From Macrostomum lignano (lineage: Eukaryota): a stretch of 64,000 bases of DNA. Below, piece by piece: positions 1 to 64,000 of this stretch. Location: NCBI GenBank assembly GCA_002269645.1, contig NIVC01000262.1, forward strand, positions 313,412-377,411, read 5' to 3'. The position numbers were made by a program, and so were the translations under genes. The stretch's first letter is position 1, and each line of letters starts with the position of its first letter. The notes under the pieces were generated by a model. The model did no database searches and was not told the DNA's origin. It saw only the letters and a list, made by a program, of their open reading frames with translations.

Positions 1-281
1 TCAGGGTCCTCAGGATCATCAGGGTCTTCAGGGTCTTCAGGGTCCTCAGATTCATCAGGGTCTTCAGGGTCCTCAGGATCATCAGGGTCTTCAGGGTCTT
101 CAGGGTTTTCAGGGTCATCAAAGTCTTCAGGGTTTTCAGGGTCAGAAGAGTCTTCCGGATCATCAGGGTCTTCAGGATCATCAGGGTCTTCAGGGTCTTC
201 AGGGTCATCAGGGTCTTCAGGGTCATCAGGGTCTTCAGGATCATCAGGGTCTTCAGGGTCTTCAGAGTCTTCAGGGTCTTC
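1..281. repeat. 9-bp minisatellite (tcagggtct/tcaggatca)
   Basis: Direct reading; lies in a MADD intron. Confidence 0.9.
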
Positions 282-520
282 CAAATAACTATTCGAGTGT
301 AAAAAATGAGTATTCAAATGTAGTATCCCGAGTTACCCCCAGCACGAGTTAAGAATAAACATAATTTAATTAGTCATAATAGTATCTAAGCACAATAAAA
401 TGCATACAGTAGCAACAGGTCGATAAAAAACACAACTTGTAACGTTTATAACAAAAATTTCAATCAATAAATTTCAGGGCTTATTCTGTAAGCTGATTAT
501 CTAAGCAAAACAGCCCTCAC

Positions 521-994
521 CTCGTCCATTGTTGCAATCTGAGTCAGAGCTGCTGCTGCTGACATGGCTTGCTGTTGAAGCTGATGCACAATTTAGATAG
601 CAATTCGATAAAATTCTTAGCTAAAGTACTTCGTTAAAATGTTTTAAAGTGCAAAACCGTATTGATGCAAAGTCATACAAATTACACAATAGAAATTAAT
701 GGGAAACAAACACTGCAGTGTGGCAGCCCCTCACCGCCTCTAATAGCCGGATTCAATGAGCAATTGAGAATTATTTAGCAGGCTAACAACAGGCCTATAC
801 AATTGGGCATGCAATTTTATCCACGGAAACCAAATGCTAATTATTGCCAATAAGCCTTTGATTGTTGAGTTTGAGAACAATGAGAAAATATTGGAATATA
901 TAAGCTAAATTTCTCATAGTGTATTCCCACTAGCATGGATTAATAGTCATCGGCTCTATCGACATCACAGCCAACTGCTTGGCTGACTAACTAT

Positions 995-1072
<78 letters not shown>

Positions 1073-1073
1073 G

Positions 1074-1146
<73 letters not shown>

Positions 1147-1155
1147 TTAACTAAT

Positions 1156-1222
<67 letters not shown>

Positions 1223-1223
1223 A

Positions 1224-1282
<59 letters not shown>

Positions 1283-4200
1283 ATAACTAAATAACTGCTA
1301 ATTGACTAACTCTAGTACCCTCTCACCCATAGACAAGCTCCAAGACTTTAACGCCAGCACCCCCGGCCACTCACCAGTGGGTGCGTCATCCTCGGCGGCA
1401 GCGTCAGCCCCAGGCCCATCGCCAGTCCCAGCTAGCTTCAACCGCAAAGTGCAAGCGCCATCTGGGCGGCAGACTGAGAAGGCCAGCCGCTCCAGCCGCT
1501 GGCTGAACCATTTCGGCTTGTCCCCGATGGCCGCCGGGTCGCTCAAACCCGAGTGAATCCGCTGAAACGCGCTGTTATCCGGGCACAGCGACCATTCGGC
1601 AAAATACTCGACAGCTTGAGTTTTGGCCAAGCGTTTAGTGAAATCCGTCAGCCGTTCGCGCGACTGCACGAAGGCGTCGTATTGAAATGCCACCACCGGA
1701 CGAGGGTGCAGCCTCAGCGTTCTAGTGTGCTCAATGAAACCGCCGAGCACGTTGGGAGAATTGAAAAATCTGACCATAGCAACTCGGGTAGCAACGTCAA
1801 CGGAATCAACGTCGTTTCCGAACACCACTCTACCGGGAGAGGCGAGCGACAATTGAGTTGCCTGATGCTGTTGCTGCTGCATCCAGAATTCTGGGTCTTG
1901 AGACACCACTGAGTCCAGGTTCTTGATTGGCTGAGGCTGCGCCATGCTCATGCTAGCTAGAGCCTGAGGGGAAGTCGGCGAGAGTGGCAATGTACACCCA
2001 ATCTCCCGGCAGAACCTTCCAACTTGTCAGTCATACCCGATGTACACTCACTCTCCCGACAAAACCCTCCCCCTTATCAGCCAGACCCGATGTATACTCA
2101 CTCTCCCGACAAAACCCTCCCCGTTATCAGCCAGACCTGATGTACACTCAGTTTCCACACAAAACCCTCCCCCTTATCAGCCAGACCCGATGTACAATCA
2201 GTTTCCACACAAAACCCTCCCCCTTATCAGCCAGACCTGATGTACACTCAGTTTCCACACAAAACCCTCCCCCTTATCAGCCAGACCCGATGTACAATCA
2301 GTTTCCACACAAAACCCTCCCCCTTATCAGCCAGACCTGATGTACACTCAGTTTCCACACAAAACCCTCCCCCTTATCAGCCAGACCTGATGTACACTCA
2401 GTTTCCACACAAAACCCTCCCCCTTATCAGCCAGACCCGATGTACAATCAGTTTCCACACAAAACCCTCCCCCTTATCAGCCAGACCTGATGTACACTCA
2501 GTTTCCACACAAAACCCTCCCCCTTATCAGCCAGACCCGATGTATACTCACTCTCCCGACAAAACCCTCCCCGTTATCAGCCAGACCTGATGTACACCCA
2601 CTCTCCCGACAAAACCCTCCCCTTCATTAACCAGATCCAATGTGAAACTTCTGCAATTCAATAAAATGCGTTGATTACAACTGCAAGTCACTTAAGCATT
2701 AATAAGGTAAAAAGTACAATGCGTATTCCTAATTCGCCTAGCACCAGTGACTAAAGTGAATAATCCAAAATACGAACGAAAACACAAGACAAATTTTTGT
2801 TAAAATTCAATTTCCGGCACAAAATCTGACACACGGTACAAAACAGGTGACCAAGGATGCAAATGAAACGGCAGGTATTGAAAATCAATTTTCTTCTTTT
2901 GAATTTTTTCTTTAAACAAACCTGCATCGGAGCTCTTTCTCACAGGTTGTCAGCTCCAATTTCCGATCGTTGATTTATTTTAGTGAAAGGAGAAATTTTT
3001 TACCTGGGCACCTTTACGCAAATAGTCAAGTCAGTAAAGCGTACCGTATTCCATAATAAACAATTGTATACCACGACTTGCACACGCAAAAAAGCCATTC
3101 AATGCAAAAACAGTTTGTGCCATTTTCAGACAAACAAAATGCCCATAACCGTACAAGAAATATAGTAGTATTACCTGAAGGCACTGAAAAAAGTTTTCAA
3201 ACAATATGTAGCTGGTTAGAGAGGACACACAAATCAAGTGCAAGAATCTGGTGTTTAGCTAATTTATTATGCTTAAAAAGGTATGAAGACTGCACTTGAA
3301 TACTTGAAAATAGAGAGATCAGAAGAGTAAGGGGGGGCGGAGAAGGAAGAGGGTGATAAAGAGGGTAAGGGAGAGGGTGTGAGAGAGGGTGATGGAGAGA
3401 GTGATGGAAAGGGTGATAGGGAAGGTGATGGAGCGGGTGATAGAGAGAGTGAGGAATAGGGTTAGGGAGGCGTCAAAGAGGGTGAGGGTGAGGATGAGGG
3501 AAAGGGTGATGGAGAGGGTGAGGGAGAGAGTGATGGAGGATGAGAGGCAGAGGGTGATAGAGTGTGAGCAGAGGCAGAGGGTGATAGAGTGTGAGCAGAG
3601 GCAGAGGGTGATAGAGTGTGAGGAGAGGCAGAGGGTGATAGAGTGTGAGGAGAGGCAGAGGGTGATAGAGTGTGAGGAGAGGCAGAGGGTGAGTAACAGG
3701 AGAAGGTAGGATTATAAGGTGGCAGAGGGACAGAGGCGGGAGATCTGTGACATGGGAGAGAGGTGAAGCAGTGTTGCATTACGCTGCACAGGTCTATCAG
3801 TTCCGCACAGACAAGGCCACAGTGCCTACTACAAGCACAACAGACAACATCGCATAGAGATGCTGGCTGGCTAAAGCCGCTCACCTGTTGCAGGTGGCTC
3901 CTCAGATGAGTTCCTTCCGGTTCGGGCAACGAAGGCAGCGTGGTCATATCCTGGGCGCACACGATCTGCAAGTGACGGATCAGTTAGTCATGACCTGAAG
4001 CTCTTACCATCGAGCGGATATCGAGTGAAGTTATTCACCGAGCACAAAAGTGCATTTGGAACCAACACTCGACTTAAAAATTCGAGAGCTTAAATAAAAA
4101 CTCGAATTTCTCCGAGCTTTTTTTGCTCCAATTCTCTGGGGTCGATGAGGACTCGAAAAGCGAATTTCCATCCACTTGCAAATTCTGCGCAAACATTGAC

Positions 4201-5197
4201 AGGAGGCAGGCAGACATCAAATCCCAAAGGGGGGGATCCCATGGCCTGACAGAATTCTCCAAATTTTGTTGAGAGAACTGAACATTTTGCTGAAATTGAA
4301 ATTCTATTCAAATGGGAGCCGGGAAATCAACGACTCTAAATGAATTTTCACTCCGCAATGTCACTCAATGTTCACTCTGCAACCTCACTCGATTTTCACT
4401 CCGCAATCTCACTCGATTGTCACTCTGCAATGCCACTCGATTTTCACCCCTAAATTCCATTCTATGTTCACTCTGCAATCTTACTCGAATTTCACTCTGA
4501 AATCTCATTTTTTTTTCACTCTGCAATCTCACTCGATTTTCACTCCACAATCTCACTCGATTTTCGCTCCGCAATTTAAATCGATTTTCACTCCGCAATC
4601 TCACTCGATTGTCACTCCCAAATCTCACTCGATTTTCACTCCGCAATCTCACTCGATTCTCACTCTGCAATATCACTCGATTCTCACTCTTAAATCTCAC
4701 TCGATTTCACATACCATTCTTACAATTTTATTCCATTCTCACACAGATCTCACTGTTTTCTCCGTGTTATAGTCCAAATTTCACTCTATTCTCACCCAAT
4801 TTAGATTATTTTTCCCGATTCCAAAAGTGCACTAAATTCTCCGCAATGTCGCTCTACCCATTTGAATAATCACTCTCTATACCAACACAGCCGCAGTCCA
4901 AGCTCCTCGTAAATTAATATTTATTACTGCAGACCCAGGAAGTCAGCTGCCACAATTCGCTTCTCTTCAAGCCAGTTTTTTAGTCGATTTTTTAGCTAGA
5001 TAAAGAAATTCTGTTTTTGGACGATCCTAAATTATTGCTGCTCCTTTTATAGTAAGAAAGAGACTCATACAGAATCTGTACTTTCGAGTCTGCTAACAAT
5101 GAAAGATTGGGTAAAGAGAGATAGAAGCATGAATAAATATTCAGAAAAATAGAAGGGAGATGCATACGAAAGAAGAGACTAACTTTCACATTGCAGA

Positions 5198-5234
<37 letters not shown>

Positions 5235-6789
5235 GGAGAAAGATGAGAGGAGGGAGATGGGGTGGGAAAATGGAGATGAGATGAGAAAATGGAGATGAGA
5301 TGAGAACAGGAAGACAAAATGAGATGAGAGAAGAGAGATGAGATGAGAACAAGGAGATGAAATGAGAAAGGAGATGAATTAGAAAAAGGGAGATGAGAAG
5401 AGAATGAAATAAGATGATATGAGATAAGAAAAAGTAGATAGATGAGAACAAGGAGATAAGATAAGACGAGGGATATATTTGTAACATGAAAATATGGATA
5501 TAGGAATACAGAGATCGGAAAAGGGGAGAGAAAATACGAGAGGGAGAGAAGAAGAAAAAAGGAGCAGAAAGACGACACCATATAGTATATATTTATAATA
5601 AATATAACCATATACTCGTAGCTATATATACCGTAGATTAGCATCAATAAAAGCTAGCAAGTTTTTAGGCCTAGAGTGCACTCTTATGACAGACTGGCTA
5701 CACAGAACAGCTCAATGTGTATCAAATTTACACAAACGAACCAGTCTGCTGAAAAGTGAAATATATTTTATATGCTCTTGACAGGCGCTACTCGACTCGA
5801 GATCCCGAGGGGAGGGGGTTGGGGCTGAGTCCCATCTGTGGAACTGTTCGAGACTGAAAAGAGAAACTTCAGGCGCACAGGACTAACACCCACGCTAATC
5901 CTCTTCGTGACCGATTTCCGTGAGAACATTGAGCACGGCTGACTGAGCAATTTCCATTTAAATAACACACAGCTGGTAAAAGGCGCACGACAGCTCTGTA
6001 CAGATGTGAGACTAATGTTGCAGTGATTTAGTGGAAGGCTACAGGTGTCCCAGCAACTGACACTCTGGGAGACTGGCCCAGCAACTGAGGATCTGGGAGG
6101 CTGGTGGCCCAGCAACTGAGGATCTGGGAGGCTGGTGGCCCAGCAACTGAGGATCTGGGAGGCTGTTGGCCCAGCAACTGAGGATCTGGGAGGCTGTTGG
6201 CCCAGCAACTGAGGATCTGGGAGGCTGTTGGCCCAGCAACTGAGGATCTGGGAGGCTGGCCTCAACGCACACCAACCTTATTAGCATCCAAGTCCACCAG
6301 CCAGACATCAGACGGCAGGCAGAAGTTCTTCTTGTACAGCAGGAAGCTCGCGGGCACGCCGATGATGTAGGGAGTTGGCGCCAGCAGCAGCTGCTCAGCG
6401 GAGGCCATGCAGGTGGGCAGCAGGGGGATCACGGGAAACATGTACTGCATAGGGTACAGCATGGCTACAAAGGCCAAAACGCTCATTGTCAAGGCGTTCT
6501 CGTCCCTCGATTGTATGAGTACTTTGTTCTCCAACAGAATGCAGGTGAGAACCTGTAATTTGCAAATGAAAATTGATGCTTCATTAGGGAAGCTGCGAAC
6601 AATGGAATCAAAATTATCGCAGCTGTGCCAGGCTTACCTGCAGGCAGGTGTCTACGCCCAGCAGCTCCAGAGGCAGGTGCAGGGGGAAATCTGCCAGGGA
6701 CAGGCGGCTGCGGTCGGGCAGGGCGAACAGGAGAGGCGGGTAGTCTGACTCTGGCAGCACCGTGAGCTGGAATGGGGACGGAGTCCATG

Positions 6790-6822
<33 letters not shown>

Positions 6823-6888
6823 CTAAGACAGACAGCCAGACAGACAGACAGACAGACAGGCAGACAGACAGGCAGACAGACAGACACT

Positions 6889-6948
<60 letters not shown>

Positions 6949-6949
6949 C

Positions 6950-6984
<35 letters not shown>

Positions 6985-6995
6985 CACAGACAGAA

Positions 6996-7040
<45 letters not shown>

Positions 7041-7043
7041 CTA

Positions 7044-7136
<93 letters not shown>

Positions 7137-7179
7137 CACAGACACACAGACACACAGACAGACAGACAGACAAACAGGC

Positions 7180-7212
<33 letters not shown>

Positions 7213-7275
7213 GGCAGACAGACAGACACTGACAGACAGACAGACAGACAGACACACAGACAGACAGACAGACAC

Positions 7276-7328
<53 letters not shown>

Positions 7329-7377
7329 GGGACAGACAGACAGAGGGACAGACAGACAGACAGACAGACAGACAGGC

Positions 7378-7414
<37 letters not shown>

Positions 7415-7480
7415 CTAAGACAGACAGCCAGACAGACAGACAGACAGACAGGCAGACAGACAGGCAGACAGACAGACACT

Positions 7481-7555
<75 letters not shown>

Positions 7556-7557
7556 CC

Positions 7558-7590
<33 letters not shown>

Positions 7591-7613
7591 GGGACAGACA
7601 GACAGACAGACAC

Positions 7614-7656
<43 letters not shown>

Positions 7657-7657
7657 C

Positions 7658-7712
<55 letters not shown>

Positions 7713-7715
7713 GGC

Positions 7716-7756
<41 letters not shown>

Positions 7757-9012
7757 CAGACAGACAAACAGACAGACAGACACTAAGACAGACAGACAGA
7801 CAGACAGACCTGCAGTTTGGTGCGGCCAGGCACGGGCACGGGAGCGCTGAGCAGTCTGAGTATCCAGGTTTCAATCTCGCGAACGTCTCGAAGAATCATC
7901 GCGCTCGAACAGTCGGGATGCAGCCCGGTCAGCACCGACCAGACAGTCTCCCTGCGGATTGTCAAAGGGGGATTGGCGATTAGGCATTAGTGGACTCAAA
8001 ATAAAAAAATTGAATTTTGTGGATGAAACCAAAAAGTTCGGAATTGGATAGCAGATTAGAGATTGGAATTGGGATTAAGGATTAGCGGACACTCTGGAGG
8101 ATTAGAGATTTGGGATTAGAGAATAGCGGACAGACTAGAGGATTAGAGATTCAGGATTAGAGATTCAGGATTAGAGATTAGCGGACATACTGAAGGATTA
8201 GAGATTCAAGATTATAGATTAACGGACACACTAAAGGATTAGAGATTCAGGATTAGGGATTAGCGGATACACTAGAGGATTAGAGATTTGGGATTAGGGA
8301 TTAGCGGGGACACTGGAGGATTAGGGATTTGGAATTGGGGATTAGCGGACAGAGGATTAGAGATTCAGGATTAGAGATTAACGGACACACTGGAGGATTA
8401 AAGATTTGGGATTAGGGATTAGCGGATACATTGGAGGCCACCATCATTAACAGCTCACCTATTAGCCGATCTTGCTGATGAAGAGGCGCACCTGTCATTG
8501 CAGCAGTCAATAATCTTTCGAAGCACTTGAAGACATTCGCGAAATTTGGAAAAGAATGGATGATGACTAACAATGCACAGGCTGGTTAGCAAGTGGTTGC
8601 GCAATCGTTGAGGCCTGCGCCTTGGCTGCTGTGGCTGATGCTGGTCAGAGGACAGACTGCCCGTCCCCCCGGCTGACTCCACGGCCACCCATCGCTTGTC
8701 AATTGTCCGATAAAAGTTCAAGCAGATGCCGTAGCGAACCAAGCCAGAATCTTTCTCAGTCAGGGTGAAGACGAAGGTGCTGCTGTCGCGAACTCCTGTG
8801 CGTCGGCGACGGCCGAGGGCCAGACAGCCCTCCGGCTGGCAGAAGAAGGCCACGTCGGGTGGCAGGCTGAAGTCGCGGTGATCTGTGGGGGGATATCGGC
8901 GCAAAATATCGGGAGTCTGGCTGACCGAGGTCTGCCTCGCCGGCGGAAGACGCGCGCCGATCAAAACCACGTAGTCGAGCAGGCGCGGGCAGAGAGGCTT
9001 CTCCGCCGACAT
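521..9012 (-). CDS. MADD: MADD/AEX-3-like DENN-domain Rab3/Rab27 GEF, 5' part (continues beyond window start)
   Basis: Exons (-): 9012-8459, 7951-7810, 6766-6638, 6552-6277, 3965-3885, 1963-1375, plus a weaker candidate 580-521. All are GT-AG with matching phases. Translation carries MADD hallmarks: [14 protein letters not shown]...[62 protein letters not shown]...[43 protein letters not shown]. Confidence 0.93.
985..1296. repeat. (CTAA)n microsatellite
   Basis: About 310 bp, nearly perfect. Confidence 0.97.
2030..2630. repeat. 50-bp tandem repeat, about 12 copies
   Basis: Unit gatgtacactcagtttccacacaaaaccctcccccttatcagccagacc(c/t). Confidence 0.93.
3320..3710. repeat. Purine-rich low complexity ending in a 27-bp tandem repeat
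   Basis: Unit gagcagaggcagagggtgatagagtgt. Confidence 0.85.
4340..4710. repeat. 24-bp minisatellite
   Basis: Unit ttttcactccgcaatctcactcga. Confidence 0.9.
5195..5560. repeat. GA-rich low complexity with (GA)n
   Basis: Direct reading. Confidence 0.8.
6050..6260 (-). repeat. 31-bp minisatellite, CAGATCCTCAGTTGCTGGG family
   Basis: Reverse complement unit cagcctcccagatcctcagttgctgggcc(ac/aa); in MADD intron 4. Confidence 0.92.
6790..7809. repeat. (GACA)n microsatellite, about 1 kb, filling MADD intron 2
   Basis: Direct reading; source of the CLSV/RQTD pseudo-ORFs. Confidence 0.97.
8050..8430. repeat. Degenerate GATTAG-based tandem repeat in MADD intron 1
   Basis: Recurrent ggattagagattcaggattagagattagcggacacactgga-like units. 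Confidence 0.8.
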
Positions 9013-12000
9013 CTTCTATTTCACAAACGTTTGAGCTTTATTCAAATTGGCGCACTTTTTGTTTGTTATAATGATTGTCGTTTGGCTCTGTGGAGATATC
9101 ATATGATTAGACATTGTTTTAAAAAGTGTTTCTGAACAACTAGATGATATCATGATGGGTTCTTAGCATAAAATTTTTAATTTGGTTGTATAATATGAAC
9201 AAATTCTGCTATAAAACTTGTATGAATTTGTTAATTCAAGGATAAGGTAACTTTTTGCCATAAGCACTGGATAGAAAACCCAAAGTATGACTACAGGTTG
9301 GAGAAAGGGGGTGAGGGAATAAAGAAGAAAAGAGGAGAGAGGAGAAAGGAAATTAGAGATGAGAGAGAAAAGCACTAAAAAGAGATATACACATTAATTG
9401 GGCTATATTGCTTTTTAAAGTTTTAAAAGACCTGTCAACTCTTAGGTTAAATGCTTACATTATTAGTGATTAGTCTATATTTTGGCTAAAACTTATTTGA
9501 TAGGCTTGTAGTGCTGTATAGGCTATAGCTTTGCTTTATAAAATATGAAATATCAGTGTAACAGCAAAAAAATAGTTTTATATAATGAGGGCATTTTGAC
9601 ATTGCTATATAATCTATAATAATACAAAACCTATATAAATAGACTAGGTTCTATAAGTTATAATTTTATAAGCTATATAAAAATTCATTTTCATTGTGGC
9701 AACTTGAACTGTAACCCTCTTTTATACCAAATTTTATATTATGTTTTAAAGCTAAATACTAAATATTTTAATAATTTTATCATAGTAATTATAATTATAT
9801 TAAGTAATGACTACATTCTACAATTTTATTAATATAAACACAATTTTTTACACACAAATTTAGCTTCTTATTGCCTTAAGCTTATTTTACCAACTTTCCA
9901 GTTTATTTTGATAGTATTTTTGTATTGTATGTCTTTATAGTATAAAGAGATTAAATTTATATATTTTGCATAAAGAATTATATGCTTTATTCTACTTTTA
10001 AGGACCAAGTATGATTTTTAAAAGACATTTAAATAGACTATATTTTCACAAAGTCGTTTTATGCCATTATCATAATTTCAAAAAAATAAGTATTATATTT
10101 TTGAACATTGACACTCACAATCATACTGCGCTAAAAATATGTTTGGCTTCTACTTTCATATATATTTAAAAGCATTAAACGTGGAATATACTTTGCTTTC
10201 ACTTTCACAATAGCAATTTAGATTTTAAACCATAGTCTATGTTATTAATATAAGAAGGCGCCTATCGACATGCAATTTTAGTTTCAGGATAAGAATTATG
10301 ATTTAGATAGAACATTAGGAGATGATGTGTCTAGGAAATGTTTATTAGCTTTTAATGTCAAAAGTTAACACGATAAACGATGCTACAAAATATTAATCTA
10401 ATCAGTGTTTAGGTTTTTTGTTAAATAGCTAGTCTTTTTCTTTATTTATCTTGAATTTTAAAAATATAAAGTAAGAAACTTAGGTAATTAATAAATTTGT
10501 TTTAAACTACAAACTTTTATTACTACCGGAGTTCTCTTTTTCTGCTAGAGATACTCGTTCACTTAAATCCTTAAGAAACTTTTTTCCATCGTTATATATT
10601 CACTCGTTAAGTAATAGATCTTTGGCTTCGCTTTGTGGTTTCCATCATTAAAATGTAAATTTAAATGTATAGTGAGTATGTACATGTACAGCTAGCTATA
10701 TAATAGTATATTTTTTAGTTCGACAATATACATTGTGTTTTATATTGTCAAAGTTACATATGTGTAACTTTGCGTTCTTAAACAGTGACACTGCAGTGAG
10801 CCACGTTTTCCGAGAAGATTCAAAGGTCCACATGGTATAGGTATTGATGAGGACGCACTTTTTTTCAAATCCCGCGCTAGCACTGGGCTCTAAACTTACT
10901 AGCCTATACTAACAGTGGGCAATGGGCATTTTTATCTTTTTTTCTGCAAATTGTCATAGAATCTATACTAGATATAATGTTTGGTCATACTAGTAGTCAT
11001 AATAACATAGGCGCAGCTTTTTGGGTCATAAATCATCGCTTTCGAAGCTGGTCTGACAGCCACCTGCTGCGCCTCACTCAGTGTTGAAGCGGGCGCCAGA
11101 TGGTCTGAGAGGATGCGGGCGGTAGCTTTTTTCTCATCATTTTGACAGGCCATCAAGATTTATGAGGTCAGAGCCTATTGTTCGGGTTCACTCAAGCGTG
11201 TGACAGCTAGCTTTGACAGCTATGCATTTTACCCCTAAAAATACTTTGGGATTAGCGATTAGTGATTTCTCTTCATTATCTTCTCTTTCTATTTAATAAG
11301 AGCTTTCTAATGTATATTTTTCCATTTTTTGTCAATTCTACGCGAAAAGTCATAAATCATTTTGTTGCGATTTTGATTGATTTATGACAGCACCTGTCAT
11401 GTTTTTACGACCCCGAGGGAACTGATAGGATCTCCCGGTCACGTGATTCTGGGTAGCAACAAGTTTAGCCAATCAGAAAATTCGACGCTCATTTTAACAA
11501 ATCGGCTCAGCCAATCAGAATCGACGTGTTCCATTATAACAAACTGCGGTCCAGTTGGCGGCTATTTAAGCCGGTGTTTTTGGCCCGCTCGGACCAACTC
11601 CCCTGGGAACTTAGCCTAGATTGAGACATCCCGGAGCGCGACCGTTGTTTCTTGATCCCCGGATTGCGACTTCCCCCATCATCATCAAGGACAAGTCCCC
11701 CCCCGGTCATCAGCAGCTAACATCAAAGTTAAGAGCATCACCTGCTAGCTATCTGCGAAGACCGTGACATCAGCACCGGCCATCCCGGGTCTACAGCTGC
11801 GAAGCACTAAGCCGATTCAGTCACTGTGTATTACCTGGTCTCCGGCTGTTGAGTTTCTGATTGGTTGGGTGAGAGGCTGCCTAGACTTGCTTGATTGGGT
11901 GATTCCTTATCTGTCCCCTGTTTCAGTAGCTGGATTAGGCGCACACTTTTGCTCTTTTTGTTCAGTAGTGCTGTTGCTGAGGCAGAAATCATTCAATAAT

Positions 12001-13884
12001 ACTGCTAGTAGTCTAGAACTCCAATTCAATCTGAAGTGTGAAGTGATTTGAGGAGAAGGTTAAATCTACAGTTATTTTTAGCGGTTTTATTTATTTGTTC
12101 GCCGATGGCTCAGATGAGTAGCTAAGCTAGTAGGCGCCGGTCACAGTGGACCAATGGCAAGGCAGATCTCAGTCGATCAATCTATCAAATCAGTGAGAAA
12201 ATCAGCCAGTAGTGCAGAATCGGCGCCAGAGATGTACTTTGTGCACTCTAGGTTCGCCAAGCGGCTCGGGTAAATGAATCATGCGGTCTCTGAAGTTCGA
12301 GTTAGCCTATTATCAGCGCTATGAGAGGCTAGTTGGCGCGTTGAAGGCTAAAAGTACAATTCTTCGTATTTAGCAATGTAATAGTACATGTAGCTACCCC
12401 ATAGACTCGCCACTGCAAGAATCCCCTGCACAAGTCCCCTCTGTACCTGCATGACCAATGCGATCTAGTCCCAGCAGTGTCCCTTATTATCGGCTATGAC
12501 TTCGAGATTGACATCAAAAAGACACTGGTTGGCAGGTAAGTGCAAAGCCCGTTCTAGTCGGAAGCCCGATTTCGAGAGTCCCGGTGTGGTGTGTCAGGAC
12601 GCACGGGCTGGTGGCAGCGAGTTAGCTCAGTCTGCGGATTAACTGATCTCTACCTTCAAAATTCTCCCTGCTTGTCTCTCGCTGTCCCTCTCTTAGCTAT
12701 AGGACCTAGACTGCTCGCCACACGATCAAGCTACCATGGGGCTGACCATCTGACAGGAGTGGGGGGCCAGGACTCTAATTGATTTATTTCTGAGGCCTGA
12801 GGCCCGAAGGCTTCTCCACAAGGGGGCCCGAAGGTTGAAACCCATCAGTATATTGTACGACAAAATCAACAAAAGTGACTCTACTAGTCCTAGTTTACTG
12901 CAATAATGCGCATTCAGTGGAAGTCGGTAAAAAGTTTGAGCGAAGCCGCCGTGCTTGTCTCTCGCTTACTAAAAAATAAATGCTAGGAAGCAGCACAAGA
13001 TGCCCACAGTATCTCTGTCTCTTAGATGCATGGGCGCTCCTCTCTCACTTAGGTGGAGTCCCGGTCTCCTATATGGGCGTCAATCATGTCTCATGATAAT
13101 TATGCAGATCGCTTTTCGATTAGTGGGACAGTGAATCACTTGACAATCATTTGAGCCTGTTTGCCGATCACGTTTCGTTTCTAGCAGCGAGACGCACGAC
13201 AGGTGCCAGATGCACCCCTCAAACCTACATGTACAGAAATTTAATAGCACATGTAACTGCAATAAATGTTTAACAACGTCGCCAACTAACCTCAGTAAGC
13301 CCCATGAAGCTTTTGTTACTTGGAAAGTGGTTCTTAGGGAACTTTGCACTTGTAGGGAAATCAATTTACAATGGAAGCAGCTGGATTGAAGCGAATTTTC
13401 CATCATCAATTTTAGCAAGAGGCCGGGTCACGCCTAATATTGACAATAAACAAAGGATCACCAGGAGAGTGAATGATTAATTGCTTCTTGTTTCCATTGG
13501 CAACGGCAATGCCGTTGTCAGTGTAGAAACGGATACAATTTCCACACAGTAAGTCTTTTAAGGGCAAAGTCTCCACCAATTGCAATTATGAAGAGATAAA
13601 AAGCTTGCAATGCTGTGCAAACATGCCCTCAATTAGCGTTATTGTCAGTGCAATTTGCTCGCTTTGTTCTGTTAATAATCATGCAGAATATCGCTACATC
13701 CAGAAAAACAAGGGTGCATCGCGTTCTTGGTGGGTTAATTTTGGTTACTGCGTGGGTTAACGATGTCCTGCTGTCGAGGGCGCCCAGCGACAACTTGATA
13801 AGCTGGTTAGCGTTGCCGGGAGTGTTGGCCTGGGTGGTCAACGTGCAGAGACCGTCGTGCGCCTGTGTGCTGGACGAAGTCAAG

Positions 13885-14083
13885 GCAAGGACCACTAGGA
13901 ACACTTCGTTATAGAAGAACGTTTCACTCTCGATTCGTGTAAAATATTAGAAGGCCGATTTTTGTTGTCGCAAGGACCACTAGGAGCACTTCGTTATAGA
14001 AGGACGTTTCACTCTCGATTCGTGTAAAATAGTAGAAGGCCGATTTTTGTTGTCGCAAGAACCACTAGGAACACTTCGTTATA
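13885..14083. repeat. 85-bp tandem duplication, about 2.3 copies
   Basis: gcaag(g/a)accactagg restarts at 13885, 13970 and 14055. Confidence 0.9.
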
Positions 14084-14671
14084 TAGTCTAGTAGTCCTTG
14101 TGTTGTCGTACGTATGCATTCGCGAGATAAATAAACTGCACGATTTTCAACATAATATGTGCTGATTGCAGTAGCTCCAGGCTATTTATTTCAGAAATTT
14201 TGCTGTGTATAACCAGAAACACGCTATATGTATTATATTACTTTGTGGTTTAGTCGTATTATTAGGTTGTTAACAGTATCTTAAACATTCCAATGTCTCC
14301 ATTGTACAGTATTTTCTCTTAATGAGAAAATATACTCATTAATACTCGTGCGCTGATTTGAGCGCACGAGTGCCATAGACTATTTTATCACGGGGCATCG
14401 TTATATTAACATTCCATTTCAATTTTTCAATTTTGACTTTTCAGTTAAAATAGTTTATGGCCATAGACGACTCCCAATCCTAGATTTTCTACTAAATTAG
14501 CATATGAACATACTACAGTAGCGGGACCAGCGAATAACGACGAATTACTAAGGGCATAGAAGCAACACAAACCTCAGAACGCATTGGCTTTTGTTTTAAA
14601 TCGTCATCGATCAAAGATAGTCTCAATTTTCGAATAATTTTGAAAGCTTCCCTGGAGGCAGGTTTGCACCA

Positions 14672-16318
14672 TCACTGCACGTTGGGCATTTTCGATGCAT
14701 CGTCCGACGCCACTTGCTTGACGCCTCGAAGCTCCGACGATGGAACTTCAGCTTCTACAGTTTTCTGCTCGTCTTTGTAACGATGGTAACCAGCTAACAC
14801 GCAGTCGTGCAGCAGTTCCACTAGCTCCATCACTGACAGAAGCGACATGCCCAGGAACAGGCCGAGAAGGCCGCCAATATCAGCTGTCAACGAGTTGATC
14901 GTGTAGGAGACGGCCAGCTGCGTCTCTGAACATTTATCATCGTCTGCTGACAGAGTCATCTGCATGAGCGACCTGCTCGCCTCGCTTCCCGACGCGTTAT
15001 TGAACAAGTATTGAATGCCTGGCAGAGGCTTTATATCGCTGGTCACCCGGCTAGTGACCAACTTGTAGTTGATAAAGCCTTTCAGGTACTCGTTGTACAG
15101 TCTCGGGGAAGGCCAGGGTGAAGAGGATGGCTTGAACGAGTAGAACCTTCGTTTGCAGGGCTTTTGGCCGCGACAATTTCTGAGCGCAGTGATAGAAATC
15201 AAGCTGCGAAGCGTGTCATAGCTGGACATCTGGCTGCTCTGATTGGGGAAGGCCGTCATGTTGAAGCAGGACTGGAGGTCGCGGTACTCCCACGGTGTTG
15301 GAGTTCGCAGCAGCGAGCAGTTCAGCATGGACTTCGAGACCTTGTGAACCTCCCTGTGCAAGCAGGCGTAGTACTCGTACTGGAAAGTCTCTCTCTCCCC
15401 AGTGTACGGATTCCAGTAGTCAACTCCTTCTGTGCCCTCTACATCGAGACACTGTCCGACAAAGTCATTCGGCTTCATGATGACATCCTCCATTCCTAGC
15501 TCTAGCTCAAGCTTCTGGCCGCCACCAAGTACAAACTGAGTGCTAAAGTCGTTGGGTAGCATGCCTCTAGGTGTAATAAAGGTCCGAAAGCCGTCCGTTC
15601 TCGTGTAATCGAAGCCATAGTTGAAATCCCAATCGCTCGGCTTGAGGTTGGTTCTGCCGGCGTAGCCTTCGAACACGTCCTGACGGGTGTTGTTTTCGAT
15701 CGGTGCCGACACCTGGGGATCGGAGAACAGCGTGACAGTCAGCCTGCTAGCTGGGGCACTTAGACTAATCCTATCAGCGTCTGATAGATTCAATAGGAAG
15801 CAGTTCAGGTAGATGTTGCTGTGATGCAAGATGACCTTATTTCGCATGTCGACGTCGTTAATGGTCAGATCAATGATGGATTGCCAAGTCTGGCGGCCCA
15901 AAACGTCCGACAGGAACTTGAATGGCAGGCTGTTGATCATTCTCACTGCGTACTCCTCCATTTGACTGTCCGGAGGTGCGTATTTCAGAACGGTGTCGTT
16001 AATCATGTCCCTGTACCGGTTGATAAACTGGTCATTTTCACGGCTCAAAGACACGGAATAGCTCCCCGAAATGGGGCTCTCGTTGCAGATGTACAAATCA
16101 GGAAACTCAAAGTCGACAGCGCCTTCCTTTACCATGGTGGTCACTTCCCCTCCGAAGAACTTATTGAAAGCTTCCGCTATTCGCAAGCCGCAGAATGCAA
16201 AGGAAACCGCGAAAGCTGCAAACCAAATCAGCTTCACGTAGAGCCTGCGCTGGCCAGTGAAGTGAACCAGCGCGTGAACTGTGCTCTCGTTAAAGAACTT
16301 TTCGATCGGCTGAAGCAT
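14672..16318 (-). CDS. DEG/ENaC/ASIC-family sodium channel subunit, intronless, 548 aa
   Basis: Single ORF: ESTVHAL pre-TM1 segment, TM1 (LIWFAAFAVSFAFCG), FPDLYICN (FPxxTxCN equivalent), Cys-rich thumb region, TM2 SLTADIGGLLGLFLGMSLLSVMEL with a G-x-S filter. Confidence 0.92.
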   Translation of the reverse strand: MLQPIEKFFNESTVHALVHFTGQRRLYVKLIWFAAFAVSFAFCGLRIAEAFNKFFGGEVTTMVKEGAVDFEFPDLYICNESPISGSYSVSLSRENDQFINRYRDMINDTVLKYAPPDSQMEEYAVRMINSLPFKFLSDVLGRQTWQSIIDLTINDVDMRNKVILHHSNIYLNCFLLNLSDADRISLSAPASRLTVTLFSDPQVSAPIENNTRQDVFEGYAGRTNLKPSDWDFNYGFDYTRTDGFRTFITPRGMLPNDFSTQFVLGGGQKLELELGMEDVIMKPNDFVGQCLDVEGTEGVDYWNPYTGERETFQYEYYACLHREVHKVSKSMLNCSLLRTPTPWEYRDLQSCFNMTAFPNQSSQMSSYDTLRSLISITALRNCRGQKPCKRRFYSFKPSSSPWPSPRLYNEYLKGFINYKLVTSRVTSDIKPLPGIQYLFNNASGSEASRSLMQMTLSADDDKCSETQLAVSYTINSLTADIGGLLGLFLGMSLLSVMELVELLHDCVLAGYHRYKDEQKTVEAEVPSSELRGVKQVASDDASKMPNVQ

Positions 16319-16579
16319 TGTTGGAGCTATCAGAACTCAGATTTTTTAGGCGGTTAAACTTGGCATCCACTCACAAGTCCTTGATTTATAGCTTCACAGT
16401 GCAGTTACTGGATGCACAGATATTCCGCTCTGATCTGATTGGTTAATCCATGAGGGATGGAGAAGCTGACGGTTCAATTACTCTCCTATGCAGTTGAAAC
16501 ACAGTTTTGCCTCAAAGTTTTTACAGATTTAGGAAACTTTTTTTCAGAGCTCAAATATTGATTCCTCCTGCTCTTCTGT

Positions 16580-16627
16580 CTGTGCTCAGAACTTATATAC
16601 TCAACGATATATAAGTTCTGAGCACAG
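16580..16627. other. Perfect 20-bp inverted repeat with 8-nt spacer
   Basis: CTGTGCTCAGAACTTATATA-CTCAACGA-TATATAAGTTCTGAGCACAG, about 260 bp upstream of the ENaC start codon. Confidence 0.9.
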
Positions 16628-17299
16628 TCCCCCCAGTCCACTTTCTATATAATAGTAATATTTAGTTAGCTGAGCAAACTGACTCTCCCCAGCGGTTTAG
16701 CAAAGTGTTTAAGTTTACATAAACCGTGAGAACTTTTAAATTTAGAACTTTTAAGTGAGGGTTTCGCCAAGAATTAAAATAAAGTACGGTACTAATGCCG
16801 CTGAAGATTATCAATTAACATAACACTGAGTGAATTTTGTAGTGGTTTATATAATACGCTTGTAGTTTATATCAAACTACATGTATTTGGTTAGCTATAA
16901 AAATTGTATGAGCACACATCACTACAATGTGGATCCCGGGTCCCGACTGCTTACTGATGCATGTTTAATGTGTCTTGATAGCTTAGTGTGCCCAAGTGTG
17001 TGTCCTGACTGGTGTGTCTTAGTGTATTTCGATGGGAGTTCCTCAATGTGTCCTGGTGTGCCTAAATGTTTTCTCAAAACCACAACTTCATTCAACATGT
17101 TTCGTCTATGGTAATTTCAGACTGTTCCGCTTAACTTTTCGTTCCAGATGTTTAGTCTATGGCCATCACTTGGCTTGCGCCAAGTAAAAAATGCCTATGA
17201 CACAAATCTCTAGAATCACTTAGTGAACAATTCCCGTCTGGGAAGTTGTGTCCTAGCCGTTTTGAATTGGTTTTTTGACGAAAATAAACACAATTCCAC

Positions 17300-17417
17300 T
17301 ATTGAGAGGTCACGCTTCACATACAACTGCCATAGCGTCGAGGCCGGTAGGTCGAGACGCGGTAAGGCCTCAACCTCGACGCTATGGCAGTTGTGTGTGA
17401 AGCGTGACCTCTCGATA
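17300..17417. other. 44-bp inverted repeat with 30-nt loop (MITE-like foldback or RNA hairpin)
   Basis: 17300-17343 pairs with 17374-17417 with only two mismatches (T17303/G17414, T17322/G17395). TA at 17300-17301 and 17416-17417. Confidence 0.85.
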
Positions 17418-18229
17418 ATAATACATTGCTAACTGGCGCATGGAGTGGCGACTTTTCAATGTTTCTGAGTATATTTAATAAAATAACTTTGAAATTTCTA
17501 GCCAACTTGAAAAAAATCCTTGTCCAAGCGAAAGATGAAATGCTAGCAATTTTGCATCTACGCATTCATGCAGGGAATTAGAGTACCTGATATCTTTTAG
17601 AGGACATCAATCACTGCAGCTGGAAGCTGTATAAGTGACTGGGAGAAGAGGAGATGCAGCTTAATGCCAATAAAACCCTAAAGACTTTTGTCAATGTCTG
17701 TGGCTATGCAGCCCAACTTACTTGATGCATCGATTTATGAAGTCCATTAAAAAGTAGCCCTTTCTTCAACTTGGCTGTTCAACTGTCTACTCGCATCATT
17801 GTCCTGTCAAAATCTTAGCTATGAGATATGTATGAAAATGTGGGCGTGAAATGTTTTCTCTATCTTTTGTTTCAGAATAGTCCAAGAGAAATTGCTCACT
17901 GGCGTATAGAGTGGCGACTTTTCAATGTTGCTGAGTACACAAGCATGCACGAGTAGCGCTCTTAAATGTATTTTCTCAACTTTCGAAACTGAAAATCAAA
18001 TAGCGGCAAGCACTCTTCACCTCCACGTAGGTAAAGTTAAATATATTGACTAGAAAGAAACAGATAAAGATATTTCTGTTTGTCGAGGACAAATGCTCAA
18101 ACAAACCCATTCACCATTCGACATCCGTTAATCTGAATCAACAGATTAACTAATTGATAACAGTGGAGCCAAATGCTGTTCCATTGCATTGCAGACAGCA
18201 GCTCAGGCAGAAACGGACCAATCAAAGCT

Positions 18230-18483
18230 ATCCTGATTGCTTCAAGCGGCTGCTACCTGATTGAGGCTGCCGGAGCCAGAGGAGGCAGCAACACCTTGAC
18301 GAGCACCACAGGTGGCCCAGGAGCCCAGGTGAGCGCCAGAGTCAACCTAGCTGACAGCCGACACCCAACTGTGCACCGTTGGGGGCCAGACGGCCGGGCG
18401 GCTCGACCTCCCTGGACTACGAAGTCGGCGGCGGAAGCGGCCGCAGTTTCGTGTATCGGACGAACAACCAGGCAACTCCTTAG
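18230..18483 (+). pseudogene. Decayed ALK/LTK-type glycine-rich domain fragment
   Basis: GCYLIEAAGARGG...TGGPGAQVSARVNL, then (shifted frame) TQLCTVGGQT, then (shifted again) GGGSGRSFVY...TP*. This follows the Y.IEA.GA.GG / L.I.VGQ.G / GGGGGSFV pattern with two frameshifts and a stop. Confidence 0.55.
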
Positions 18484-18519
18484 GTGAAGTTTACTAGAAT
18501 CGTGTCGCGGGAGGGTGAA

Positions 18520-19000
18520 AGTCGCTGGAGGGTGAGTGTCGCGGAAGGGTGAGTGTCGCAGGAGGGTGAGTGTCGCGGGAGGGTGAGTGCATGTCGCGGG
18601 AGGGTGAGTGTCGCAGGAGGGTGAGTGTCACGGATTTAAGGGTGAGTGTCGCGGGAGGGTGAGTGTCGCGGGAGGGTGAGTGTCGCGGGAGGGTGAGTGT
18701 TGCGGGAGGGTGAGTGTCGCGGGAGGGCGAGTGTCGCGGTAGGGTGAGTGTCGCAGGAGGGTGAATGTCGCGGAAAGGTGAGTGTCGCGGAAGGGTGAGT
18801 GTCGCGGCAAGGGTGAGTGTTGCGGGAGGGTGAATGTCGCGGAAAGGTGAGTGTCGCGGAAGGGTGAGTGTCGCGGCAAGGGTGAGTGTCGCGGAAGGGT
18901 GAGTGTCATAGGAGGGTGAGTGTCGCGGAAGGGTGAATGGCGCAGGAGCGTGCAGACTGAGGGTGAGTAGCGCAGAAGGGTGAGTGTCGCGGTAGGATGA
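18520..19000. repeat. 17-bp G-rich minisatellite
   Basis: Unit gcgggagggtgagtgtc. Confidence 0.92.
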
Positions 19001-20364
19001 GTGACGAATCGTACGTACATGTACTTCATTGGCATGGGTTCGATCATGTATAGAATCCGCTGTGTGGGTGGGATCTAGATGGGATAAAACTAAAACTATA
19101 TTGTTCGACAAAATTTTTAGAATCGGTGTTGTCAGCGCTCATTTTAGCTCTCCAGGCACTGTAGAATTTTCTTTAATTGATTATTGAATAAGAGCAAGGC
19201 GGTGGTTCATTTAGTTATTTACCAACGTAACTTAGATCAAAGAGAAAACAAGGGGAGAGTGAGTGATTTGTTTCACTGCCGCCGCCGTGTATTTATAGCT
19301 TTGTTATTGCCTTCCGGAAATTTCTAGAAAGATTCAGCTAATTTTAACAAAGCGAAATAACTCTTTAATTATATACATTACGTAAATATAATTAGAACAT
19401 TAATACTTAAGTGATAATTAATTATTTACTATTTATATGCGTATGTTATAGATTAGCTGCTAACTCAAAGAAGTTTCTGGAAATAGTTTTTGACTTTTAG
19501 AATATCTGAAGAAATTGATCGGGAAAGTTATTAAAGTACGCTACAGCACACATTCGCCGCAGGCACTCATTTTGGCGCCGCAAGCACCGATCATTTTGGC
19601 GCCACAGGCACTCCTTTCAGCGCTACAGACACTCATTTTGGCTTAACTTGTAATTATGATTATGTCGCCGAATTTGTTTGTCGCCGAATTTGTTTATCGC
19701 CGAATTTGCATGCATCCGTTTTTTTCATACCGGAATTTTTAGAAAATTTTTTATGGTAAGACAAAAAAGTTATGATTTAATAAAGAAAAGCATGAAAAAT
19801 TTAAAAGGTTGTGCAAATTTTAAAATAAATTTAGTTTTAACGTTATTTTATGCTGCTTTATTGCAATCCATTATTAAAATTATTATGGTTTCTGGAAAAG
19901 AAAAAAGGTTCAAACTTAAAATTACACTAATGGAATTAATAACTGCTTGTGAATCATCATGACATATGCCTAAAGTCTATATATGCATGACTGCACTTCA
20001 GAGTTAGTACTACATCAAGATTAAAGAATGAATTGAAAAGCTAAATTCTTCTGTCTTATATAATTATAAGTACTACAAGCTGTTGAAACCCGCGGATTTT
20101 GAACCCGGGGAATTCTAATCTCCGGAACTACTTTTGCATGTATTCTGAAATCTAAGGCCATACACTAACAAATTAATAGTAGGATAGAGGTAGACATAAA
20201 ATGGAGCACATTTGTGTAAAATTAGGGTTTGAGGCAAACGTTGATATTGTTGGCTGGGGTACTGCGCAGAATGTCAGGCAATGTCTGTCTGACTCTAAAA
20301 CATATATTGCTAAACTCTGGTCTCTCCCTGACTCTCCCTACGTCCCTTGGATCCTTTAAAATTT

Positions 20365-20781
20365 CTATCGTCTCTTTGTTTCCTTTCTTCTCTCTCATCC
20401 CTCGTCTCTCCTCTCTCTTCTCTCCTCTCTTCTCTTGTATCTTCCCTCATCTCTCTTCTGTTTCATCTCTCTTCCCTATTCTTTTCTCTCTCCTCTTCTC
20501 TCTCCTTTCTACTTTTCGTTTTCTCTCTGCTCTTCTCTCTCCTCTCTACTCTTTCGTTTTCTCTCTCCTCTCCTCTCTCCTCTCTCCCCTCTTCTCTCGT
20601 CTCTCCCCTCACATCTTTCCTCTCTCTCTTTCCACTCATCTCTTTTCTTGTTTTATATCTTCTCTCTCCCCTCGTCGCCCGTCTCTTCCCTCACCTCTCT
20701 TCTCTCTCGTCTGCTCTTTCATCTCTCCTTTCTCTTCTTTTATCTTTTCTCTCTTATCTCTTCTCGTTTCTATCTGCTCTG

Positions 20782-20854
<73 letters not shown>

Positions 20855-21835
20855 TTTATTCTCCTATTTCCTCTTCTCTCTCCCTGTCTCTCCTCTCTCC
20901 TCTAGTCTCTGTAATCTCTTCTCTCCCATCTTTCTTCTCCTCTCTACTCTCTCCCCTCCATTCTCCTCTTTTCTCTCCTCTCGCCTCACTCACTTCTCTC
21001 TCCCTTTGTCTCTCCTCTCGTCTCTGTAATCTCTTCTCTCTTATCTCTCTTCTGTTCTCTCTATTCTCCCATCTCTCGTCTGTTCATTTTCGTCTCTGCT
21101 CTCAGCTCATCCCCCCTCTTTCATCTGTCATCTTTACTGTCTTAATGTTCTTTCATTTTGTCCTCTGTACTCTTTTCTTTCACCTCTTTTGTCTCCTCAC
21201 TTTCCTTTCTCCTTTCTTCTCTTCTCTTCTCTTCCCTCTTCTATATACTCTCTCCATCTCTTGTCTCGTCTCTTCTCTCTCCACTCTCCTCCTTTATCTC
21301 TCATCTCTCATTTCTCATCTCTCCTTACACCTCTCTCATCTGTACAACTTTATCTCTTCTCTCTTCCATTCTCTCTCTTATCTCTCCTTTCTCCTCTTTA
21401 CTAACTCCTCTCTACTCGCTCCTCTACACTCTCCTCTCCACTCGCTACTCTACTGTCTACTCTCTCCTATCTACTCTACTGTCTACTCTCTCCTATCTAC
21501 TCGCTCCTCTACTCGCTCCTCTACTCTCTCCTCTCTACTCGCCCCTCTACTCGCTCTTCTACTCTCTCCTCTCTACTCGCTCCTCTCTACTCTTTCCTCT
21601 CCACTCGCTACTCTACTCTCTACTCTCTCCTCTCTACTCGCTACTCTACTCTCTCCTCTCTACTCGCTCCTCTCTACTCTTTCCTCTCTACTCGCTCCTC
21701 TACTCTCTCCTCTCTACTCGCTCCTCTACTCTCTCCTCTCTACTCTCTCCTCTCATCGTCCTCACTCCCTCATCTCTCCTATTATCTTTTATCTTTTCTC
21801 TTATTCCCTCTCTCACCTCTCCTCTCTTTTCGAAT
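20365..21835. repeat. CT-rich low-complexity tract with central (CT)n
   Basis: Direct reading; source of the Ser/Leu-rich pseudo-ORFs. Confidence 0.9.
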
Positions 21836-22469
21836 AGTCTATTCCTTCTTCTCCCCACTCTCAACTGCCCCTCAGCCATAAGCTGGATTCTTTTCTGGAC
21901 TTAGAGGTAAAAGTCTGCCCATTCCTGCTTAGAAAGCCAGTTTGTGGGACGTAGTACTCTCATGGCTGTTCTCATGCTTTGATCATGTCACCTTTCTTGC
22001 CAATTTGCAAGCCCTGAAAAGAATTTTTGTATCTTCAGCTCCACTGCAGTCTGCATCAGTCTAACAACCAAGGAAATACGCATTTCTTAGGAGGCCATTT
22101 AAAATTTACACAGTACCTTTAAAAGAAACCTAAAATTTCCATGGTGTGCCTAATTTAGTAGGGTTATATTGCATTGCATCGCATCGCCTTTTCATAAATC
22201 TTTCGCTTTTACAAACCATGCTGGATTCCCTCGATTTGCCAATTGCCATCCAGTGTTAAACTGCTGCAGAGTTTGCCAATACAGAGGGGAGGGCAGTGGT
22301 TAGAATTCTCACTAAACTGTTATGGCTAAACGTAGCCTCTCCACTCTCGGGGTGCAGAGAAGGTTATAAATAAAGCTATTCCAAAACACTGTACATTCGC
22401 TATGTACATTGAGCCCTATCGCCTGACCCTTCGTCTGGACTGCGGGAATGAGTGAGTTGAGCGCCACAA

Positions 22470-23038
22470 ACAACAGAAAAAGCAGACAAACTTCACATGC
22501 TTACAGTTTCTGTTCTGATTGAGTTACAGAGTTAAGACTTAACATTTAGACAGAGAATGAGTCAATGAAGAATTGTGTCAAGTTTGAAGTCAATCGCTTC
22601 ACGTGGAGCAAACTTATGGCAGCCGAAAGTTAGTCATTTTAAACCCCTTTTTCACATCTGGGCCCAGATCGGGAAAGAGAGGCAGGCGGGCGGAGGTTGG
22701 GGTGGCTGCCTCGCTGAAAAAACAGCCTAACTTTAAAAGTGCACAGCGGCTTTCAGGAGTAACTTTGAGATTTGAAATTTTACACGATTGTGTCAAAATA
22801 GTTGAAAATTGCCTGTGTCAAATTTGAAGAGAATCGGTAGAAGTGGAGCGGCGCTATGGAGGATTTAGTTAAAAAATCGCGCATTTTGAGCAGTTTTTTG
22901 TACTTTTAGGTAGGAAGACTTGAGTCTAGGAAATTAAAAGGTAGCCTAAGACATTCTCCGTAGTAAGTTTAGGGTGGGTGTAAAGTTTGGTGTAATTTGG
23001 TTGAGCGGTTTGGGAGTCCATAGCGAAGTAATTTGTCC

Positions 23039-23083
<45 letters not shown>

Positions 23084-23108
23084 GTTTTGATTTTTATAGG
23101 TAGAGATT
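22470..23108 (+). mobile_element. Non-autonomous Helitron/Helentron-like (Lep1/HINE-type) element
   Basis: Internally repeated gtgtcaa(g/a)tttgaag..aatcg blocks, then aagtttggtgtaatttggttgagcggtttgggag, (ACAG)n microsatellite and gatttttataggtagagat end. This layout is typical of microsatellite-seeding Helitrons. Boundaries approximate. Confidence 0.5.
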
Positions 23109-26100
23109 GCACTAAAAGTTTTTACTAGAATCTTTAACACATTTTAATTTTTTATTTAAAACTGACACCCAAATCTTATTGCGATTTTATTGAGTTTATT
23201 GCTACAAAAATATTTAAATATAAAAAGAAAAGGCAAAACAAAAGCTTTTTGCCAAAACATTGATTACCAAAATAACTTTTTGCCAACATTTTTTGCCAAT
23301 ATTATTTTGCTAAAATGACTGGTTATTAGGCCTAGGCCATGCCCATATGTGATCATCAATAGCAAATTATATACATTCGTCATTGGGTAGAACAATTGCT
23401 ATGCTATGGTCAACTTATATTTATATTTACATTATACATTATATTTATATTTACAACTTATATTTTACTATTTTAATTAATAAACCATTAATCTATTATA
23501 GGCCTAATATGTGCCATTAACTTAACTGTATTGGGTAGGCCTATATATAATAAGGTTTACAAACTAGTATAAAAATAAGTTTTCTAGATATAATATATGC
23601 CTCAAGTTGAGACTTGAGTCAAGTAATAGTGATGCAGGCCTCTTTCTTGTATTACAAGTTAGGCACCAATGTTGTTGTAGGCTAGGGGTTACTTCTGCCT
23701 TTTAGAATGCTATTACCAAGTTGATATAAAGGTCAAACTTCTCTTCAAATCTCATTTTTTTGCCATTAAAAGTTTTAAAAAGGTTTCTAATGTTCCTATT
23801 ACTTATATACTTTTACTGATATTTAATGTAGAAATCTAACAAAGACTAACTTTATAAAATAACTTATTGCTAAAAATTAACAATTTTAAAAAATGTATAT
23901 TCATTCTAAATAATACATTTGATACTGATAGTAGGCCCTATGATCTAGCTATAAGGCTAGATCATTTAGCTAACTTTTTGACACTAAGTGCCAATTGTTC
24001 TATAAATGTTATATGAAAGTTTAGTATAAATAATTGATTTGGCCTATTTTCAATTTTATGTGGCAGTGGGATACCACTGATCAGTGGAAAACATTATCTG
24101 AAATTTATGTAACATCCCCGGGATTTTACCCCCCTACAAACCCGGGATTTTTGTCATCATTTCTTCCAACCTCCAGTGTGAGTTCTCCCTCTCCTGTCCC
24201 TGGCCCTGTTTGTCTTGTCAATGTTTTTGCATTTTCTTCCCATTTGTCCTTGTGCTTTTCTGTCTGGTCCATTCCCGGTGTCCTGCCCTTGTCACCTTTT
24301 CTCCTCTCGCTACCCTTCTCAACGTACTACTTAAACATTGTGCTCAGTGCATTTTTTGCATGCCTTTCCTCTTTCCCCTTCTTCCCTCCCTTTTCCACTT
24401 TTACTACTATTCTCTTGGCTTGATTCTCCGTTTTAACAGCCTTGCATTTAATAGTCATTTTGCGTGAATAGTTAAAATTCATTAGTGCATGAGTAGTTTA
24501 GTTGCCAAGTAACAGTTTTTTTTCTTTCTTTTAATAGCCTATGCCTCCGGCACCCGTGGAGAAACCTCGTCAGTTATTCAGCCTGCAAATTTAACAATAA
24601 TAATAACTGAAGTAAACTGCAACTTAATAATTCTATTAATATTTCCGTTGACTTTAAGCCATAGTCTCTCTTGAGTCATTGCCTGTGGGGCGTAAAATAA
24701 CCAAGTTCTCATCTCAAAGAAAGCTCTGAGACTTACTCGTTTCGTAATACATAAATTATGGTGGTGGCAGCAACTACCCTATTGAAAGCAACAAGCTCAG
24801 CAAATTGACACATTAATTTACGGTGTCAACAATCTCCGGTGTTTCATCACTTTGAACAACCGCGCCACTACACGGCCGCTCTGCTACGATTACGACTACC
24901 CTCCCCCCGGACTTGAGAACCCGGCAGTCGGAGTAAAAGGAGAAGAAATTCGTTGTGATTTGTCTGCGCGATTTTCTAGAGTTAATTTGTGTGAACTCAA
25001 CGCCGCTTGGGTTTTTGAAGAAACCCAACATTTCAAACCCACCAACTTTCAAATTTTTCATTCTTCTCCACCCCCACCTCATATATAAGCCCTATTAATA
25101 ACCTTTTCCTAATATTAATATATAGAAAATTGACTAATTTAGTTTGATCTTCTTAATATGGTTTTACAGAAAGTGATAAGTATATACTAGAATAAATTTT
25201 AAGAACAATCTATGTACTATGTATAAATCATTTATATGTTTTATTAGCTACTGCTAGTGTTCCGCCATAAGGAGGGTCTATGTACTATAGCCATAGCTAT
25301 AAGCAAAACTATGGCTTATTCCAATATTTTGTATTCCGCAGCCACAGGGACCCTAATATTATCATACTCCTGTAGTTCTCGTAGCTATAGCCATAGTTTT
25401 AACAATAAGTCTAAAAAACAAAATATTTTGATTCAAAAAGATAACCTAGTGCCTAAACAACTGCAAATTAAGTTAAAAAATAAAAGAAACATTCAATTGC
25501 CTTTGTAAGATTATATTTTGTCTTTTTTCAGAGCAATAATACTTAATTGTGACTGAAAATACTAATGTTGAACTTTTTCACATTTATAAAAATTAGAGTT
25601 TGCTAGAGTTTTATTGTACTTTTTAAGTATATTTTATAAATTTCTAAGTTGACAATATAGTTTACTAAAGTATTATTTTTTATTCTACCTGTTCTAATAT
25701 TTTTTTTAATTTAAAAAAATTAAAATTATTAGTTCTACAGCTGCAGGAATCTATGGAATATGACAGCAACTACCATATTTCTATAGTTATAGCTGTAAGA
25801 GCAGCTAGCTACTATAGGCATATCTGTAGCTGCCATAGGCACCTGGGTCATTCCATATAATGACGGTTGTAACATTCTTACATACAAGCTCATGAATTAG
25901 TCCCTGTAATAAGCTAAAATCGTTTATATTTGAGTCATTCTAAAAGCAAAATATGTCTGTTACACTAAAAAAAAATTGTTTTACTCATTTGACTAATGAT
26001 AACAAAATAAATTGAAGGCTAAGTTACATGATGGTCGTAACAAGAGAAATCGAAACAGTTGAAGGATGTCTTTTGTATTTGTGAATTTACTCAATCTACA

Positions 26101-26462
26101 AATCTTAGAGGCACTGTAATGAATAATAATGTGTTGAAATGTTATTACAACAAGAAAAAATAGTGCACATAATAATTGCATAACAACTCTTTGAACTATT
26201 AAATTTGTTTTAAACCTTGCGGTCGTAACATTGCGGTCGTAACAAATTTCAAACTACTGACTTCTAATTTTTTTCATTTCAGATCAACAAAGTACTATCC
26301 CTTGGCAAATTTCTACCTTTGAATAATAAATGAATAATAGAATAGCTATTTTTTGTGTTATCAACCATTTCAGACCAATATTTTCATCACTGAATAGTCA
26401 GAAGTTGTGGCAAGCATAAGAAGCATAAGTTGGAAGAATAAGTTCATGGAAGACCATCAAAA

Positions 26463-26570
26463 CGGAAGTGGCCCCGCCTGTCGACAGGAGTTGGTGGGCT
26501 AATTTCCTGAATTATATCTATTTGATAATAATAAATTTCGTCCTTCTTCTTAGGCCACATGAAATGGCGG
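26463..26570 (+). promoter_or_regulatory. Possible housekeeping promoter motif cluster upstream of ARPC5
   Basis: CGGAAGTG (ETS-like), GCCCCGCC (GC box) and AAATGGCGG (YY1-like) clustered in AT-rich DNA about 1.6 kb upstream of the ARPC5 ATG. Motif match only. Confidence 0.25.
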
Positions 26571-27649
26571 TCACCAGACATATGCAGAATACTAGCTACT
26601 GCTATAATCCAAAATTATATTAAAGATCTAGTTTTAAAATATGATTTCTGATTCAACAATGCAAGTTGAAAGGAAATTGATTAAGCATTTTTGTTAAAAT
26701 CAATCATATACCTAGATACCTAGATAAATATCTACCAATATACCATTTTTAGTATATAGATTTGAAAGAAAATGCATTTGAATAAAGCAAGTTGGAAAAA
26801 TGGTTTATGCATTTAGGATATAAAACTGAAATACTAGTCAGACAAACCTTAAAGATTTGGTATTTTGTGAATATTATAACTTAAAAAATTTAGCATTGTA
26901 ATTTATCCCTTATTGTATTAAATAAATGTATAAGTATTCACCTTTTATAATTCTATTATAAAGTATTATGAAGTACTATGCCACTTTATATATTGTACAA
27001 AATATATTATCTATAGAGGTTTCATAAAAATATAGATAATAAATTGCCCCCTAGCTTTGAATATAAATTGTTTTAATTTAAATTTTAAATCTTAACTTAG
27101 ACCTACTACCTACCAAACTCCAATTATACCTTATAGTCCTAGGACCTAAGGATTATTAGAACAAGAATTATTTTTTAGGTTACCAAGGCTAAAAAATTTA
27201 TATTTTAAAATTAGGCCCCATAGTTCTATAATAAAACTAAAGAATGTCTTAGAATCTTATCATAACTTCCTCCCAGCCACTCATACAAATAATTCTCATT
27301 ATAAATTATAATATATATATATAAGGCTTTATTAAATAACATTTTTACTAAATAGCTTATAGAAATTTTATAGGGCAAATATTTGCTTTCAATGTCTTTA
27401 AAATTAACTTTATCTAGTCTATAATTAGGTAAAAGGAGGATTTTAACAAAATTAACAAAATTAACAATTTGTTACTAACAAAATGCTAGCCTGACAAAGT
27501 ATTAAAAACCAATTCATAAATGAAAAACAGCAAAGTGGAAAGGTAAATAACAACTCAGATTGTATGAACTATTCAAGGTACCTATTGTAAATCATAATTG
27601 TATCTAGCCTGATGTGGAATACAAGAACTTCTTGCAACCAGTGTCAAAA

Positions 27650-27892
27650 AAGACCCCTTTCACATATCTCTCCAGTGGTCAGGAAGGAGAGAGGCGGAGG
27701 TTGGGGTGGCTGTCTCGTTGACAAAAAGCAGACAAACTTTAAAAGTACACAGTGGCTTTCAGAATTAACTTCGAGACTCGAAACTTTATACACGATTGTG
27801 TCAAAATAGTTGAAAACTGATTGTGTCCAATTTGAAGAGGATTGGTAAAGGTAAAATTGGAGCGACGCTATGCAGGACTTAGTGAAAATCTT
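27650..27892 (+). mobile_element. Partial second copy of the element at 22630-22880
   Basis: Collinear shared blocks: ggcggaggttggggtggctg, actttaaaagt.cacag.ggctttcag, tacacgattgtgtcaaaatagttgaaaa, tttgaagag, ggagcg.cgctatg. Confidence 0.6.
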
Positions 27893-28154
27893 GCTTAACT
27901 GGACAAGCAATTGTCTCTAGCTAATTACAACTTCCTGAGTTCGGCTAGCCAAATTGCTGCTTGCCGGTTTTGGTTGGATTCTCGCTAGCAGATTTCGGCT
28001 AGCAAACTTCGGTTGGCCTGATGACTTGGTACTTAAAAGTACATGTTAGTGATTTAAAAAATCATAAATATTATTCGGCTTTGGTTTTAACATTTTGCTT
28101 ACAGCTGACACTAATTGACAATTTTCATAGCAACAATAATCAGCATCATAAATC

Positions 28155-29460
28155 ATGACAAATCGCTCTCGAGATGCTAATTTCCGTCGCGTCGATGTTG
28201 ACCAGTACACTGGCGACGATGGTGGCTTCGCAGCAGCTGACGCCGCTGAACTGGATGACGCCGTGTCGCTAGCGATGTCGGATGCTGAACTGGCCGACTT
28301 GCTGGCTTCCAATGAGGCCACGGCGGCTCTGGCTGCACTGCTGGCTAAGGCGCCTGTGAATGCGCGAAGTCAGGCTGTGAAAGATCAGGCATTGGGACAG
28401 GTTGGTGTTGTTGGATTGTTGCTGATTCTCAGTGCCCCTTCAGGTGATTCTCAGTGCCCCTTCAGGTGATTCTCAGTGCTCCTTCAGGTGATTCTCAGTG
28501 CCCCTTCAGGTAATTCTTAGTGCTCCTTCAAGTGATTCTCAGTGCCCCTTCAGGTGATCTCAGTGCCTCTTCAGGTGATTCTCAGCTGCTCCTTCAGTTG
28601 ATTCTCAGCTGCCCCTTCAGGTGATTCTCAGTGCCCCTTCAGGTGATTCTCAGTGCTCCTTCAGGTGATTCTCAGTGCCCCTTTAGGTGATTCTCAGTGC
28701 CCCTTCAGGTGATTCTCAGTGCCCCTTCAGGTAATTCTCAGTGCCCCTTCAGGTGATTCTCAGTGCCCCTTCAGGTGATTCTCAGCTGCTCCTTCAGGTG
28801 ATCTCAGTGCCCCTTCAGGTGATTCTCAGTGCCCCTTCAGGTGATTCTCAGCTGCTCCTTCAGGTGATTCTCAGTGCCCCTTCAGGTGATTCTCAGCTGC
28901 TCTTTCAGGTGATCTCAGTGCCCCTTCAGGTGATTCTCAGTGCCCCTTCAGGTGATTCTCAGCTGCTCCTTCAGGTGATCTCAGTGCCCTTCAGGTGATT
29001 CTCAGTGCCCCTTCAGGTGATTCTCAGCTGCTCCTTCAGGTGATCTTAGTGCTCCTTCAGGTGATTCTCAGCTGCTCCTTTAGGTGATTCTCAGTGCCCC
29101 TTCAGGTGATTCTCAGTGCCCCTTCAGGTGATTGTCAGTGCCCCTTCAGGTGATTCTCCCCTCTTGAATTCGCACCCGTCTTGAATGGTTTTTTGAGTTC
29201 TTCCTTAAGGCTTTCACATCTCACATCATCCCTCACAGGTGCTCCGAGTCCTGATGCACGTTCGCGGCGCCAATGGCATTGAAAGCTGCATCGCCGCTCT
29301 GCCGGAGCCCCTGCTGGACCCCCTGATGAAGTACATCTATCGCGGCTTTGAGGTCATCCAGGACAATCACGCGCACCTGTTGACTTGGCACGAGAAGGCG
29401 GTGGCTAAGGGTCAGATTGGCTGCGTTGTACGGGCGCTCACTGACAGGAAGCGAGTGTAG
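28155..29460 (+). CDS. ARPC5: Actin-related protein 2/3 complex subunit 5 (p16-Arc), 2 exons, 155 aa
   Basis: Exons 28155-28400 and 29239-29460 (phase 0, cag|gttggt ... cctcacag|gtg). Motifs FRRVDVDQY, AP(VN)...VKDQA, LDPLMKYIYRGFE, LLTWHEKAV...GCVVRALTDRKRV. Confidence 0.93.
28422..29157. repeat. 22-bp minisatellite filling the ARPC5 intron
   Basis: Unit gattctcagtgccccttcaggt, roughly 33 copies. Confidence 0.93.
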
Positions 29461-29624
29461 CTGGGGCTGGCTGCGAGCTACCCCACTGTCTATTTAACCA
29501 TTGTGTGCCCCTTGTAGTGCGCTGGTTTTATTGATAGTTCAACTAGTATTTCTATTGAGTTATTTCATTATCTGCTTATAGTATGAGGGACCAAATTAGC
29601 ATATGACAGTGAATATGCCTACAC

Positions 29625-30180
29625 TGACACACGCTGGTTCCTATCTGACAACCCTATAACCCATCTGACACCCCTATTATCTCTCTGACACCCGCTTGTT
29701 CCTATCTGACAACCCTATAACCTATCTGACACCCGCTGGTTCCTATCTGACAACCCTATAACCCATCTGACACCCGCTGGTTCCTATCTGACAACCCAGT
29801 TACCTATCTGACACCCGCTGGTTCCTATCTGATAACTCTATAACCCATCTGACACCCCAATTACCTATCTGACATCCTCTATTACCTTTCTGACACCCTT
29901 ATTAACTAGATGACACCCTCTATTACCTATCTGACACCCGCTGGTTCCAATTACCTATCTGACATCCTCTATTACCTTTCTGACACCCTTATTAACTAGA
30001 TGACACCCTCTATTACCTATCTGACACCCGCTGGCTGACAACCCTATTACCTATCTGACACCCTCTATTACCTATCTGACACCCGCTGGTTCCTATCTGC
30101 CGCCCCTATTAGCTATCTGACACCCTCTATTACCTATCTAACATCTGACAACCCCGTTAATTACCCTGACACCTCTACAC
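29625..30180. repeat. Degenerate about 41-bp repeat 3' of ARPC5
   Basis: acacccgctggttcctatctgacaaccctataacccatctg-like units. Confidence 0.8.
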
Positions 30181-30854
30181 TTAGCACCTTGTTCCCTACA
30201 CAACATATATACTTATAGTAAATACAAGTGTTGCTTTATGTAAACAGTTATTAAATGCCTGGGTATCTGGTTTAGATATTAAATTATTATATGCTATATA
30301 TGCATTAATGCTTAAGTCCTATCATGTTAATTAATTGTTTATTTTGTTATACTAATGCTAATACTGCAATCATGTAGCCATTTCAACTGATTCAAAAATG
30401 AACGTTCGAGTTATAGAAGCGATCTATGATTTACACCAAGTGATTGCTCATTCCCAATCATCGTTATGTTTGTACACAAAATCAACTTCTAATTTAATAC
30501 TGTGTGCATGCTTTATCTGTGCGCTTGACGATTTCTTCTTACAAGCTATATCTAAATTTAGTTACATATATAAGGACTCAGTGTAATCTGTGTAAGGACC
30601 CTGAATGAGTTCGTCTTAATTTCTGCTTGAACAAAAAATTATTGCTCACTTGTGCATTGCTGCTTTCCTTTTAATAATAATTCAACTGAAACCCTATTAA
30701 TGAGTGAGCACTTTTGAGTCTGTTGATTTTTTTGTTGGTTTTTTAATTTGTTGTTTTTAGCTGTTAAATTTTAGATTTTTAGAATTTTAGAAATTTTGGC
30801 GCATTACAGCACTGTGCTAGACCACTGGATTACATGTTTAAATGTCAGTTTTAA

Positions 30855-31490
30855 ACGGATGTCAGGTTTCAAGGATGTCAGGTTTCAAGGATGTCAGGTT
30901 TCAAGGATGTCAGGTTTCAAGGATGTCAGGTTTCAAGGATGTCAGGTTTCAAGGATGTCAGGTTTCAAGGATGTCAGGTTTCAAGGATGTCAGGTTTCAA
31001 GGATGTCAGGTTTCAAGGATGTCAGGTTTCAAGGATGTCAGGTTTCAAGGATGTCAGATTTCAGGGATGTCGGTTTCAAGGATGTCAAATTTCAAGAATG
31101 TCAGGTTTCAGGGATGTCAGGTTTCAGGGATGTCAGGTTTTAAGGATGTCAGACTGTAAGGATGTCAGGTTTCAAGGAGTTCAGGTTTCAAGGATGTCAG
31201 ATTTTAAGGGTGTCAGGTTTCAAGGATGCCAGGATTCAAGGATGTCAGATTTCAAGGATGTCAGGTTTCAGGGATGTCAGGTTTCAGGGATGTCAGGTTT
31301 CAGGGATGTCAGATTTCAAGGATGTCAGGTTTCAAGGATGTCAGGTTTCAAGGATGTCAGGTTTCAAGAATGCTAGATTTAAATGGATGTCAGATTTCAA
31401 GGGTGTCAGGTTTCAAGGATGTCAGGTTTCAGGGATGTCAGTTTTCAAGGATGTCAGGTTTCAAGGATGTCAGGTTTCAGGGATGTCAGA
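30855..31490. repeat. 16-bp minisatellite immediately upstream of the CEP85-like ATG
   Basis: Unit caaggatgtcaggttt. Confidence 0.93.
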
Positions 31491-31511
31491 CTTGAGCCTA
31501 TCAATCATTTC

Positions 31512-34500
31512 ATGATCACCGCTACGGCAGCAACGGACTCGCCAACAGAAATTGCCGGCGGCGGCTGCGGCGCCGACCCGCTAGCTGATATTCTCAATCG
31601 ACAGCGTCGGCACGAACAGCTGATGTCGCAGAAGCGACTGGCTGCCGCTCCGATGCTTGGCTACAGCTCAGCTGATCAGCCAGAAGTTGATTGCAGTGGG
31701 CCTTCCAATCAGCTGATGGACCGACAGAAAGCTCAGATCTTGCATCTGGAGGAGGCAAACAGGCGCCTGCTGGCAATGCGCTTAGCTGGGAATAATCATA
31801 ATCATCATCATCATGTTGCTGCTGATGAAGCGTCTGCTAACTCGGCAGCTGGAACATTTTTAAGGCAACACGCTAGAGATTTGGCCTACGAGAATGCCGC
31901 CCTGCGAAGTCGGATAGACAGTCTGACTGCCGAGCTGGCCAGGTAGTTTAATGTTGGCTGCAAAACCGTTTATAACCTGTTGGTTGCGGTCACGACTGTT
32001 CACTGACTGCTATGACCCTTTACTGACAGATTACTTTGAACTGACTCATGACTCTTAAATGACTGCTATGACTCTTGAATGACTACTATGGCTCTTAATG
32101 ACTATTATGACCGCTCACTGACTGCTATGACTGTTCACTGACTGCTATGACTCTTGAATCATTGCTATGACTCTTAAATGACTGCTATGACTCTTGAATG
32201 ACTACTATGGCTCTTAATGACTATTATGACCGCTCACTGACTGCTATGACTGTTCACTGACTGATATGACTCTTGAATGACTGCTATGACTGCTTACTGA
32301 CGGCTATCACTATTCACTGACCGCCATGACCGCTCACTGACTTATGACTCTCATTGTCTTCTGTAACTCTGAACTGACTCCCTAACGACCACCATAGCTC
32401 CGATCCATGATTGCCCGCTCACTCCATCATTCCAATTGCAAAATCCGGTATTCCCGCCATCTTCATCACGCCAGACAAAGCGCCGAGTTCGAGCAGAAAC
32501 TCGCAGCAGCCGAATACGCCGCGGCTCAAGCCGAAGAGGCTGCAACTGTCGCAGCCTCCAAAGCCAACAAAAAACTAGCAAAAGAAGCCGCCACCGCGTC
32601 GGACCTGGAGTCCCAATTTGCCGCCGAAACTGATCGCCGAGAAACTGCCGAACGCGAGCTGGCTAAGTGCAGACGGGAGCAGCGGGATCTGGAAGACTTT
32701 CTGGCCCAATTTCCCACCTTGGAGGAGGTGGCTAAATTGAAATCGGATCGCGCCAGGCTGCTCGCCAGGTCCAGGAAGTATAAGCAGCGATGCGCCACGC
32801 AGAATCAGCGCCTGGATGAGCAGGTTTGTACTTGCTGACTCTGCACTGAGTCATGTGACACCTTACTGACTCATAGCATATGACACCTCATTAACTCATA
32901 TCATATTAAACCTCACTGACTCATAGCATATGACACCTCACTGACTCATAGCATATGACACCTCACTGACTCATATCATGTGACACCTCACTGACTCATA
33001 GCATATGACACCTCACTGACTCATCATATGACACCTCACTGACTCATAGCATATGACACCTCACTGACTCATAGCATATGACACCTCACTGACTCATAGC
33101 ATATGACACCTCACTGACTCATAGCATATGACACCTCACTGACTCAAATCATGACACCTCACTGACTCATATCATGTGACACCTCACTGACTCATAGCAT
33201 ATGACACCTCACTGACTCAAATCATGACACCTCACTGACTCATATCATGTGACTCCTCACTGACTCATATCATATGACTCCTCACTGACTCATATCATTT
33301 GACTCCTCACTGACTCATATCATTTGACTCCTCACTGACTCATATCATGACTCCTCACTGACTCATATCATGACTCCTCACTGACTCATATCATGTGACA
33401 CCTCACTGACTCATGACACCTGTCTGACTTTCTATGACTCGTGTGGCACTTAGCTTGTAAATGGCACCATGACTCATCACACTAATAACACATTACTGAC
33501 TAATAGGACATCTTATTTATGGTCTTATTTAATGCCTTTTCAGGCCAAGCAGCTCTCGGAGCAGCAAGTAGCCAACGAGAGACTCACGGACACTGTTGCC
33601 GAGTTGCGTCAGCACGTCAGCGTCCTTAGCAACCGTTTACAATCGCCCGCTGCTGTCGACGACCAATCAGCTGAGCCTCGTGACTTAATTGCCGATTTGA
33701 AGGCCGAAGCAGCTCGGCACAGTCGAAGATACGACGATTGTCGGCGAGTGCTGGCTGACCGGCAGGCTCAGCTGGCCTCGGTCAAAGCTGAGCTGGAGCG
33801 ATGTCGGACTGACTGCTCAGCTAGGCTGGCCGAGAAGGAGGCTGCGCTCAGCTCTGCGCGAGGCGCGACATCGGAATTGCAACGGGATCTGGGAAAATTG
33901 CAACGCCAATTGCTGGACTGCATGGCGGAGAAACAGGTTGGAGAGCTGGATGAGACTATGACAGACTCTGGTTCCATGACTGACTCTATGACTGATTTCA
34001 TGACTGGTTCTATGACCCATTCCATGACTGAGACTATGACTGATTCTGTGACTGATTCCATGACTGATTATATGACGGAATTTATAATTTATTATTTGAC
34101 TGAATTTACGACTGATTCCATGACTGACTCTATGACTGATCCTATGACTGATTCTATGTATGCTTAAATAACTGACTCCATGACTGTGACTCCATGACTC
34201 CACGACTATTTAGATGACCGACGGCTCCATTACTGTTTAGATAACCGAATCTATCTATGACTGTTTATATGACCAACTCTATGACTGTTTATGTGACCGA
34301 ATCTATGACTGTTTATGTGACCGAATCTATGACTGTTTATATGACCGAATCTATGACTGTTTATGTGACCGAATCTATGACTGTTTATGTGACCGAATCT
34401 ATGACTGTTTATATGACCGAATCTATGACTGTTTATGTGACCGAATCTATGACTGTTTATATGACCAACTCTATGACTGTTTATGTGACCGAATCTATGA

Positions 34501-35699
34501 CTGTTTATGTGACCGAATCTATGACTGTTTATGTGACCGAATCTATGACTGTTTATGTGACCGAATCTATGACTGTTTATATGACCAACTCTATGACTGT
34601 TTATGTGACCGAATCTATGACTGTTTATATGACCGAATCTATGACTGTTTATGTGACCGAATCTATGACTGTTTATATGACCAACTCTATGACTGTTTAT
34701 GTGACCGAATATATGACTGTTTATGTGACCGAATCTATGACTGTTTATATGACCAACTCTATGACTGTTTATGTGACCGAATATATGACTGTTTATATGA
34801 CCAACTCTATGACTGTTTATGTGACCGAATCTATGACTGTTTATATGACCGAATCTATGACTGTTTATATGACCAACTCTATGACTGTTTATGTGACCGA
34901 ATATATGACTGTTTTTATGACCAACTCTATGACTGTTTAGTTTGTGACCGAATCTATGACTGTTTATATGACATGCTCTATGACTGTTTAAATGACCTAC
35001 TTTATGACTGTGTGCATGACTGACTCCATGACTTTTTAGATGATCGACTCTATGACTGTATTTAAGACCGAATTTATGACTGTGTTTATGACCGACTTTA
35101 TGACTGTGTTTATGACCGACTTTATGACTGTGTTTATGACCGACTTTATGACTGAATCCATGACTGTTCATATAAACGAATATGACTGTTTATATGACCA
35201 AATGTATCACTCTTTATATGACCGACTCTTTTGTAAATAATCAATCCCCTTGACCCCGCGCCAGTCGCTCCTATCTGAGCTGGTCTCGGCCAGAGCCAAA
35301 GCCAATCGGCTCGACCAGCTCACCGACGCCGGCTGGCGACGAGCCCGACAACGGCTGGCTCGCGAGACAGGCTCAGCCGTTGACGAGTTGACAAGTTTTG
35401 TTGAACTGTGCAGCCAGCTAGCGGACGGTCGGGAGCCGGACCTGGGCCTGCTGTTCCTGCCTGGCAGCTCTGCTGAGGACGGTGTCGCAGGTGGCAAGCA
35501 GTGCGAATCTGCTGACGAGATCGAAGATCAACAACAACAGCAGCAGCAGGTCGACGCTCAGGCTGGAACTGCCGCTGTTTTAGCCGAGATGGAGCGAGTT
35601 CGAGCTTTGCGGCGGAGGCTGGATGCGGCCAGACGGGCTGTGGCTGCCCGGTATGCAGATCAGCTCAGCGGCCAGCTGCAGAGCTGCCTGGTGCAGTAA
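31512..35699 (+). CDS. CEP85/CEP85L-like centrosomal coiled-coil protein, 4 exons
   Basis: Exons 31512-31942, 32475-32823, 33544-33936, 35265-35699 with compatible phases. Coiled-coil throughout; DLEDFLAQFPTLEE and C-terminal LADGREPDLGLL...RYADQLSGQLQSCLVQ* resemble CEP85-family motifs. True start uncertain; an upstream exon is possible. Confidence 0.7.
31995..32350. repeat. TGAC-rich degenerate minisatellite, CEP85-like intron 1
   Basis: tgactgctatgactcttgaa-like units. Confidence 0.8.
32855..33420. repeat. 25-bp minisatellite, CEP85-like intron 2
   Basis: Unit tgacacctcactgactcatagcata. Confidence 0.9.
33955..35210. repeat. 12/24-bp minisatellite, CEP85-like intron 3
   Basis: Unit atgactgtttatgtgaccgaatct, preceded by atgactgactct-type units. 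Confidence 0.92.
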
Positions 35700-35779
35700 C
35701 TGGGCAGCGGCTGCGTGTGTAAATATTCACTCCAGCTTTGCTCCATTCTAAAATAGACATTCCGAATTCGGATCCAGAT

Positions 35780-36370
35780 CCTCGGTTGCTAAGCCGCCAG
35801 CCTCTCAGATCCCCAGTTGCTGGGCTACCAGCCTCCCAGATCCTCGGTTGCTAAGCCGCCAGCCTCCCAGATCCTCAGTTGCTGGGTCATCAGCCTTCCA
35901 GATCCTCAGTTGCTGGGCCACCAGCCTCCCAGATCCCCAGTTGCTGGGCCACCAGCCTCCCAGCCTCCCAGATCCTCAGTTGCTGGGCCAGCCCCCCAGA
36001 TCCCCAGTTGCTGGGCCACCAGCCTCCCAGATCCTCGGTTGCTGGGCCACCAGCCTCCCAGATCCTCAGTTGCTGGGCCAGCCTCCCAGATCCCCAGTTG
36101 CTGGGCCACCAGCCTCCCAGATCCCCAGTTGCTGGGCCACCAGCCTCCCAGATCCTCGGTTGCTGGGCCACCAGCCTCCCAGATCCTCAGTTGCTGGGCC
36201 AGCCTCCCAGATTCTCAGTTGCTGGGCCACCAGCTTCCCAGATCCCCAGTTGCTGGGCCACCAGCCTCCCAGATCCTCAGTTGCTGGGCCACCAGCCTCC
36301 CAGATCCTCAGTTGCTGGGCCACCAGCCTCCCAGATCCTCGGTTGCTGGGCCAACAGCCTCCCAGATCCT
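35780..36370 (+). repeat. CAGATCC(T/C)CAGTTGCTGGG-family minisatellite 3' of the CEP85-like stop
   Basis: Unit cagcctcccagatcctcagttgctgggccac. Confidence 0.92.
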
Positions 36371-36969
36371 GGGCTTTATCGCATCTGAAGTTTATGCTCC
36401 TGCTGCTGCTGTAATATAGCAGTTTTTATTAACGTTTTGCTCTGTACATATGCTACTTACTGAGCGCCTCAGTATTTCAGTAGTAACTGCTGCGTAATAC
36501 AGAGCCACATCTTCTCAATTCGCTTTTAAAGTGTGCCGGTCGCGTGCGTATTTCATATTTAATTAGCACCCTCCTGTCTGAGACTTGGCTGCTAGTTTAT
36601 GATTTATTGCCGTCCTCAAAATGAACTTCAAAGTCAGGTAAATTAAATAAAAATCTTCACAGTTTTACAAAGAATACTGCATCCATTCAAATATCACCGA
36701 TGTTACTATTGCAGTGTCTGCAGTGCTACACTTGATTTTGCCTGACAAATCAATCAATCAATCAATCAATACACCAAATCAGTCAATTAATTGTCTATTG
36801 ACATAAACTAGCAAATAAAGCACTGTGTTTCTGTCGATGATTTCAAATTTCTTTTTTGTTCGCTGCTTTGTCATAGCGTTTTTATTTATTTATGAAATTT
36901 TGAAATTTTTATAATAAAACTGGTGTGTAGGATATGAATAAATTGAAACGATTTTAAGGGTTTTTAAAT

Positions 36970-37490
36970 TTCTCGAGCTCAAAATCTTCTTAAGCTTAAA
37001 ACTTCTCAAGCTCGAAGCTTCTAAAGCTCAAAACTTCTTAAGCTCAAAAATTCTTAAGCTCAACACTTCTCAAGCTCAAAACCTTCTCAAGCTCAAAACC
37101 TTCTCAAGCTCAAAACCTTCTCAAGCTTGAAGCTTCTAAAGCTCAAAACCTTCTCAAGCTTGAAGCTTCTAAAGCTCAAAACCTTCTCAAGCTCAAAACC
37201 TTCTCAAGCTCAAAACTTCTCAAGCTCAAAACTTCTCAAGCTCAAAACCTTCTCAAGCTCAAAACTTCTCAAGCTCAAAACCTTCTCAAGCTCAAAACCT
37301 TCTCAAGCTCTAAACTCATCAAGCTCAAAACCTGAAGTTCAAAACCTTCTCAATCTCAAAACTCATCAAGCTCAAAACTCATCAAGCTCAAAACAAAACT
37401 CATCAAGCTCAAAACCTGAAGTTCAAAACCTTCTCAAGCTCTAAGCTCTCAAGCTCAAAACTTCTCAAACTCGATGCTTGACAAGCTAAA
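36970..37490. repeat. 17-bp minisatellite between CEP85-like and BRCA2
   Basis: Unit tcaagctcaaaaccttc. Confidence 0.9.
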
Positions 37491-37961
37491 AAAATTCTTG
37501 AGTTCGATAATAAACATCGTCAAAAAATCTTCCTAGGCACTGTCACTAGCCCAATTTGCTAAAAAGCTTCACGATTTCGACAATGCAAAATTATTGTAAA
37601 AGGGACTGCAAGTTTATTACCATGCACTACAGTGTTGTCTGGCACAACTGGCATTAATTGACTTCAGCTGTCTATTTGCACTCGCATAGCAACAATCTAC
37701 GAGTAGATAATATGACTTATGCAATGTAGGATTAACAGAAAAGTAATTAAAACACCGAGCACAACTCAGATCAGAATATAATTACCTCACGGATACATCT
37801 TCAGTCATATTTTTTTGAGGAAATTCAATGGCACTCGTGTGTACTTATCGTACTTATATACTACTTTCAGCGACCAAGAATCAATCTCTAACAAGTACCA
37901 GACTGCCTACTAACCCGCACCGATCTCTAAAAATAGTGCATAGCAACTAAATAGCAATCGA

Positions 37962-40900
37962 ATGTCGATACCCATCGGGCACAATGTCGAATTGAAAGCC
38001 AGCGTGGCCAGTCTGATCGAATTCGTACACGACAGTTTGCACCGGGACGACCTGGGCGACACCGGCGACTCAGCTGGGCAGCAGAATGACTTCTGGGCGT
38101 TGGTCACGCCCGAGATTGCTCAGTCGCGTGAGTGGGGATTTACCGAACGTACTGAACTACTTTGTCAAGTTAGTAGCATCTTTAGGGTTTTACATTTACC
38201 CTTCTAGAAATCAACAAATCCTCTAGCAAAATACGTCTCTAATGCATACAATGTAGTTTACAAGTTCAGTGTTGAAGCCTTCTGGACCCTCATTTGCTGG
38301 GCGACCGCTAAGCCTCCCAGATCCTCAGTTGCTAGGCAAGCTTACCAGATACTCAGTTGCTAGGCGAGCTTACCAGATCCTCAGTTGCTAGGCAAGCTTA
38401 CCAGATCCTCAGTTGCTAGGCAAGCTTACCAGATACTCAGTTGCTAGGCGAGCTTACCAGATCCTCAGTTGCTAGGCAAGCTTACCAGATCCTCAGTTGC
38501 TAGGCGAGCTTACCAGATACTCAGTTGCTAGGCGAGCTTACCAGATCCTCAGTTGCTAGGCAAGCTTACCAGATCCTCAGTTGCTAGGCGAGCTTACCAG
38601 ATCCTTAGTTGCTAGGCAAGCTTACCAGATCCTCAGTTGCTAGGCAAGCTTACCAGATCCTCAGTTGCTAGGCAAGCTTACCAGATCCTCAGTTGCTAGG
38701 CGAGCTTACCAGATCCTTAGTTGCTAGGCAAGCTTACCAGATCCTCAGTTGCTAGGCAAGCTTACCAGATCCTCAGTTGCTAGGCAAGCTTACTAGATCC
38801 TCAGTTGCTAGGCAAGCTTACCAGATCCTCAGTTGCTAGGCAAGCTTACCAGATCCTCAGTTGCTAGGCAAGCTTACCAGATCCTCAGTTGCTAGGCAAG
38901 CTTACCAGATCCTCAGTTGCTAGGCAAGCTTACCAGATCCTCAGTTGCTAGGCAAGCTTACCAGATCTCATGTTGATAAAAATCTCTCCATCCCGCAGTC
39001 TCAAAGCCGGCAACCCCCGAGCCGACAGCTGCAGCTGCTCCAGCAGCAACATCAGCAGCAGCTGTCAATCAGCAGTGCGCTGCCTCGCTTGATGACGATC
39101 TGGACTGTTGCGATCCAGCGCTACGGCCCGCCACTGCCACAGCTGCTGCTGCTGCCGAGACCACCGTAGCTTTCGAGGTTCGTGTACACCCTGTGTGAGC
39201 GTGTGCATGAGTGCCTGCAGTACTGTGTTGGCTCGCTTGTGTGCTCAGTAGTCAGGCGCCGGGGTACAAATGCTAACTGGAGTAACAGTAGCAAAGTGCA
39301 TTCTCCCGCAGCCATTCTATCTGGACAACATTCCATCGTTGCGGCCACATCGAGACCTTCTGAAACTCTTGGCCCACTGGTCGGTGCCTCTGGTTTATCC
39401 TACTGACGCCGAGACGCGCCAAGATGTCGCCATTGTCACCGCGGAAGCTCGCGAGGCTTTGGACTGTCGGATTGCATCCAGGCGGCGCACCAGCCCACCA
39501 GAGCCGCGTAGCAACTGTCCTGACCCAGTTCCACCTGTCCAACTGACAGACGAAGCACAAAATAAGCCAGCAGCAACCGACTCGAACTCAGTAGGCGAAA
39601 TGGATTACGGCGATTTGACTGCTACGCAAATTCGCGACGTGAAAGAAGGCGTCGAGGCTCTTCTAGCCGACTGCAGCTTGAACTTTACACAGAATGTGCT
39701 GGCTGAAAGTGCAGCTAGGCTGGACAGGGACAAAGACCTAACGGATAATGATCTTAGAGACAAAGACCTCGAAGAGGAGGACGAGGACACTAGCTGGCTG
39801 CGAAGTAACATTGGTAAACCTTCCAGCGGTGTGAACAGTGCTTTGAAAAATCCTGCTGGGTTCTGTACAGCCTCAGGCAGATTGGTCAGCTTCTCAGCTG
39901 AGGCCATGCGAAAAGCCAAACAATTGGAGGATGAGGCGGCCAACCATCGGAGCAACGAGAATCTTGCCGAATCTGGTAGGAAATTGTCGCCAGAAAGCGT
40001 CGATATGAAGGGTGGGTTTTCAACCGCCGGTGGTAAATCTTTGCAAGTATCGACGTCCGCTCTGCGTAAGGCGCGGCAGCTAGCCGAGGACGCGGAACTG
40101 GAACCCGTTAGTAACAACAGGCCTGTCAATCAGGGTCCGGCCGGCTTCTCCACCGCAGGCGGGCGTTCGGTTGGCGTTTCAGCTTCGGCGTTGAAGCGAG
40201 CGCAGAAACTGCTTGATGAAGCCGATAAAGACAGTCCCAGATGCAGCTCGGCTGCCACAGCTTCAAGTACTTCTAGTGGCGGGGCTGGCGGCGGCTTCTC
40301 CACAGCGGGCGGTCGGGCTGTGCAGGTATCGGCCAGCGCCATGGCTCGGGCCAAAGCCCTGGCTGCGGCTGCTGAGAATGAGGATTCCGCTCCGGCAAAT
40401 CCTTCGACCAAAGCTGCTCAACCAAGTCCGCAGACTCCGAATGCCATGTCCACTCCCAGACAGCAGATGCCGAGGCCACGGACCACCCCCATGCTGGTGC
40501 AGCATCGGACGCCTCGGCTGAGCACGCCAGTGGGTGGGGCTGCTTCGGCGTCTTCGGCGACTCCGGCTACTAAGGGTGCGTTCTACCGGTTCAAGCCCGC
40601 GCCCTCGCCTGCCGCTGCTCCTCGGCGACAGTTGCAGCCGCAGACTCCGACTGCTCCGACTGCTGCTGCGGTTTGTGTGAACTGCGGGTTACAGATTCTG
40701 TGTTGCTGGGCCTCCATTCTCAGATCCCCAATTGCTGGGCCTCCATTCTCAGGTCCCCAGTTGCTGGGCCCCCATTCTCAGATCCCCAGTTGCTAGGCCC
40801 CCATTCTCAGATCCCCAGTTGCTAGGCCCCCATTCTCAGATCCCCAGTTGCTGGGCCTCCATTCTCAGATCCCTCCAGTTGCTGGGCCTCCATTCTCAGA

Positions 40901-41441
40901 TCCCTCCAGTTGCTGGGCCTCCATTCTCAGATCCCTCCAGTTGCTGGGCCAGCCTCCCAGATCCTCAGATGATGGCCCACCAGCCTCCCAGATCCAGCGC
41001 AGACGTCCGTCAAAGGTGAATGCAGTTCAATCATGTTTTTGCGCCCCCTCAGCAGGCCACGGAGAAGGGCCTGGGCGAACTCAGCCTGGCCAGACTCCGC
41101 CTTGCCGCATCGGGCGAGCGAGTCAGCCTGTCTGCCTCCCCGATTCCCGACTCCGCCGGTCTCCAGCCGACCATGGACTTCGAATTGGCCGGCGATTTTC
41201 GTTTCTCTGACGGCACTGGTTGGTCGGATCTGCTCACGAAGTTGCGCTCTCAGCCTGGGATTCGAGCCCCGGCCCTCACAGAGGCTTGGTTTCGCAATCA
41301 TTACCGGTTGCTGGTATGGCGAATGTCGGCCAGAGGCGCAGCTGCCCCCGATGAAGATTTTGGGGTGAAATATTTCAGCCCGGAACACCTGCTGCACCAG
41401 CTGAGGTATCGCTATGATAGAGAGTTCGTTTTGGGACACCG
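37962..41441 (+). CDS. BRCA2: BRCA2 ortholog, exons 1-4 (N-terminus, four BRC repeats, helical domain)
   Basis: Exons 37962-38127, 38999-39177, 39312-40670, 41053-41441 (phases 1,0,0,2). N-terminal DDLG...NDFWAL recalls the DLGP-WF motif. BRC repeats: FCTASGRLVSFSAEAMRKAKQL, FSTAGGKSLQVSTSALRKARQL, FSTAGGRSVGVSASALKRAQKL, FSTAGGRAVQVSASAMARAKAL. Helical domain WFRNHYRLLVWRM...LLHQLRYRYDRE. Confidence 0.93.
38310..38965 (+). repeat. 28-bp variant of the CAGATCCTCAGTTGCT family, BRCA2 intron 1
   Basis: Unit agcttaccagatcctcagttgctaggca. Confidence 0.93.
40695..40990 (+). repeat. CAGATCCCCAGTTGCTGGG-family variant, BRCA2 intron 3
   Basis: Unit cctccattctcagatccc(t)cagttgctggg. Confidence 0.9.
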
Positions 41442-41529
41442 GTAAGTGCTTTAACTAGTGGATACTGTTGTTGTCTTGCTTATGTGGGATTGACCGCTTC
41501 TTATATTGTGCGAGCAGATTTAAAATTTG

Positions 41530-43875
41530 TGTCAGTAGATTAATAACTTGTGTCAGTAGATTAATGATTTGTGTCAGTGGGTTTATGATTTGTGTCAGTA
41601 GATTTTTATTTGTGTCAGTAGGTTTATGATTTGTGTTAGTAAAGTAATGATTTATGTCAGTAGGTTTATGAATTGTGTCAGTAAATTAATGATTTGTGTC
41701 AGTAGGTTTATGAATTGTGTCAGTAAAGTAATGATTTGTGTCAGTAGGTTTATGAATTGTGTCAGTAAATTAATGATTTGTGTCAGTAGGTTTATGATTT
41801 GTGTCAGTAAAGTAATGATTTGTGTCAGTAGGTTTATGAATTGTGTCAGTAAATTAATGATTTGTGTCAGTAAAGTAATGATTTGTGTCAGTAGGTTTAT
41901 GAATTGTGTCAGTAAATTAATGATTTGTGTCAGTAAAGTAATGATTTGCGTCAGTAGTTTATGATTTGTGTCAGTAAAGTAAGGATTTATGTCAGTAAAG
42001 TAATGGTTTGTGTCAGTAAGTTTATGATTTGTGTCAGTAAAGTAATTATTTGTGTCAGTAGGTTTATGAATTGTGTCAGTAAAGTAATGATTTGTGTCAG
42101 TAAAGTAATGATTTGTGTCAGTAAAGTAATGATTTGTGTCAGTAAAGTAATTATTTGTGTCAGTAGGTTTATGAATTGTGTCAGTAAATTAATGATTTGT
42201 GTCAGTAGGTTTATGATTTGTGTCAGTAAAGTAATGATTTGCGTCAGTAGTTTATGATTTGTGTCAGTAAAGTAATGATTTGTGTCAGTAAGTTTATGAT
42301 TTGTGTCAGTAAAGTAATTATTTGTGTCAGTAGGTTTATGAATTGTGTCAGTAAATTAATGATTTGTGTCAGTAGGTTTATGATTTGTGTCAGTAAAGTA
42401 ATGATTTGTGTCAGTAGGTTTATGAATTGTGTCAGTAAATTAATGATTTGTGTCAGTAGGTTTATGAATTGTGTCAGTAAATTAATGATTTGTGTCAGTA
42501 GGTTTATGAATTGTGTCAGTAAATTAATGATTTGTGTCAGTAAAGTAATGATTTGTGTCAGTTGTTTATGATTTGTGTCAGTAAAGTAAGTATTTATGTC
42601 AGTAGGTTTATGATTTGTGTCAGTAAAGTAATGATTTGTGTCAGTAGGTTTATGAATTGTGTCAGTAAATTAATGATTTGTGTCAGTAAAGTAATGATTT
42701 GTGTCAGTAGTTTATGATTTGTGTCAGTAAAGTAATGATTTGTGTCAGTAAAGTAAGGATTTATGCCAGTAAAGTAATGGTTTGTGTCAGTAAATTAATG
42801 ATTTGTGTCAGTAGGTTTATGATTTGTGTCAGTAAAGTAATGATTTGTGTCAGTAGGTTTATGATTTGTGTCAGTAAAGTAATGATTTGTGTCAGTAGGT
42901 TTATGAATTGTGTCAGTAAATTAATGATTTGTGTCAGTAAAGTAATGATTTGTGTCAGTTGTTTATGATTTGTGTCAGTAAAGTAAGGATTTGTGTCAGT
43001 AAAGTAATGATTTGTGTCAGTAAAGTAAGGATTTATGTCAGCAAAGTAATGATTTGTGTCAGTAAAGTAATGATTTATGTCAGTAAAGTAATGATTTGTG
43101 TCAGTAAAGTAATGATTTGTGTCAGTAGTTTATGATTTGTGTCAGTAAAGTAATGATTTGTGTCAGTAGGTTTATGAATTGTGTCAGTAAATTAATGATT
43201 TGTGTCAGTAAATTAATGATTTGTGTCAGTAAAGTAATGATTTGCGTCAGTAGTTTATGATTTGTGTCAGTAAAGTAAGGATTTATGTCAGTAAAGTAAT
43301 GGTTTGTGTCAGTAAGTTTATGATTTGTGTCAGTAAAGTAATTATTTGTGTCAGTAGGTTTATGAATTGTGTCAGTAAAGTAATGATTTGTGTCAGTAAA
43401 GTAATGATTTGTGTCAGTAAAGTAATGATTTGTGTCAGTAAAGTAATTATTTGTGTCAGTAGGTTTATGAATTGTGTCAGTAAATTAATGATTTGTGTCA
43501 GTAGGTTTATGATTTGTGTCAGTAAAGTAATGATTTGTGTCAGTAGGTTTATGAATTGTGTCAGTAAATTAATGATTTGTGTCAGTAAAGTAATGATTTG
43601 TGTCAGTTGTTTATGATTTGTGTCAGTAAAGTAATAATTTATGTCAGTAAAGTAATGATTTGTGTCAGTAAAGTAATGATTTGTGTCAGTAGTTTATGAT
43701 TTGTGTCAGTAAAGTAATGATTTGTGTCAGTAAAGTAAGGATTTATGTCAGTAAAGTAATGATTTGTGTCAGTAAAGTAATAATTTGTGTCAGTAAAGTA
43801 ATAATTTATGTCAGTAGAGTAATGATTTGTGTTATTAGAGTAATGATTTGTGTTATTAGAGTAATGGTTTGTGTC
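41530..43875. repeat. 21-bp minisatellite, about 2.3 kb, start of BRCA2 intron 4
   Basis: Unit atgatttgtgtcagtaaagta (the MICVSKV pseudo-ORFs). Confidence 0.96.
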
Positions 43876-44080
43876 AATCGATTGTTTGTTTGTGTCACTA
43901 TCTATGTATTTATTAGTGTTTAGTTACATTTATACAAAGTCGCAACAATTTGATTTCGCATTGTCCAGTTTACATGGTGCAAGGTACTGTTGCGTATAAT
44001 AAGCCTGTTTGATCCCTTTGGTGACAAAAGTACATAAGTTAGTAATTTGACTGTTTAGTTCATAGAATTTGCAAGCTAGA

Positions 44081-47000
44081 CTAAAAAATCGTGATGCTCT
44101 TCTTCAAGTTCGCCTCAGCGATTCGATGCAGCACTTCTTTGAACAGGGGCTTCATGCTGTCAATGTCTATGGCCGTGATGAGGTGCGTGTAGATTCTCTT
44201 GGACTTTGGCATGTTCTTCGGTATGAGGCTGGTGAACTTCTCTTTGATGTACTGCGCGCACTGGTTCACCTCGTCGTGGCCTGGAGATTGAGGACGATTG
44301 AGGAGGATCAAACTTGATGTCTCGATTCTGTTTGTTCGTTGTTCCCTATATTAAGGCGATTTTCTCATATATTCAGGGCGATTTTCTTAGATAATCAGGG
44401 CGATTTTGATGGATAATCAGGGCGATTTTGATGGATAATCAGGGCGATTTTGATGGATAATCAGGGCGATTTTGATGGATAATCAGGGCGATTTGCTTGG
44501 ATAATCAGGGCGATTTTGATGGATAATCAGGGCGATTTTGATGGATAATCAGGGCGATTTTGATGGATAATCAGGGCGATTTTGATGGATAATCAGGGCG
44601 ATTTGCTTGGATAATCAGGGCGATTTTGATGGATAATCAGGGCGATTTTGATGGATAATCAGGGCGATTTTGATGGATAATCAGGGCGATTTTGATGGAT
44701 AATCAGGGCGATTTTGATGGATAATCAGGGCGATTTTGATGGATAATCAGGGCGATTTTGATGGATAATCAGGGCGATTTTGATGGATAATCAGGGCGAT
44801 TTGCTTGGATAATCAGGGCGATTTTGATGGATAATCAGGGCGATTTTGATGGATAATCAGGGTGATTTGCTTGGATAATCAGGTCGATTTTCCTGGATAA
44901 TCAAGGTGATTTGCTTGGATAACCAGGGGCGATTTCTCTGAAACATCTCACCTCGATAGTCCGGAAACAGTCCTGTAATACTCTTGGACTTCAACTTCTG
45001 CTCGAACACGTCCAATTTGTTTAAGAACAGAAAGAAATCCTTCTTCCACAGGTACTTGTTGCTGATGATCTCGCTGAATGTTGATAGACAGTCGGACATT
45101 TTAATTGTCTGGAGAATGTACAGATGGATTGTCTGTTTATGACATGATTTATGATGATCAATGATTTAGAAAGACGTGCGTGGTTTCTCACCGTTCTGTC
45201 CTCCTCTTCGACAAGCTCGCCGAAGCCAGACAGAGAGCTGACGAATAGCACTGCGTTGACGTCTTCGAAATAGTGAATCCACTTGTGCCGCTGGCTTCTC
45301 TGGCCTGCCAGATCGATCATGCTGTCGTTTTGAATGAAAATTGGGCGGATTTTTATTGCAGATAAATTGATTGACTTGGCTGATGATATCCAGATGTGAT
45401 GAAAAAGCCAAGGAGGTCGGACACAGATAGACAGGGGGTGCGCACAGATAGGGGTGTACACAGATAGACAGGAGGTGTACACAGATAGACAGGGGTGTAC
45501 ACAGATAGACAGGGGGTGTACACAGATAGACAGGGGGTGTACACAGATAGACAGGGATGTACACAGATAGACAGGGGTGTACACAGATAGACAGGGGTGT
45601 ACACAGATAGGGGGTGTACACAGATAGGGGGTGTACACAGATAGACAGGGGGTGTACACAGATAGACAGGGGGTGTACACAGATGATTCAGATTCAAGGA
45701 GGTGGACACAAAACATTTTAGGGAGTTGAATTTAGGGAATTTAGGGAAACAGACACATTGGAGGCTGGGAGGTGGACACAGCGGATGCAAAAAGGTGGAC
45801 TCAACAGCGACCGGGAAATGGACACAACAGCGACAGAGAGCCGGACACACACAGCGACAGAGAGCTGGACACACACAGCGACAGAGAGCTGGACACACAC
45901 AGCGACAGGAAGATGGACATAACAGCGACAGAGAGGTAGAAACACACAGCGACAGGAAGATGAACACAACAGTGACAGGAAGATGGACACAACAGTGACA
46001 GGAAGATGGACACAACAGTGACAGGAAGATGGACACAACAGTGACAGGAAGATGGACATAACAGCGACAGGAAGATTGACATAACAGCGACAGAGAGGTG
46101 GACACACACAGCGACAGGAAGATGGACACAACAGTGACAGGAAGATGGACATAACAGCGACAGGAAGATGAACACAACAGTGACAGGAAGATGGACATAA
46201 CAGCGACAGGAAGATGAACACAACAGTGACAGGAAGATGGACATAACAGCGACAGGAAGATGAACACAACAGTGACAGGAAGATGGACACAACAGTGACA
46301 GGAAGATGGACACAACAGTGACAGGAAGATGGACATAACAGCGACAGGAAGATTGACATAACAGCGACAGAGAGGTGGACACACACAGCGACAGGAAGAT
46401 GGACACAACAGTGACAGGAAGATGGACATAACAGCGACAGGAAGATGAACACAACAGTGACAGGAAGATGGACATAACAGCGACAGGAAGATGAACACAA
46501 CAGTGACAGGAAGATGGACATAACAGCGACAGGAAGATGAACACAACAGTGACAGGAAGATGGACACAACAGTGACAGGAAGATGAACACAACAGTGACA
46601 GGAAGATGGACACAACAGTGACAGGAAGATGGACATAACAGCGACAGGAAGATGGACATAACAGCGACAGAGAGGTGGACACAGCGGATGCAAAGAGGTG
46701 GACACAACAGTGACAGGAAGGTGGACACAGCGGATGCAACGAGGTGGACACAGCAGCGACCAGTAAATGGACACTACAGCGACAGGGAGGTGGACAAAGC
46801 GAGTACAAAGAGGTGGACACAGAAGCGACAGGAAAGTAGACACAGAACATTCTGCATCCGCTTTAAGCTCACCGAAAAGTGGTGCCAGCAATTTGAAATT
46901 CGGTCTGTCTGACTGCGTCGCTCGGCTTGCGAATGGCCAAAATATCTTGCAGCGTTGGCACATAGTCCTCTTGAATGACGCGATCCACGTGTTGTATAAA

Positions 47001-50000
47001 GCTGTAGATTTATTTAGATTGGTGATCTTTATTTTACAGAGCCTTAAACATTTTAGTAAGTTTTTAGTGTTTTAAGTTAAAATTGTCGCTAACTTGAAAA
47101 CTGTAATCAGACTGATGTTGAATCACCCTTTAGGGCAATGAGAATCACACTTTAGGGCAATGAGAATCACACTTTAGGGCAATGAGAATCACACTTTATG
47201 ACAATGAGAATTACATTTTATGGCAATGAGAATCACCCTTTAGGGCAATGAGAATCACACTTTAGGGCAATGAGAATCACACTTTATGACAATGAGAATC
47301 ACACTTTAGGGCAATGAGAATCACCCTTTAGGGCAATGAGAATCACACTTTAGGGCAATGAGAATCACACTTTATGACAATGAGAATCACACTTTAGGGC
47401 AATGAGAATCACACTTTATGACAATGAGAATCACACTTTAGGGCAATGAGAATCACCCTTTAGGGCAATGAGAATCACACTTTAGGGCAATGAGAATGAC
47501 ACTTTAGGGCAATGAGAATGACACTTTAGGGCAATGAGAATCACACTTTATGGCAATGAGAATCACACTTTAGGGCAATGAGAATGACACTTTAGGGCAA
47601 TGAGAATGACACTTTAGGGCAATGAGAATCACACTTTAGGGCAATGAGAATCACACTTTAGGGCAATGAGAATCACACTTTAGGGCAATGAGAATCACAC
47701 TTTAGGGCAATGAGAATCACACTTTATGGCAATGAGAATCACACTTTAGGGCAATGAGAATCACACTTCAGAGCAATGAGAATGACACTTTAGGGCAATG
47801 AGAATGACACTTTAGGGCAATGAGAATCACACTTTATGGCAATGAGAATCACACTTTAGGGCAATGAGAATGACACTTTAGGGCAATGAGAATCACACTT
47901 TAGGGCAATGAGAATGACACTTTAGGGCAATGAGAATGACACTTTAGGGCAATGAGAATGACACTTTAGGGCAATGAGAATCACACTTTAGGGCAATGAG
48001 AATCACACTTTAGGGCAATGAGAATCACACTTTATGGCAATGAGAATCACACTTTAGGGCAATGAGAATCACACTTTAGGGCAATGAGAATCACACTTTA
48101 GGGCAATGAGAATCACACTTTAGGGCAATGAGAATCACACTTTAGGGCAATGAGAATCACACTTTAGGGCAATGAGAATCACACTTTAGGGCAATGAGAA
48201 TCACATTTTATGGCAATGAGAATCACCCTTTAGGGCAATGAGAATCACACTTTAGGGCAATGAGAATCACACTTTATGACAATGAGAATCACACTTTAGG
48301 GCAATGAGAATCACCCTTTAGGGCAATGAGAATCACACTTTAGGGCAATGAGAATCACACTTTATGACAATGAGAATCACACTTTAGGGCAATGAGAATC
48401 ACACTTTATGACAATTAGAATCACACTTTAGGGCAATGAGAATCACCCTTTAGGGCAATGAGAATCACACTTTAGGGCAATGAGAATGACACTTTAGGGC
48501 AATGAGAATGACACTTTAGGGCAATGAGAATCACACTTTATGGCAATGAGAATCACACTTTAGGGCAATGAGAATGACACTTTAGGGCAATGAGAATGAC
48601 ACTTTAGGGCAATGAGAATCACACTTTAGGGCAATGAGAATCACACTTTATGGCAATGAGAATCACACTTTAGGGCAATGAGAATCACACTTTAGGGCAA
48701 TGAGAATCACACTTTATGGCAATGAGAATCACACTTTAGGGCAATGAGAATCACACTTCAGGGCAATGAGAATGACACTTTAGGGCAATGAGAATGACAC
48801 TTTAGGGCAATGAGAATCACACTTTAGGGCAATGAGAATGACACTTTAGGGCAATGAGAATGACACTTTAGGGCAATGAGAATCACACTTTATGGCAATG
48901 AGAATGACACTTTAGGGCAATGAGAATGACACTTTAGGGCAATGAGAATGACACTTTAGGGCAATGAGAATCACACTTTAGGGCAATGAGAATCACACTT
49001 TAGGGCAATGAGAATCACACTTTATGGCAATGAGAATCACACTTTAGGGCAATGAGAATCACACTTTAGGGCAATGAGAATCACACTTTAGGGCAATGAG
49101 AATCACACTTTAGGGCAATGAGAATCACACTTTAGGGCAATGAGAATCACACTTTAGGGCAATGAGAATCACACTTTAGGGCAATGAGAATCACACTTTA
49201 TGGCAATGAGAATCACACTTTAGGGCAATGAGAATCACACTTTAGGGCAATGAGAATCACACTTTATGGCAATGAGAATCACACTTTAGGGCAATGAGAA
49301 TCACACTTTAGGGCAATGAGAATCACACTTTAGGGCAATGAGAATCACACTTTAGGGCAATGAGAATCACACTTTAGGGCAATGAGAATCACACTTTAGG
49401 GCAATGAGAATCACACTTTAGGGCAATGAGAATCACACTTTAGGGCAATGAGAATCACACTTATGGCAATGAGAATCACACTTTAGGGCAATGAGAATCA
49501 CACTTTAGGGCAATGAGAATCACACTTTATGGCAATGAGAATCACACTTTAGGGCAATGAGAATCACACTTTAGGGCAATGAGAATCACACTTTAGGGCA
49601 ATGAGAATCGCTGCCCTACTGAACTAGTCACTATTGAATATAAAAAAACAGATTAACAATCAAGAGGACAGCTAGACTGTCGGTCAGACCCTCTAAAAAC
49701 AAACGAAGTAACTCACTACATCTCGGCGTAGGTAATCTCCGGCTTGAAGTACTCGTGATCAGCGAGGCACAATTCGAACTCCGGCTGCACAATGCAGTTC
49801 TTTATGTGTCGCACGAAGCAGAACACGATTTCGTCGTGAGGCGGCAAGCCGTCCAGGGTTGACGAGGCGCGCCGACCTCCCGAGGAGCCGGTGTCGTGCG
49901 CGTCGCCTAGGTGAAGGTGCTCAACCAGCCTGGCGCAGCTGCTGTCGGAGCTGCCATCGTCCAGCTGGTTCAGTCCGGCATCCTCTCCGCTCAGGTTTTG

Positions 50001-53000
50001 CAGTTGTTGGCGTCTTTGACGTCTGGAGAATTTGCCAAATTCCAGACTGCTAATGTAGGTCCTGGCCGTGTGCGTCTCTCGCTCACGGTCTCGGTCGTCC
50101 GCTTCGGACTGGCTGTCCTCGAGGCCCTGCGGTGTTTTTATATATCGGATAGAAAGGACCTTGAGTTCAAATTTGTGTCCTTGAGCAAGACACTTTACTC
50201 TGCATTGCTGCAGTTCACCCAGCTGTAAAATGGGTGCCAGTCCTTGGACTGAACAGCCGTACGCAGCCTTTAGAGGCGCCGGGCCGCGCTAAACAAGGAC
50301 AAAAATGTGCATTCACATGCTTGAAATGACCTTATAGTTACATTAATTCACATTTATGAGGACCAAAATGTACTAAGATTTTAATGTGCGCTTGTACAAT
50401 GACCTCATTTAACATGTAGAAGAAAACATGAAGTTCCATTTTTACAACTGAACAGATTGTAAACAGATTATCGATTTCGATTCTAACCTTCAACTATGCC
50501 TAATAAATTAAGTTGGTATGCAATTTATTAGATATTGATTTACGCTCGTAAAAGTTTAAGAGATGATGGATGTGATGAGAGAAGAGATGAGAAAGAAGAT
50601 AAGAGGAGAGGAAATACTCGTAAGAAAGGAGATAAAAGGAGATAGGAGAGAGAATAGAAGAGGCTTTAAAGGAGAGATATGAGAAGACACAAGGCTTGAG
50701 CCGGCCGAATTGCTATTTCAACCATCTCAAACTAAAACACATACTGGTTTTTTATAATCCCGTGGACTTCTTATTCTTTATCTATTTAATACGATGCTCC
50801 AAAAAGACTCATCCGGTGAGACGCGTCTTTCTCACCTGCGTATTATAATAGATTATTAACGAAGCTGACGCCGTGTCGCCTCCGTTGCCGTCCCCACCCG
50901 AAGCCAGTCCGTCAAGTCCGTTCAAGTCTAAGTTGTTTCGCCTGGCCTCTCGGTAGCTAACATCGAATAACAGTAGTTCATGCGCGTTGTCGTGACCGCA
51001 ACTGCTAGGCAGATCGGTGTCAGTCGGCGCCGATGCCAGCGTATCGTCGTCCACAAAATCAACGTGCGCGTAGTGAATGCTGTTCTCAATGTCCACTTGT
51101 TTGCCGGAGTGGCGAAATATTTGACTGTTGAATTTCGGACAGTAGGCTTGGAATTCTTCAACCATGTCCTGGTTGGGTGCGCGATTAACAATGGTCTTAC
51201 ATCTCCGTGTGAGTTGCATTCCATGCGGGGCCACAGAATTCGTGTCTGGTGTATGAATATTTGCCTGGGGCTTGTTCAAGAGAACCAACTCCAAAACCCT
51301 GGCACTGAGGAAGTGAGCCCTTGAATTTTTGCGGTTCCCTAAAGCCACAGCTACACAAGTACAGAGACATGAGGGGCGCACTAAAGATGCACTGCAGCCC
51401 CGACTTTGTCTGCCATGGGTCGAGCAAAAATATCCCAATATGTGGATTCAAATTTGATGTAGCTACGCCTGGAATCGAGCGAAAGCCTTCTGGCCCAAGT
51501 CCTCTGATAGATAATTTCTAGAATTTCGAAAAAGTCCCTTTGACCAACAACAGCTGCAATCAAACTTTGATGTAGAATAAAAAACCGCTACCTTCCTACC
51601 TTGATGTAGGGATCGTGAAACCAGATGTCCCTAGTGCGCATATTCTCCAGCACAATGTGCACCGCATCTGCTAGATTCTCCAGCACCTGACCGATCAGCG
51701 CCTTGCGTTGCTCGTCCGGGAATGCGTCTCCGTAGTGAATTCGAAACTGTTTCACTAACGTACTCTTGCCGCATCCGTTGCCGCCTAAGTTAATGTCAAA
51801 AAGTGAAATCTGGATTAAACGTTAATATACGTTTTGGTTGAAAAAAACTTGGCAGTTAAAAAATCTAAAGGAATAGCGCTATGTAACGGATAATATGAAT
51901 GAATACTGTCATTTTAATTTCATAAAATTAAACTTAAATTAAACTTCAGCATAAACTTAAACTTAATAGTGAGACACTCTTTTATTGATAGACACACTTA
52001 TAGACTGTATACACATTTTAGCCTGTCGAGAGACGCACTACAGATGCCGTGAGACACGTTCCGAACTCTCAAAAGGGCACTTTAGACTGAGGTAAAAACA
52101 CTTTGTCGAGAGACACACTTCAGATTGCGACAGACACACTTCATGCTGTGGTAGACACACTTCATGCTGTGGTAGACACACTTCAGGCTGTGGTAGACAC
52201 ACTTCAGGCTGTGGTAGACACACTTCAGGCTGTGGTAGACACTTCAGGATATGGTAATCACACTTCAGGATATGGTAGACACACTTCAGGATATGGTAGA
52301 CACACTTCAGGCTGTGGTAGACACACTTCAGGCTGTGGTAGACACACTTCAGGCTGTGGTAGACACACTTCAGGCTGTGGTAGACACACTTCAGGATATG
52401 GTAGACACACTTCAGGCTGTGGTAGACACACTTCAGGCTGTGGTAGACACACTTCAGGCTGTGGTAGACACACTTCAGGCTGTGGTAGACACTTCAGGCT
52501 GTGGTAGACACACTTCAGGCTGTGGTAGACACACTTCAGGCTGTGGTAGACACACTTCAGGCTGTGGTAGACACACTTCAGGCTGTGGTAGACACACTTC
52601 AGGATATGGTAGACACACTTAAGACGTCGAGGTATTTGGAATTATTAGATGTTTAAGAAAGAAACTGTTTTAACGTGTGTCGTGTTGTACTAGAGTAAAA
52701 AACAAACCAATCAGCAGCAGGTGAATCTCCTTGCGCTTGGCTTCCTGGTCAGTCAGCAACAGCTGGTCAATTTGCTTCGAACGCATCAGAGCCCTCTTCT
52801 GAGCCAGCTTGTTGATGCTGTTAAAATGATCCGATATCTGTAAGAAGTTTTGATGCGAGTTGAATAAGAGATCTCTAAGTCCTCAGCGGGTGTCTCTTGC
52901 GTGTACCCAGGTATCTGCCAACCAGACGTGAGTTGACGGGAGAAGGACTGTTTGGCGCTTTTTAAATCCTCTGCAGAAACCGGCTCGTAACTCGAGCCGT

Positions 53001-54387
53001 CATCATTTCCTTAACACACTGAATTTGGCATTTCGCACTATAGATTGTTGGAATCGAAGAATAGGGAAGAAAACTACGAGCTAGTTGGTATTCCCAACCA
53101 CTACTCATTTTCCTAAGCACCCCACGCCGAATTTATTCCAATATATATTTGCTTATCTTCTAATCAAATATAGCTATAATGCGTGCCATAACTCAAAATA
53201 GAAAATTTAGTACTGGATAATTGAATTTCAATCGCAATTAGGGAACAAGCGTTGTTATATGCTTATAAAAATATGCGCGTTTCCCATCCTTTTTTCATAG
53301 TCAATTTCTTTATCTCTTCTTCAGCATAATTGGGCGCCCCAATGTTCTATAGGGGAATTAATACGGCCGAGCAATTGATAGTTTTGAAAAAGAATTGTTT
53401 GATTGCAATCTTATTGACTTGTATTCATATTTGATCATTATTTATAGTTACAGTCGGCTACAGCTACCTACCAGTGATGAAATGACATTGAGAACTTATC
53501 CCTACTGACATCTCAACCTTCATCCCTAATGAAATCTCGTCTTTATTGATATTGAATCTCCACTGAGCTCTTATATTCACGGAAGTATAATCTTTACCTT
53601 CACCTTAACTCTATTTCTTTCTCATGTTATCTACTAATATCTGATCTCTAGTGAGATCTCATCTCTACTATCATGGCATCTTCACTGACAGCTTTTTATT
53701 ACACCTGCCTTAATAGGCAGATGTAGCTCGTACAACCGGCCATTGTGGCACGCATCTGAAGGCTGTTTGCGGCTGTTGAGTCTAAAATCTGTGGTTTGCC
53801 ATCGCCACACAAGCCCTCAATTACCCCAGGTAATGCTGTCATCCATTTTACAGCTGGGTGAACTGAAGCAATGCAGAGTTGAGGTGTCTTTCTCAAAGAC
53901 ACAAGTTGTTCCGAGTGGGTCGAGAACCGAATCCCCTAACCAGTAGGCTACAACCCCCCCCCCCTCTGCTTGATGCACATCTTGTGGCCTCCGATCTACT
54001 TACTTTTTTACTTGTGTGCCTCTTGGACGATGCGATAGCAACCAGACTGGCCTTCTTAGCCAGCACCCGTCTGCCTCCAGCCACTCCGCCGCTGCCGCTC
54101 CCGCCGCCACCATGGCTCGAAAATCTCTTGCTTCCGCCAATAACTGTACCGGCTCTTCTTAGCTTTCTCCTTCGCTTGTTGTTGCTGCTGCTGCTGTTTG
54201 AGGCTGCCGCTGGTGCCGATGCTGTTGCTGACAGTGCCGTAGTGACTGCAGCCGTCGATGAAGAAGTTGAAGCCTCCTCTACTATGGTAGCATCGATCGT
54301 GTCTCCTTGTGTCACCGTCGGCTTTTGCTGCTTCCATTCGTCGTCGTCTTTTGGTACGAGGCAGATTCGTTCCTCATTGTCGCTCAT
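44081..54387 (-). CDS. Divergent extra-large heterotrimeric G-protein alpha subunit, 9 exons, about 717 aa, nested antisense in BRCA2 intron 4
   Basis: Exons (-): 54387-54004, 52837-52708, 51784-51600, 51264-50836, 50126-49717, 47001-46873, 45321-45192, 45108-44952, 44280-44081. All GT-AG, phases match, total 2154 nt = 718 codons including stop. Motifs: RSKQID, LLLIGGNGCGKST, YVPTLQDILAIRKPS, DLAGQRSQRHKWIHYFEDVNAVLFV, FLNKLD, IYTHLITAID, ANLKKSITIF*. Confidence 0.88.
44370..44930. repeat. 22-bp minisatellite, G-alpha intron 8
   Basis: Unit cgattttgatggataatcaggg. Confidence 0.95.
45420..46840. repeat. Two adjacent minisatellites (20-21 bp and 23 bp), G-alpha intron 6
   Basis: gtacacagatagacagggg(g)t at 45420-45685; acacaacagtgacaggaagatgg at 45765-46840. 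Confidence 0.92.
47120..49608. repeat. 22-bp minisatellite containing TTTAGGG, about 2.5 kb, G-alpha intron 5
   Basis: Unit cactttagggcaatgagaatca, on the order of 110 copies. Confidence 0.97.
50165..50290 (+). mobile_element. CORE-type SINE fragment with internal deletion
   Basis: tgtgtccttgagcaagacactttactctgcattgctgcagttcacccagctgtaaaatgggtgccag joined directly to tccttggactgaacagccgtacgcagcc. Confidence 0.7.
52105..52622. repeat. 21-bp minisatellite, G-alpha intron 2
   Basis: Unit cacacttcaggctgtggtaga. Confidence 0.94.
53705..53940 (-). mobile_element. CORE-type SINE copy, diverged, 5'-truncated
   Basis: Plus strand reads ...ccattttacagctgggtgaactgaagcaatgcagagttgaggtgtctttctcaaagacaca, the reverse complement of the CORE segment. 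Confidence 0.7.
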
Positions 54388-55121
54388 CTTTGCGGAGGAA
54401 ATCCGACAGCTGGTTTAGTGGGCTGGCCAGCTCTCGTTTGTAAACTGTATTGCCGGTGTCAGATTACAGCGGATTTTCCTGCCGCAATGCTAAAATATTA
54501 AAGGCCATTTGTTGGCTGCGTCTCAAGGCCTATCACACCAGCTTTCGATTTTATTCGCCCGTGCTCGACTGTGTGTACCTTCGACTGACGCACCTCGTCC
54601 TTCCTTTTTTCCTTTTCTTCCCCTTTCTCCCTCGTGTCAAGGAGGCCCACAGCTAGAACTTGGCGTGCTAGGATTGAGTAAACAAATAAAAACGCAAAAA
54701 ACAAGAACCTTCCTCTATCCCAGTCTGCGAGTTTCTGACTGTTTCGAGTCATTTTGTTTGAACTTTTAAGTATAAAGTACTTAAATCTGGAGGTGTAAAA
54801 ATTGGATTGGTTCAGATTAGAAACTAAAGTGTGTAGAAAATCATGCCAAAAACACAGAGAAAACATTTTAAAATGACAGTGTGGTAATTGGGACATGCCA
54901 AGGTTCGTGTGGGAAATGCTGAGATGTCAAGGCTCATTGGGGGGAATTGCTGAAATTCTGTGGCTCTTGGTGGTTACTCAGATGTTTTGAGCCAAAAAAA
55001 CTCATAGGGAATCTCATATCTTCAGCTAGATAGCTGTTTCTCAAGACTGATGCTGCTTTCCTTTAAACATCATTTTCCTGAAGAGATTAGCAATACGCTC
55101 GTACTGACTTGACTGTACTAC

Positions 55122-55392
55122 GGCTGTTGTAGCCTAGTGGTTAGAGCGTCGGACTCACAATTTGAAGGTCAGGGGTTCGATTTCCGATCCCACTGAAACA
55201 ATTTGTGTCCTTAAACAAGACACTTAACTCTGCATTGCTTCAGTTCACCCAGCTGTAAAATGGGTGCCAGCATTAGCTGGGGTAATTGAGGCTGTGTGTG
55301 TGGCGACTCCCCAGTCCTTGGACTGAACAGCCGTACGCAACCTTCAAATGCGCCGCGAAATAGCTGCGGCTGAGCTGTCGGTTGCACATCAA
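55122..55392 (+). mobile_element. tRNA-derived CORE-type SINE, near full length
   Basis: A box tagcctagtggttagagcg, B box ggttcgatttcc, then tgtgtccttaaacaagacacttaactc...cagctgtaaaatggg resembling the MIR/CORE domain. Homologous copies elsewhere in the window. Confidence 0.75.
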
Positions 55393-56883
55393 AATACTTA
55401 CATGTAGTTACTTACATATAGTTTACTCAAAACTGTTATTCCTTTCTTTGTTGCGTCACCAACAGAAGGAGCGCAGATTGCTAGTTCCTTAAACACAATT
55501 AACTGCATTCTGAGCAATATAAATGCGACCTAGTAATAAAAGAGAAGTTAAAAGACACTAAGCTACAATCAAGTTTTATAGTTGTCCAAAAATGTAAGGC
55601 TTGAATAAGAGTTGTCAGTCCAAGTTCTGAGTCTCCTTGCCCTCTCCCAACCACCTCCTCATTCTTATGCACTGTCATTATCTCCCATTGAAAAGCAAAC
55701 CGAACAAAATTCAATCCCAAGCCCCTGCAGTCTTCTCCCTTCTATGTATTATTATATACACGCTCGTATATAAATCAGTGCCTCTTTGCAACCAATCAAC
55801 TCTTCGAACCGGTCGAAGCTCTGGAATTTGGTGCCTCCGCATTTTACTTTCTTCTATCTCTATCATTCCTATTCTATTTGAGTCTATACTGCTCAGAATC
55901 CCTATATATCACCCCTCACCATTTGCCTCTGGCCTATTCATTTCCGCCTTATTCTCATTCGGAACTTCACATTCCCCAGTTTCTTATAATTGCTCACTCG
56001 CTCTCTCTCTATCCGATCTAGCTCCTGTTGGTCTCTCTCTCTCTTTCTTTCCCATTTATGGCTCCCCCTCCCAACGATAAGATGGGACAGCGCGAGTTTG
56101 GTGGCTTCAACCTCTATAGCTATGGGCATTTTAATCAAACTGCCAATGCGCTCAAGACTTTCGAATATAGAATCTATATAGTTCTTATAGTATAAGTGTG
56201 AGCGCTATCGATGCCGCGATTGAATGGGTCCTATCTATCTCACTACTGTCTGACACTTTGCCTCCATTCGATTCATTAACCCCCCCTCCCCCATAGCAAC
56301 CCCAAACTTCGTCGCTCGGCTTCTTATCGACAGGCAAATTAATCTTCTCCCTCTACGGCAAGAGAGAAGGACGATCGGTCTTATATGGAACTGGAGCTGG
56401 GATTCTGTGTTTAGCGACTGGGGCCGCTTCATCATCATCTTGTTTAAAGTACCCACTGTCTTAAATTTTCATTTAAAACCAACCAAGTGTAAAAACTATT
56501 ATTCACTTGTTTATATTTTTTCTAGAAAAATTGACAAGAACTTTTCCTGTTAGTCTGTTACAAAGCTGTCTGTTAAAAAATTGAAAATTATATTGTATCA
56601 TTTAGCTTAATGTTATTATAGAGAATAAATAAACTTAAAACAATACTGTATGTTTTACGTACAGTTTTTACTTTAGAAAAAATAATCTTTGTCTCAGTAA
56701 GATATCGCTTAAATTCTAGGATTTCTCGTTCTGTGCAAACAGTTACAAAGTTCTTGTGGGCCGTATTAACGAAGGAGGGCAGTGCTAAACAAAAACTATT
56801 CACAACTTTTAAAAAGTTATTGAAATTCACTGTTATTTGATAATAATAGTTAGGATGCGTCTTCATCATCGGCCATGGTTTCC

Positions 56884-59800
56884 TCACTTGACTGACAGCG
56901 GGTTTCTCTTAGTATTGGCCCTCTCGTTCGTCGGTCTCTGCCGATACTCCACCCCGATGCCGTCCACGACCGCCCGATTCTTGCGCGTCTCCGTCTGGCT
57001 CTCCTCGCCCAGAACCCGGCGACCCTCCTCGCTGACGACCTCCTGCGTGACCGTGAGAAGTTTCAGCATCTTATTAATCTTTAGAATTCTAGCCACCTCT
57101 TTGCAAGCTCTCGTGTCCATTGGCACCTGGCGTAAGAATAGCTTCTCAAGCTTGTTATTAATTTTCAGCGCTTCGGATAGAGAGAAGAAGCAGACATTGT
57201 CCAGGCGGATTCCGCTCAAATCCAGCAGGACAATGGTCCGATTGCTAGAGAATGCGGCGATGAAAGTGTTAAAGGCCATCGCATCAATCTTGAGGTTAGC
57301 CAAGATCAGGCCTTCTAGACTCTTGCTCTCCATCAGCTTTCCGTTGAGATCCTGCGATGCCACTATGCTCATCTGGCAGCCAGAAAAGTCTAGAATGCGC
57401 AGGTTGTCCGCAAATTTAGTTGGCAAATTTTTTATTATGCTTCCAACCAGCGACATGTGGTGACAATTTTGAAATGCGAACGTTTCTAGTTTAGTCATGT
57501 TCGAGCAGGCTTCGCGCATGTTGTTTAGCATTTTTGGCGACAACTGGTCCAGCTTCTTTCCTGACTCGTCGATGCACTCAAGATTCTTCAGATGAAAGCC
57601 GGTCTGATCGGGCTTCTTACGCCTGATTTCCATCTGGCCTGTAGAATTGGCGGGGTCCTCTGGCTCCGGACAGCACACGGTTTGAAGGAAGTCTGCCATT
57701 AGATCCTTCTCTGTCCAGTAGATGCGGAGCGTCTTGATGTGAACGTTCGTTTTCATTGCGGTAGCCAGACTTTTGTATGCCTCAAGCGTCTCTTTGGCTA
57801 GCAGATCTAGGCGCAAGTCCACCTCTTGGATGGTCGTGTGGTTAAACTTGATCATCTTGGACAGGCCTGTAAGCGACAATCTCGGAATGATGCCCTCGTG
57901 CTTCACGGTGAATCGCTCTGGCAGCGATTCAACAATTTTCTTGCCAAGATCTCTGCGGGCCATGTCCATGACCGCCACGCATTCCAGACTGAGCTGGTAG
58001 TCCATGATCTTGCCCTCGACCAGTTGACTGTCTTCTGGCGACGTAGCCGCTGGCATTTTCATGCGACTCGCTTTGCCTCGCCGTTTGTTATACTGCAGTA
58101 TCTTTGCAAACAGTTCCCGGGTGGCCGGCGTGTCGTTGTCCGACTTGCGGATGCTGCAGTAGAACACAACAACATTGTAGGAGATCGGAGTCATACTCAT
58201 GTTCTGGAAGAAGCGGCTAGCTTCATCTGTTCCACTAGTGTCTAGATTTTTCGCGGCGAGATACTCTTGAATAAGACGATTGCCAAACATGTAGCGCTGG
58301 TTATCCTCTGCGGTGAGGTTTGTAGCCAGTTGAATCAGGCCGAACTTAGTCATCATGTGGTCCTCCTTGGCCAAAATGAAAGTTGCGCTGCCTTTCTTTA
58401 TGGTGTCCATAGCGCGTTCGGACAGCATTGCGTAGGCGCGATTCGCTTCGAAGCGACTCTCCTTTTCGCGTTCGATCAGCTTCAACTTGATGCAGGAGAC
58501 AAACTGTTCCACAATTGTTGTCGGAGAGTTCAGATCGATACTCATGCGCATGTCGGTCAGCAGGCAGAAGAACGAACAGTACAAAGGCACCTGTGAGTAA
58601 TGTCGCAGGGACGCTATTTTGCTTTGATTTGAATTTTCACCGTTTGAATCCTGTTGTTGCTGCTGATCGTTTCCTTGACCCTTGCTAGAGCTGCGGCTTA
58701 GTTTTGTGCTGACTTTGTCCGTGTTTTCCCTCTCCAAAGGTCGCTCGTCTCTGGGCTTTGCCGAGGTCACAGATGTCGCCGATTCTGACGACCCGCGTCG
58801 CCTCTGCGGCTCCTGCGACTTTTTCGCTGCATCCAGCAGCTTTTGAAGCTCAGTTGATTTTTTTGCCACTACTAGCTTGTTTAGAAACGAGGAAAAGTGT
58901 TCCCACGGCTTCTTAGCTAGTTTGACGTACTTCTGAACGTACTCCTCTGCCTGGGATTTGGCGAATCCGGTCAGAATTACCTTGCGCTGGTAGCGGTGCA
59001 TCAGTCTGACTGTAAAGTTAGTCTGACTAAATACCAGAATGTGCAGTTCCGGCATGATGTTCTCAAATAGCAAACTCTTCATCTCATCATTTAGATTGTC
59101 TTCGTAGCCATCTATGATGAGCAGTGTGCTCGCCTGGTGCATGTTCATCACCTCCCAAATTTCGCGTTCGGCCAGCTTGCAGTCGCCTCCGAAAAGCTGT
59201 TCCATCATCATCACTTTCACTGTGGGCGCTGTTACTTTAAGATCAAGCAAGATTAGCAGTTGGAAAGGCCGTCCGAATACGTTTTCGTCCAAAGACCATT
59301 TGTAGGCCATATACTTAGCCAGCGTACTCTTCCCTGTTCCAGGGTCACCCTCAATAACTACTGTATGCGGGTCTTTTTCGCCTTCCTTATAATCAAAAAC
59401 TTGGAAGGCGTTGACTGACTTTCTGCAATTTTAAATTGAGAAATCAAAGTTGAAAATTATGTCTTGCTTAATGATCTGATCTGTTTTCCTGCTACTTACC
59501 CATTCAAATTGAGCAGCTGCTGTTGGCAGTAGAATTCGGCAATGTCTGTTTCAACTTTAGTGTACCATGGAATCGGATTCCATTTGGCGTACGCGGTGGA
59601 GTACCGCTCTCGAAGAATGTTGTTACAGTAAGGTAGACCCTCTGAAGAAACAGAAGAAACAGAAAAATCCTGTGATCAACTCTTAGAAGAGGATTTACTA
59701 ATTATTATAAATACTTACGTGGTTTATTAGCAAGGATGTCGGCCTTAGCGGCCTGGTAGTCCTGGTGCATCTGCTGGTACACCTGTTCGTTCTTGGGTTT

Positions 59801-60970
59801 CAGCGATTCAACGAACTCATCCAACACATTGCCAGATTTTGGCACTAGAAAGTCGATCAACGTCGACATCTGCTCGTTGTTGCGCAGAGTAGAAAATATT
59901 TCCGTGCTCTCGTCTTGGGTAATAATCTCCTTGTTCATCAGATGCTCAACCACTGTGTCCGCTTTTACATCGTTGAGCAGCTGTTCGTAGTACTTGTCGA
60001 GAATTAGGCGCTCCGCTAATACCATGCCAGTTTTGATATGAGCCCATCTATGACAGCGCGACTTGTCGCTCATGTCCATCGTCGCCTTTCCAACAACCGA
60101 CTGGCGTTTTTCGTTTCCGACGTGTCCAAATCGCGCGTCTTGAGCCGTTTCTGCAGAATAGGAATCTCTTCGCGCTTCTTCTTTCGTTCTTGGTTTTCGA
60201 TTTCTCTCTTCAACTGGCTGACCTCTTGGCGGTACCAGACGAGGAATTCGCCCAGAATGAAGCGCGATTCAGTCTCGTCCATGCTAGTGTCCTGCTTGTA
60301 TGCGTTCATACAGTCTGCTGCACCCGAGTGTCCCAGTCGCTGGAGCTGCTCGGCAATGCGGCTAAACAGTCTGTTAGCCGCGCTCGCCTTTAAGGTCTGC
60401 AGCGAGGCGAGCTCGCGTTGAATGCCCAGTAGGCGTTGCAGCGCTGCGCCCTGGCTGTCATCGCGAGGTTCCGGATCTCCCATCCAGCCGTTTGGCTGCG
60501 GCTTCGTCACATCGCAGGTGTATTTTACTAACAGGAGCAGCAGACGCAGGTCGTAGTTGTCAGCGGACACGGAAGATTTCTCCTTCGGGTAGAGCGTCTG
60601 CCAGTCGTCTTCGGTTAGCATGTCTTTGATCTTAAGTCGCCTCAGCGTCCGGTGAATGTCCGGCGAGGCCAAGTGTTCCGTTAGCTCGTCCGTTGGATGC
60701 TTGGAATCGAATAGGCTTCTCAAGCACGCCTTGCCCTCTCGCATGAGAAAGTGGCACACTCTGGATAGGTTCTCTACGCTCCTCTCGTCGGTCATGTCCA
60801 ACTGCAGCTTGGGCGTGTTGTCTACCACGCCGAACTGAAATTTTGGATGTCATTAACCAATGTTAAAATGCAGCATTTTAGTAAAGTATCCAACAGTTAG
60901 ACAGTTAGTAACTCACAACCACTTGATTTTTCGGCCGAGCGGCCAAGGTCATTCGACGAACTTCTGGCAT
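56884..60970 (-). CDS. NLR: HEPN(DZIP3-like)-coiled coil-CARD-NACHT-LRR, about 1283 aa if the frame break is repaired; nested antisense in BRCA2 intron 4
   Basis: Exons (-): 60970-60917, 60834-59719 (one base short of phase), 59641-59500, 59422-56884; introns 82, 77, 77 nt. HEPN-like WQTLYP...YDLRLLLLL...GWMGDP...D.S; CARD-like LILDKYYEQLLNDVKADTVVEHLMNKEIIT; pre-NACHT RERY...PIPW; Walker A VVIEGDPGTGKST; Walker B LLIIDGYED; FGNRLIQEYLAA; RI-like LRRs. Confidence 0.85.
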
Positions 60971-61611
60971 CCTCAGCTGTGAGCTGCAGGTTTTCTGTCA
61001 GCTTCTGTTAAGCTCAGATTTCAACTACTCAGATATTGGGCTTTAGTCTTTACTCTAAACTTCTATCTTCGTTAGCAGGTGAAAAAGCATGAAGATTTAA
61101 GAATTTTTCTCTTTCTCTTGCTCTTCTGCTCAAGCGCACTTGCAGCCCAGCCCTCCTTGTTGAGTAGCTCTGGAAAGCTCTGAGCTCTATTGTTAGTCCG
61201 TCTCTTATGCCCTCGACACCCCCGTTAGATTCGAATAGCTCTGTGCTCTGTGCGCTGGAGACATGAAAGCTGTTAAAAGGCGGTGCGCGTTGCGTACTTT
61301 GAATGCATCTGTTCTCAAATATTTTCATTCTACTCTGCAGAGATTTGCTGCGTGTGCAAAGATGTGGCTGTCTACTGTGTTTCTTCTGCTACCATTTTGC
61401 GCTGAGGAGTTTGTCTTATAAGACGCAAAATGGTAGAACAATAAAAATGCTCCTGCGTGTGTACGAGGGGGTCTATTCTATCTTACAGACTCAGTTTTGT
61501 TGCCAAGGTGATGCAACACACTCTCGCGTACACACTTCTACGTACAATGTACTGACCCTCTGTTGCACTTTGTCTCCTGTGGCATATATTTATTGTATAT
61601 TACTTGCACTC

Positions 61612-61890
61612 TGTAGCCAGTGGTTGGAGCGTCGGACTCACGACTTGAAGGTCGGGGGTTCGATTCCTGATCTCACCGGAACGATTTGTGTCCTTTAGCA
61701 AGACACTAAACTCTGCGTTTCTTCAGTTCACCCAGCTGTAAAATGGGTGCCAGCATTAGCTGGGGTAATTGAGGCTGTGTGTGGCGACCCCCCCCCCCAG
61801 GTCCTTGGACTGAACAGCCGTACGCAGCCTTCAGATGCGCCGCGCAATATCTGAGGCTGAGCTGTTGGTTGCACATCTGCCCATTTAGGG
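61612..61890 (+). mobile_element. tRNA-derived CORE-type SINE copy
   Basis: tagccagtggttggagcgtcggactc...ggttcgattcc...tgtgtcctttagcaagacactaaactc...cagctgtaaaatgggtgccagcattagctgggg; collinear with 55122-55392. Confidence 0.75.
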
Positions 61891-62072
61891 CAGGTGTAAT
61901 CAATTATAGTTTTATTATTGTGCTTTATAATTGTCTGAAAGCTGAAAATTTTATTAGCGCACAATTCGTACTTAGGGACAAATTAGCAGAGTCTTGCTCG
62001 AACAATATAAAAATTCGATTTCGGCTCAACAAAATGAACCAAGATATTACTGCTTATTCCTCCATCAACCAG

Positions 62073-63517
62073 ACCCTGCATTCGTCGAATTCTCGAGCGC
62101 GACTCTCCACCCAGCTCGCGTCTAGCACTGCAGGTGGTCAGCCTGCAATGGAGCAGCAACTCGGACAGAACAGAAACTGGAAAGCAGCCAGCGCAACAGC
62201 AGCAGCAGCAGCTCAAGGTTCACTTTGCTGGCTTTGCATTTTATTAGGAAACTCCCGGCTTCTATTCAATCCTTGCTGCCATTGCCCTGTCAGACTGTGT
62301 GTATCCTCCCCTCCCTCTACCTGTTTATGTCTCCCCTCTACCTGTCTGTGTCGCCACTCTACCTGTCTGTGTCTCCCCTCTACCTGTCTGTGTCTTCCCT
62401 CTAGCTGTCTGTGTCTTCCCTCTACCTGTCTGTCTTCCCTCTACCTGTCTGTGTCTCCCTCTACCTGTCTGTGTCGCCACTCTACCTGTCTGTGTCTCCC
62501 CTCTACCTGTCTGTGTCTCCCTCTACCTGCCTGTGTCTCCCCTCTACCTGTCTGTCTTCACTCTACCTGTCTGTGTCGCCACTCTACCTGTCTGTGTCTC
62601 CCCTCTACCTGTCTGTGTCTCCCCTTTACCTGTCTGTGTCTCCCCTCTACCTGTCTTTGTCTCCCCTCTACCTGTCTGTGTCTCCCCTCTACCTGTCTGT
62701 GTCTCCCCTCTACCTGTCTGTGTCTCCCCTCTACCTGTCTGTCTTCACTCTACCTGTCTGTGTCGCCACTCTACCTGTCTGTGTCTCCCCTCTACCTGTC
62801 TGTGTCTCCCCTTTACCTGTCTGTGTCTCCCCTCTACCTGTCTGTGTCTCCCCTCTACCTGTCTGTGTCTCCCCTCTACCTGTCTGTGTCTCCCCTCTAC
62901 CTGTCTGTGTCTCCCCTCTACCTGTCTGTGTCTGGCCGTCTGACAATTGTCTCGCCAGCATTTTTCTCTGCCTATACTATTTACCACTTGCTACTGTTGG
63001 TCAGTAGTTTATAAGCAGCGTGTGATCATTTGACGCATTAATTAGTTTCCCGATTTAGGTGACCCTCACGGACGGCTGGTACTGCATCGGCGCACAGCTG
63101 GATCCCCTGCTGTGCCGCGCAGCCTCCGCCGGCCTCATCAAACCGGGCACCCGGCTGCTCACCTGCCAGGCTGAACTGATTGGCTGCTCTGAGGCCTGCC
63201 AGCCGCTGGAAGCGCCGGCCAGCGCCGCTCTCCGTCTCCATGGCAACAGCACCCGACGCTGCGTTGCCAACCGAAGAGTCCGGCTGGGCTTCGCCGACGC
63301 CTCGCCGATGCCGGTGTCGCTCAGCTCACTGCGGCCCGACGGCGGCAAGGCTGGCGCTCTGCACCTGTTCGTCAGCCGGCGGTACCCCCGGCAGTTCATG
63401 GAGCGCAGCCCTGGCAGCGACGCCAGGGTGTTCCGCGGGGCTCGAGCCGAGGACCGACGGGCCAGGGAGTTCGAGGCTGAGGCCCGCCGGCGAATGGAGG
63501 AAGCTGTGGAGGACCAG
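62073..63517 (+). CDS. BRCA2: BRCA2 exons 5-6 (OB1 and start of OB2/tower; gene continues beyond window end)
   Basis: Exon 62073-62217 (phase 2 in, completing CG|A = Arg; RPCIRRILERDSPPSSRLALQVV) and exon 63059-63517 (VTLTDGWYCIGAQLDPLL...AELIGCSEACQPLEAP...HGNSTRR...LGF...SLSSLRPDGG...RRYPRQFMER). These are the OB1 motifs that directly follow the helical domain in exon 4. Not present in the supplied ORF track. Confidence 0.92.
62310..62932. repeat. 21-bp pyrimidine-rich minisatellite, BRCA2 intron 5
   Basis: Unit ctctacctgtctgtgtctccc. Confidence 0.94.
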
Positions 63518-63529
63518 GTTGGTGGCTGC

Positions 63530-64000
63530 TTCCAGTTGCTGGGCCGCCAGCCTCCCAGATCCCCAGTTGCTGGACCAGACTCCCAGATCCCCAGTTGCTG
63601 GGCCAGACTCCCAGATCCCCAGTTGCTGGGCCAGACTCCCAGATCCCCAGTTGCTGGGCCGCCAGCCTCCCAGATCCCCAGTTGCTGGACCAGCCTCCCA
63701 GATCCTCAGTTGCTGGGCCGCCAGCCTCCCAGATCCTCATTTGCTGGACCAGACTCCCAGATCCCCAGTTGCTGGGCCAGACTCCCAGATCCCCAGTTGC
63801 TGGGCCAGACTCCCAGATCCCCAGTTGCTGGGCCAGACTCACAGATCCCCAGTTGCTGGGCCGCCAGCCTCCAGATCCCAGTTGCTTGGCCAGACTCCAG
63901 ATCCCCAGTTGCTGGGCCAGACTCCCAGATCCTCAGTTCTGGGCCGCCAGCCTCCCAGATCCAACACCGCATCCCAATTTCAGCTGGGCTCCAAGCCCCC
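63530..64000 (+). repeat. CAGATCCCCAGTTGCTGGG-family minisatellite, BRCA2 intron 6
   Basis: Units agactcccagatccccagttgctgggcc and cagcctcccagatcc... Confidence 0.92.

What the first reader, a model, noticed from the sequence alone, without database searches (positions are those of the whole stretch)
41442..62072. One 20.6-kb BRCA2 intron hosts two complete antisense genes (XL G-alpha and an NLR)
Seen: BRCA2 exon 4 ends ...GH-CG|gtaagt at 41441 and resumes ccag|A-CCC at 62073 (RPCIRRILERD), giving a correct phase-2 join between the helical domain and OB1. Between them lie a 10.3-kb G-alpha gene and a 4.1-kb NLR gene, both on the minus strand. Inference: BRCA2 transcription must run through a signalling gene and an immune receptor gene, which suggests mutually exclusive expression, transcriptional interference or dsRNA formation. 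I know of no such arrangement for BRCA2, but I could not search the literature.
Basis: partly seen in the sequence, partly recalled or inferred. Interest (0 to 1): 0.7.

Follow-up and report, generated by a model that had tools for sequence, protein, structure and literature searches.

The report
Two genes nested in flatworm BRCA2 intron
In the flatworm Macrostomum lignano, one unusually long BRCA2 intron really does contain two opposite-strand genes (a very divergent G-protein alpha subunit and a CARD-NACHT-LRR immune-type receptor), but genes nested in introns are common in animals and nothing here shows that the three genes regulate each other.

Summary
Confirmed but ordinary. The window is Macrostomum lignano assembly Mlig_3_7, scaffold NIVC01000262.1 (100% match).

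- **The splice join:** joining 41441 to 62073 is a correct phase-2 join. The joined peptide aligns without gaps to rat and mouse BRCA2 across the junction. GenBank's transcript-derived BRCA2 model (PAA86838.1, 1354 aa) contains the same join.
- **The intron:** it is 20,631 bp with no Ns.
- **G-alpha gene:** it is unannotated and lies on the minus strand at 54387-44081. It has 8 GT-AG exons, 574 aa and a full-length Pfam G-alpha match. No known protein is more than about 32% identical.
- **NLR gene:** it lies on the minus strand at 60970-56884. In this copy a 1-nt shorter A-run puts the HEPN domain out of frame.
- **Misjoin refuted:** a second gapless contig (NIVC01004146.1) shows the same gene order, and three further contigs show parts of it.
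- **Age of the intron:** Nematostella BRCA2 has an intron in the same codon and phase, about 288 bp long. So an old intron was enlarged here.

Nested genes occur in 12-17% of mammalian genes, usually in the longest intron. Mutual exclusion, transcriptional interference and dsRNA remain untested speculation. The "XL" label is not supported. The window ends at a scaffold gap that is followed by redundant sequence.

The parts
37962..40670 (+). BRCA2 coding exons 1-3 (about 37962-38126, 38995-39177, 39309-40670). Exon 3 carries four BRC repeats.
   Evidence: tblastn of the public model P0045 (PAA86838.1) on L004, converted to window coordinates. Pfam BRCA2 repeat found 4 times, E=1.6e-31.
41056..41441 (+). 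BRCA2 exon 4 (end of the helical domain). Its donor is CACCG|gtaagt, phase 2.
41442..62072 (+). BRCA2 intron 4, the host intron: 20,631 bp, GT...AG, no Ns. About 35% is minisatellite arrays and about 27% is coding sequence of the two nested genes.
   Evidence: The Nematostella BRCA2 intron is in the same codon and phase.
41524..43876 (.). 21-bp minisatellite (112 copies) between BRCA2 exon 4 and the 3' end of the G-alpha gene.
   Evidence: TRF. It is shorter in copy B, where exon 4 and the G-alpha stop are about 1.3 kb apart.
44081..54387 (-). Nested gene 1: a divergent G-protein alpha subunit of 574 aa in 8 exons (54387-54004, 52837-52708, 51784-51600, 50126-49717, 47001-46873, 45321-45192, 45108-44952, 44280-44081). 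An AATAAA lies 167 nt after the stop. It is not in the public annotation.
   Evidence: All introns are GT-AG with consistent phases and the reading frame is open throughout. Pfam G-alpha E=2.5e-79, covering profile positions 3-331 of 333. About 30% identity to Gq, Gi and Go structures. The reading frame is intact in copy B. Exons are 13 times less diverged than unique intron sequence. Poly(A) signal.
47120..49609 (.). 22-bp minisatellite (113 copies) inside G-alpha intron 4. Contig NIVC01003379.1 ends inside the equivalent array.
54388..56883 (.). Spacer between the two nested genes. It contains one copy of a SINE-like element (55128-55383).
   Evidence: No Rfam family and no tRNA found.
56884..60970 (-). 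Nested gene 2: an NLR with HEPN(DZIP3-type), CARD, NACHT and ribonuclease-inhibitor-type LRR domains. Exons: 60970-60917, 60834-59719, 59641-59500, 59422-56884. In this copy the A-run at 60107-60111 is 1 nt short. The public model here therefore starts at the ATG at 60079 (1013 aa, CARD-NACHT-LRR).
   Evidence: Pfam HEPN_DZIP3 1.2e-18, CARD 9.6e-10, NACHT 2.3e-15. LRR shown by PDB hits to ribonuclease inhibitor (1e-8) and to NLRP14 and NLRP5. Public models P0041 and P0039. Frameshift. Splice sites.
60971..62072 (.). Region upstream of the NLR gene, which is also the 3' end of the host intron. It holds a SINE-like element (61591-61870) and the BRCA2 acceptor ...tccatcaaccag|A.
62073..62217 (+). 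BRCA2 exon 5 (start of OB1).
63059..63517 (+). BRCA2 exon 6 (rest of OB1 and start of the Tower domain). The window then ends at 64000, exactly at a 1,475-N scaffold gap.

Best explanation
This is a real but ordinary host/nested gene arrangement in Macrostomum lignano.

An ancient phase-2 BRCA2 intron sits at the boundary between the helical and OB1 domains. Its position is shared with the cnidarian Nematostella, where it is about 288 bp. In this flatworm it has grown to 20.6 kb. It now holds two opposite-strand protein-coding genes lying head to tail. One is an NLR (HEPN-CARD-NACHT-LRR). Downstream of it lies a very divergent G-protein alpha subunit. The intron also holds about 7 kb of minisatellite arrays and SINE-like elements.

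Shown: the join, the gene order, the intact reading frames and the same order in other copies of the locus.

Inferred: RNA polymerase II transcribing BRCA2 reads through the whole block and the spliceosome removes it as one intron. The nested genes use promoters of their own inside the intron.
For: - **Source of the window:** it equals NIVC01000262.1 at 100% identity. Window position w is record position w+313,411.
- **The join:** it is validated by Pfam and by a gapless alignment to solved BRCA2 structures. The public 1354-aa BRCA2 model contains ...VLGHRPCIRRILERD.... That annotation was built from RNA-seq-guided transcript assemblies using StringTie, TACO and TBONE (PMC5730564).
- **Public nesting:** the same annotation places the NLR model inside the BRCA2 range on the opposite strand.
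- **Copy B:** NIVC01004146.1, reconstructed from L003 and L005, has no Ns and differs from the window by about 1-4% outside the tandem arrays. It has BRCA2 exons 1-4, then G-alpha on the minus strand, then the NLR on the minus strand, then BRCA2 exons 5-6. Its intron is 17.0 kb.
- **Partial copies:** NIVC01000871.1 shows exon 4, the array and the G-alpha 3' exons. NIVC01004236.1 and NIVC01004237.1 show the BRCA2 3' exons, the NLR and the G-alpha 5' exons.
- **G-alpha gene:** 8 GT-AG exons, a full-length Pfam match and a poly(A) signal. Between copies A and B the exons differ at 4 of 1725 nt. Unique intron sequence differs at 95 of 3150 nt (Fisher p=6e-14).
- **Age of the intron:** Nematostella has its intron in the same Arg codon and the same phase.
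- **Intron size:** the mean M. lignano intron is 1.1-1.4 kb, so this one is an outlier. Its content accounts for the length.
Against: - No RNA reads could be examined directly. Support for the splice join rests on a transcript-derived public model.
- The G-alpha gene has no model in any public protein set, so its expression is unproven.
- All contigs come from one PacBio read set of a line with known extra chromosomes and 180 Mb of duplicated blocks. The 'independent' copies are paralogous or allelic loci within one assembly, not independent assemblies.
- The scaffold has an artefact just past the window end. This shows that local assembly quality is imperfect.
Confidence: 0.87

Rival explanations
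1. Assembly misjoin or chimera. The two BRCA2 halves come from different copies or haplotypes, and the G-alpha/NLR block was joined in wrongly at a tandem array.
For: The genome is rich in repeats and partly duplicated. Two long arrays lie at or near the suspected joins. A scaffolding artefact lies immediately after the window: a 1,475-N gap followed by a 99.2% identical repeat of window 59560-64000.
Against: - The window has no Ns.
- A second gapless contig repeats the whole order, and three more repeat overlapping parts.
- The same misjoin would have to have arisen several times in copies that differ by 1-5%.
- Divergence between copies is higher on the left (about 95-97%) and lower on the right (about 98-99%) for every pair compared. 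This argues against a switch between haplotypes.
Confidence: 0.03
2. Only one nested gene is functional. The G-alpha is a silent or decaying relic, and in this copy the NLR is also damaged by a frameshift. The arrangement would then have little biological meaning.
For: There is no public protein or transcript-derived model for the G-alpha, whereas BRCA2 and the NLR both have one. It is only about 30% identical to any known G-alpha. It has unusual P-loop and G5 residues and no Gly2. The NLR in this copy has a 1-nt homopolymer deletion.
Against: - The G-alpha reading frame is intact over 8 exons in two copies, with all splice sites canonical.
- Its exons are 13 times less diverged than its introns.
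- The catalytic Arg and Gln and the NKxD motif are kept.
- The GenBank gene set excluded transcripts that overlap repeat annotations, which could explain why this gene is absent.
- The NLR indel lies in an A-run in a PacBio assembly and may be a sequencing error.
Confidence: 0.2
3. One reading: BRCA2 transcription and the nested genes antagonise each other, through transcriptional interference, dsRNA or mutually exclusive expression, as a selected regulatory device.
For: The geometry allows it: the strands are opposite, the nested genes lie wholly inside the intron, and the order is kept in all copies examined. Interference between host and nested genes has been reported for some pairs (abstracts of PMC3192792 and PMC11694760).
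Against: Nothing in the sequence shows it. The copies are recent duplicates, so a shared order says nothing about selection. Surveys of mammalian pairs find no general mutual exclusion, and co-expression occurs in single cells.
Confidence: 0.1
4. The NLR and the G-alpha form one transcription unit. They would be a polycistronic precursor resolved by spliced-leader trans-splicing, and so would work as a module.
For: They lie on the same strand, head to tail and 2.5 kb apart. No AATAAA or ATTAAA occurs within 600 nt after the NLR stop. Almost 7% of M. lignano transcripts are multi-gene precursors.
Against: No read evidence is available. The public NLR model ends on its own. In one copy (NIVC01000870.1) the sequence 120 bp after the NLR stop is replaced by unrelated sequence that looks like a transposon.
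Confidence: 0.1

Closest known systems
Host/nested (intronic) gene pairs of animals, for example MCPH1/ANGPT2 in mammals and tim2/2mit in Drosophila
   Same: Protein-coding genes lie wholly inside one intron of an unrelated host gene. That intron is the host's longest, and the nested genes are on the opposite strand. The host in the mammalian example is also a DNA-damage-response gene (PMC11694760; PMC3786989 abstract).
   Different: Here two nested genes share one intron. The host is BRCA2, for which the paper search found no report of nesting. Conservation beyond copies within this one genome is unknown.
Heterotrimeric G-protein alpha subunits of the Gq and Gi/o classes
   Same: The G-alpha domain is full length (Pfam 2.5e-79). 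The GxxxxGKS P-loop, switch-I Arg, DxxGQ with the catalytic Gln, and NKxD are all present. The tail ends ...NLKKSITIF, similar to Gi/o.
   Different: Identity to any class is only about 30%. The P-loop reads GGNGCGKS, switch II reads DLAGQ (as in Ras) and G5 reads ITAI instead of TCAT. There is no Gly2 for myristoylation. There is a roughly 135-aa low-complexity N-terminal extension and a roughly 85-aa insert in the helical domain. No class could be assigned.
XL-alpha-s (mammals) and XLG proteins (plants), the 'extra-large' G-alphas
   Same: It is longer than a standard G-alpha because of extra N-terminal sequence.
   Different: The extension is much shorter and low in complexity, with no Pfam domain (protein 6). 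No similarity to the N-terminal regions of those proteins was seen or tested. The label 'XL' is descriptive only.
Animal NLRs (NOD and NLRP type), and invertebrate STAND proteins that carry DZIP3-type HEPN domains
   Same: CARD, NACHT and ribonuclease-inhibitor-type LRR occur in the usual order.
   Different: There is an extra N-terminal DZIP3-type HEPN domain. The nearest relatives outside its own 50%-identity cluster are full-length proteins at 23-30% identity and short fragments at up to 49%. 28 cluster representatives reach E<=1e-30. Pfam's own LRR models do not reach threshold.

Membership tests
Host/nested gene pair | The nested gene lies wholly within one intron of the host | tested here: met
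   G-alpha 44081-54387 and NLR 56884-60970 both lie inside intron 41442-62072. In the public annotation the NLR lies inside the BRCA2 range.
Host/nested gene pair | The flanking host exons are joined in mRNA | tested here: met
   This is indirect. The transcript-derived GenBank model PAA86838.1 contains the join, and the join aligns gaplessly to BRCA2 structures. Raw reads were not examined.
Host/nested gene pair | The nested genes are transcription units of their own | tested here: inconclusive
   The NLR has transcript-derived models. The G-alpha has an intact reading frame, conserved exons and a poly(A) signal, but no transcript model.
BRCA2 | BRC repeats plus a helical / OB1 / Tower / OB3 DNA-binding domain | tested here: met
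   Four BRC repeats (E=1.1e-29), helical 5.3e-10 and OB1 1.4e-30. OB3 (7.4e-4) and Tower (0.013) fall below the curated cut-offs. E about 1e-50 to 1iyj and 1miu.
Heterotrimeric G-alpha | Full G-alpha domain with the G1-G5 nucleotide-binding motifs | tested here: met
   Pfam PF00503 267 bits, profile 3-331 of 333. G1 GGNGCGKS, switch-I R-K-P-S, G3 DLAGQ, G4 NKLD, G5 ITAI. Several positions carry unusual residues.
Heterotrimeric G-alpha | N-terminal lipid anchor (Gly2 myristoylation and/or an early Cys) and assignment to a class (Gs, Gi/o, Gq, G12, Gv) | tested here: inconclusive
   The N-terminus is MSDNEERIC...: no Gly2, with a Cys at position 9. Scores against Gq, Gi and Go structures are nearly equal. 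No phylogeny was made.
Extra-large G-alpha (XL-alpha-s / plant XLG) | A long, family-specific N-terminal region | tested here: not met
   Exon 1 encodes 128 aa of low-complexity sequence with no Pfam match. The total length is 574 aa.
NLR | A central NACHT NTPase followed by C-terminal LRRs, with an N-terminal effector domain | tested here: met
   NACHT 2.3e-15 and CARD 9.6e-10. LRR by phmmer to ribonuclease inhibitor (1e-8) and to NLRP14 and NLRP5 (1.4e-5). Pfam LRR models gave no hit.
NLR | One uninterrupted reading frame in this copy | tested here: not met
   HEPN and CARD are in different frames because the A-run at 60107-60111 is 1 nt shorter than in L001, L002 and L003. The CARD-NACHT-LRR part (1013 aa) is intact.

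The most novel reading that the evidence does not exclude
The NLR and the orphan G-alpha form a linked sensor-and-signalling module. Placing it antisense inside BRCA2 would couple it inversely to BRCA2 transcription: off in BRCA2-high dividing stem and germ cells, on in differentiated cells. In that case the nesting would be a selected regulatory switch and not an accident of intron growth.
Probability: 0.05. Interest if true: 0.55.

Novelty: new member of a known kind. Interest (0 to 1): 0.2.

Why it matters
Mostly it matters for annotation.

- It adds an unannotated, very divergent G-alpha gene to the M. lignano gene set.
- It shows that GenBank's separate 527-aa 'hypothetical protein' on NIVC01000870.1 (PAA75636.1) is a BRCA2 C-terminal fragment.
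- It flags a scaffolding artefact that duplicates BRCA2 exons 5-6 in NIVC01000262.1.

It also gives a clean example of an intron conserved since the cnidarian-bilaterian ancestor growing about 70-fold by taking in genes and minisatellites. Anyone planning BRCA2 knock-outs or promoter work in this model should know that two other genes lie inside the locus. It does not bear on BRCA2 biology in general.

Tried and rejected
- **Raw intron to Pfam:** giving the raw intron as a DNA reference failed because of stop codons. Exons were found instead from stop-free segments, PDB alignments and splice-site reading.
- **Close relatives of the G-alpha:** none was found above 32% identity.
- **CEP162-like neighbour:** It was reached instead through the listing of cluster members.
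- **RNA genes:** tRNA and Rfam scans of the intron found nothing. The tRNA-like stretch at 61600-61670 is part of a SINE-like repeat.
- **Literature:** a search for BRCA2 together with 'nested gene' found nothing relevant. A search for flatworm NLRs gave no statement on Macrostomum.
- **dN/dS for the G-alpha:** only 4 differences exist between copies (2 synonymous, 2 not), so it is uninformative. The exon-versus-intron contrast was used instead.
- **Apparent 5.9-kb tandem duplication of BRCA2 exons 5-6:** I first read this as real. I rejected that once the 'spacer' proved to be 1,475 Ns and other copies showed single exons.
- **Human intron position:** I recall human BRCA2 intron 17 lying about 10 codons upstream of this position. 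This is from memory only, was not tested and is not used.
Full report
**Source of the window.** A search with the joined BRCA2 peptide returned a Macrostomum lignano protein at 100% identity. Contig look-ups then placed the window on scaffold NIVC01000262.1 of assembly Mlig_3_7 (GCA_002269645.1). Locus L004 positions 1-36039 equal window 27962-64000 at 100.000% identity, so window position w is record position w+313,411. Mlig_3_7 is a Canu assembly of PacBio reads, polished with Pilon and scaffolded with SSPACE. The sequenced line DV1 carries extra large chromosomes, and the assembly holds 180 Mb of duplicated blocks at 95% identity or more. Tandem repeats make up 15% of the genome. The mean intron is 1.1-1.4 kb (PMC5730564).

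**Check of the observation.** The exon ends ...GGACACCG|gtaagt at 41441 and the next exon begins ...caaccag|ACCCTGC at 62073. Joining 41053-41441, 62073-62217 and 63059-63517 gives an open 331-aa peptide.
- Pfam finds BRCA-2_helical on residues 56-124, BRCA-2_OB1 on 131-257 (E=1.9e-31) and a weak Tower match.
- phmmer aligns the peptide to the rat and mouse BRCA2 DNA-binding domains at E about 1e-50. 'QLRYRYDREFVLGHRPCIRRILERD' lies opposite 'QLKYRYDVEIDNSSRSALKKILERD' with no gap.

So the join is right and no coding exon is hidden in the intron. The public BRCA2 model PAA86838.1 (P0045, 1354 aa) contains the same join. It maps to nine exons, and the exon ending at 41441 is the fourth. GenBank's gene set for this assembly derives from RNA-seq-guided transcript assembly. 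That gives indirect RNA support for the splice.

**Contents of the intron.** The intron is 20,631 bp with no N.
- About 7.2 kb is minisatellite. This includes a 21-bp array at 41524-43876 and a 22-bp array at 47120-49609.
- Four copies of a SINE-like element lie at about 50171-50284, 53751-53936, 55128-55383 and 61591-61870.
- No tRNA and no Rfam family is present.

**Nested gene 1, the G-alpha.** I built an eight-exon model on the minus strand: 54387-54004, 52837-52708, 51784-51600, 50126-49717, 47001-46873, 45321-45192, 45108-44952 and 44280-44081.
- Every intron is GT-AG with a good consensus, the phases fit, and the product is 574 aa.
- Pfam G-alpha matches at E=2.5e-79 over profile positions 3-331 of 333.
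- The best solved structures (Gq, Gi, Go) and the best of 5.8 billion database proteins are only 29-32% identical.
- No M. lignano protein set contains this gene.
- The nucleotide-binding motifs are present but unusual: GGNGCGKS, R-K-P-S, DLAGQ, NKLD and ITAI.
- The extra length comes from a 128-aa low-complexity first exon and an insert in the helical domain. Neither has a Pfam match. 'XL' is therefore only a description.
- An AATAAA lies 167 nt after the stop.

**Nested gene 2, the NLR.** Its exons are 60970-60917, 60834-59719, 59641-59500 and 59422-56884 on the minus strand.
- The domains are DZIP3-type HEPN, CARD and NACHT.
- The C-terminal LRRs match ribonuclease inhibitor (1e-8) and NLRP14 and NLRP5.
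- Public models exist. They are 1283 aa on other contigs and 1013 aa (CARD-NACHT-LRR) on this scaffold.
- The shorter model has a clear cause. In the window the A-run at 60107-60111 has five A's where three other copies have six, which throws HEPN out of frame. In a PacBio assembly this may be an error or a real lesion.
- Apart from its own 50%-identity cluster, the nearest full-length relatives are 23-30% identical and short fragments reach 49%. 28 cluster representatives reach E<=1e-30.

- Contig NIVC01004146.1 was rebuilt from L003 and L005. Their 915-bp overlap is identical and there are no Ns.
- It carries BRCA2 exons 1-4, all eight G-alpha exons on the minus strand, the NLR on the minus strand, and then BRCA2 exons 5-6. 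Its intron is 17.0 kb, and the length difference lies in the arrays.
- NIVC01003379.1 is the same copy: 3 mismatches in 14 kb.
- NIVC01000871.1 shows exon 4, the array and the G-alpha 3' exons.
- NIVC01004236.1 and NIVC01004237.1 show the BRCA2 3' exons, the NLR and the G-alpha 5' exons.
- These copies differ from the window by 1-5%, so they are separate loci or alleles. A misjoin would have had to recur in each.
- One copy, NIVC01000870.1, departs 120 bp after the NLR stop into sequence with a ULP-protease/PHD-like reading frame. This is probably a transposon.

**Is the G-alpha alive?** Between the window and copy B the coding sequence differs at 4 of 1725 nt (2 synonymous, 2 not), and the frame is intact in both. 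Unique intron sequence of the same gene differs at 95 of 3150 aligned nt (Fisher p=6e-14). This fits constraint on the exons.

Two cautions apply. Synonymous sites are also very similar, and the assembly was polished with RNA-seq reads, which could have made exons more alike. The GenBank gene set excluded transcripts that overlap repeat annotations, which may explain why this gene is missing. Expression remains unproven.

**Age of the host intron.** In Nematostella vectensis the BRCA2 gene has an intron at ...CAC AG|gtataa...tttctcag|G TCT. This lies inside the same Arg codon (H-R|S-A-L-K-K-V-L-E-R-D) and in the same phase 2, and it is about 288 bp long. The intron is therefore old. The flatworm lineage enlarged it about 70-fold.

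**An artefact next to the finding.** The window ends exactly where the scaffold has 1,475 Ns. After the gap comes a 99.2% identical repeat of window 59560-64000, which holds the NLR 5' exons and BRCA2 exons 5 and 6. Other copies have these exons once. Including both copies would shift the frame, because 145+459 nt is not a multiple of three. This is best read as two overlapping contig ends that the scaffolder joined with a gap. It does not touch the intron in question.

**Comparison with what is known.** Host/nested pairs are common. 17% of human and 12% of mouse genes host another gene. About 75% of nested genes sit in one intron, usually the largest, with only a slight excess on the opposite strand. 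Co-expression in single cells occurs alongside cases of mutual exclusion (PMC11694760). One conserved example also has a DNA-damage-response host, MCPH1/ANGPT2. I found no paper on nesting in BRCA2. However, the NLR-in-BRCA2 nesting is already visible in GenBank.

**Verdict.** The functional interpretation is untested speculation. The finding is a new example of a well-known arrangement. Its by-products are an unannotated orphan G-alpha gene, a probable frameshift or sequencing error in the NLR, and a scaffolding artefact. Interest is low.

Noticed in passing
window 64000 and beyond (L004 36040-41954): The window ends exactly at a 1,475-N scaffold gap in NIVC01000262.1. After the gap lies a 99.2% identical repeat of window 59560-64000, which holds the NLR 5' exons and BRCA2 exons 5-6. 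Other copies have these exons once. This is probably an SSPACE artefact from overlapping contig ends.
   Followed up: yes
window 60107-60111: This A-run is 1 nt shorter than in three other copies of the NLR gene. It puts the HEPN domain out of frame with CARD-NACHT-LRR. It may be a PacBio homopolymer error or a real frameshift.
   Followed up: yes
window 50171-50284, 53751-53936, 55128-55383, 61591-61870: Four copies of a SINE-like element with a tRNA-like stretch. ARAGORN and Rfam call nothing there. All four copies in the 64-kb window lie inside the host intron.
   Followed up: partly
L007 3582-3950 (Nematostella DS469722.1): Nematostella BRCA2 has an intron in the same Arg codon and the same phase as the host intron, but it is only about 288 bp long.
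   Followed up: yes
L001 1-3499 (NIVC01000870.1): In this copy the sequence from 120 bp past the NLR stop is unrelated to the window. It carries a reading frame with ULP-protease-like and PHD-finger-like motifs, recognised by eye and not scanned against Pfam. It is probably a transposon insertion or a rearrangement. The same scaffold has a second BRCA2-3'/NLR copy at its end (L010).
   Followed up: partly
L001 10001-13800: GenBank's 527-aa 'hypothetical protein' PAA75636.1 is a BRCA2 C-terminal fragment that starts inside exon 6. BRCA2 is annotated in full on only one of the copies.
   Followed up: partly
window 6044-6259, 35774-36370, 38310-38975, 40702-40950, 63532-63962: Related 28-31-bp minisatellites (unit about CCAGTTGCTGGGCCAGACTCCCAGATCC) recur in several BRCA2 introns, in the spacer upstream of BRCA2 and in another gene. 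Nearly every intron in the window is filled with some tandem array.
   Followed up: no
window 1301-9015 (-), 14675-16336 (-), 28152-29457 (+), 31515-35699 (+): Neighbouring genes are a DENN-domain protein, a single-exon amiloride-sensitive (DEG/ENaC) channel, ARPC5 (p16-Arc), and a coiled-coil protein that UniRef names for a related cluster member as CEP162. The coiled-coil CDS is annotated as 5'-partial, starting one codon after an ATG at 31512.
   Followed up: partly
L002 20320-20731; L008 16349-16737: In other copies, G-alpha exon 4 (L002, a 2-nt gap) and exon 1 (L008, a split HSP) show small indels. These are probably PacBio errors but were not resolved.
   Followed up: no

What the first reader, a model, noticed from the sequence alone, without database searches (positions are those of the whole stretch)
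44081..54387. Extra-large, class-unassignable G-alpha (about 717 aa), roughly twice canonical size
Seen: nine exons join in phase into one ORF with all five G-box regions in order. It has a 128-aa Ser/Thr/Ala/Gly-rich first-exon extension with a polybasic KRRRKLRR stretch and no Gly2, and a C-terminal tail NLKKSITIF that is one residue longer than the Gi/Gq tails and has no -4 Cys. Known: canonical G-alpha is about 350-395 aa, and the C-terminal tail sets receptor coupling. Extra-long forms are known as mammalian XLalphas and plant XLGs. Inference: this may be an independently evolved XL G-alpha defining a lineage-specific class, with non-myristoyl membrane or nuclear targeting.
Basis: partly seen in the sequence, partly recalled or inferred. 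Interest (0 to 1): 0.8.

Follow-up and report, generated by a model that had tools for sequence, protein, structure and literature searches.

The report
Long flatworm-type sixth-class G-alpha gene
This is a real nine-exon gene for a G-protein alpha subunit that belongs to the little-studied sixth animal class (GalphaVI, coral "Gc", planarian Galphax1), and its unusual length comes from a large insertion in the helical domain, also seen in parasitic flatworms, plus an unverified N-terminal exon.

Summary
Nine minus-strand exons (54387 to 44081), all GT-AG and in phase, give a 717-aa G-alpha with G1-G5 motifs, no Gly2, KRRRKLRR at residues 71-78 and the tail NLKKSITIF.

The protein falls outside Gs, Gi/o, Gq, G12/13 and Gv, but it is not a lineage-specific class. 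In NJ trees it groups 200/200 with planarian Galphax1 and long (593-751 aa) trematode and cestode G-alphas. That clade groups with normal-sized brachiopod and mollusc proteins (190/200) and a Nematostella G-alpha (200/200). This matches the taxon distribution of the "GalphaVI" class named in a 2023 preprint (coral Gc, 2012).

Lack of Gly2 and the basic tail are class traits. The Fasciola orthologue shares the exon architecture (185/129/130/157 nt, same phases) and carries its insert at the same helical-domain site.

The window protein keeps all catalytic residues, unlike its degenerate parasite relatives. Exons 1 and 4 (271 of 717 aa) have no homologue support. They rest on ORF, splice-site and codon-usage evidence, so the true product could be 574 aa or shorter. 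No transcript data were available.

Verdict: a new variant of a known kind, moderate interest.

The parts
54004..54387 (-). Exon 1: ATG plus 128 codons, an S/T/A/G-rich N-terminal extension with KRRRKLRR (aa 71-78) and Cys9; donor GTAAGT, phase 0
   Evidence: Codon log-odds +0.26 against a background maximum of -0.07. No homologue has this extension. Exon 2 has no in-frame ATG upstream, and the alternative first exon 55508-55416 scores -0.24.
52708..52837 (-). Exon 2: alphaN helix up to LLLI+G, ending in the phase-1 P-loop intron
   Evidence: Family HMM hit iE 1.9e-9. Same intron position and phase as Fasciola exon 1.
51600..51784 (-). Exon 3 (185 nt): P-loop GGNGCGKS, QFRIHYGDAFP, alphaA; ends phase 0 after DPYIK
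   Evidence: HMM iE 6.9e-27. Fasciola exon 2 is also 185 nt with the same phases.
50836..51264 (-). Exon 4 (429 nt, phase 0 to 0): first part of the helical-domain insert, 143 aa with no detectable homologue; a frame-neutral cassette
   Evidence: no significant similarity. Codon log-odds +0.14 in frame against -0.18 and -0.46 in the other frames, and above all 453 background windows. This is the least certain exon.
49717..50126 (-). Exon 5 (410 nt): about 95 aa of acidic, Ser- and Arg-rich insert continuous with the conserved alphaD-alphaE segment (IVQPEFELCLADHEYFKPEITYAEM); ends phase 2 inside a Tyr codon
   Evidence: The tail against planarian Galphax1 scores 74 with 0/1000 shuffles reaching it. 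Codon log-odds +0.56 for the insert part. Same phase-2 Tyr-codon split as Fasciola.
46873..47001 (-). Exon 6 (129 nt): alphaF and switch I (VDRVIQEDYVPTLQDILAIRKPSDAV)
   Evidence: HMM iE 3.5e-20. The Fasciola exon is also 129 nt.
45192..45321 (-). Exon 7 (130 nt): G3 and switch II (DLAGQRSQRHKWIHYFE)
   Evidence: HMM iE 5.3e-17. The Fasciola exon is also 130 nt.
44952..45108 (-). Exon 8 (157 nt): G4 NKLD
   Evidence: HMM iE 8.8e-16. The Fasciola exon is also 157 nt.
44081..44280 (-). Exon 9: G5 (ITAID), alpha5, tail NLKKSITIF and stop codon
   Evidence: HMM iE 1e-17.
43909..43914 (-). AATAAA polyadenylation-signal candidate, 167 nt after the stop

Best explanation
The locus encodes a heterotrimeric G-protein alpha subunit of the sixth metazoan class: GalphaVI of a 2023 preprint, Gc of coral, Galphax1 of the planarian. 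It is the orthologue of the long G-alphas of trematodes and cestodes.

Shown here: the gene structure, the G-alpha domain, clade membership, shared exon architecture, the shared insertion site, and retention of all nucleotide-binding and catalytic residues (GKS, Arg178, Ser at 181, DxxGQ, NKxD, TAxD in Galphai1 numbering).

Inferred from established G-alpha biochemistry:
- It works as a receptor-activated GTP switch. GDP-bound alpha binds Gbeta-gamma through alphaN and switch II (largely conserved, Trp211 and Lys210 present). A GPCR engages the alpha5 helix and the basic C-terminal tail. The only tested class member, coral Gc, was activated by an opsin in vitro. The GTP form signals to an unknown effector.
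- Hydrolysis is probably slow, because Asn replaces the Ras-Gly12-equivalent Gly42, as non-Gly residues do in slow Galphaz.
- It is probably RGS-insensitive, because of Thr182Asp and Gly183Ala, the position of the classical RGS-resistant G183S/G184S mutants.
- Membrane attachment cannot use myristate. It probably relies on polybasic stretches and perhaps palmitoylation of Cys9.
- The roughly 115-258-aa extra segment sits in the alphaB-alphaC region of the helical domain, far from the nucleotide, receptor and Gbeta-gamma surfaces. This is a region where engineered GFP insertions are tolerated. It is most likely a flexible regulatory or docking loop.

The source organism is probably an early-branching flatworm or close relative.
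For: Exon model and motifs. Closest proteins are long trematode G-alphas. The exhaustive profile search finds the long family in six trematode genera and in cestodes, plus normal-sized relatives in brachiopod, snail, mussels and Nematostella. NJ bootstraps: window + Smed-Galphax1 + Neodermata 200/200; plus lophotrochozoans 190/200; plus Nematostella 200/200. Gv (with zebrafish gnav1), G12/13, Gq and Gi each form separate supported clades. Fasciola has the same exon sizes and phases, a Gq/Gi-type seven-exon core rather than the G12 type. Family signatures QFRIHYGDxFP and VDRxIQEDYVPTLQDIL are shared, as is the insert site. Literature: GalphaVI occurs in Anthozoa, Spiralia and Branchiostoma. Coral Gc lacks the Gly/Cys lipidation sites and is activated by acropsin 1. 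Planarian Galphax1 is unclassifiable and expressed in peripheral neural cells. Codon-usage support for exons 1, 4 and 5.
Against: There is no transcript evidence for any junction. Exons 1 and 4 have no homologue. The planarian orthologue is normal-sized (54 aa between anchors against 258 here), and all relatives have short N-termini. The window insert shows no robust similarity to the neodermatan inserts (best z = 3.0), so a common origin of the expansions is unproven. The tree is NJ on 344 columns with long branches, not ML. Equating Nematostella A7RLH8 with NvGalphaVI rests on elimination and matching motifs, because the preprint gives no accession. The GTPase rate, RGS insensitivity, lipidation, effector and receptor are all inferred, not measured.
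Confidence: 0.8

Rival explanations
1. The gene is real but the 717-aa model is over-extended. The main product lacks exon 4 (574 aa), or lacks exon 1 and starts at Met146 (572 aa), or lacks both (429 aa), making it a medium or near-normal-sized GalphaVI protein.
For: Exons 1 and 4 hit nothing in the family HMM or pairwise tests. Exon 4 is 429 nt, phase 0 to 0, so skipping it is frame-neutral. The planarian orthologue and all normal-sized class members have short N-termini and 42-71 aa between the helical anchors. Exon 4 has the weakest codon score.
Against: Both exons exceed all 453 background windows in codon log-odds and score best in the predicted frame. Donors are GTAAGT and GTGAGA with phase-matched acceptors. 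Exon 2 has no upstream in-frame ATG, and the only other candidate first exon with a consensus GTAAGT donor scores as non-coding. Even without exon 4, exon 5 carries about 95 insert residues in one ORF with the conserved tail. Neodermatan orthologues show that inserts of about 280-400 aa exist at this site, in Fasciola within a single 998-nt exon.
Confidence: 0.35
2. One reading: an independently evolved extra-large G-alpha that founds a lineage-specific class.
For: It is only 26-32% identical to human Gi, Gq, G13, Gs and zebrafish Gv over the core. No protein in the searched collections scores above about 243 bits against it, and the closest core identities are 36-46%. The N-terminal extension is unique.
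Against: It nests 200/200 within a clade containing planarian, trematode, cestode, mollusc, brachiopod and cnidarian proteins. It shares exon architecture and insert site with Fasciola. The class has already been proposed in the literature.
Confidence: 0.04
3. It is a divergent G12/13-class member, as the database name "G protein subunit alpha 12a" of the Terebratalia relative suggests.
For: The source name of P0020. The switch I pattern R-K/R-P resembles RRPTKGI of G13. The preprint places GalphaVI as a weakly supported sister of Gq+G12.
Against: G12/13 forms its own 200/200 clade that excludes it. Identity to human G13 is the lowest of all classes, at 26%. The gene has the Gq/Gi-type exon borders, whereas preGNA12 is a retro-derived three-exon gene.
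Confidence: 0.04
4. It is a decaying pseudogene or non-functional copy.
For: There is no expression evidence. The introns are swollen with minisatellites. Parasite orthologues have degenerate catalytic motifs.
Against: The ORF is intact across nine exons, all splice sites are canonical, every catalytic residue is conserved, coding-type codon usage is present in every exon, and a polyA signal follows the stop.
Confidence: 0.05

Closest known systems
GalphaVI (bioRxiv 10.1101/2023.09.14.557824), also called coral Gc (Mason et al. 2012, PMC3515558)
   Same: Same supported clade, through the Nematostella member (200/200). No N-terminal Gly2/Cys lipidation motif. P-loop without the canonical Glu43. 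Basic NL(K/R)(K/R) tail. About 30-40% identity to other classes. Found in Cnidaria and Spiralia.
   Different: Described members are normal-sized (about 360-390 aa). The window protein has a 128-aa N-terminal exon, up to 258 aa where they have 42-71 aa in the helical domain, switch I PSDA instead of PTxG, and one extra residue in the tail.
Planarian Smed-Galphax1 (dd_Smed_v6_22522; Jenkins and Roberts-Galbraith 2023, PMC10078920)
   Same: Closest sequence found, 46% identity over the core. Shares EFFKPSITYADLYFIQ..DR.IQ.DY.PTLQDI, DPY(V/I) after alphaA, and IYTH..DID.MK. The authors also could not assign it to a class.
   Different: Normal-sized: 54 aa between the helical anchors and a short N-terminus. 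Gln204 is replaced by Tyr, whereas the window keeps Gln. Its sequence is known here only from a machine-read alignment in the supplement.
Uncharacterised long G-alphas of Neodermata, for example Clonorchis "alpha-15 subunit", Fasciola D915_002867, Opisthorchis CRM22_002084, Calicophoron, Trichobilharzia and Taenia (593-751 aa)
   Same: Same subclade (200/200). The large insert is at the same helical-domain site (283-407 aa). Identical exon sizes and phases in Fasciola. Switch I is PS.A(V/I).
   Different: They lack the N-terminal extension. Their catalytic machinery is degenerate: P-loop GKN or GRS, DxxG Gly lost, switch II Trp211 lost, and Arg178 lost in some. The window protein is intact. 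The insert sequences are not detectably similar, and Fasciola encodes its insert in one exon where the window uses two.
Mammalian XLalphas (GNAS locus)
   Same: A large, low-complexity N-terminal exon spliced onto a G-alpha core. Membrane association does not depend on myristate.
   Different: The XLalphas core is Gs, and its XL exon replaces exon 1. Here the extra exon is added upstream of a complete alphaN helix, the core is GalphaVI, and half of the extra length is inside the helical domain.
Plant extra-large G proteins (XLG1-3)
   Same: Over-long G-alpha-like proteins with a basic NLS-like motif in the N-terminal region.
   Different: XLGs have a roughly 400-aa N-terminal Cys-rich domain and a G-alpha-like domain lacking conserved catalytic residues. 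The window N-terminus has a single Cys and its G domain is canonical. The two origins are unrelated.
Galphaz
   Same: Non-canonical P-loop (GTSNSGKS) with a non-Gly residue at the Ras-Gly12-equivalent position, which is associated with very slow GTP hydrolysis. The window has Asn at that position.
   Different: Galphaz is a myristoylated Gi-class retrogene of normal size. The similarity is functional analogy only.

Membership tests
Heterotrimeric G-protein alpha subunit (Pfam PF00503) | Profile score above the curated cut-off | tested here: met
   262.2 bits against a cut-off of 48.8, in two stretches split by the insert. PDB Go, Gi and Gq chains match at E about 1e-49.
Heterotrimeric G-protein alpha subunit (Pfam PF00503) | G1-G5 nucleotide-binding motifs, catalytic Arg (switch I) and Gln (switch II), and a helical domain inserted between G1 and G2 | tested here: met
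   GGNGCGKS, R-K-P-S, DLAGQ, NKLD and TAID are present. The helical-domain elements alphaA and alphaD-F align.
Heterotrimeric G-protein alpha subunit (Pfam PF00503) | Binds GTP, Gbeta-gamma and a GPCR | not testable with these tools
   This needs biochemistry. Only sequence conservation of switch II, alphaN and alpha5 is seen.
GalphaVI / Gc class | Monophyly with the cnidarian (Nematostella, Acropora) and spiralian members, separate from the five classical classes | tested here: met
   NJ 200/200 with Nematostella A7RLH8, brachiopod and molluscs. Gi, Gq, G12/13 and Gv clades are separate. Caveats: the method is NJ only, and A7RLH8 is equated with NvGalphaVI by elimination.
GalphaVI / Gc class | No N-terminal Gly2/Cys3 lipidation motif | tested here: met
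   The window starts MSDNEE. All clade members lack Gly2. This is reported for coral Gc.
GalphaVI / Gc class | Activated by an opsin or other GPCR | not testable with these tools
   Shown in vitro only for coral Gc with acropsin 1.
Flatworm Galphax / long-G-alpha subclade | Signature VDR(I/V/L)IQxDYxPTLQD, switch I P(S/T)xx(V/I), and the family exon pattern 185/129/130/157 nt | tested here: met
   Subclade bootstrap is 200/200.
Flatworm Galphax / long-G-alpha subclade | Large insert between alphaA and alphaD of the helical domain | tested here: met
   258 aa in the model (115 without exon 4), against 283-407 in Neodermata. The planarian member has only 54, so the trait is not universal in the subclade.
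Gi/o class | Gly2 myristoylation, Cys at -4 of the tail, clustering with Gi/o | tested here: not met
   No Gly2, tail NLKKSITIF, and the Gi clade (193/200) excludes it.
Gq/11 class | Clustering with Gq; (E/D)YNLV tail | tested here: not met
   The Gq clade (173/200) excludes it and the tail differs. Only the seven-exon core gene structure is Gq-like.
G12/13 class | Clustering with G12/13; retro-derived gene structure with few exons | tested here: not met
   The G12/13 clade (200/200) excludes it. Identity to human G13 is 26%. The exon borders are of the Gq/Gi type.
Gs class | Clustering with Gs; YELL tail | tested here: not met
   28% identity to human Gs, with no grouping. Only one Gs reference was in the tree.
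Gv class | Clustering with zebrafish gnav1 | tested here: not met
   The clade of gnav1 with insect "G(o)-like" proteins (200/200) excludes it.
Mammalian XLalphas / plant XLG | Gs core with an alternative XL first exon (XLalphas); N-terminal Cys-rich domain plus a degenerate G-alpha domain (XLG) | tested here: not met
   The core is not Gs. Exon 1 has one Cys and no Pfam domain. The G domain is canonical.

The most novel reading that the evidence does not exclude
The nine-exon, 717-aa product is real. It is a catalytically competent extra-large GalphaVI protein carrying two lineage-specific flexible modules: a polybasic, NLS-like N-terminal extension and a helical-domain loop of about 250 aa. 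It would represent the still-functional stage of an evolutionary series. That series runs from normal GalphaVI (cnidarians, molluscs, planarian) to the giant-insert, apparently GTPase-dead pseudo-G-alphas of parasitic flatworms. The helical-domain insert would be a gained docking or regulatory platform rather than junk.
Probability: 0.3. Interest if true: 0.6.

Novelty: new variant of a known kind. Interest (0 to 1): 0.45.

Why it matters
GalphaVI/Gc is an almost unstudied sixth class of animal G-alpha. It is absent from vertebrates, insects and nematodes, and its effector is unknown.

This locus shows three things:
- The unclassifiable planarian Galphax1 and a set of anonymous 590-750-aa "hypothetical proteins" of liver flukes, blood flukes and tapeworms belong to that class.
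- The class tolerates expansions of hundreds of residues in the alphaB-alphaC region of the helical domain.
- A version exists that combines the long architecture with an intact catalytic site.

That version would be the natural protein to express for asking what the class couples to and what the insert does. The parasite orthologues, with broken P-loops and switch II, may be pseudo-GTPases specific to Neodermata. None of this changes the basic picture of G-protein signalling, so the interest is moderate.

Tried and rejected
1. Word-indexed protein search with the full 717-aa model returned nothing, because low-complexity words flooded the candidates. It worked after those regions were removed. 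A profile version added no new members.

2. The spliced model could not be submitted to the exhaustive search, the exact-protein look-up or structure prediction. I used in-frame exon pieces aligned to trematode proteins instead.

3. Exact look-ups of two neighbouring single-exon ORFs, meant to identify the organism, found nothing. Rfam found no RNA gene in the window. The organism remains unidentified.

4. Hypothesis that exon 4 is a diverged tandem duplicate of the helical-domain exon (exon 5), or a mutually exclusive alternative to it: rejected.
- Exon 4 against exon 5: Smith-Waterman score 36, reached by 119/1000 shuffles.
- Exon 4 against the planarian segment: score 29, reached by 302/1000 shuffles.
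- Only an insignificant HMM echo remains (iE 9.3).
- From my reading of the sequence, no phase-compatible donor exists that would let exon 4 replace exon 5.

5. Homology between the window insert and the neodermatan inserts is not supported. The best z is 3.0 among five tests, and trematode against cestode inserts are themselves barely similar.

6. Alternative first exons: a scan restricted to near-consensus donors found 55508-55416, which has a perfect donor but non-coding codon usage of -0.24. It was rejected as less likely than exon 1. The same scan also listed ATG-started ORFs at 56869/56866 with weaker donors (GTAACT, GTACGT), which were not scored for coding potential, and a 6-aa ORF at 53842-53825.

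7. Internal phase-0 acceptors in exon 5 that could trim the insert: all have poor polypyrimidine tracts.

8. AlphaFold2 of the Fasciola long form, to see whether the insert folds: pLDDT is below 50 across residues 108-391. This is weak evidence for disorder, given only 12 sequences in the alignment.

9. Literature searches for a described long or insert-bearing flatworm G-alpha found none.

Full report
OBSERVATION.

The finding lies on the minus strand. Three-frame translation of 54700-43900 and inspection of every exon boundary gave an explicit model. It has nine exons: 54387-54004, 52837-52708, 51784-51600, 51264-50836, 50126-49717, 47001-46873, 45321-45192, 45108-44952 and 44280-44081. All introns are GT...AG and phases are consistent.

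Pfam G-alpha scores 262 bits in two stretches separated by a long unmatched segment. The best solved structures are Go, Gi and Gq chains at E about 1e-49.

Residue 2 is Ser, the only Cys in the first 128 residues is Cys9, and KRRRKLRR occupies residues 71-78. The tail is NLKKSITIF. An AATAAA lies 167 nt after the stop. The introns are filled with 21-23-bp minisatellites.

HOW SOLID IS EACH EXON?

I built a family HMM from eleven relatives, without the window sequence, and ran it against every stop-to-stop fragment on the minus strand of 43000-56800. It hits exons 2, 3, 6, 7, 8 and 9 at iE 1e-9 to 1e-27 and the tail of exon 5 weakly. Nothing else is hit, so no exon was missed.

Exons 1 and 4 match no homologue. 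I scored them with a codon-usage log-odds trained on the conserved exons and two unrelated ORFs of the window:

- Exon 1 scores +0.26 bits per codon.
- Exon 4 scores +0.14.
- The insert-encoding first 95 codons of exon 5 score +0.56.
- 453 background windows from non-repeat intron and intergenic sequence have a mean of -0.50 and a maximum of -0.07.

Exon 2 has no in-frame ATG upstream of its acceptor. A scan restricted to near-consensus donors found one other candidate first exon with a perfect donor, 55508-55416, and it scores as non-coding. Two further ATG-started ORFs near 56869 with weaker donors were listed by that scan but not scored.

Exon 4 is 429 nt, phase 0 to 0, so skipping it would keep the frame and give 574 aa. 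The nine-exon product is therefore the best model. However, 271 of its 717 residues lack comparative or transcript support.

RELATIVES.

With low-complexity regions removed, the closest proteins are 622-633-aa "hypothetical" G-alphas of Opisthorchis, Fasciola and Clonorchis, followed by about 360-aa insect "G(o)-like" proteins.

An alignment shows that the fluke proteins share QxRIHYGDxFP, VDRxIQEDYVPTLQDIL, a P-S-x-A switch I and a basic tail with the window protein. They also carry a roughly 300-aa insert at the same place in the helical domain.

An exhaustive HMMER search of 1.84 billion representatives used a profile of window exon pieces plus fluke proteins, and source names came. It found two groups:

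- The long form, in Calicophoron, Trichobilharzia, Dicrocoelium, Taenia and Echinococcus.
- A set of normal-sized proteins that are the best direct matches to the window model: snail Candidula (393 aa), brachiopod Terebratalia "G protein subunit alpha 12a" (382 aa), the mussels Potamilus and Sinanodonta (389 aa), an unnamed transcript (362 aa) and Nematostella A7RLH8 (316 aa, probably partial).

No protein scored above about 243 bits against the window model, and the closest core identities are 36-46%. The source species is therefore not represented.

CLASS ASSIGNMENT.

GNAI1 was verified against a database protein. Zebrafish gnav1 came from a paper's supplementary table.

Bootstrapped NJ trees on 344 conserved columns gave:

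| Clade | Support |
|---|---|
| Window + planarian Galphax1 + Neodermata | 200/200 |
| The above + brachiopod, molluscs | 190/200 |
| The above + Nematostella | 200/200 |
| Gv (gnav1 + insect proteins) | 200/200 |
| G12/13 | 200/200 |
| Gq | 173/200 |
| Gi | 193/200 |

The clade's deeper attachment is unresolved (25% or less).

Core identity of the window protein is 46% to the planarian protein, 36-41% to the normal-sized members and 26-32% to the five classical classes.

Within the subclade the topology is (window, (planarian, (cestode, trematodes))), with planarian plus Neodermata grouping without the window in 412/500 replicates. This suggests, but does not prove, that the window comes from an early-branching flatworm or a close relative.

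LITERATURE.

[quoted passage not shown] That clade contains the Acropora palmata protein of Mason et al. 2012, multiple spiralians and one Branchiostoma sequence. It is absent from ecdysozoans, other deuterostomes and medusozoans, and the authors name it GalphaVI.

Mason et al. called the coral protein Gc. They noted 39-40% identity to known G-alphas and the lack of the N-terminal Gly and Cys lipidation sites. They showed light-dependent activation by acropsin 1 in vitro.

[quoted passage not shown] It is expressed in a subset of peripheral neural cells and has no RNAi phenotype. Its sequence in the supplementary alignments is plainly orthologous to the window protein.

The taxon distribution and traits of my clade match GalphaVI. 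The link through Nematostella A7RLH8 is by elimination, since that protein is 39% or less identical to every classical class, and by matching motifs. The preprint gives no accession.

I found no paper describing the long flatworm forms.

GENE STRUCTURE.

The Fasciola orthologue (locus L001) has seven coding exons. Their borders and phases are the same as in the window:

- a phase-1 split in the P-loop Gly codon;
- a 185-nt exon ending in phase 0 after alphaA;
- one 998-nt exon for the whole insert plus alphaD-E, ending in phase 2 inside a Tyr codon;
- then exons of 129, 130 and 157 nt, and the terminal exon.

The window gene is this core plus exon 1 and one extra intron that splits the helical-domain exon into exons 4 and 5.

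Lokits et al. 2018 report a seven-exon ancestral Gq gene that shares borders and split codons with Gi, and a retro-derived three-exon G12 gene. The family therefore has a Gq/Gi-type structure, not a G12-type one. This argues against the "alpha 12a" name of the brachiopod member. The matching human exon sizes (185/129/130/154) are from my own knowledge.

WHERE THE LENGTH COMES FROM.

I measured the segment between the end of alphaA and the alphaD-E anchor:

| Protein | Residues |
|---|---|
| Human Galphai1 | 33 |
| Normal-sized class members | 42-71 |
| Planarian Galphax1 | 54 |
| Window model | 258 (115 without exon 4) |
| Neodermata | 283-407 |

The inserts evolve fast. They are conserved among trematodes (z = 11). 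They are barely similar between trematode and cestode (z = 1.9), and not robustly similar between the window and any of them (best z = 3.0). Whether there was one expansion or several therefore stays open.

An AlphaFold2 model of the Fasciola protein has a moderately confident G-alpha core, but pLDDT is below 50 across the insert. That is consistent with disorder, although the alignment was shallow.

An attractive idea was that exon 4 is a diverged duplicate of exon 5. It failed shuffle tests and was dropped.

LIKELY FUNCTION.

The window protein keeps GKS, Arg178, Ser for Thr181, Asp200, Gly203, Gln204, NKLD and the G5 Ala-x-Asp (Galphai1 numbering). It also keeps most of switch II, including Lys210 and Trp211.

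The trematode and cestode proteins do not. They have GKN or GRS P-loops and have lost the DxxG Gly and Trp211, and some have lost Arg178. The planarian protein has Tyr for Gln204.

I therefore infer a working receptor-coupled GTPase, with the following further inferences from established G-alpha biochemistry, none measured here:

- Slow hydrolysis, because Asn sits at the Ras-Gly12-equivalent Gly42, comparable to Galphaz.
- Probable RGS insensitivity, because of Thr182Asp and Gly183Ala at the site of the classical RGS-resistant mutants.
- Lipid-independent, or Cys9-palmitoyl plus polybasic, membrane binding.
- A flexible insert in the alphaB-alphaC region, which is known to tolerate GFP insertions.

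Nuclear targeting through KRRRKLRR is possible but untested.

VERDICT.

But it is a member of an ancient, already proposed sixth class and of a flatworm subclade whose long forms already sit unannotated in public proteomes.

What is new is the combination of long architecture with an intact catalytic site, the candidate N-terminal exon, and the link drawn here between GalphaVI/Gc, planarian Galphax1 and the neodermatan long G-alphas.

Noticed in passing
window 43000-43876, 44369-44935, 45421-45684, 45792-46796, 47120-49609, 52111-52620: The introns and 3' flank of the G-alpha gene are packed with unrelated 21-23-bp minisatellite arrays. The largest is 113 copies of a 22-bp unit at 95% identity. 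Each array has its own unit sequence.
   Followed up: partly
window 56884-59310 (-) and 60070-60828 (-): Just upstream on the same strand there is an 808-aa ORF with a NACHT domain and an exon encoding a DZIP3-like HEPN domain. Together they look like one NLR-type innate-immunity gene.
   Followed up: partly
window 14672-16318 (-): An intronless 548-aa ORF for an amiloride-sensitive sodium channel (ASC/ENaC family, Pfam E 1.3e-38). The exact protein is not on record in the public collection.
   Followed up: partly
window 39270-40796 (+): A 508-aa ORF with four BRCA2 BRC repeats (Pfam E 1.5e-31), presumably one exon of a BRCA2 homologue. Its C-terminal end runs into a tandem repeat.
   Followed up: no
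window 8455-9012 (-): An ORF encoding a uDENN domain (E 5e-15), probably the first coding exon of a DENN-domain protein.
   Followed up: no
proteins P0001, P0002, P0015, P0016, P0019; locus L001 10001-45139: The trematode and cestode orthologues have lost residues essential for G-alpha function: P-loop GKN or GRS, DxxG Gly replaced by Leu, Glu or Asp, switch II Trp211 lost, and Arg178 lost in Taenia and Trichobilharzia. They may be pseudo-GTPases. The planarian Galphax1 has Tyr for the catalytic Gln.
   Followed up: partly
proteins P0004-P0010, P0012, P0060: Insect proteins that NCBI labels "G(o) subunit alpha-like" (about 360 aa, tails ending in TLL) cluster 200/200 with zebrafish gnav1. They are Gv-class proteins, not Go. 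A choanoflagellate protein (P0049) joins them at 194/200.
   Followed up: partly
protein P0020 (Terebratalia transversa AGJ70286.1): The brachiopod protein deposited as "G protein subunit alpha 12a" does not group with G12/13. It falls in the GalphaVI-like clade, so the name appears to be a misassignment.
   Followed up: partly
window 51133-51204 (exon 4) against 49722-49808 (exon 5 tail): The family HMM aligns a piece of exon 4 (RRCKTIVNRA...EEFQAYCPKF) to the same profile positions (395-418) as the conserved tail of exon 5. The score is insignificant (iE 9.3) and pairwise tests fail. It may be a faint trace of an old internal duplication, or just chance.
   Followed up: yes
window 6600-7900, 18500-21900, 34250-36400, 62000-63000: Long ORFs in several frames are produced purely by tandem or low-complexity repeats (for example CLSV, SLLS and HRFGHINS periodicities). 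They are not genes, but they show that the whole window is unusually rich in short-period tandem repeats.
   Followed up: no

What the first reader, a model, noticed from the sequence alone, without database searches (positions are those of the whole stretch)
56884..60970. NLR with a HEPN-CARD-NACHT-LRR architecture (two N-terminal effector modules)
Seen: a DZIP3-type HEPN-like domain, a charged coiled coil, a CARD-like domain, then NACHT and RI-like LRRs. Known: HEPN(DZIP3)-NACHT-LRR receptors occur in cnidarians, molluscs and amphioxus, and CARD-NACHT-LRR is the NOD/NLRC type. Inference: combining both upstream of one NACHT is unusual and could couple an RNA-binding or RNase-derived module to caspase or RIPK recruitment. 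If the host is a flatworm, a complete NLR would itself be notable.
Basis: partly seen in the sequence, partly recalled or inferred. Interest (0 to 1): 0.75.

Follow-up and report, generated by a model that had tools for sequence, protein, structure and literature searches.

The report
Flatworm copy of conserved HEPN-CARD NLR
This is a real NOD-like receptor gene of the flatworm Macrostomum lignano, but its HEPN-CARD-NACHT-LRR layout is an old, conserved and already catalogued architecture shared with molluscs, annelids, brachiopods, nemerteans and amphioxus, and this copy carries a one-base frameshift that cuts the HEPN part off from the rest.

Summary
The range 56884-60970 is exactly the CDS, in four exons. 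Pfam finds HEPN_DZIP3 (1e-18), CARD (3.5e-10) and NACHT (2.3e-15). The LRRs miss Pfam but are supported by ribonuclease-inhibitor/NLRP sequence matches and by an AlphaFold model that aligns end to end with NLRC4, NLRP3 and NOD2.

The host is Macrostomum lignano. This locus is GenBank gene Mlig026612g1.

Two corrections apply:
- In this copy an A5 run (A6 in five other copies) puts HEPN out of frame. The window encodes a 272-aa HEPN protein plus a 1013-aa CARD-NACHT-LRR protein, which is how GenBank annotates it. I cannot tell a real mutation from an assembly error.
- The architecture is not unusual. Full-length collinear counterparts exist in Lingula, Tubulanus, Owenia, Capitella, Lottia, Haliotis and Mizuhopecten. 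There is also a unit in amphioxus and a fragment in a monogenean flatworm. The literature already lists DZIP3-HEPN fusions to CARD, NACHT and LRR.

New details: across these eight proteins the HEPN lacks its catalytic histidine, and the NACHT lacks the sensor-1 arginine and the winged-helix histidine.

Verdict: a new member of a known kind, of modest interest.

The parts
60917..60970 (-). Exon 1 (54 nt, MPEVRRMTLAARPKNQVV), start codon at 60970-60968
   Evidence: tblastn of the fused paralogue P0001; sequence read; donor GTGAGT at 60916
60835..60916 (-). Intron 0 (82 nt, GTGAGT...TTTCAG)
   Evidence: 84 nt in copies L001/L002
59719..60834 (-). Exon 2: HEPN, long helix, disordered linker and CARD in a single exon. 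It is uninterrupted in the other copies and frameshifted here.
60271..60780 (-). HEPN_DZIP3 domain. The Pfam match covers 60271-60687; the HMM built from the eight proteins extends it to 60780.
   Evidence: Pfam E=1e-18, E=2.5e-17; local HMM; coordinates
60397..60423 (-). Degenerate HEPN active-site position (IQRELASLQ). Canonical relatives have R-N-x4-H here; the His is deleted and the Asn is lost.
   Evidence: alignment of 130 HEPN segments; coordinates
60148..60261 (-).
   Evidence: AlphaFold helix 205-240; invariant columns
60107..60111 (-). A5 run, where copies L001, L002, L004, L005 and L006 have A6. This 1-nt difference shifts the frame inside the disordered linker.
60070..60072 (-). 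TGA that ends the 272-aa HEPN ORF in this copy. It overlaps the next ORF (ATGgacATGA).
60077..60079 (-). ATG of the 1013-aa CARD-NACHT-LRR ORF. This equals GenBank PAA86839.1 (Mlig026612g1).
59762..60001 (-). CARD domain
   Evidence: Pfam E=3.5e-10; Foldseek top hits are all CARDs, with Apaf-1 best
59642..59718 (-). Intron 1 (77 nt, GTAAGT...TTCAG)
59500..59641 (-). Exon 3 (pre-NACHT segment). The position of its 3' boundary is shared with the related contig L003.
59423..59499 (-). Intron 2 (77 nt, GTAAGT...TTGCAG)
56884..59422 (-). Exon 4: NACHT, helical/winged-helix domains, LRRs and the stop codon (56886-56884)
58921..59367 (-). NACHT NTPase domain. Walker A GDPGTGKST is at 59323-59349 and Walker B LLIIDGYED at 59098-59124. 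The sensor-1 position ILVFSQTNF (59014-59040) has Gln instead of Arg.
   Evidence: Pfam E=2.3e-15; motif alignment; coordinates
58618..58827 (-). M. lignano-specific 70-aa low-complexity insertion (Ser/Gln/Lys/Glu-rich) after the nucleotide-binding domain; absent from the seven aligned proteins
   Evidence: alignment; pLDDT<50 at residues 369-431
58252..58290 (-). Winged-helix motif MFGNRLIQEYLAA, with Asn where canonical NLRs have the ADP-contacting His
56962..57915 (-). Ribonuclease-inhibitor-like LRR region, about 11 beta-alpha units, with a 22-26-aa insertion at 57598-57675
   Evidence: PDB sequence matches to RI/NLRP LRRs; AlphaFold secondary structure; Foldseek

Best explanation
The locus is copy g1 of the Macrostomum lignano gene family Mlig026612/Mlig016872. 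This family is the flatworm member of a conserved group of intracellular NOD-like receptors found in spiralians and in amphioxus. Their layout is HEPN(DZIP3-type) - long helix - disordered linker - CARD - NACHT - helical domains - RI-like LRR.

Shown:
- the domain content;
- the four-exon structure;
- a full-length NLR fold;
- collinear counterparts in seven other spiralian species;
- purifying selection between the near-identical M. lignano copies.

Inferred mechanism, by analogy with NLRC4, NOD2 and Apaf-1:
- the LRRs keep the NACHT closed until a cytosolic ligand or stress signal is sensed;
- nucleotide-dependent opening then lets NACHT domains oligomerise;
- this clusters the CARDs, which recruit a CARD-bearing caspase or adaptor by homotypic interaction.

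The HEPN module has lost its catalytic His in all eight proteins, and the Arg is only partly kept. It is therefore most likely a non-catalytic partner: an RNA- or protein-binding or dimerising domain, not an RNase effector.

The NACHT keeps Walker A and B but lacks the sensor-1 Arg and the winged-helix His. Nucleotide hydrolysis or ADP-locking is therefore probably atypical.

In this particular copy a 1-nt shorter A-run in the linker separates a 272-aa HEPN ORF from a 1013-aa CARD-NACHT-LRR ORF. This is either a homopolymer error of the long-read assembly or a recent disabling or splitting mutation in one of at least seven redundant copies.
For: Identity:
- P0001, 99% identical, is named M. 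lignano BOX15_Mlig026612g2.
- The window's CARD-NACHT-LRR model equals P0003 (PAA86839.1, g1) residue for residue.

Domains and fold.

Gene model: two 77-nt introns and one 82-nt intron, all GT-AG.

HEPN and CARD lie in one frame and one exon in:
- the fused products of copies g2, g3, g4, g5 and 016872g2, and a UniRef entry;
- the 36%-identical contig L003 from an unrelated sequencing run.

Counterparts elsewhere:
- An exhaustive HMMER scan of 1.84e9 representatives gives single collinear matches over query residues 26-622.
- The named species are listed.
- All seven spiralian hits have HEPN_DZIP3 + CARD + NACHT in Pfam.

Motifs:
- His-less HEPN motif.
- Walker A/B present, sensor-1 Arg and WHD His absent, while eight other NLRs in the same alignment keep the Arg and seven of them the His.

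Selection: between the window and L001 there are 11 synonymous and 2 non-synonymous substitutions. Only one indel falls in 3.85 kb of CDS, against about 20 in about 4.9 kb of flanks and introns.
Against: - No functional data of any kind. Ligand, partner and oligomerisation are all analogy.
- I did not show that M. lignano encodes a CARD-bearing caspase or adaptor.
- Orthology rests on best hits and collinearity, not on a phylogeny.
- The window's own copy does not encode the fused protein. If the A5 run is real, the main ORF from the first AUG would be HEPN only. The downstream ORF would then depend on inefficient reinitiation, and the transcript might be degraded.
- Copies g4/g5 carry a different 1-nt deletion near the HEPN start, so the HEPN module may be under relaxed constraint in some copies.
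- Loss of the sensor-1 Arg and WHD His could mean the NACHT does not cycle like canonical NLRs.
Confidence: 0.75

Rival explanations
1. The window copy is a genuine split or disabled allele or paralogue. The A5 run is real, so this locus makes a stand-alone HEPN protein, and it makes the CARD-NACHT-LRR protein poorly or not at all. It would be one redundant copy starting to decay, or a natural fission of the two effector modules.
For: - The window is the only one of six compared copies with A5.
- The indel lies in the disordered linker (pLDDT<50, residues 244-279), so both modules stay intact.
- An ATG follows immediately.
- GenBank annotates this copy as 1013 aa.
- Copies g4/g5 and L004 share another 1-nt deletion, at 60760, which removes the N-terminus. 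So HEPN-affecting lesions recur.
- CDS indels are about 15-fold rarer than flank indels, which suggests that many indels in this assembly are real and are selected against.
Against: - It is a single-base homopolymer length difference, the commonest error type in long-read assemblies.
- The same assembly shows about ten indels in 2.2 kb at the contig end L004.
- The remaining CDS is intact and under purifying selection, so any lesion would be very recent.
- No reads were available to check.
Confidence: 0.4
2. The fused HEPN-CARD-NACHT-LRR protein is a gene-prediction artefact that joins two neighbouring genes: a HEPN gene and a CARD-type NLR gene.
For: - In the window the two parts are separate ORFs.
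- GenBank has HEPN-only (P0004) and CARD-NACHT-only (P0003, and Plakobranchus P0033) models.
- The amphioxus model P0018 looks like two tandem genes merged.
Against: - In five other M. lignano copies HEPN and CARD are in one exon with no stop.
- The ORFs in the window overlap by 10 nt and there is no intergenic space.
- Seven species from four phyla show the same order with conserved linker helices.
- A raw Logan contig carries HEPN, helix and CARD as one ORF.
- P0004 comes from an error-ridden contig end.
Confidence: 0.03
3. The HEPN domain is an active RNase effector, as proposed for HEPN-NACHT proteins of oysters and corals. On this view the receptor has two catalytic or signalling outputs: RNA cleavage plus CARD recruitment.
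For: - HEPN_DZIP3 membership is significant.
- The literature predicts RNase or RNA-sensor roles for HEPN-NLRs (PMC3710099, PMC9646362, PMC8662601).
- 194 of 202 Pinctada DZIP3-HEPN proteins keep Rx4-6H (PMC9646362).
Against: - In the alignment of 130 HEPN segments, canonical members show R-N-x4-H.
- M. lignano and all seven aligned proteins lack the His through a short deletion, lack the Asn, and several also lack the Arg.
Confidence: 0.08
4. The frameshift is bypassed by programmed -1 ribosomal slippage on G_AAA_AAC, which would restore the fused protein (…ETKKRQ…).
For: A -1 slip after the AAA codon would reproduce exactly the peptide of the A6 copies (sequence logic).
Against: - The heptamer is not a canonical X_XXY_YYZ site.
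- The 85 nt downstream fold no better than shuffles (z=-1.06; 28 of 200 shuffles fold at least as well).
- The other copies need no slippage, so there is no reason for a conserved signal.
Confidence: 0.02

Closest known systems
Spiralian HEPN-CARD-NACHT-LRR proteins: Lingula anatina XP_013410021 ('NLRC3-like'), Tubulanus polymorphus XP_074650995, Owenia fusiformis CAH1778043, Capitella teleta ELT89336, Lottia gigantea XP_009051454, Mizuhopecten yessoensis XP_021374729 ('NLRC4-like'), Haliotis XP_071116058; also the single Aplysia NLR described in PMC9334734
   Same: - Same domain order, similar length (1098-1240 aa) and a collinear alignment from HEPN to the last LRR.
- Shared invariant residues, e.g. 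the C..P.P.GW loop.
- His-less HEPN motif, and no sensor-1 Arg or WHD His.
   Different: - Only 20-29% identical.
- M. lignano has a 70-aa low-complexity insertion after the NBD and a 22-26-aa insertion in the LRR region.
- It is present as at least seven near-identical copies, whereas the scan returned one such representative per species elsewhere.
- The window copy is frameshifted.
Vertebrate CARD-type NLRs (NLRC4, NOD1/NOD2) and NLRP3
   Same: - CARD-NACHT-HD/WHD-LRR fold.
- Foldseek E 5e-23 to 1e-19 over more than 930 aligned columns, with TM up to 0.64-0.67 on the target.
- Walker A/B present.
- RI-type LRRs.
   Different: - 12-15% identity, and no orthology shown.
- An extra N-terminal HEPN plus helix.
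- The sensor-1 Arg and WHD His are replaced.
- RefSeq names such as 'NLRC3-like' are automatic labels, not orthology statements.
HEPN(DZIP3)-NACHT(-LRR) expansions of bivalves, corals and amphioxus (PMC9646362, PMC8260672, PMC8662601; e.g. Montipora P0016)
   Same: An N-terminal DZIP3-type HEPN fused to NACHT and LRR.
   Different: - Those proteins lack a CARD and belong to large lineage-specific expansions.
- They mostly keep the Rx4-6H motif (PMC9646362).
- They keep the sensor-1 Arg and WHD His.
Apaf-1 / CED-4 apoptosome CARD
   Same: The CARD model superposes best on the Apaf-1 CARD (target TM 0.89, rmsd 1.5 A). Both sit N-terminal to a STAND NTPase.
   Different: - Here the NTPase is NACHT rather than NB-ARC, and the sensor is LRR rather than WD40.
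- CARD identity is only 18-19%. The preference for Apaf-1 over the other CARD hits is slight (TM 0.77-0.89 for most).

Membership tests
Animal NLR (NACHT-LRR receptor, CARD subtype) | Central NACHT NTPase with Walker A (GxxGxGKS/T) and Walker B (hhhhDGxDE) | tested here: met
   Pfam NACHT E=2.3e-15; GDPGTGKST and LLIIDGYED align with other NLRs
Animal NLR (NACHT-LRR receptor, CARD subtype) | C-terminal leucine-rich repeats of the ribonuclease-inhibitor type | tested here: met
   No Pfam LRR hit. RI/NLRP LRR sequence matches at E 1e-6 to 5e-6, about 11 beta-alpha units in the model, and Foldseek alignment through the LRRs of NLRC4/NLRP3/NOD2.
Animal NLR (NACHT-LRR receptor, CARD subtype) | N-terminal death-fold effector domain (CARD) directly upstream of NACHT | tested here: met
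   Pfam CARD E=3.5e-10; six-helix bundle matching Apaf-1, caspase-9, NLRC4 and ASC CARDs
Animal NLR (NACHT-LRR receptor, CARD subtype) | Conserved nucleotide-sensing residues: sensor-1 Arg and winged-helix His | tested here: not met
   Gln at sensor-1 and Asn at the WHD His position. The same loss is seen in all seven aligned proteins. Eight other NLRs in the alignment keep the Arg, and seven of them keep the His.
Animal NLR (NACHT-LRR receptor, CARD subtype) | Ligand-triggered, nucleotide-dependent oligomerisation and CARD-mediated recruitment of a partner | not testable with these tools
   Needs biochemistry or cell biology
HEPN superfamily, DZIP3/hRUL138 family (PF18738) | Significant match to the family profile over its full length | tested here: met
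   67.9 bits against a cutoff of 27, profile positions 2-140 of 144
HEPN superfamily, DZIP3/hRUL138 family (PF18738) | Rx4-6H catalytic motif (with Asn after the Arg) | tested here: not met
   IQRELAS--L where canonical members have YYRNTVYG-HA. The His is deleted in all eight proteins of the group.
HEPN superfamily, DZIP3/hRUL138 family (PF18738) | RNase or RNA-binding activity | not testable with these tools
No PDB match was found for the HEPN part of the model.
Spiralian HEPN-CARD-NACHT-LRR group of proteins | Same Pfam domain order in all members | tested here: met
   Seven of the seven top full-length hits; M. lignano fused copies
Spiralian HEPN-CARD-NACHT-LRR group of proteins | Collinear full-length alignment, including linkers and the C-terminal region | tested here: met
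   Single HMMER stretches over query 26-622; MAFFT alignment with about 50 invariant columns spread along the protein; C-terminal HMM E down to 1e-211
Spiralian HEPN-CARD-NACHT-LRR group of proteins | Monophyly or reciprocal best hits (true orthology) | not tested
   Only forward best hits were obtained. No tree was built. The word-indexed searches failed to retrieve the family.
Spiralian HEPN-CARD-NACHT-LRR group of proteins | The window copy itself encodes the uninterrupted protein | tested here: not met
   A5 versus A6 frameshift; the HEPN ORF stops at 60072-60070

The most novel reading that the evidence does not exclude
These proteins may be an ancient NLR, kept at one gene per species in Spiralia (and perhaps Bilateria), that works differently from the expanded immune NLRs. 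It would combine a pseudo-RNase HEPN as a regulatory or RNA-binding head, an Apaf-1-like CARD, and a NACHT lacking the sensor-1 Arg and WHD His. Flatworms, including at least one parasitic monogenean, would have kept it while losing other NLRs. That would make it the main CARD-based death or inflammasome-like platform of the phylum. The M. lignano copies would then show early stages of module fission, with HEPN separated from CARD-NACHT-LRR.
Probability: 0.15. Interest if true: 0.55.

Novelty: new member of a known kind. Interest (0 to 1): 0.3.

Why it matters
- It shows that at least one free-living flatworm keeps a complete NLR. Flatworms are a phylum usually discussed without NLRs, and one survey counts zero NACHT genes in Schistosoma. 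M. lignano is also a transgenic, RNAi-amenable model.
- It places that NLR in a conserved spiralian family whose HEPN has lost its RNase signature. This sharpens what experiments to do on 'HEPN-NLRs': look for binding or regulation rather than RNA cleavage.
- The value is incremental. The protein, its domains and the architecture are already in public databases and papers.

Tried and rejected
1. Intron joining the HEPN and CARD frames. I enumerated all GT/GC...AG pairs that keep the ORF open. There were 412 candidates, none with a credible donor or polypyrimidine tract comparable to the real 77-82-nt introns. Rejected.

2. The search for homologous proteins (word-indexed), run three times: with the full protein, with the eight-sequence alignment A1, and with the N-terminal alignment A3.
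   - The searches returned essentially only the M. lignano cluster or nothing, and did not even recover the seven known counterparts.
   - The 8000-candidate pre-filter seems to be swamped by P-loop, LRR or low-complexity words.
   - The taxonomic distribution therefore rests on the exhaustive HMMER scan plus name look-ups.

3. Second frameshift in copy Mlig016872g1 (P0004, HEPN-only), considered as independent evidence for selected 'fission' alleles. Rejected, because that copy lies in the last 2 kb of its contig and has about ten CDS indels. It is a low-quality end or a decayed copy.

4. Programmed -1 frameshifting. No stimulatory structure was found.

5. Foldseek for the HEPN part. The hits were dominated by the CARD, with no PDB match for the HEPN domain.

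6. Literature. There is no paper on Mlig026612 or on Macrostomum with NACHT. Zhu et al. 2022 (Gene 843:146807), on lophotrochozoan NLRs, is not held and may already describe this group of proteins.

7. A second copy inside the window. None was found.


Full report
**What is at the coordinates**

The feature lies on the minus strand. Six-frame translation of 56700-61400 shows a HEPN-like ORF, a CARD ORF in another frame, and a long NACHT-LRR ORF. Reading the DNA gives two canonical 77-nt introns (GTAAGT...YAG) at 59718-59642 and 59499-59423. These join the CARD exon, a 142-nt exon and the 2.5-kb last exon into an intact 1013-aa CDS. A first 54-nt exon (ATG at 60970) is joined through an 82-nt intron to the large second exon, which starts at 60834.

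**Domain check**

- Pfam gives HEPN_DZIP3 E=1e-18 (profile positions 2-140 of 144), CARD E=3.5e-10 and NACHT E=2.3e-15. All are above the gathering thresholds.
- No Pfam LRR model hits. However, the last ~150 residues match ribonuclease inhibitor and NLRP LRRs in a PDB sequence search, at E about 1e-6 to 5e-6.
- An AlphaFold2 model of the CARD-NACHT-LRR protein was built with a nine-sequence alignment. It has mean pLDDT 77.7 and pTM 0.73, and shows about 11 beta-alpha repeat units.
- Foldseek aligns that model over more than 930 columns with autoinhibited NLRC4 (E=5e-23), NLRP3 and NOD2.
- A second model covers the N-terminal 392 residues (pLDDT 79). It shows an all-helical HEPN region, one long charged helix (residues 205-240), a disordered linker (244-279) and a six-helix bundle. 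Every top PDB match for that bundle is a CARD; the best is Apaf-1, with target TM 0.89 and rmsd 1.5 A.
- The observation therefore holds.

**Organism and database status**

A 1283-aa protein that is 99% identical is 'hypothetical protein BOX15_Mlig026612g2 [Macrostomum lignano]'. Its precomputed Pfam domains are HEPN_DZIP3, CARD and NACHT. Its 90%-identity cluster holds:
- g2/g3 (1283 aa);
- g4/g5 (1235 aa);
- g1 (1013 aa);
- Mlig016872g1 (224 aa, HEPN only);
- Mlig016872g2 (1292 aa);
- a UniRef entry of 1283 aa.

The g1 protein equals my spliced CARD-NACHT-LRR model residue for residue. The window is therefore the g1 locus of assembly GCA_002269645.1.

**The frameshift**

- The fused copies read ...DTSETKKRQSVVGKATMDMSDKS... 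The window reads ...DTSETKNASRLLERRRWT* in the HEPN frame, and MDMSDKS... in the next frame.
- At DNA level the window is 99.2% identical to the g2/g3 loci over 9 kb.
- The only indel in the 3.85-kb CDS is A5 (60107-60111) against A6. About 20 indels, mostly in homopolymers, lie in roughly 4.9 kb of flanks and introns.
- All five other copies compared have A6.
- No credible intron can bridge the two frames.
- The downstream RNA shows no frameshift-stimulating structure.
- The lesion sits in the disordered linker. The window therefore encodes an intact 272-aa HEPN-helix protein and an intact 1013-aa CARD-NACHT-LRR protein, whose ORFs overlap in ATGgacATGA.
- I cannot decide between a homopolymer error and a real, recent mutation.
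  - The same assembly has an error-ridden copy at a contig end: L004, with about ten CDS indels in 2.2 kb.
  - Against that, g4, g5 and L004 share a non-homopolymer 1-nt deletion at 60760. That deletion truncates the N-terminus and looks inherited.
- Between copies the CDS is under purifying selection: 11 synonymous against 2 non-synonymous substitutions versus g2, and 13 against 6 versus 016872g2.
- Two copies lie about 38 kb apart in the same orientation on one contig.

**Is the architecture unusual?**

It is not.
- I ran an exhaustive HMMER scan of 1.84 billion representative proteins with residues 1-640. It returned 1062 hits at E<=1e-3. The best hits are single collinear matches spanning HEPN, CARD and NACHT (query residues 26-622) at 24-29% identity.
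- Name look-ups identify them as Lingula anatina, Tubulanus polymorphus, Owenia fusiformis, Capitella teleta, Lottia gigantea, Mizuhopecten yessoensis and four Haliotis species.
- All seven representatives have HEPN_DZIP3, CARD and NACHT in the same order. Four of them also have weak LRR_6 hits.
- They align with the M. lignano protein from the first HEPN helix to the last LRR.
- Domain HMMs built from that alignment classify 17 of the 176 proteins held as HEPN-CARD-NACHT-Cterm. They also pick up further cases:
  - an amphioxus model with an embedded HEPN-CARD-NACHT unit (P0018, confirmed by Pfam);
  - a sea-slug CARD-NACHT-Cterm model (P0033);
  - a 441-aa HEPN-CARD fragment from the monogenean flatworm Cichlidogyrus casuarinus (P0082, 24% identity over 317 aa);
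  - a raw contig from run ERR14224706 that carries HEPN-helix-CARD as one ORF. It is 36% identical and ends at the same exon boundary as in M. lignano.
- The literature agrees:
  - Anantharaman et al. [quoted passage not shown]
  - Tassia et al. 2021 found N-terminal HEPN domains in NLRs of nine invertebrate taxa (PMC8662601).

**New details seen here**

- *HEPN active site.* In an alignment of 130 DZIP3-type HEPN segments, canonical members show R-N-x4-H. M. lignano and all seven aligned proteins lack the His through a short deletion and lack the Asn, and several also lack the Arg. The HEPN is therefore predicted to be non-catalytic.
- *NACHT motifs.* Walker A and B are kept. The sensor-1 Arg is replaced by Q/E/K/N/P/H, and the winged-helix His is replaced by Asn (Cys in molluscs), in all eight proteins. 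Eight other NLRs in the same alignment keep the Arg and seven of them keep the His; they come from fish, a bat, corals, amphioxus and a Capitella paralogue, and the NLRX1 sequence is the one lacking the His.
- *Insertions.* M. lignano has a unique 70-aa low-complexity insertion after the nucleotide-binding domain and a 22-26-aa insertion in the LRR region.

**Mechanism**

Shown: an NLR fold with a CARD immediately upstream of the NACHT, preceded by a conserved but His-less HEPN.

Inferred from established NLRC4, NOD2 and Apaf-1 biology:
- LRR-mediated autoinhibition;
- activation-dependent oligomerisation;
- CARD clustering, followed by homotypic recruitment of a CARD caspase or adaptor.

The HEPN most likely acts as a binding or regulatory module rather than as an RNase. 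The atypical NACHT residues suggest altered nucleotide handling. None of this is tested.

**Flatworm angle**

A survey figure counts 0 NACHT genes in Schistosoma mansoni (PMC9646362). A planarian immunity review mentions NLRs only generically. I found no paper on a Macrostomum NLR. A complete flatworm NLR is therefore mildly notable, and the Cichlidogyrus fragment suggests retention beyond Macrostomum. But it is already deposited and domain-annotated, and Zhu et al. 2022, which I could not read, may cover it.

**Verdict**

It is an already catalogued, conserved architecture rather than an unusual combination, and this copy is frameshifted. I rate it a new member of a known kind, with interest 0.3.

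Noticed in passing
window 14672-16318 (-): A single 548-aa ORF matches the amiloride-sensitive sodium channel family (Pfam ASC, E=1.3e-38) over the whole profile. It looks like an apparently intronless DEG/ENaC gene.
   Followed up: partly
window 39270-40796 (+): A 508-aa ORF has four BRCA2 (BRC) repeats (Pfam E=1.5e-31). It is probably an exon of the M. lignano BRCA2 homologue.
   Followed up: partly
window 8455-9012 (-): An ORF with a uDENN domain (E=5e-15), probably one exon of a DENN-domain gene.
   Followed up: no
whole window, e.g. 41525-43876, 47120-49609, 6790-7809, 20391-21831, 62313-62933: The window has an extreme density of minisatellites: 51 TRF rows with score >=200, with units mostly 16-42 nt and up to 113 copies. 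One unit family (~CCAGATCCTCAGTTGCTGGGCC, 28-31 nt) recurs at 6044, 35774, 38310, 40702 and 63532 in both orientations. The long 'ORFs' at 61779-63014 and 63396-63972 are translated repeats.
   Followed up: partly
window 30891-31376 (+): A Pfam 'pentapeptide repeat' hit (E=2e-17) lies on a 16-nt tandem repeat (30842-31489). It is a translation artefact, not a gene.
   Followed up: yes
L005/L006/L004, at the position equivalent to window 60760: Copies g4, g5 and 016872g1 share a 1-nt, non-homopolymer deletion near the start of the HEPN domain. This explains why their annotated proteins start at Met49 (MREGK...). It is a second HEPN-affecting lesion in this gene family.
   Followed up: partly
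L004 (NIVC01000870.1, last 2 kb of the contig): About ten single-base indels fall within 2.2 kb of CDS at a contig end. This indicates locally poor consensus quality in the assembly, or a decayed copy. It is relevant to how far single-base frameshifts in this assembly can be trusted.
   Followed up: partly
L008 and L004 (NIVC01000870.1, 270.7 kb and 308.4 kb): Two copies of the NLR gene lie about 38 kb apart in the same orientation on one contig. Part of the copy number is therefore tandem or segmental duplication, not only allelic or homeologous redundancy.
   Followed up: no
P0015 (Haliotis protein of the same architecture), Walker A: The abalone protein has GAPGIGQTT, with the Walker A lysine replaced by Gln. 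Nucleotide binding may be lost altogether in that lineage.
   Followed up: no
window 58618-58827 (-): There is a 70-aa Ser/Gln/Lys/Glu-rich disordered insertion between the NACHT nucleotide-binding domain and the first helical domain. It is unique to M. lignano among the eight aligned proteins.
   Followed up: partly
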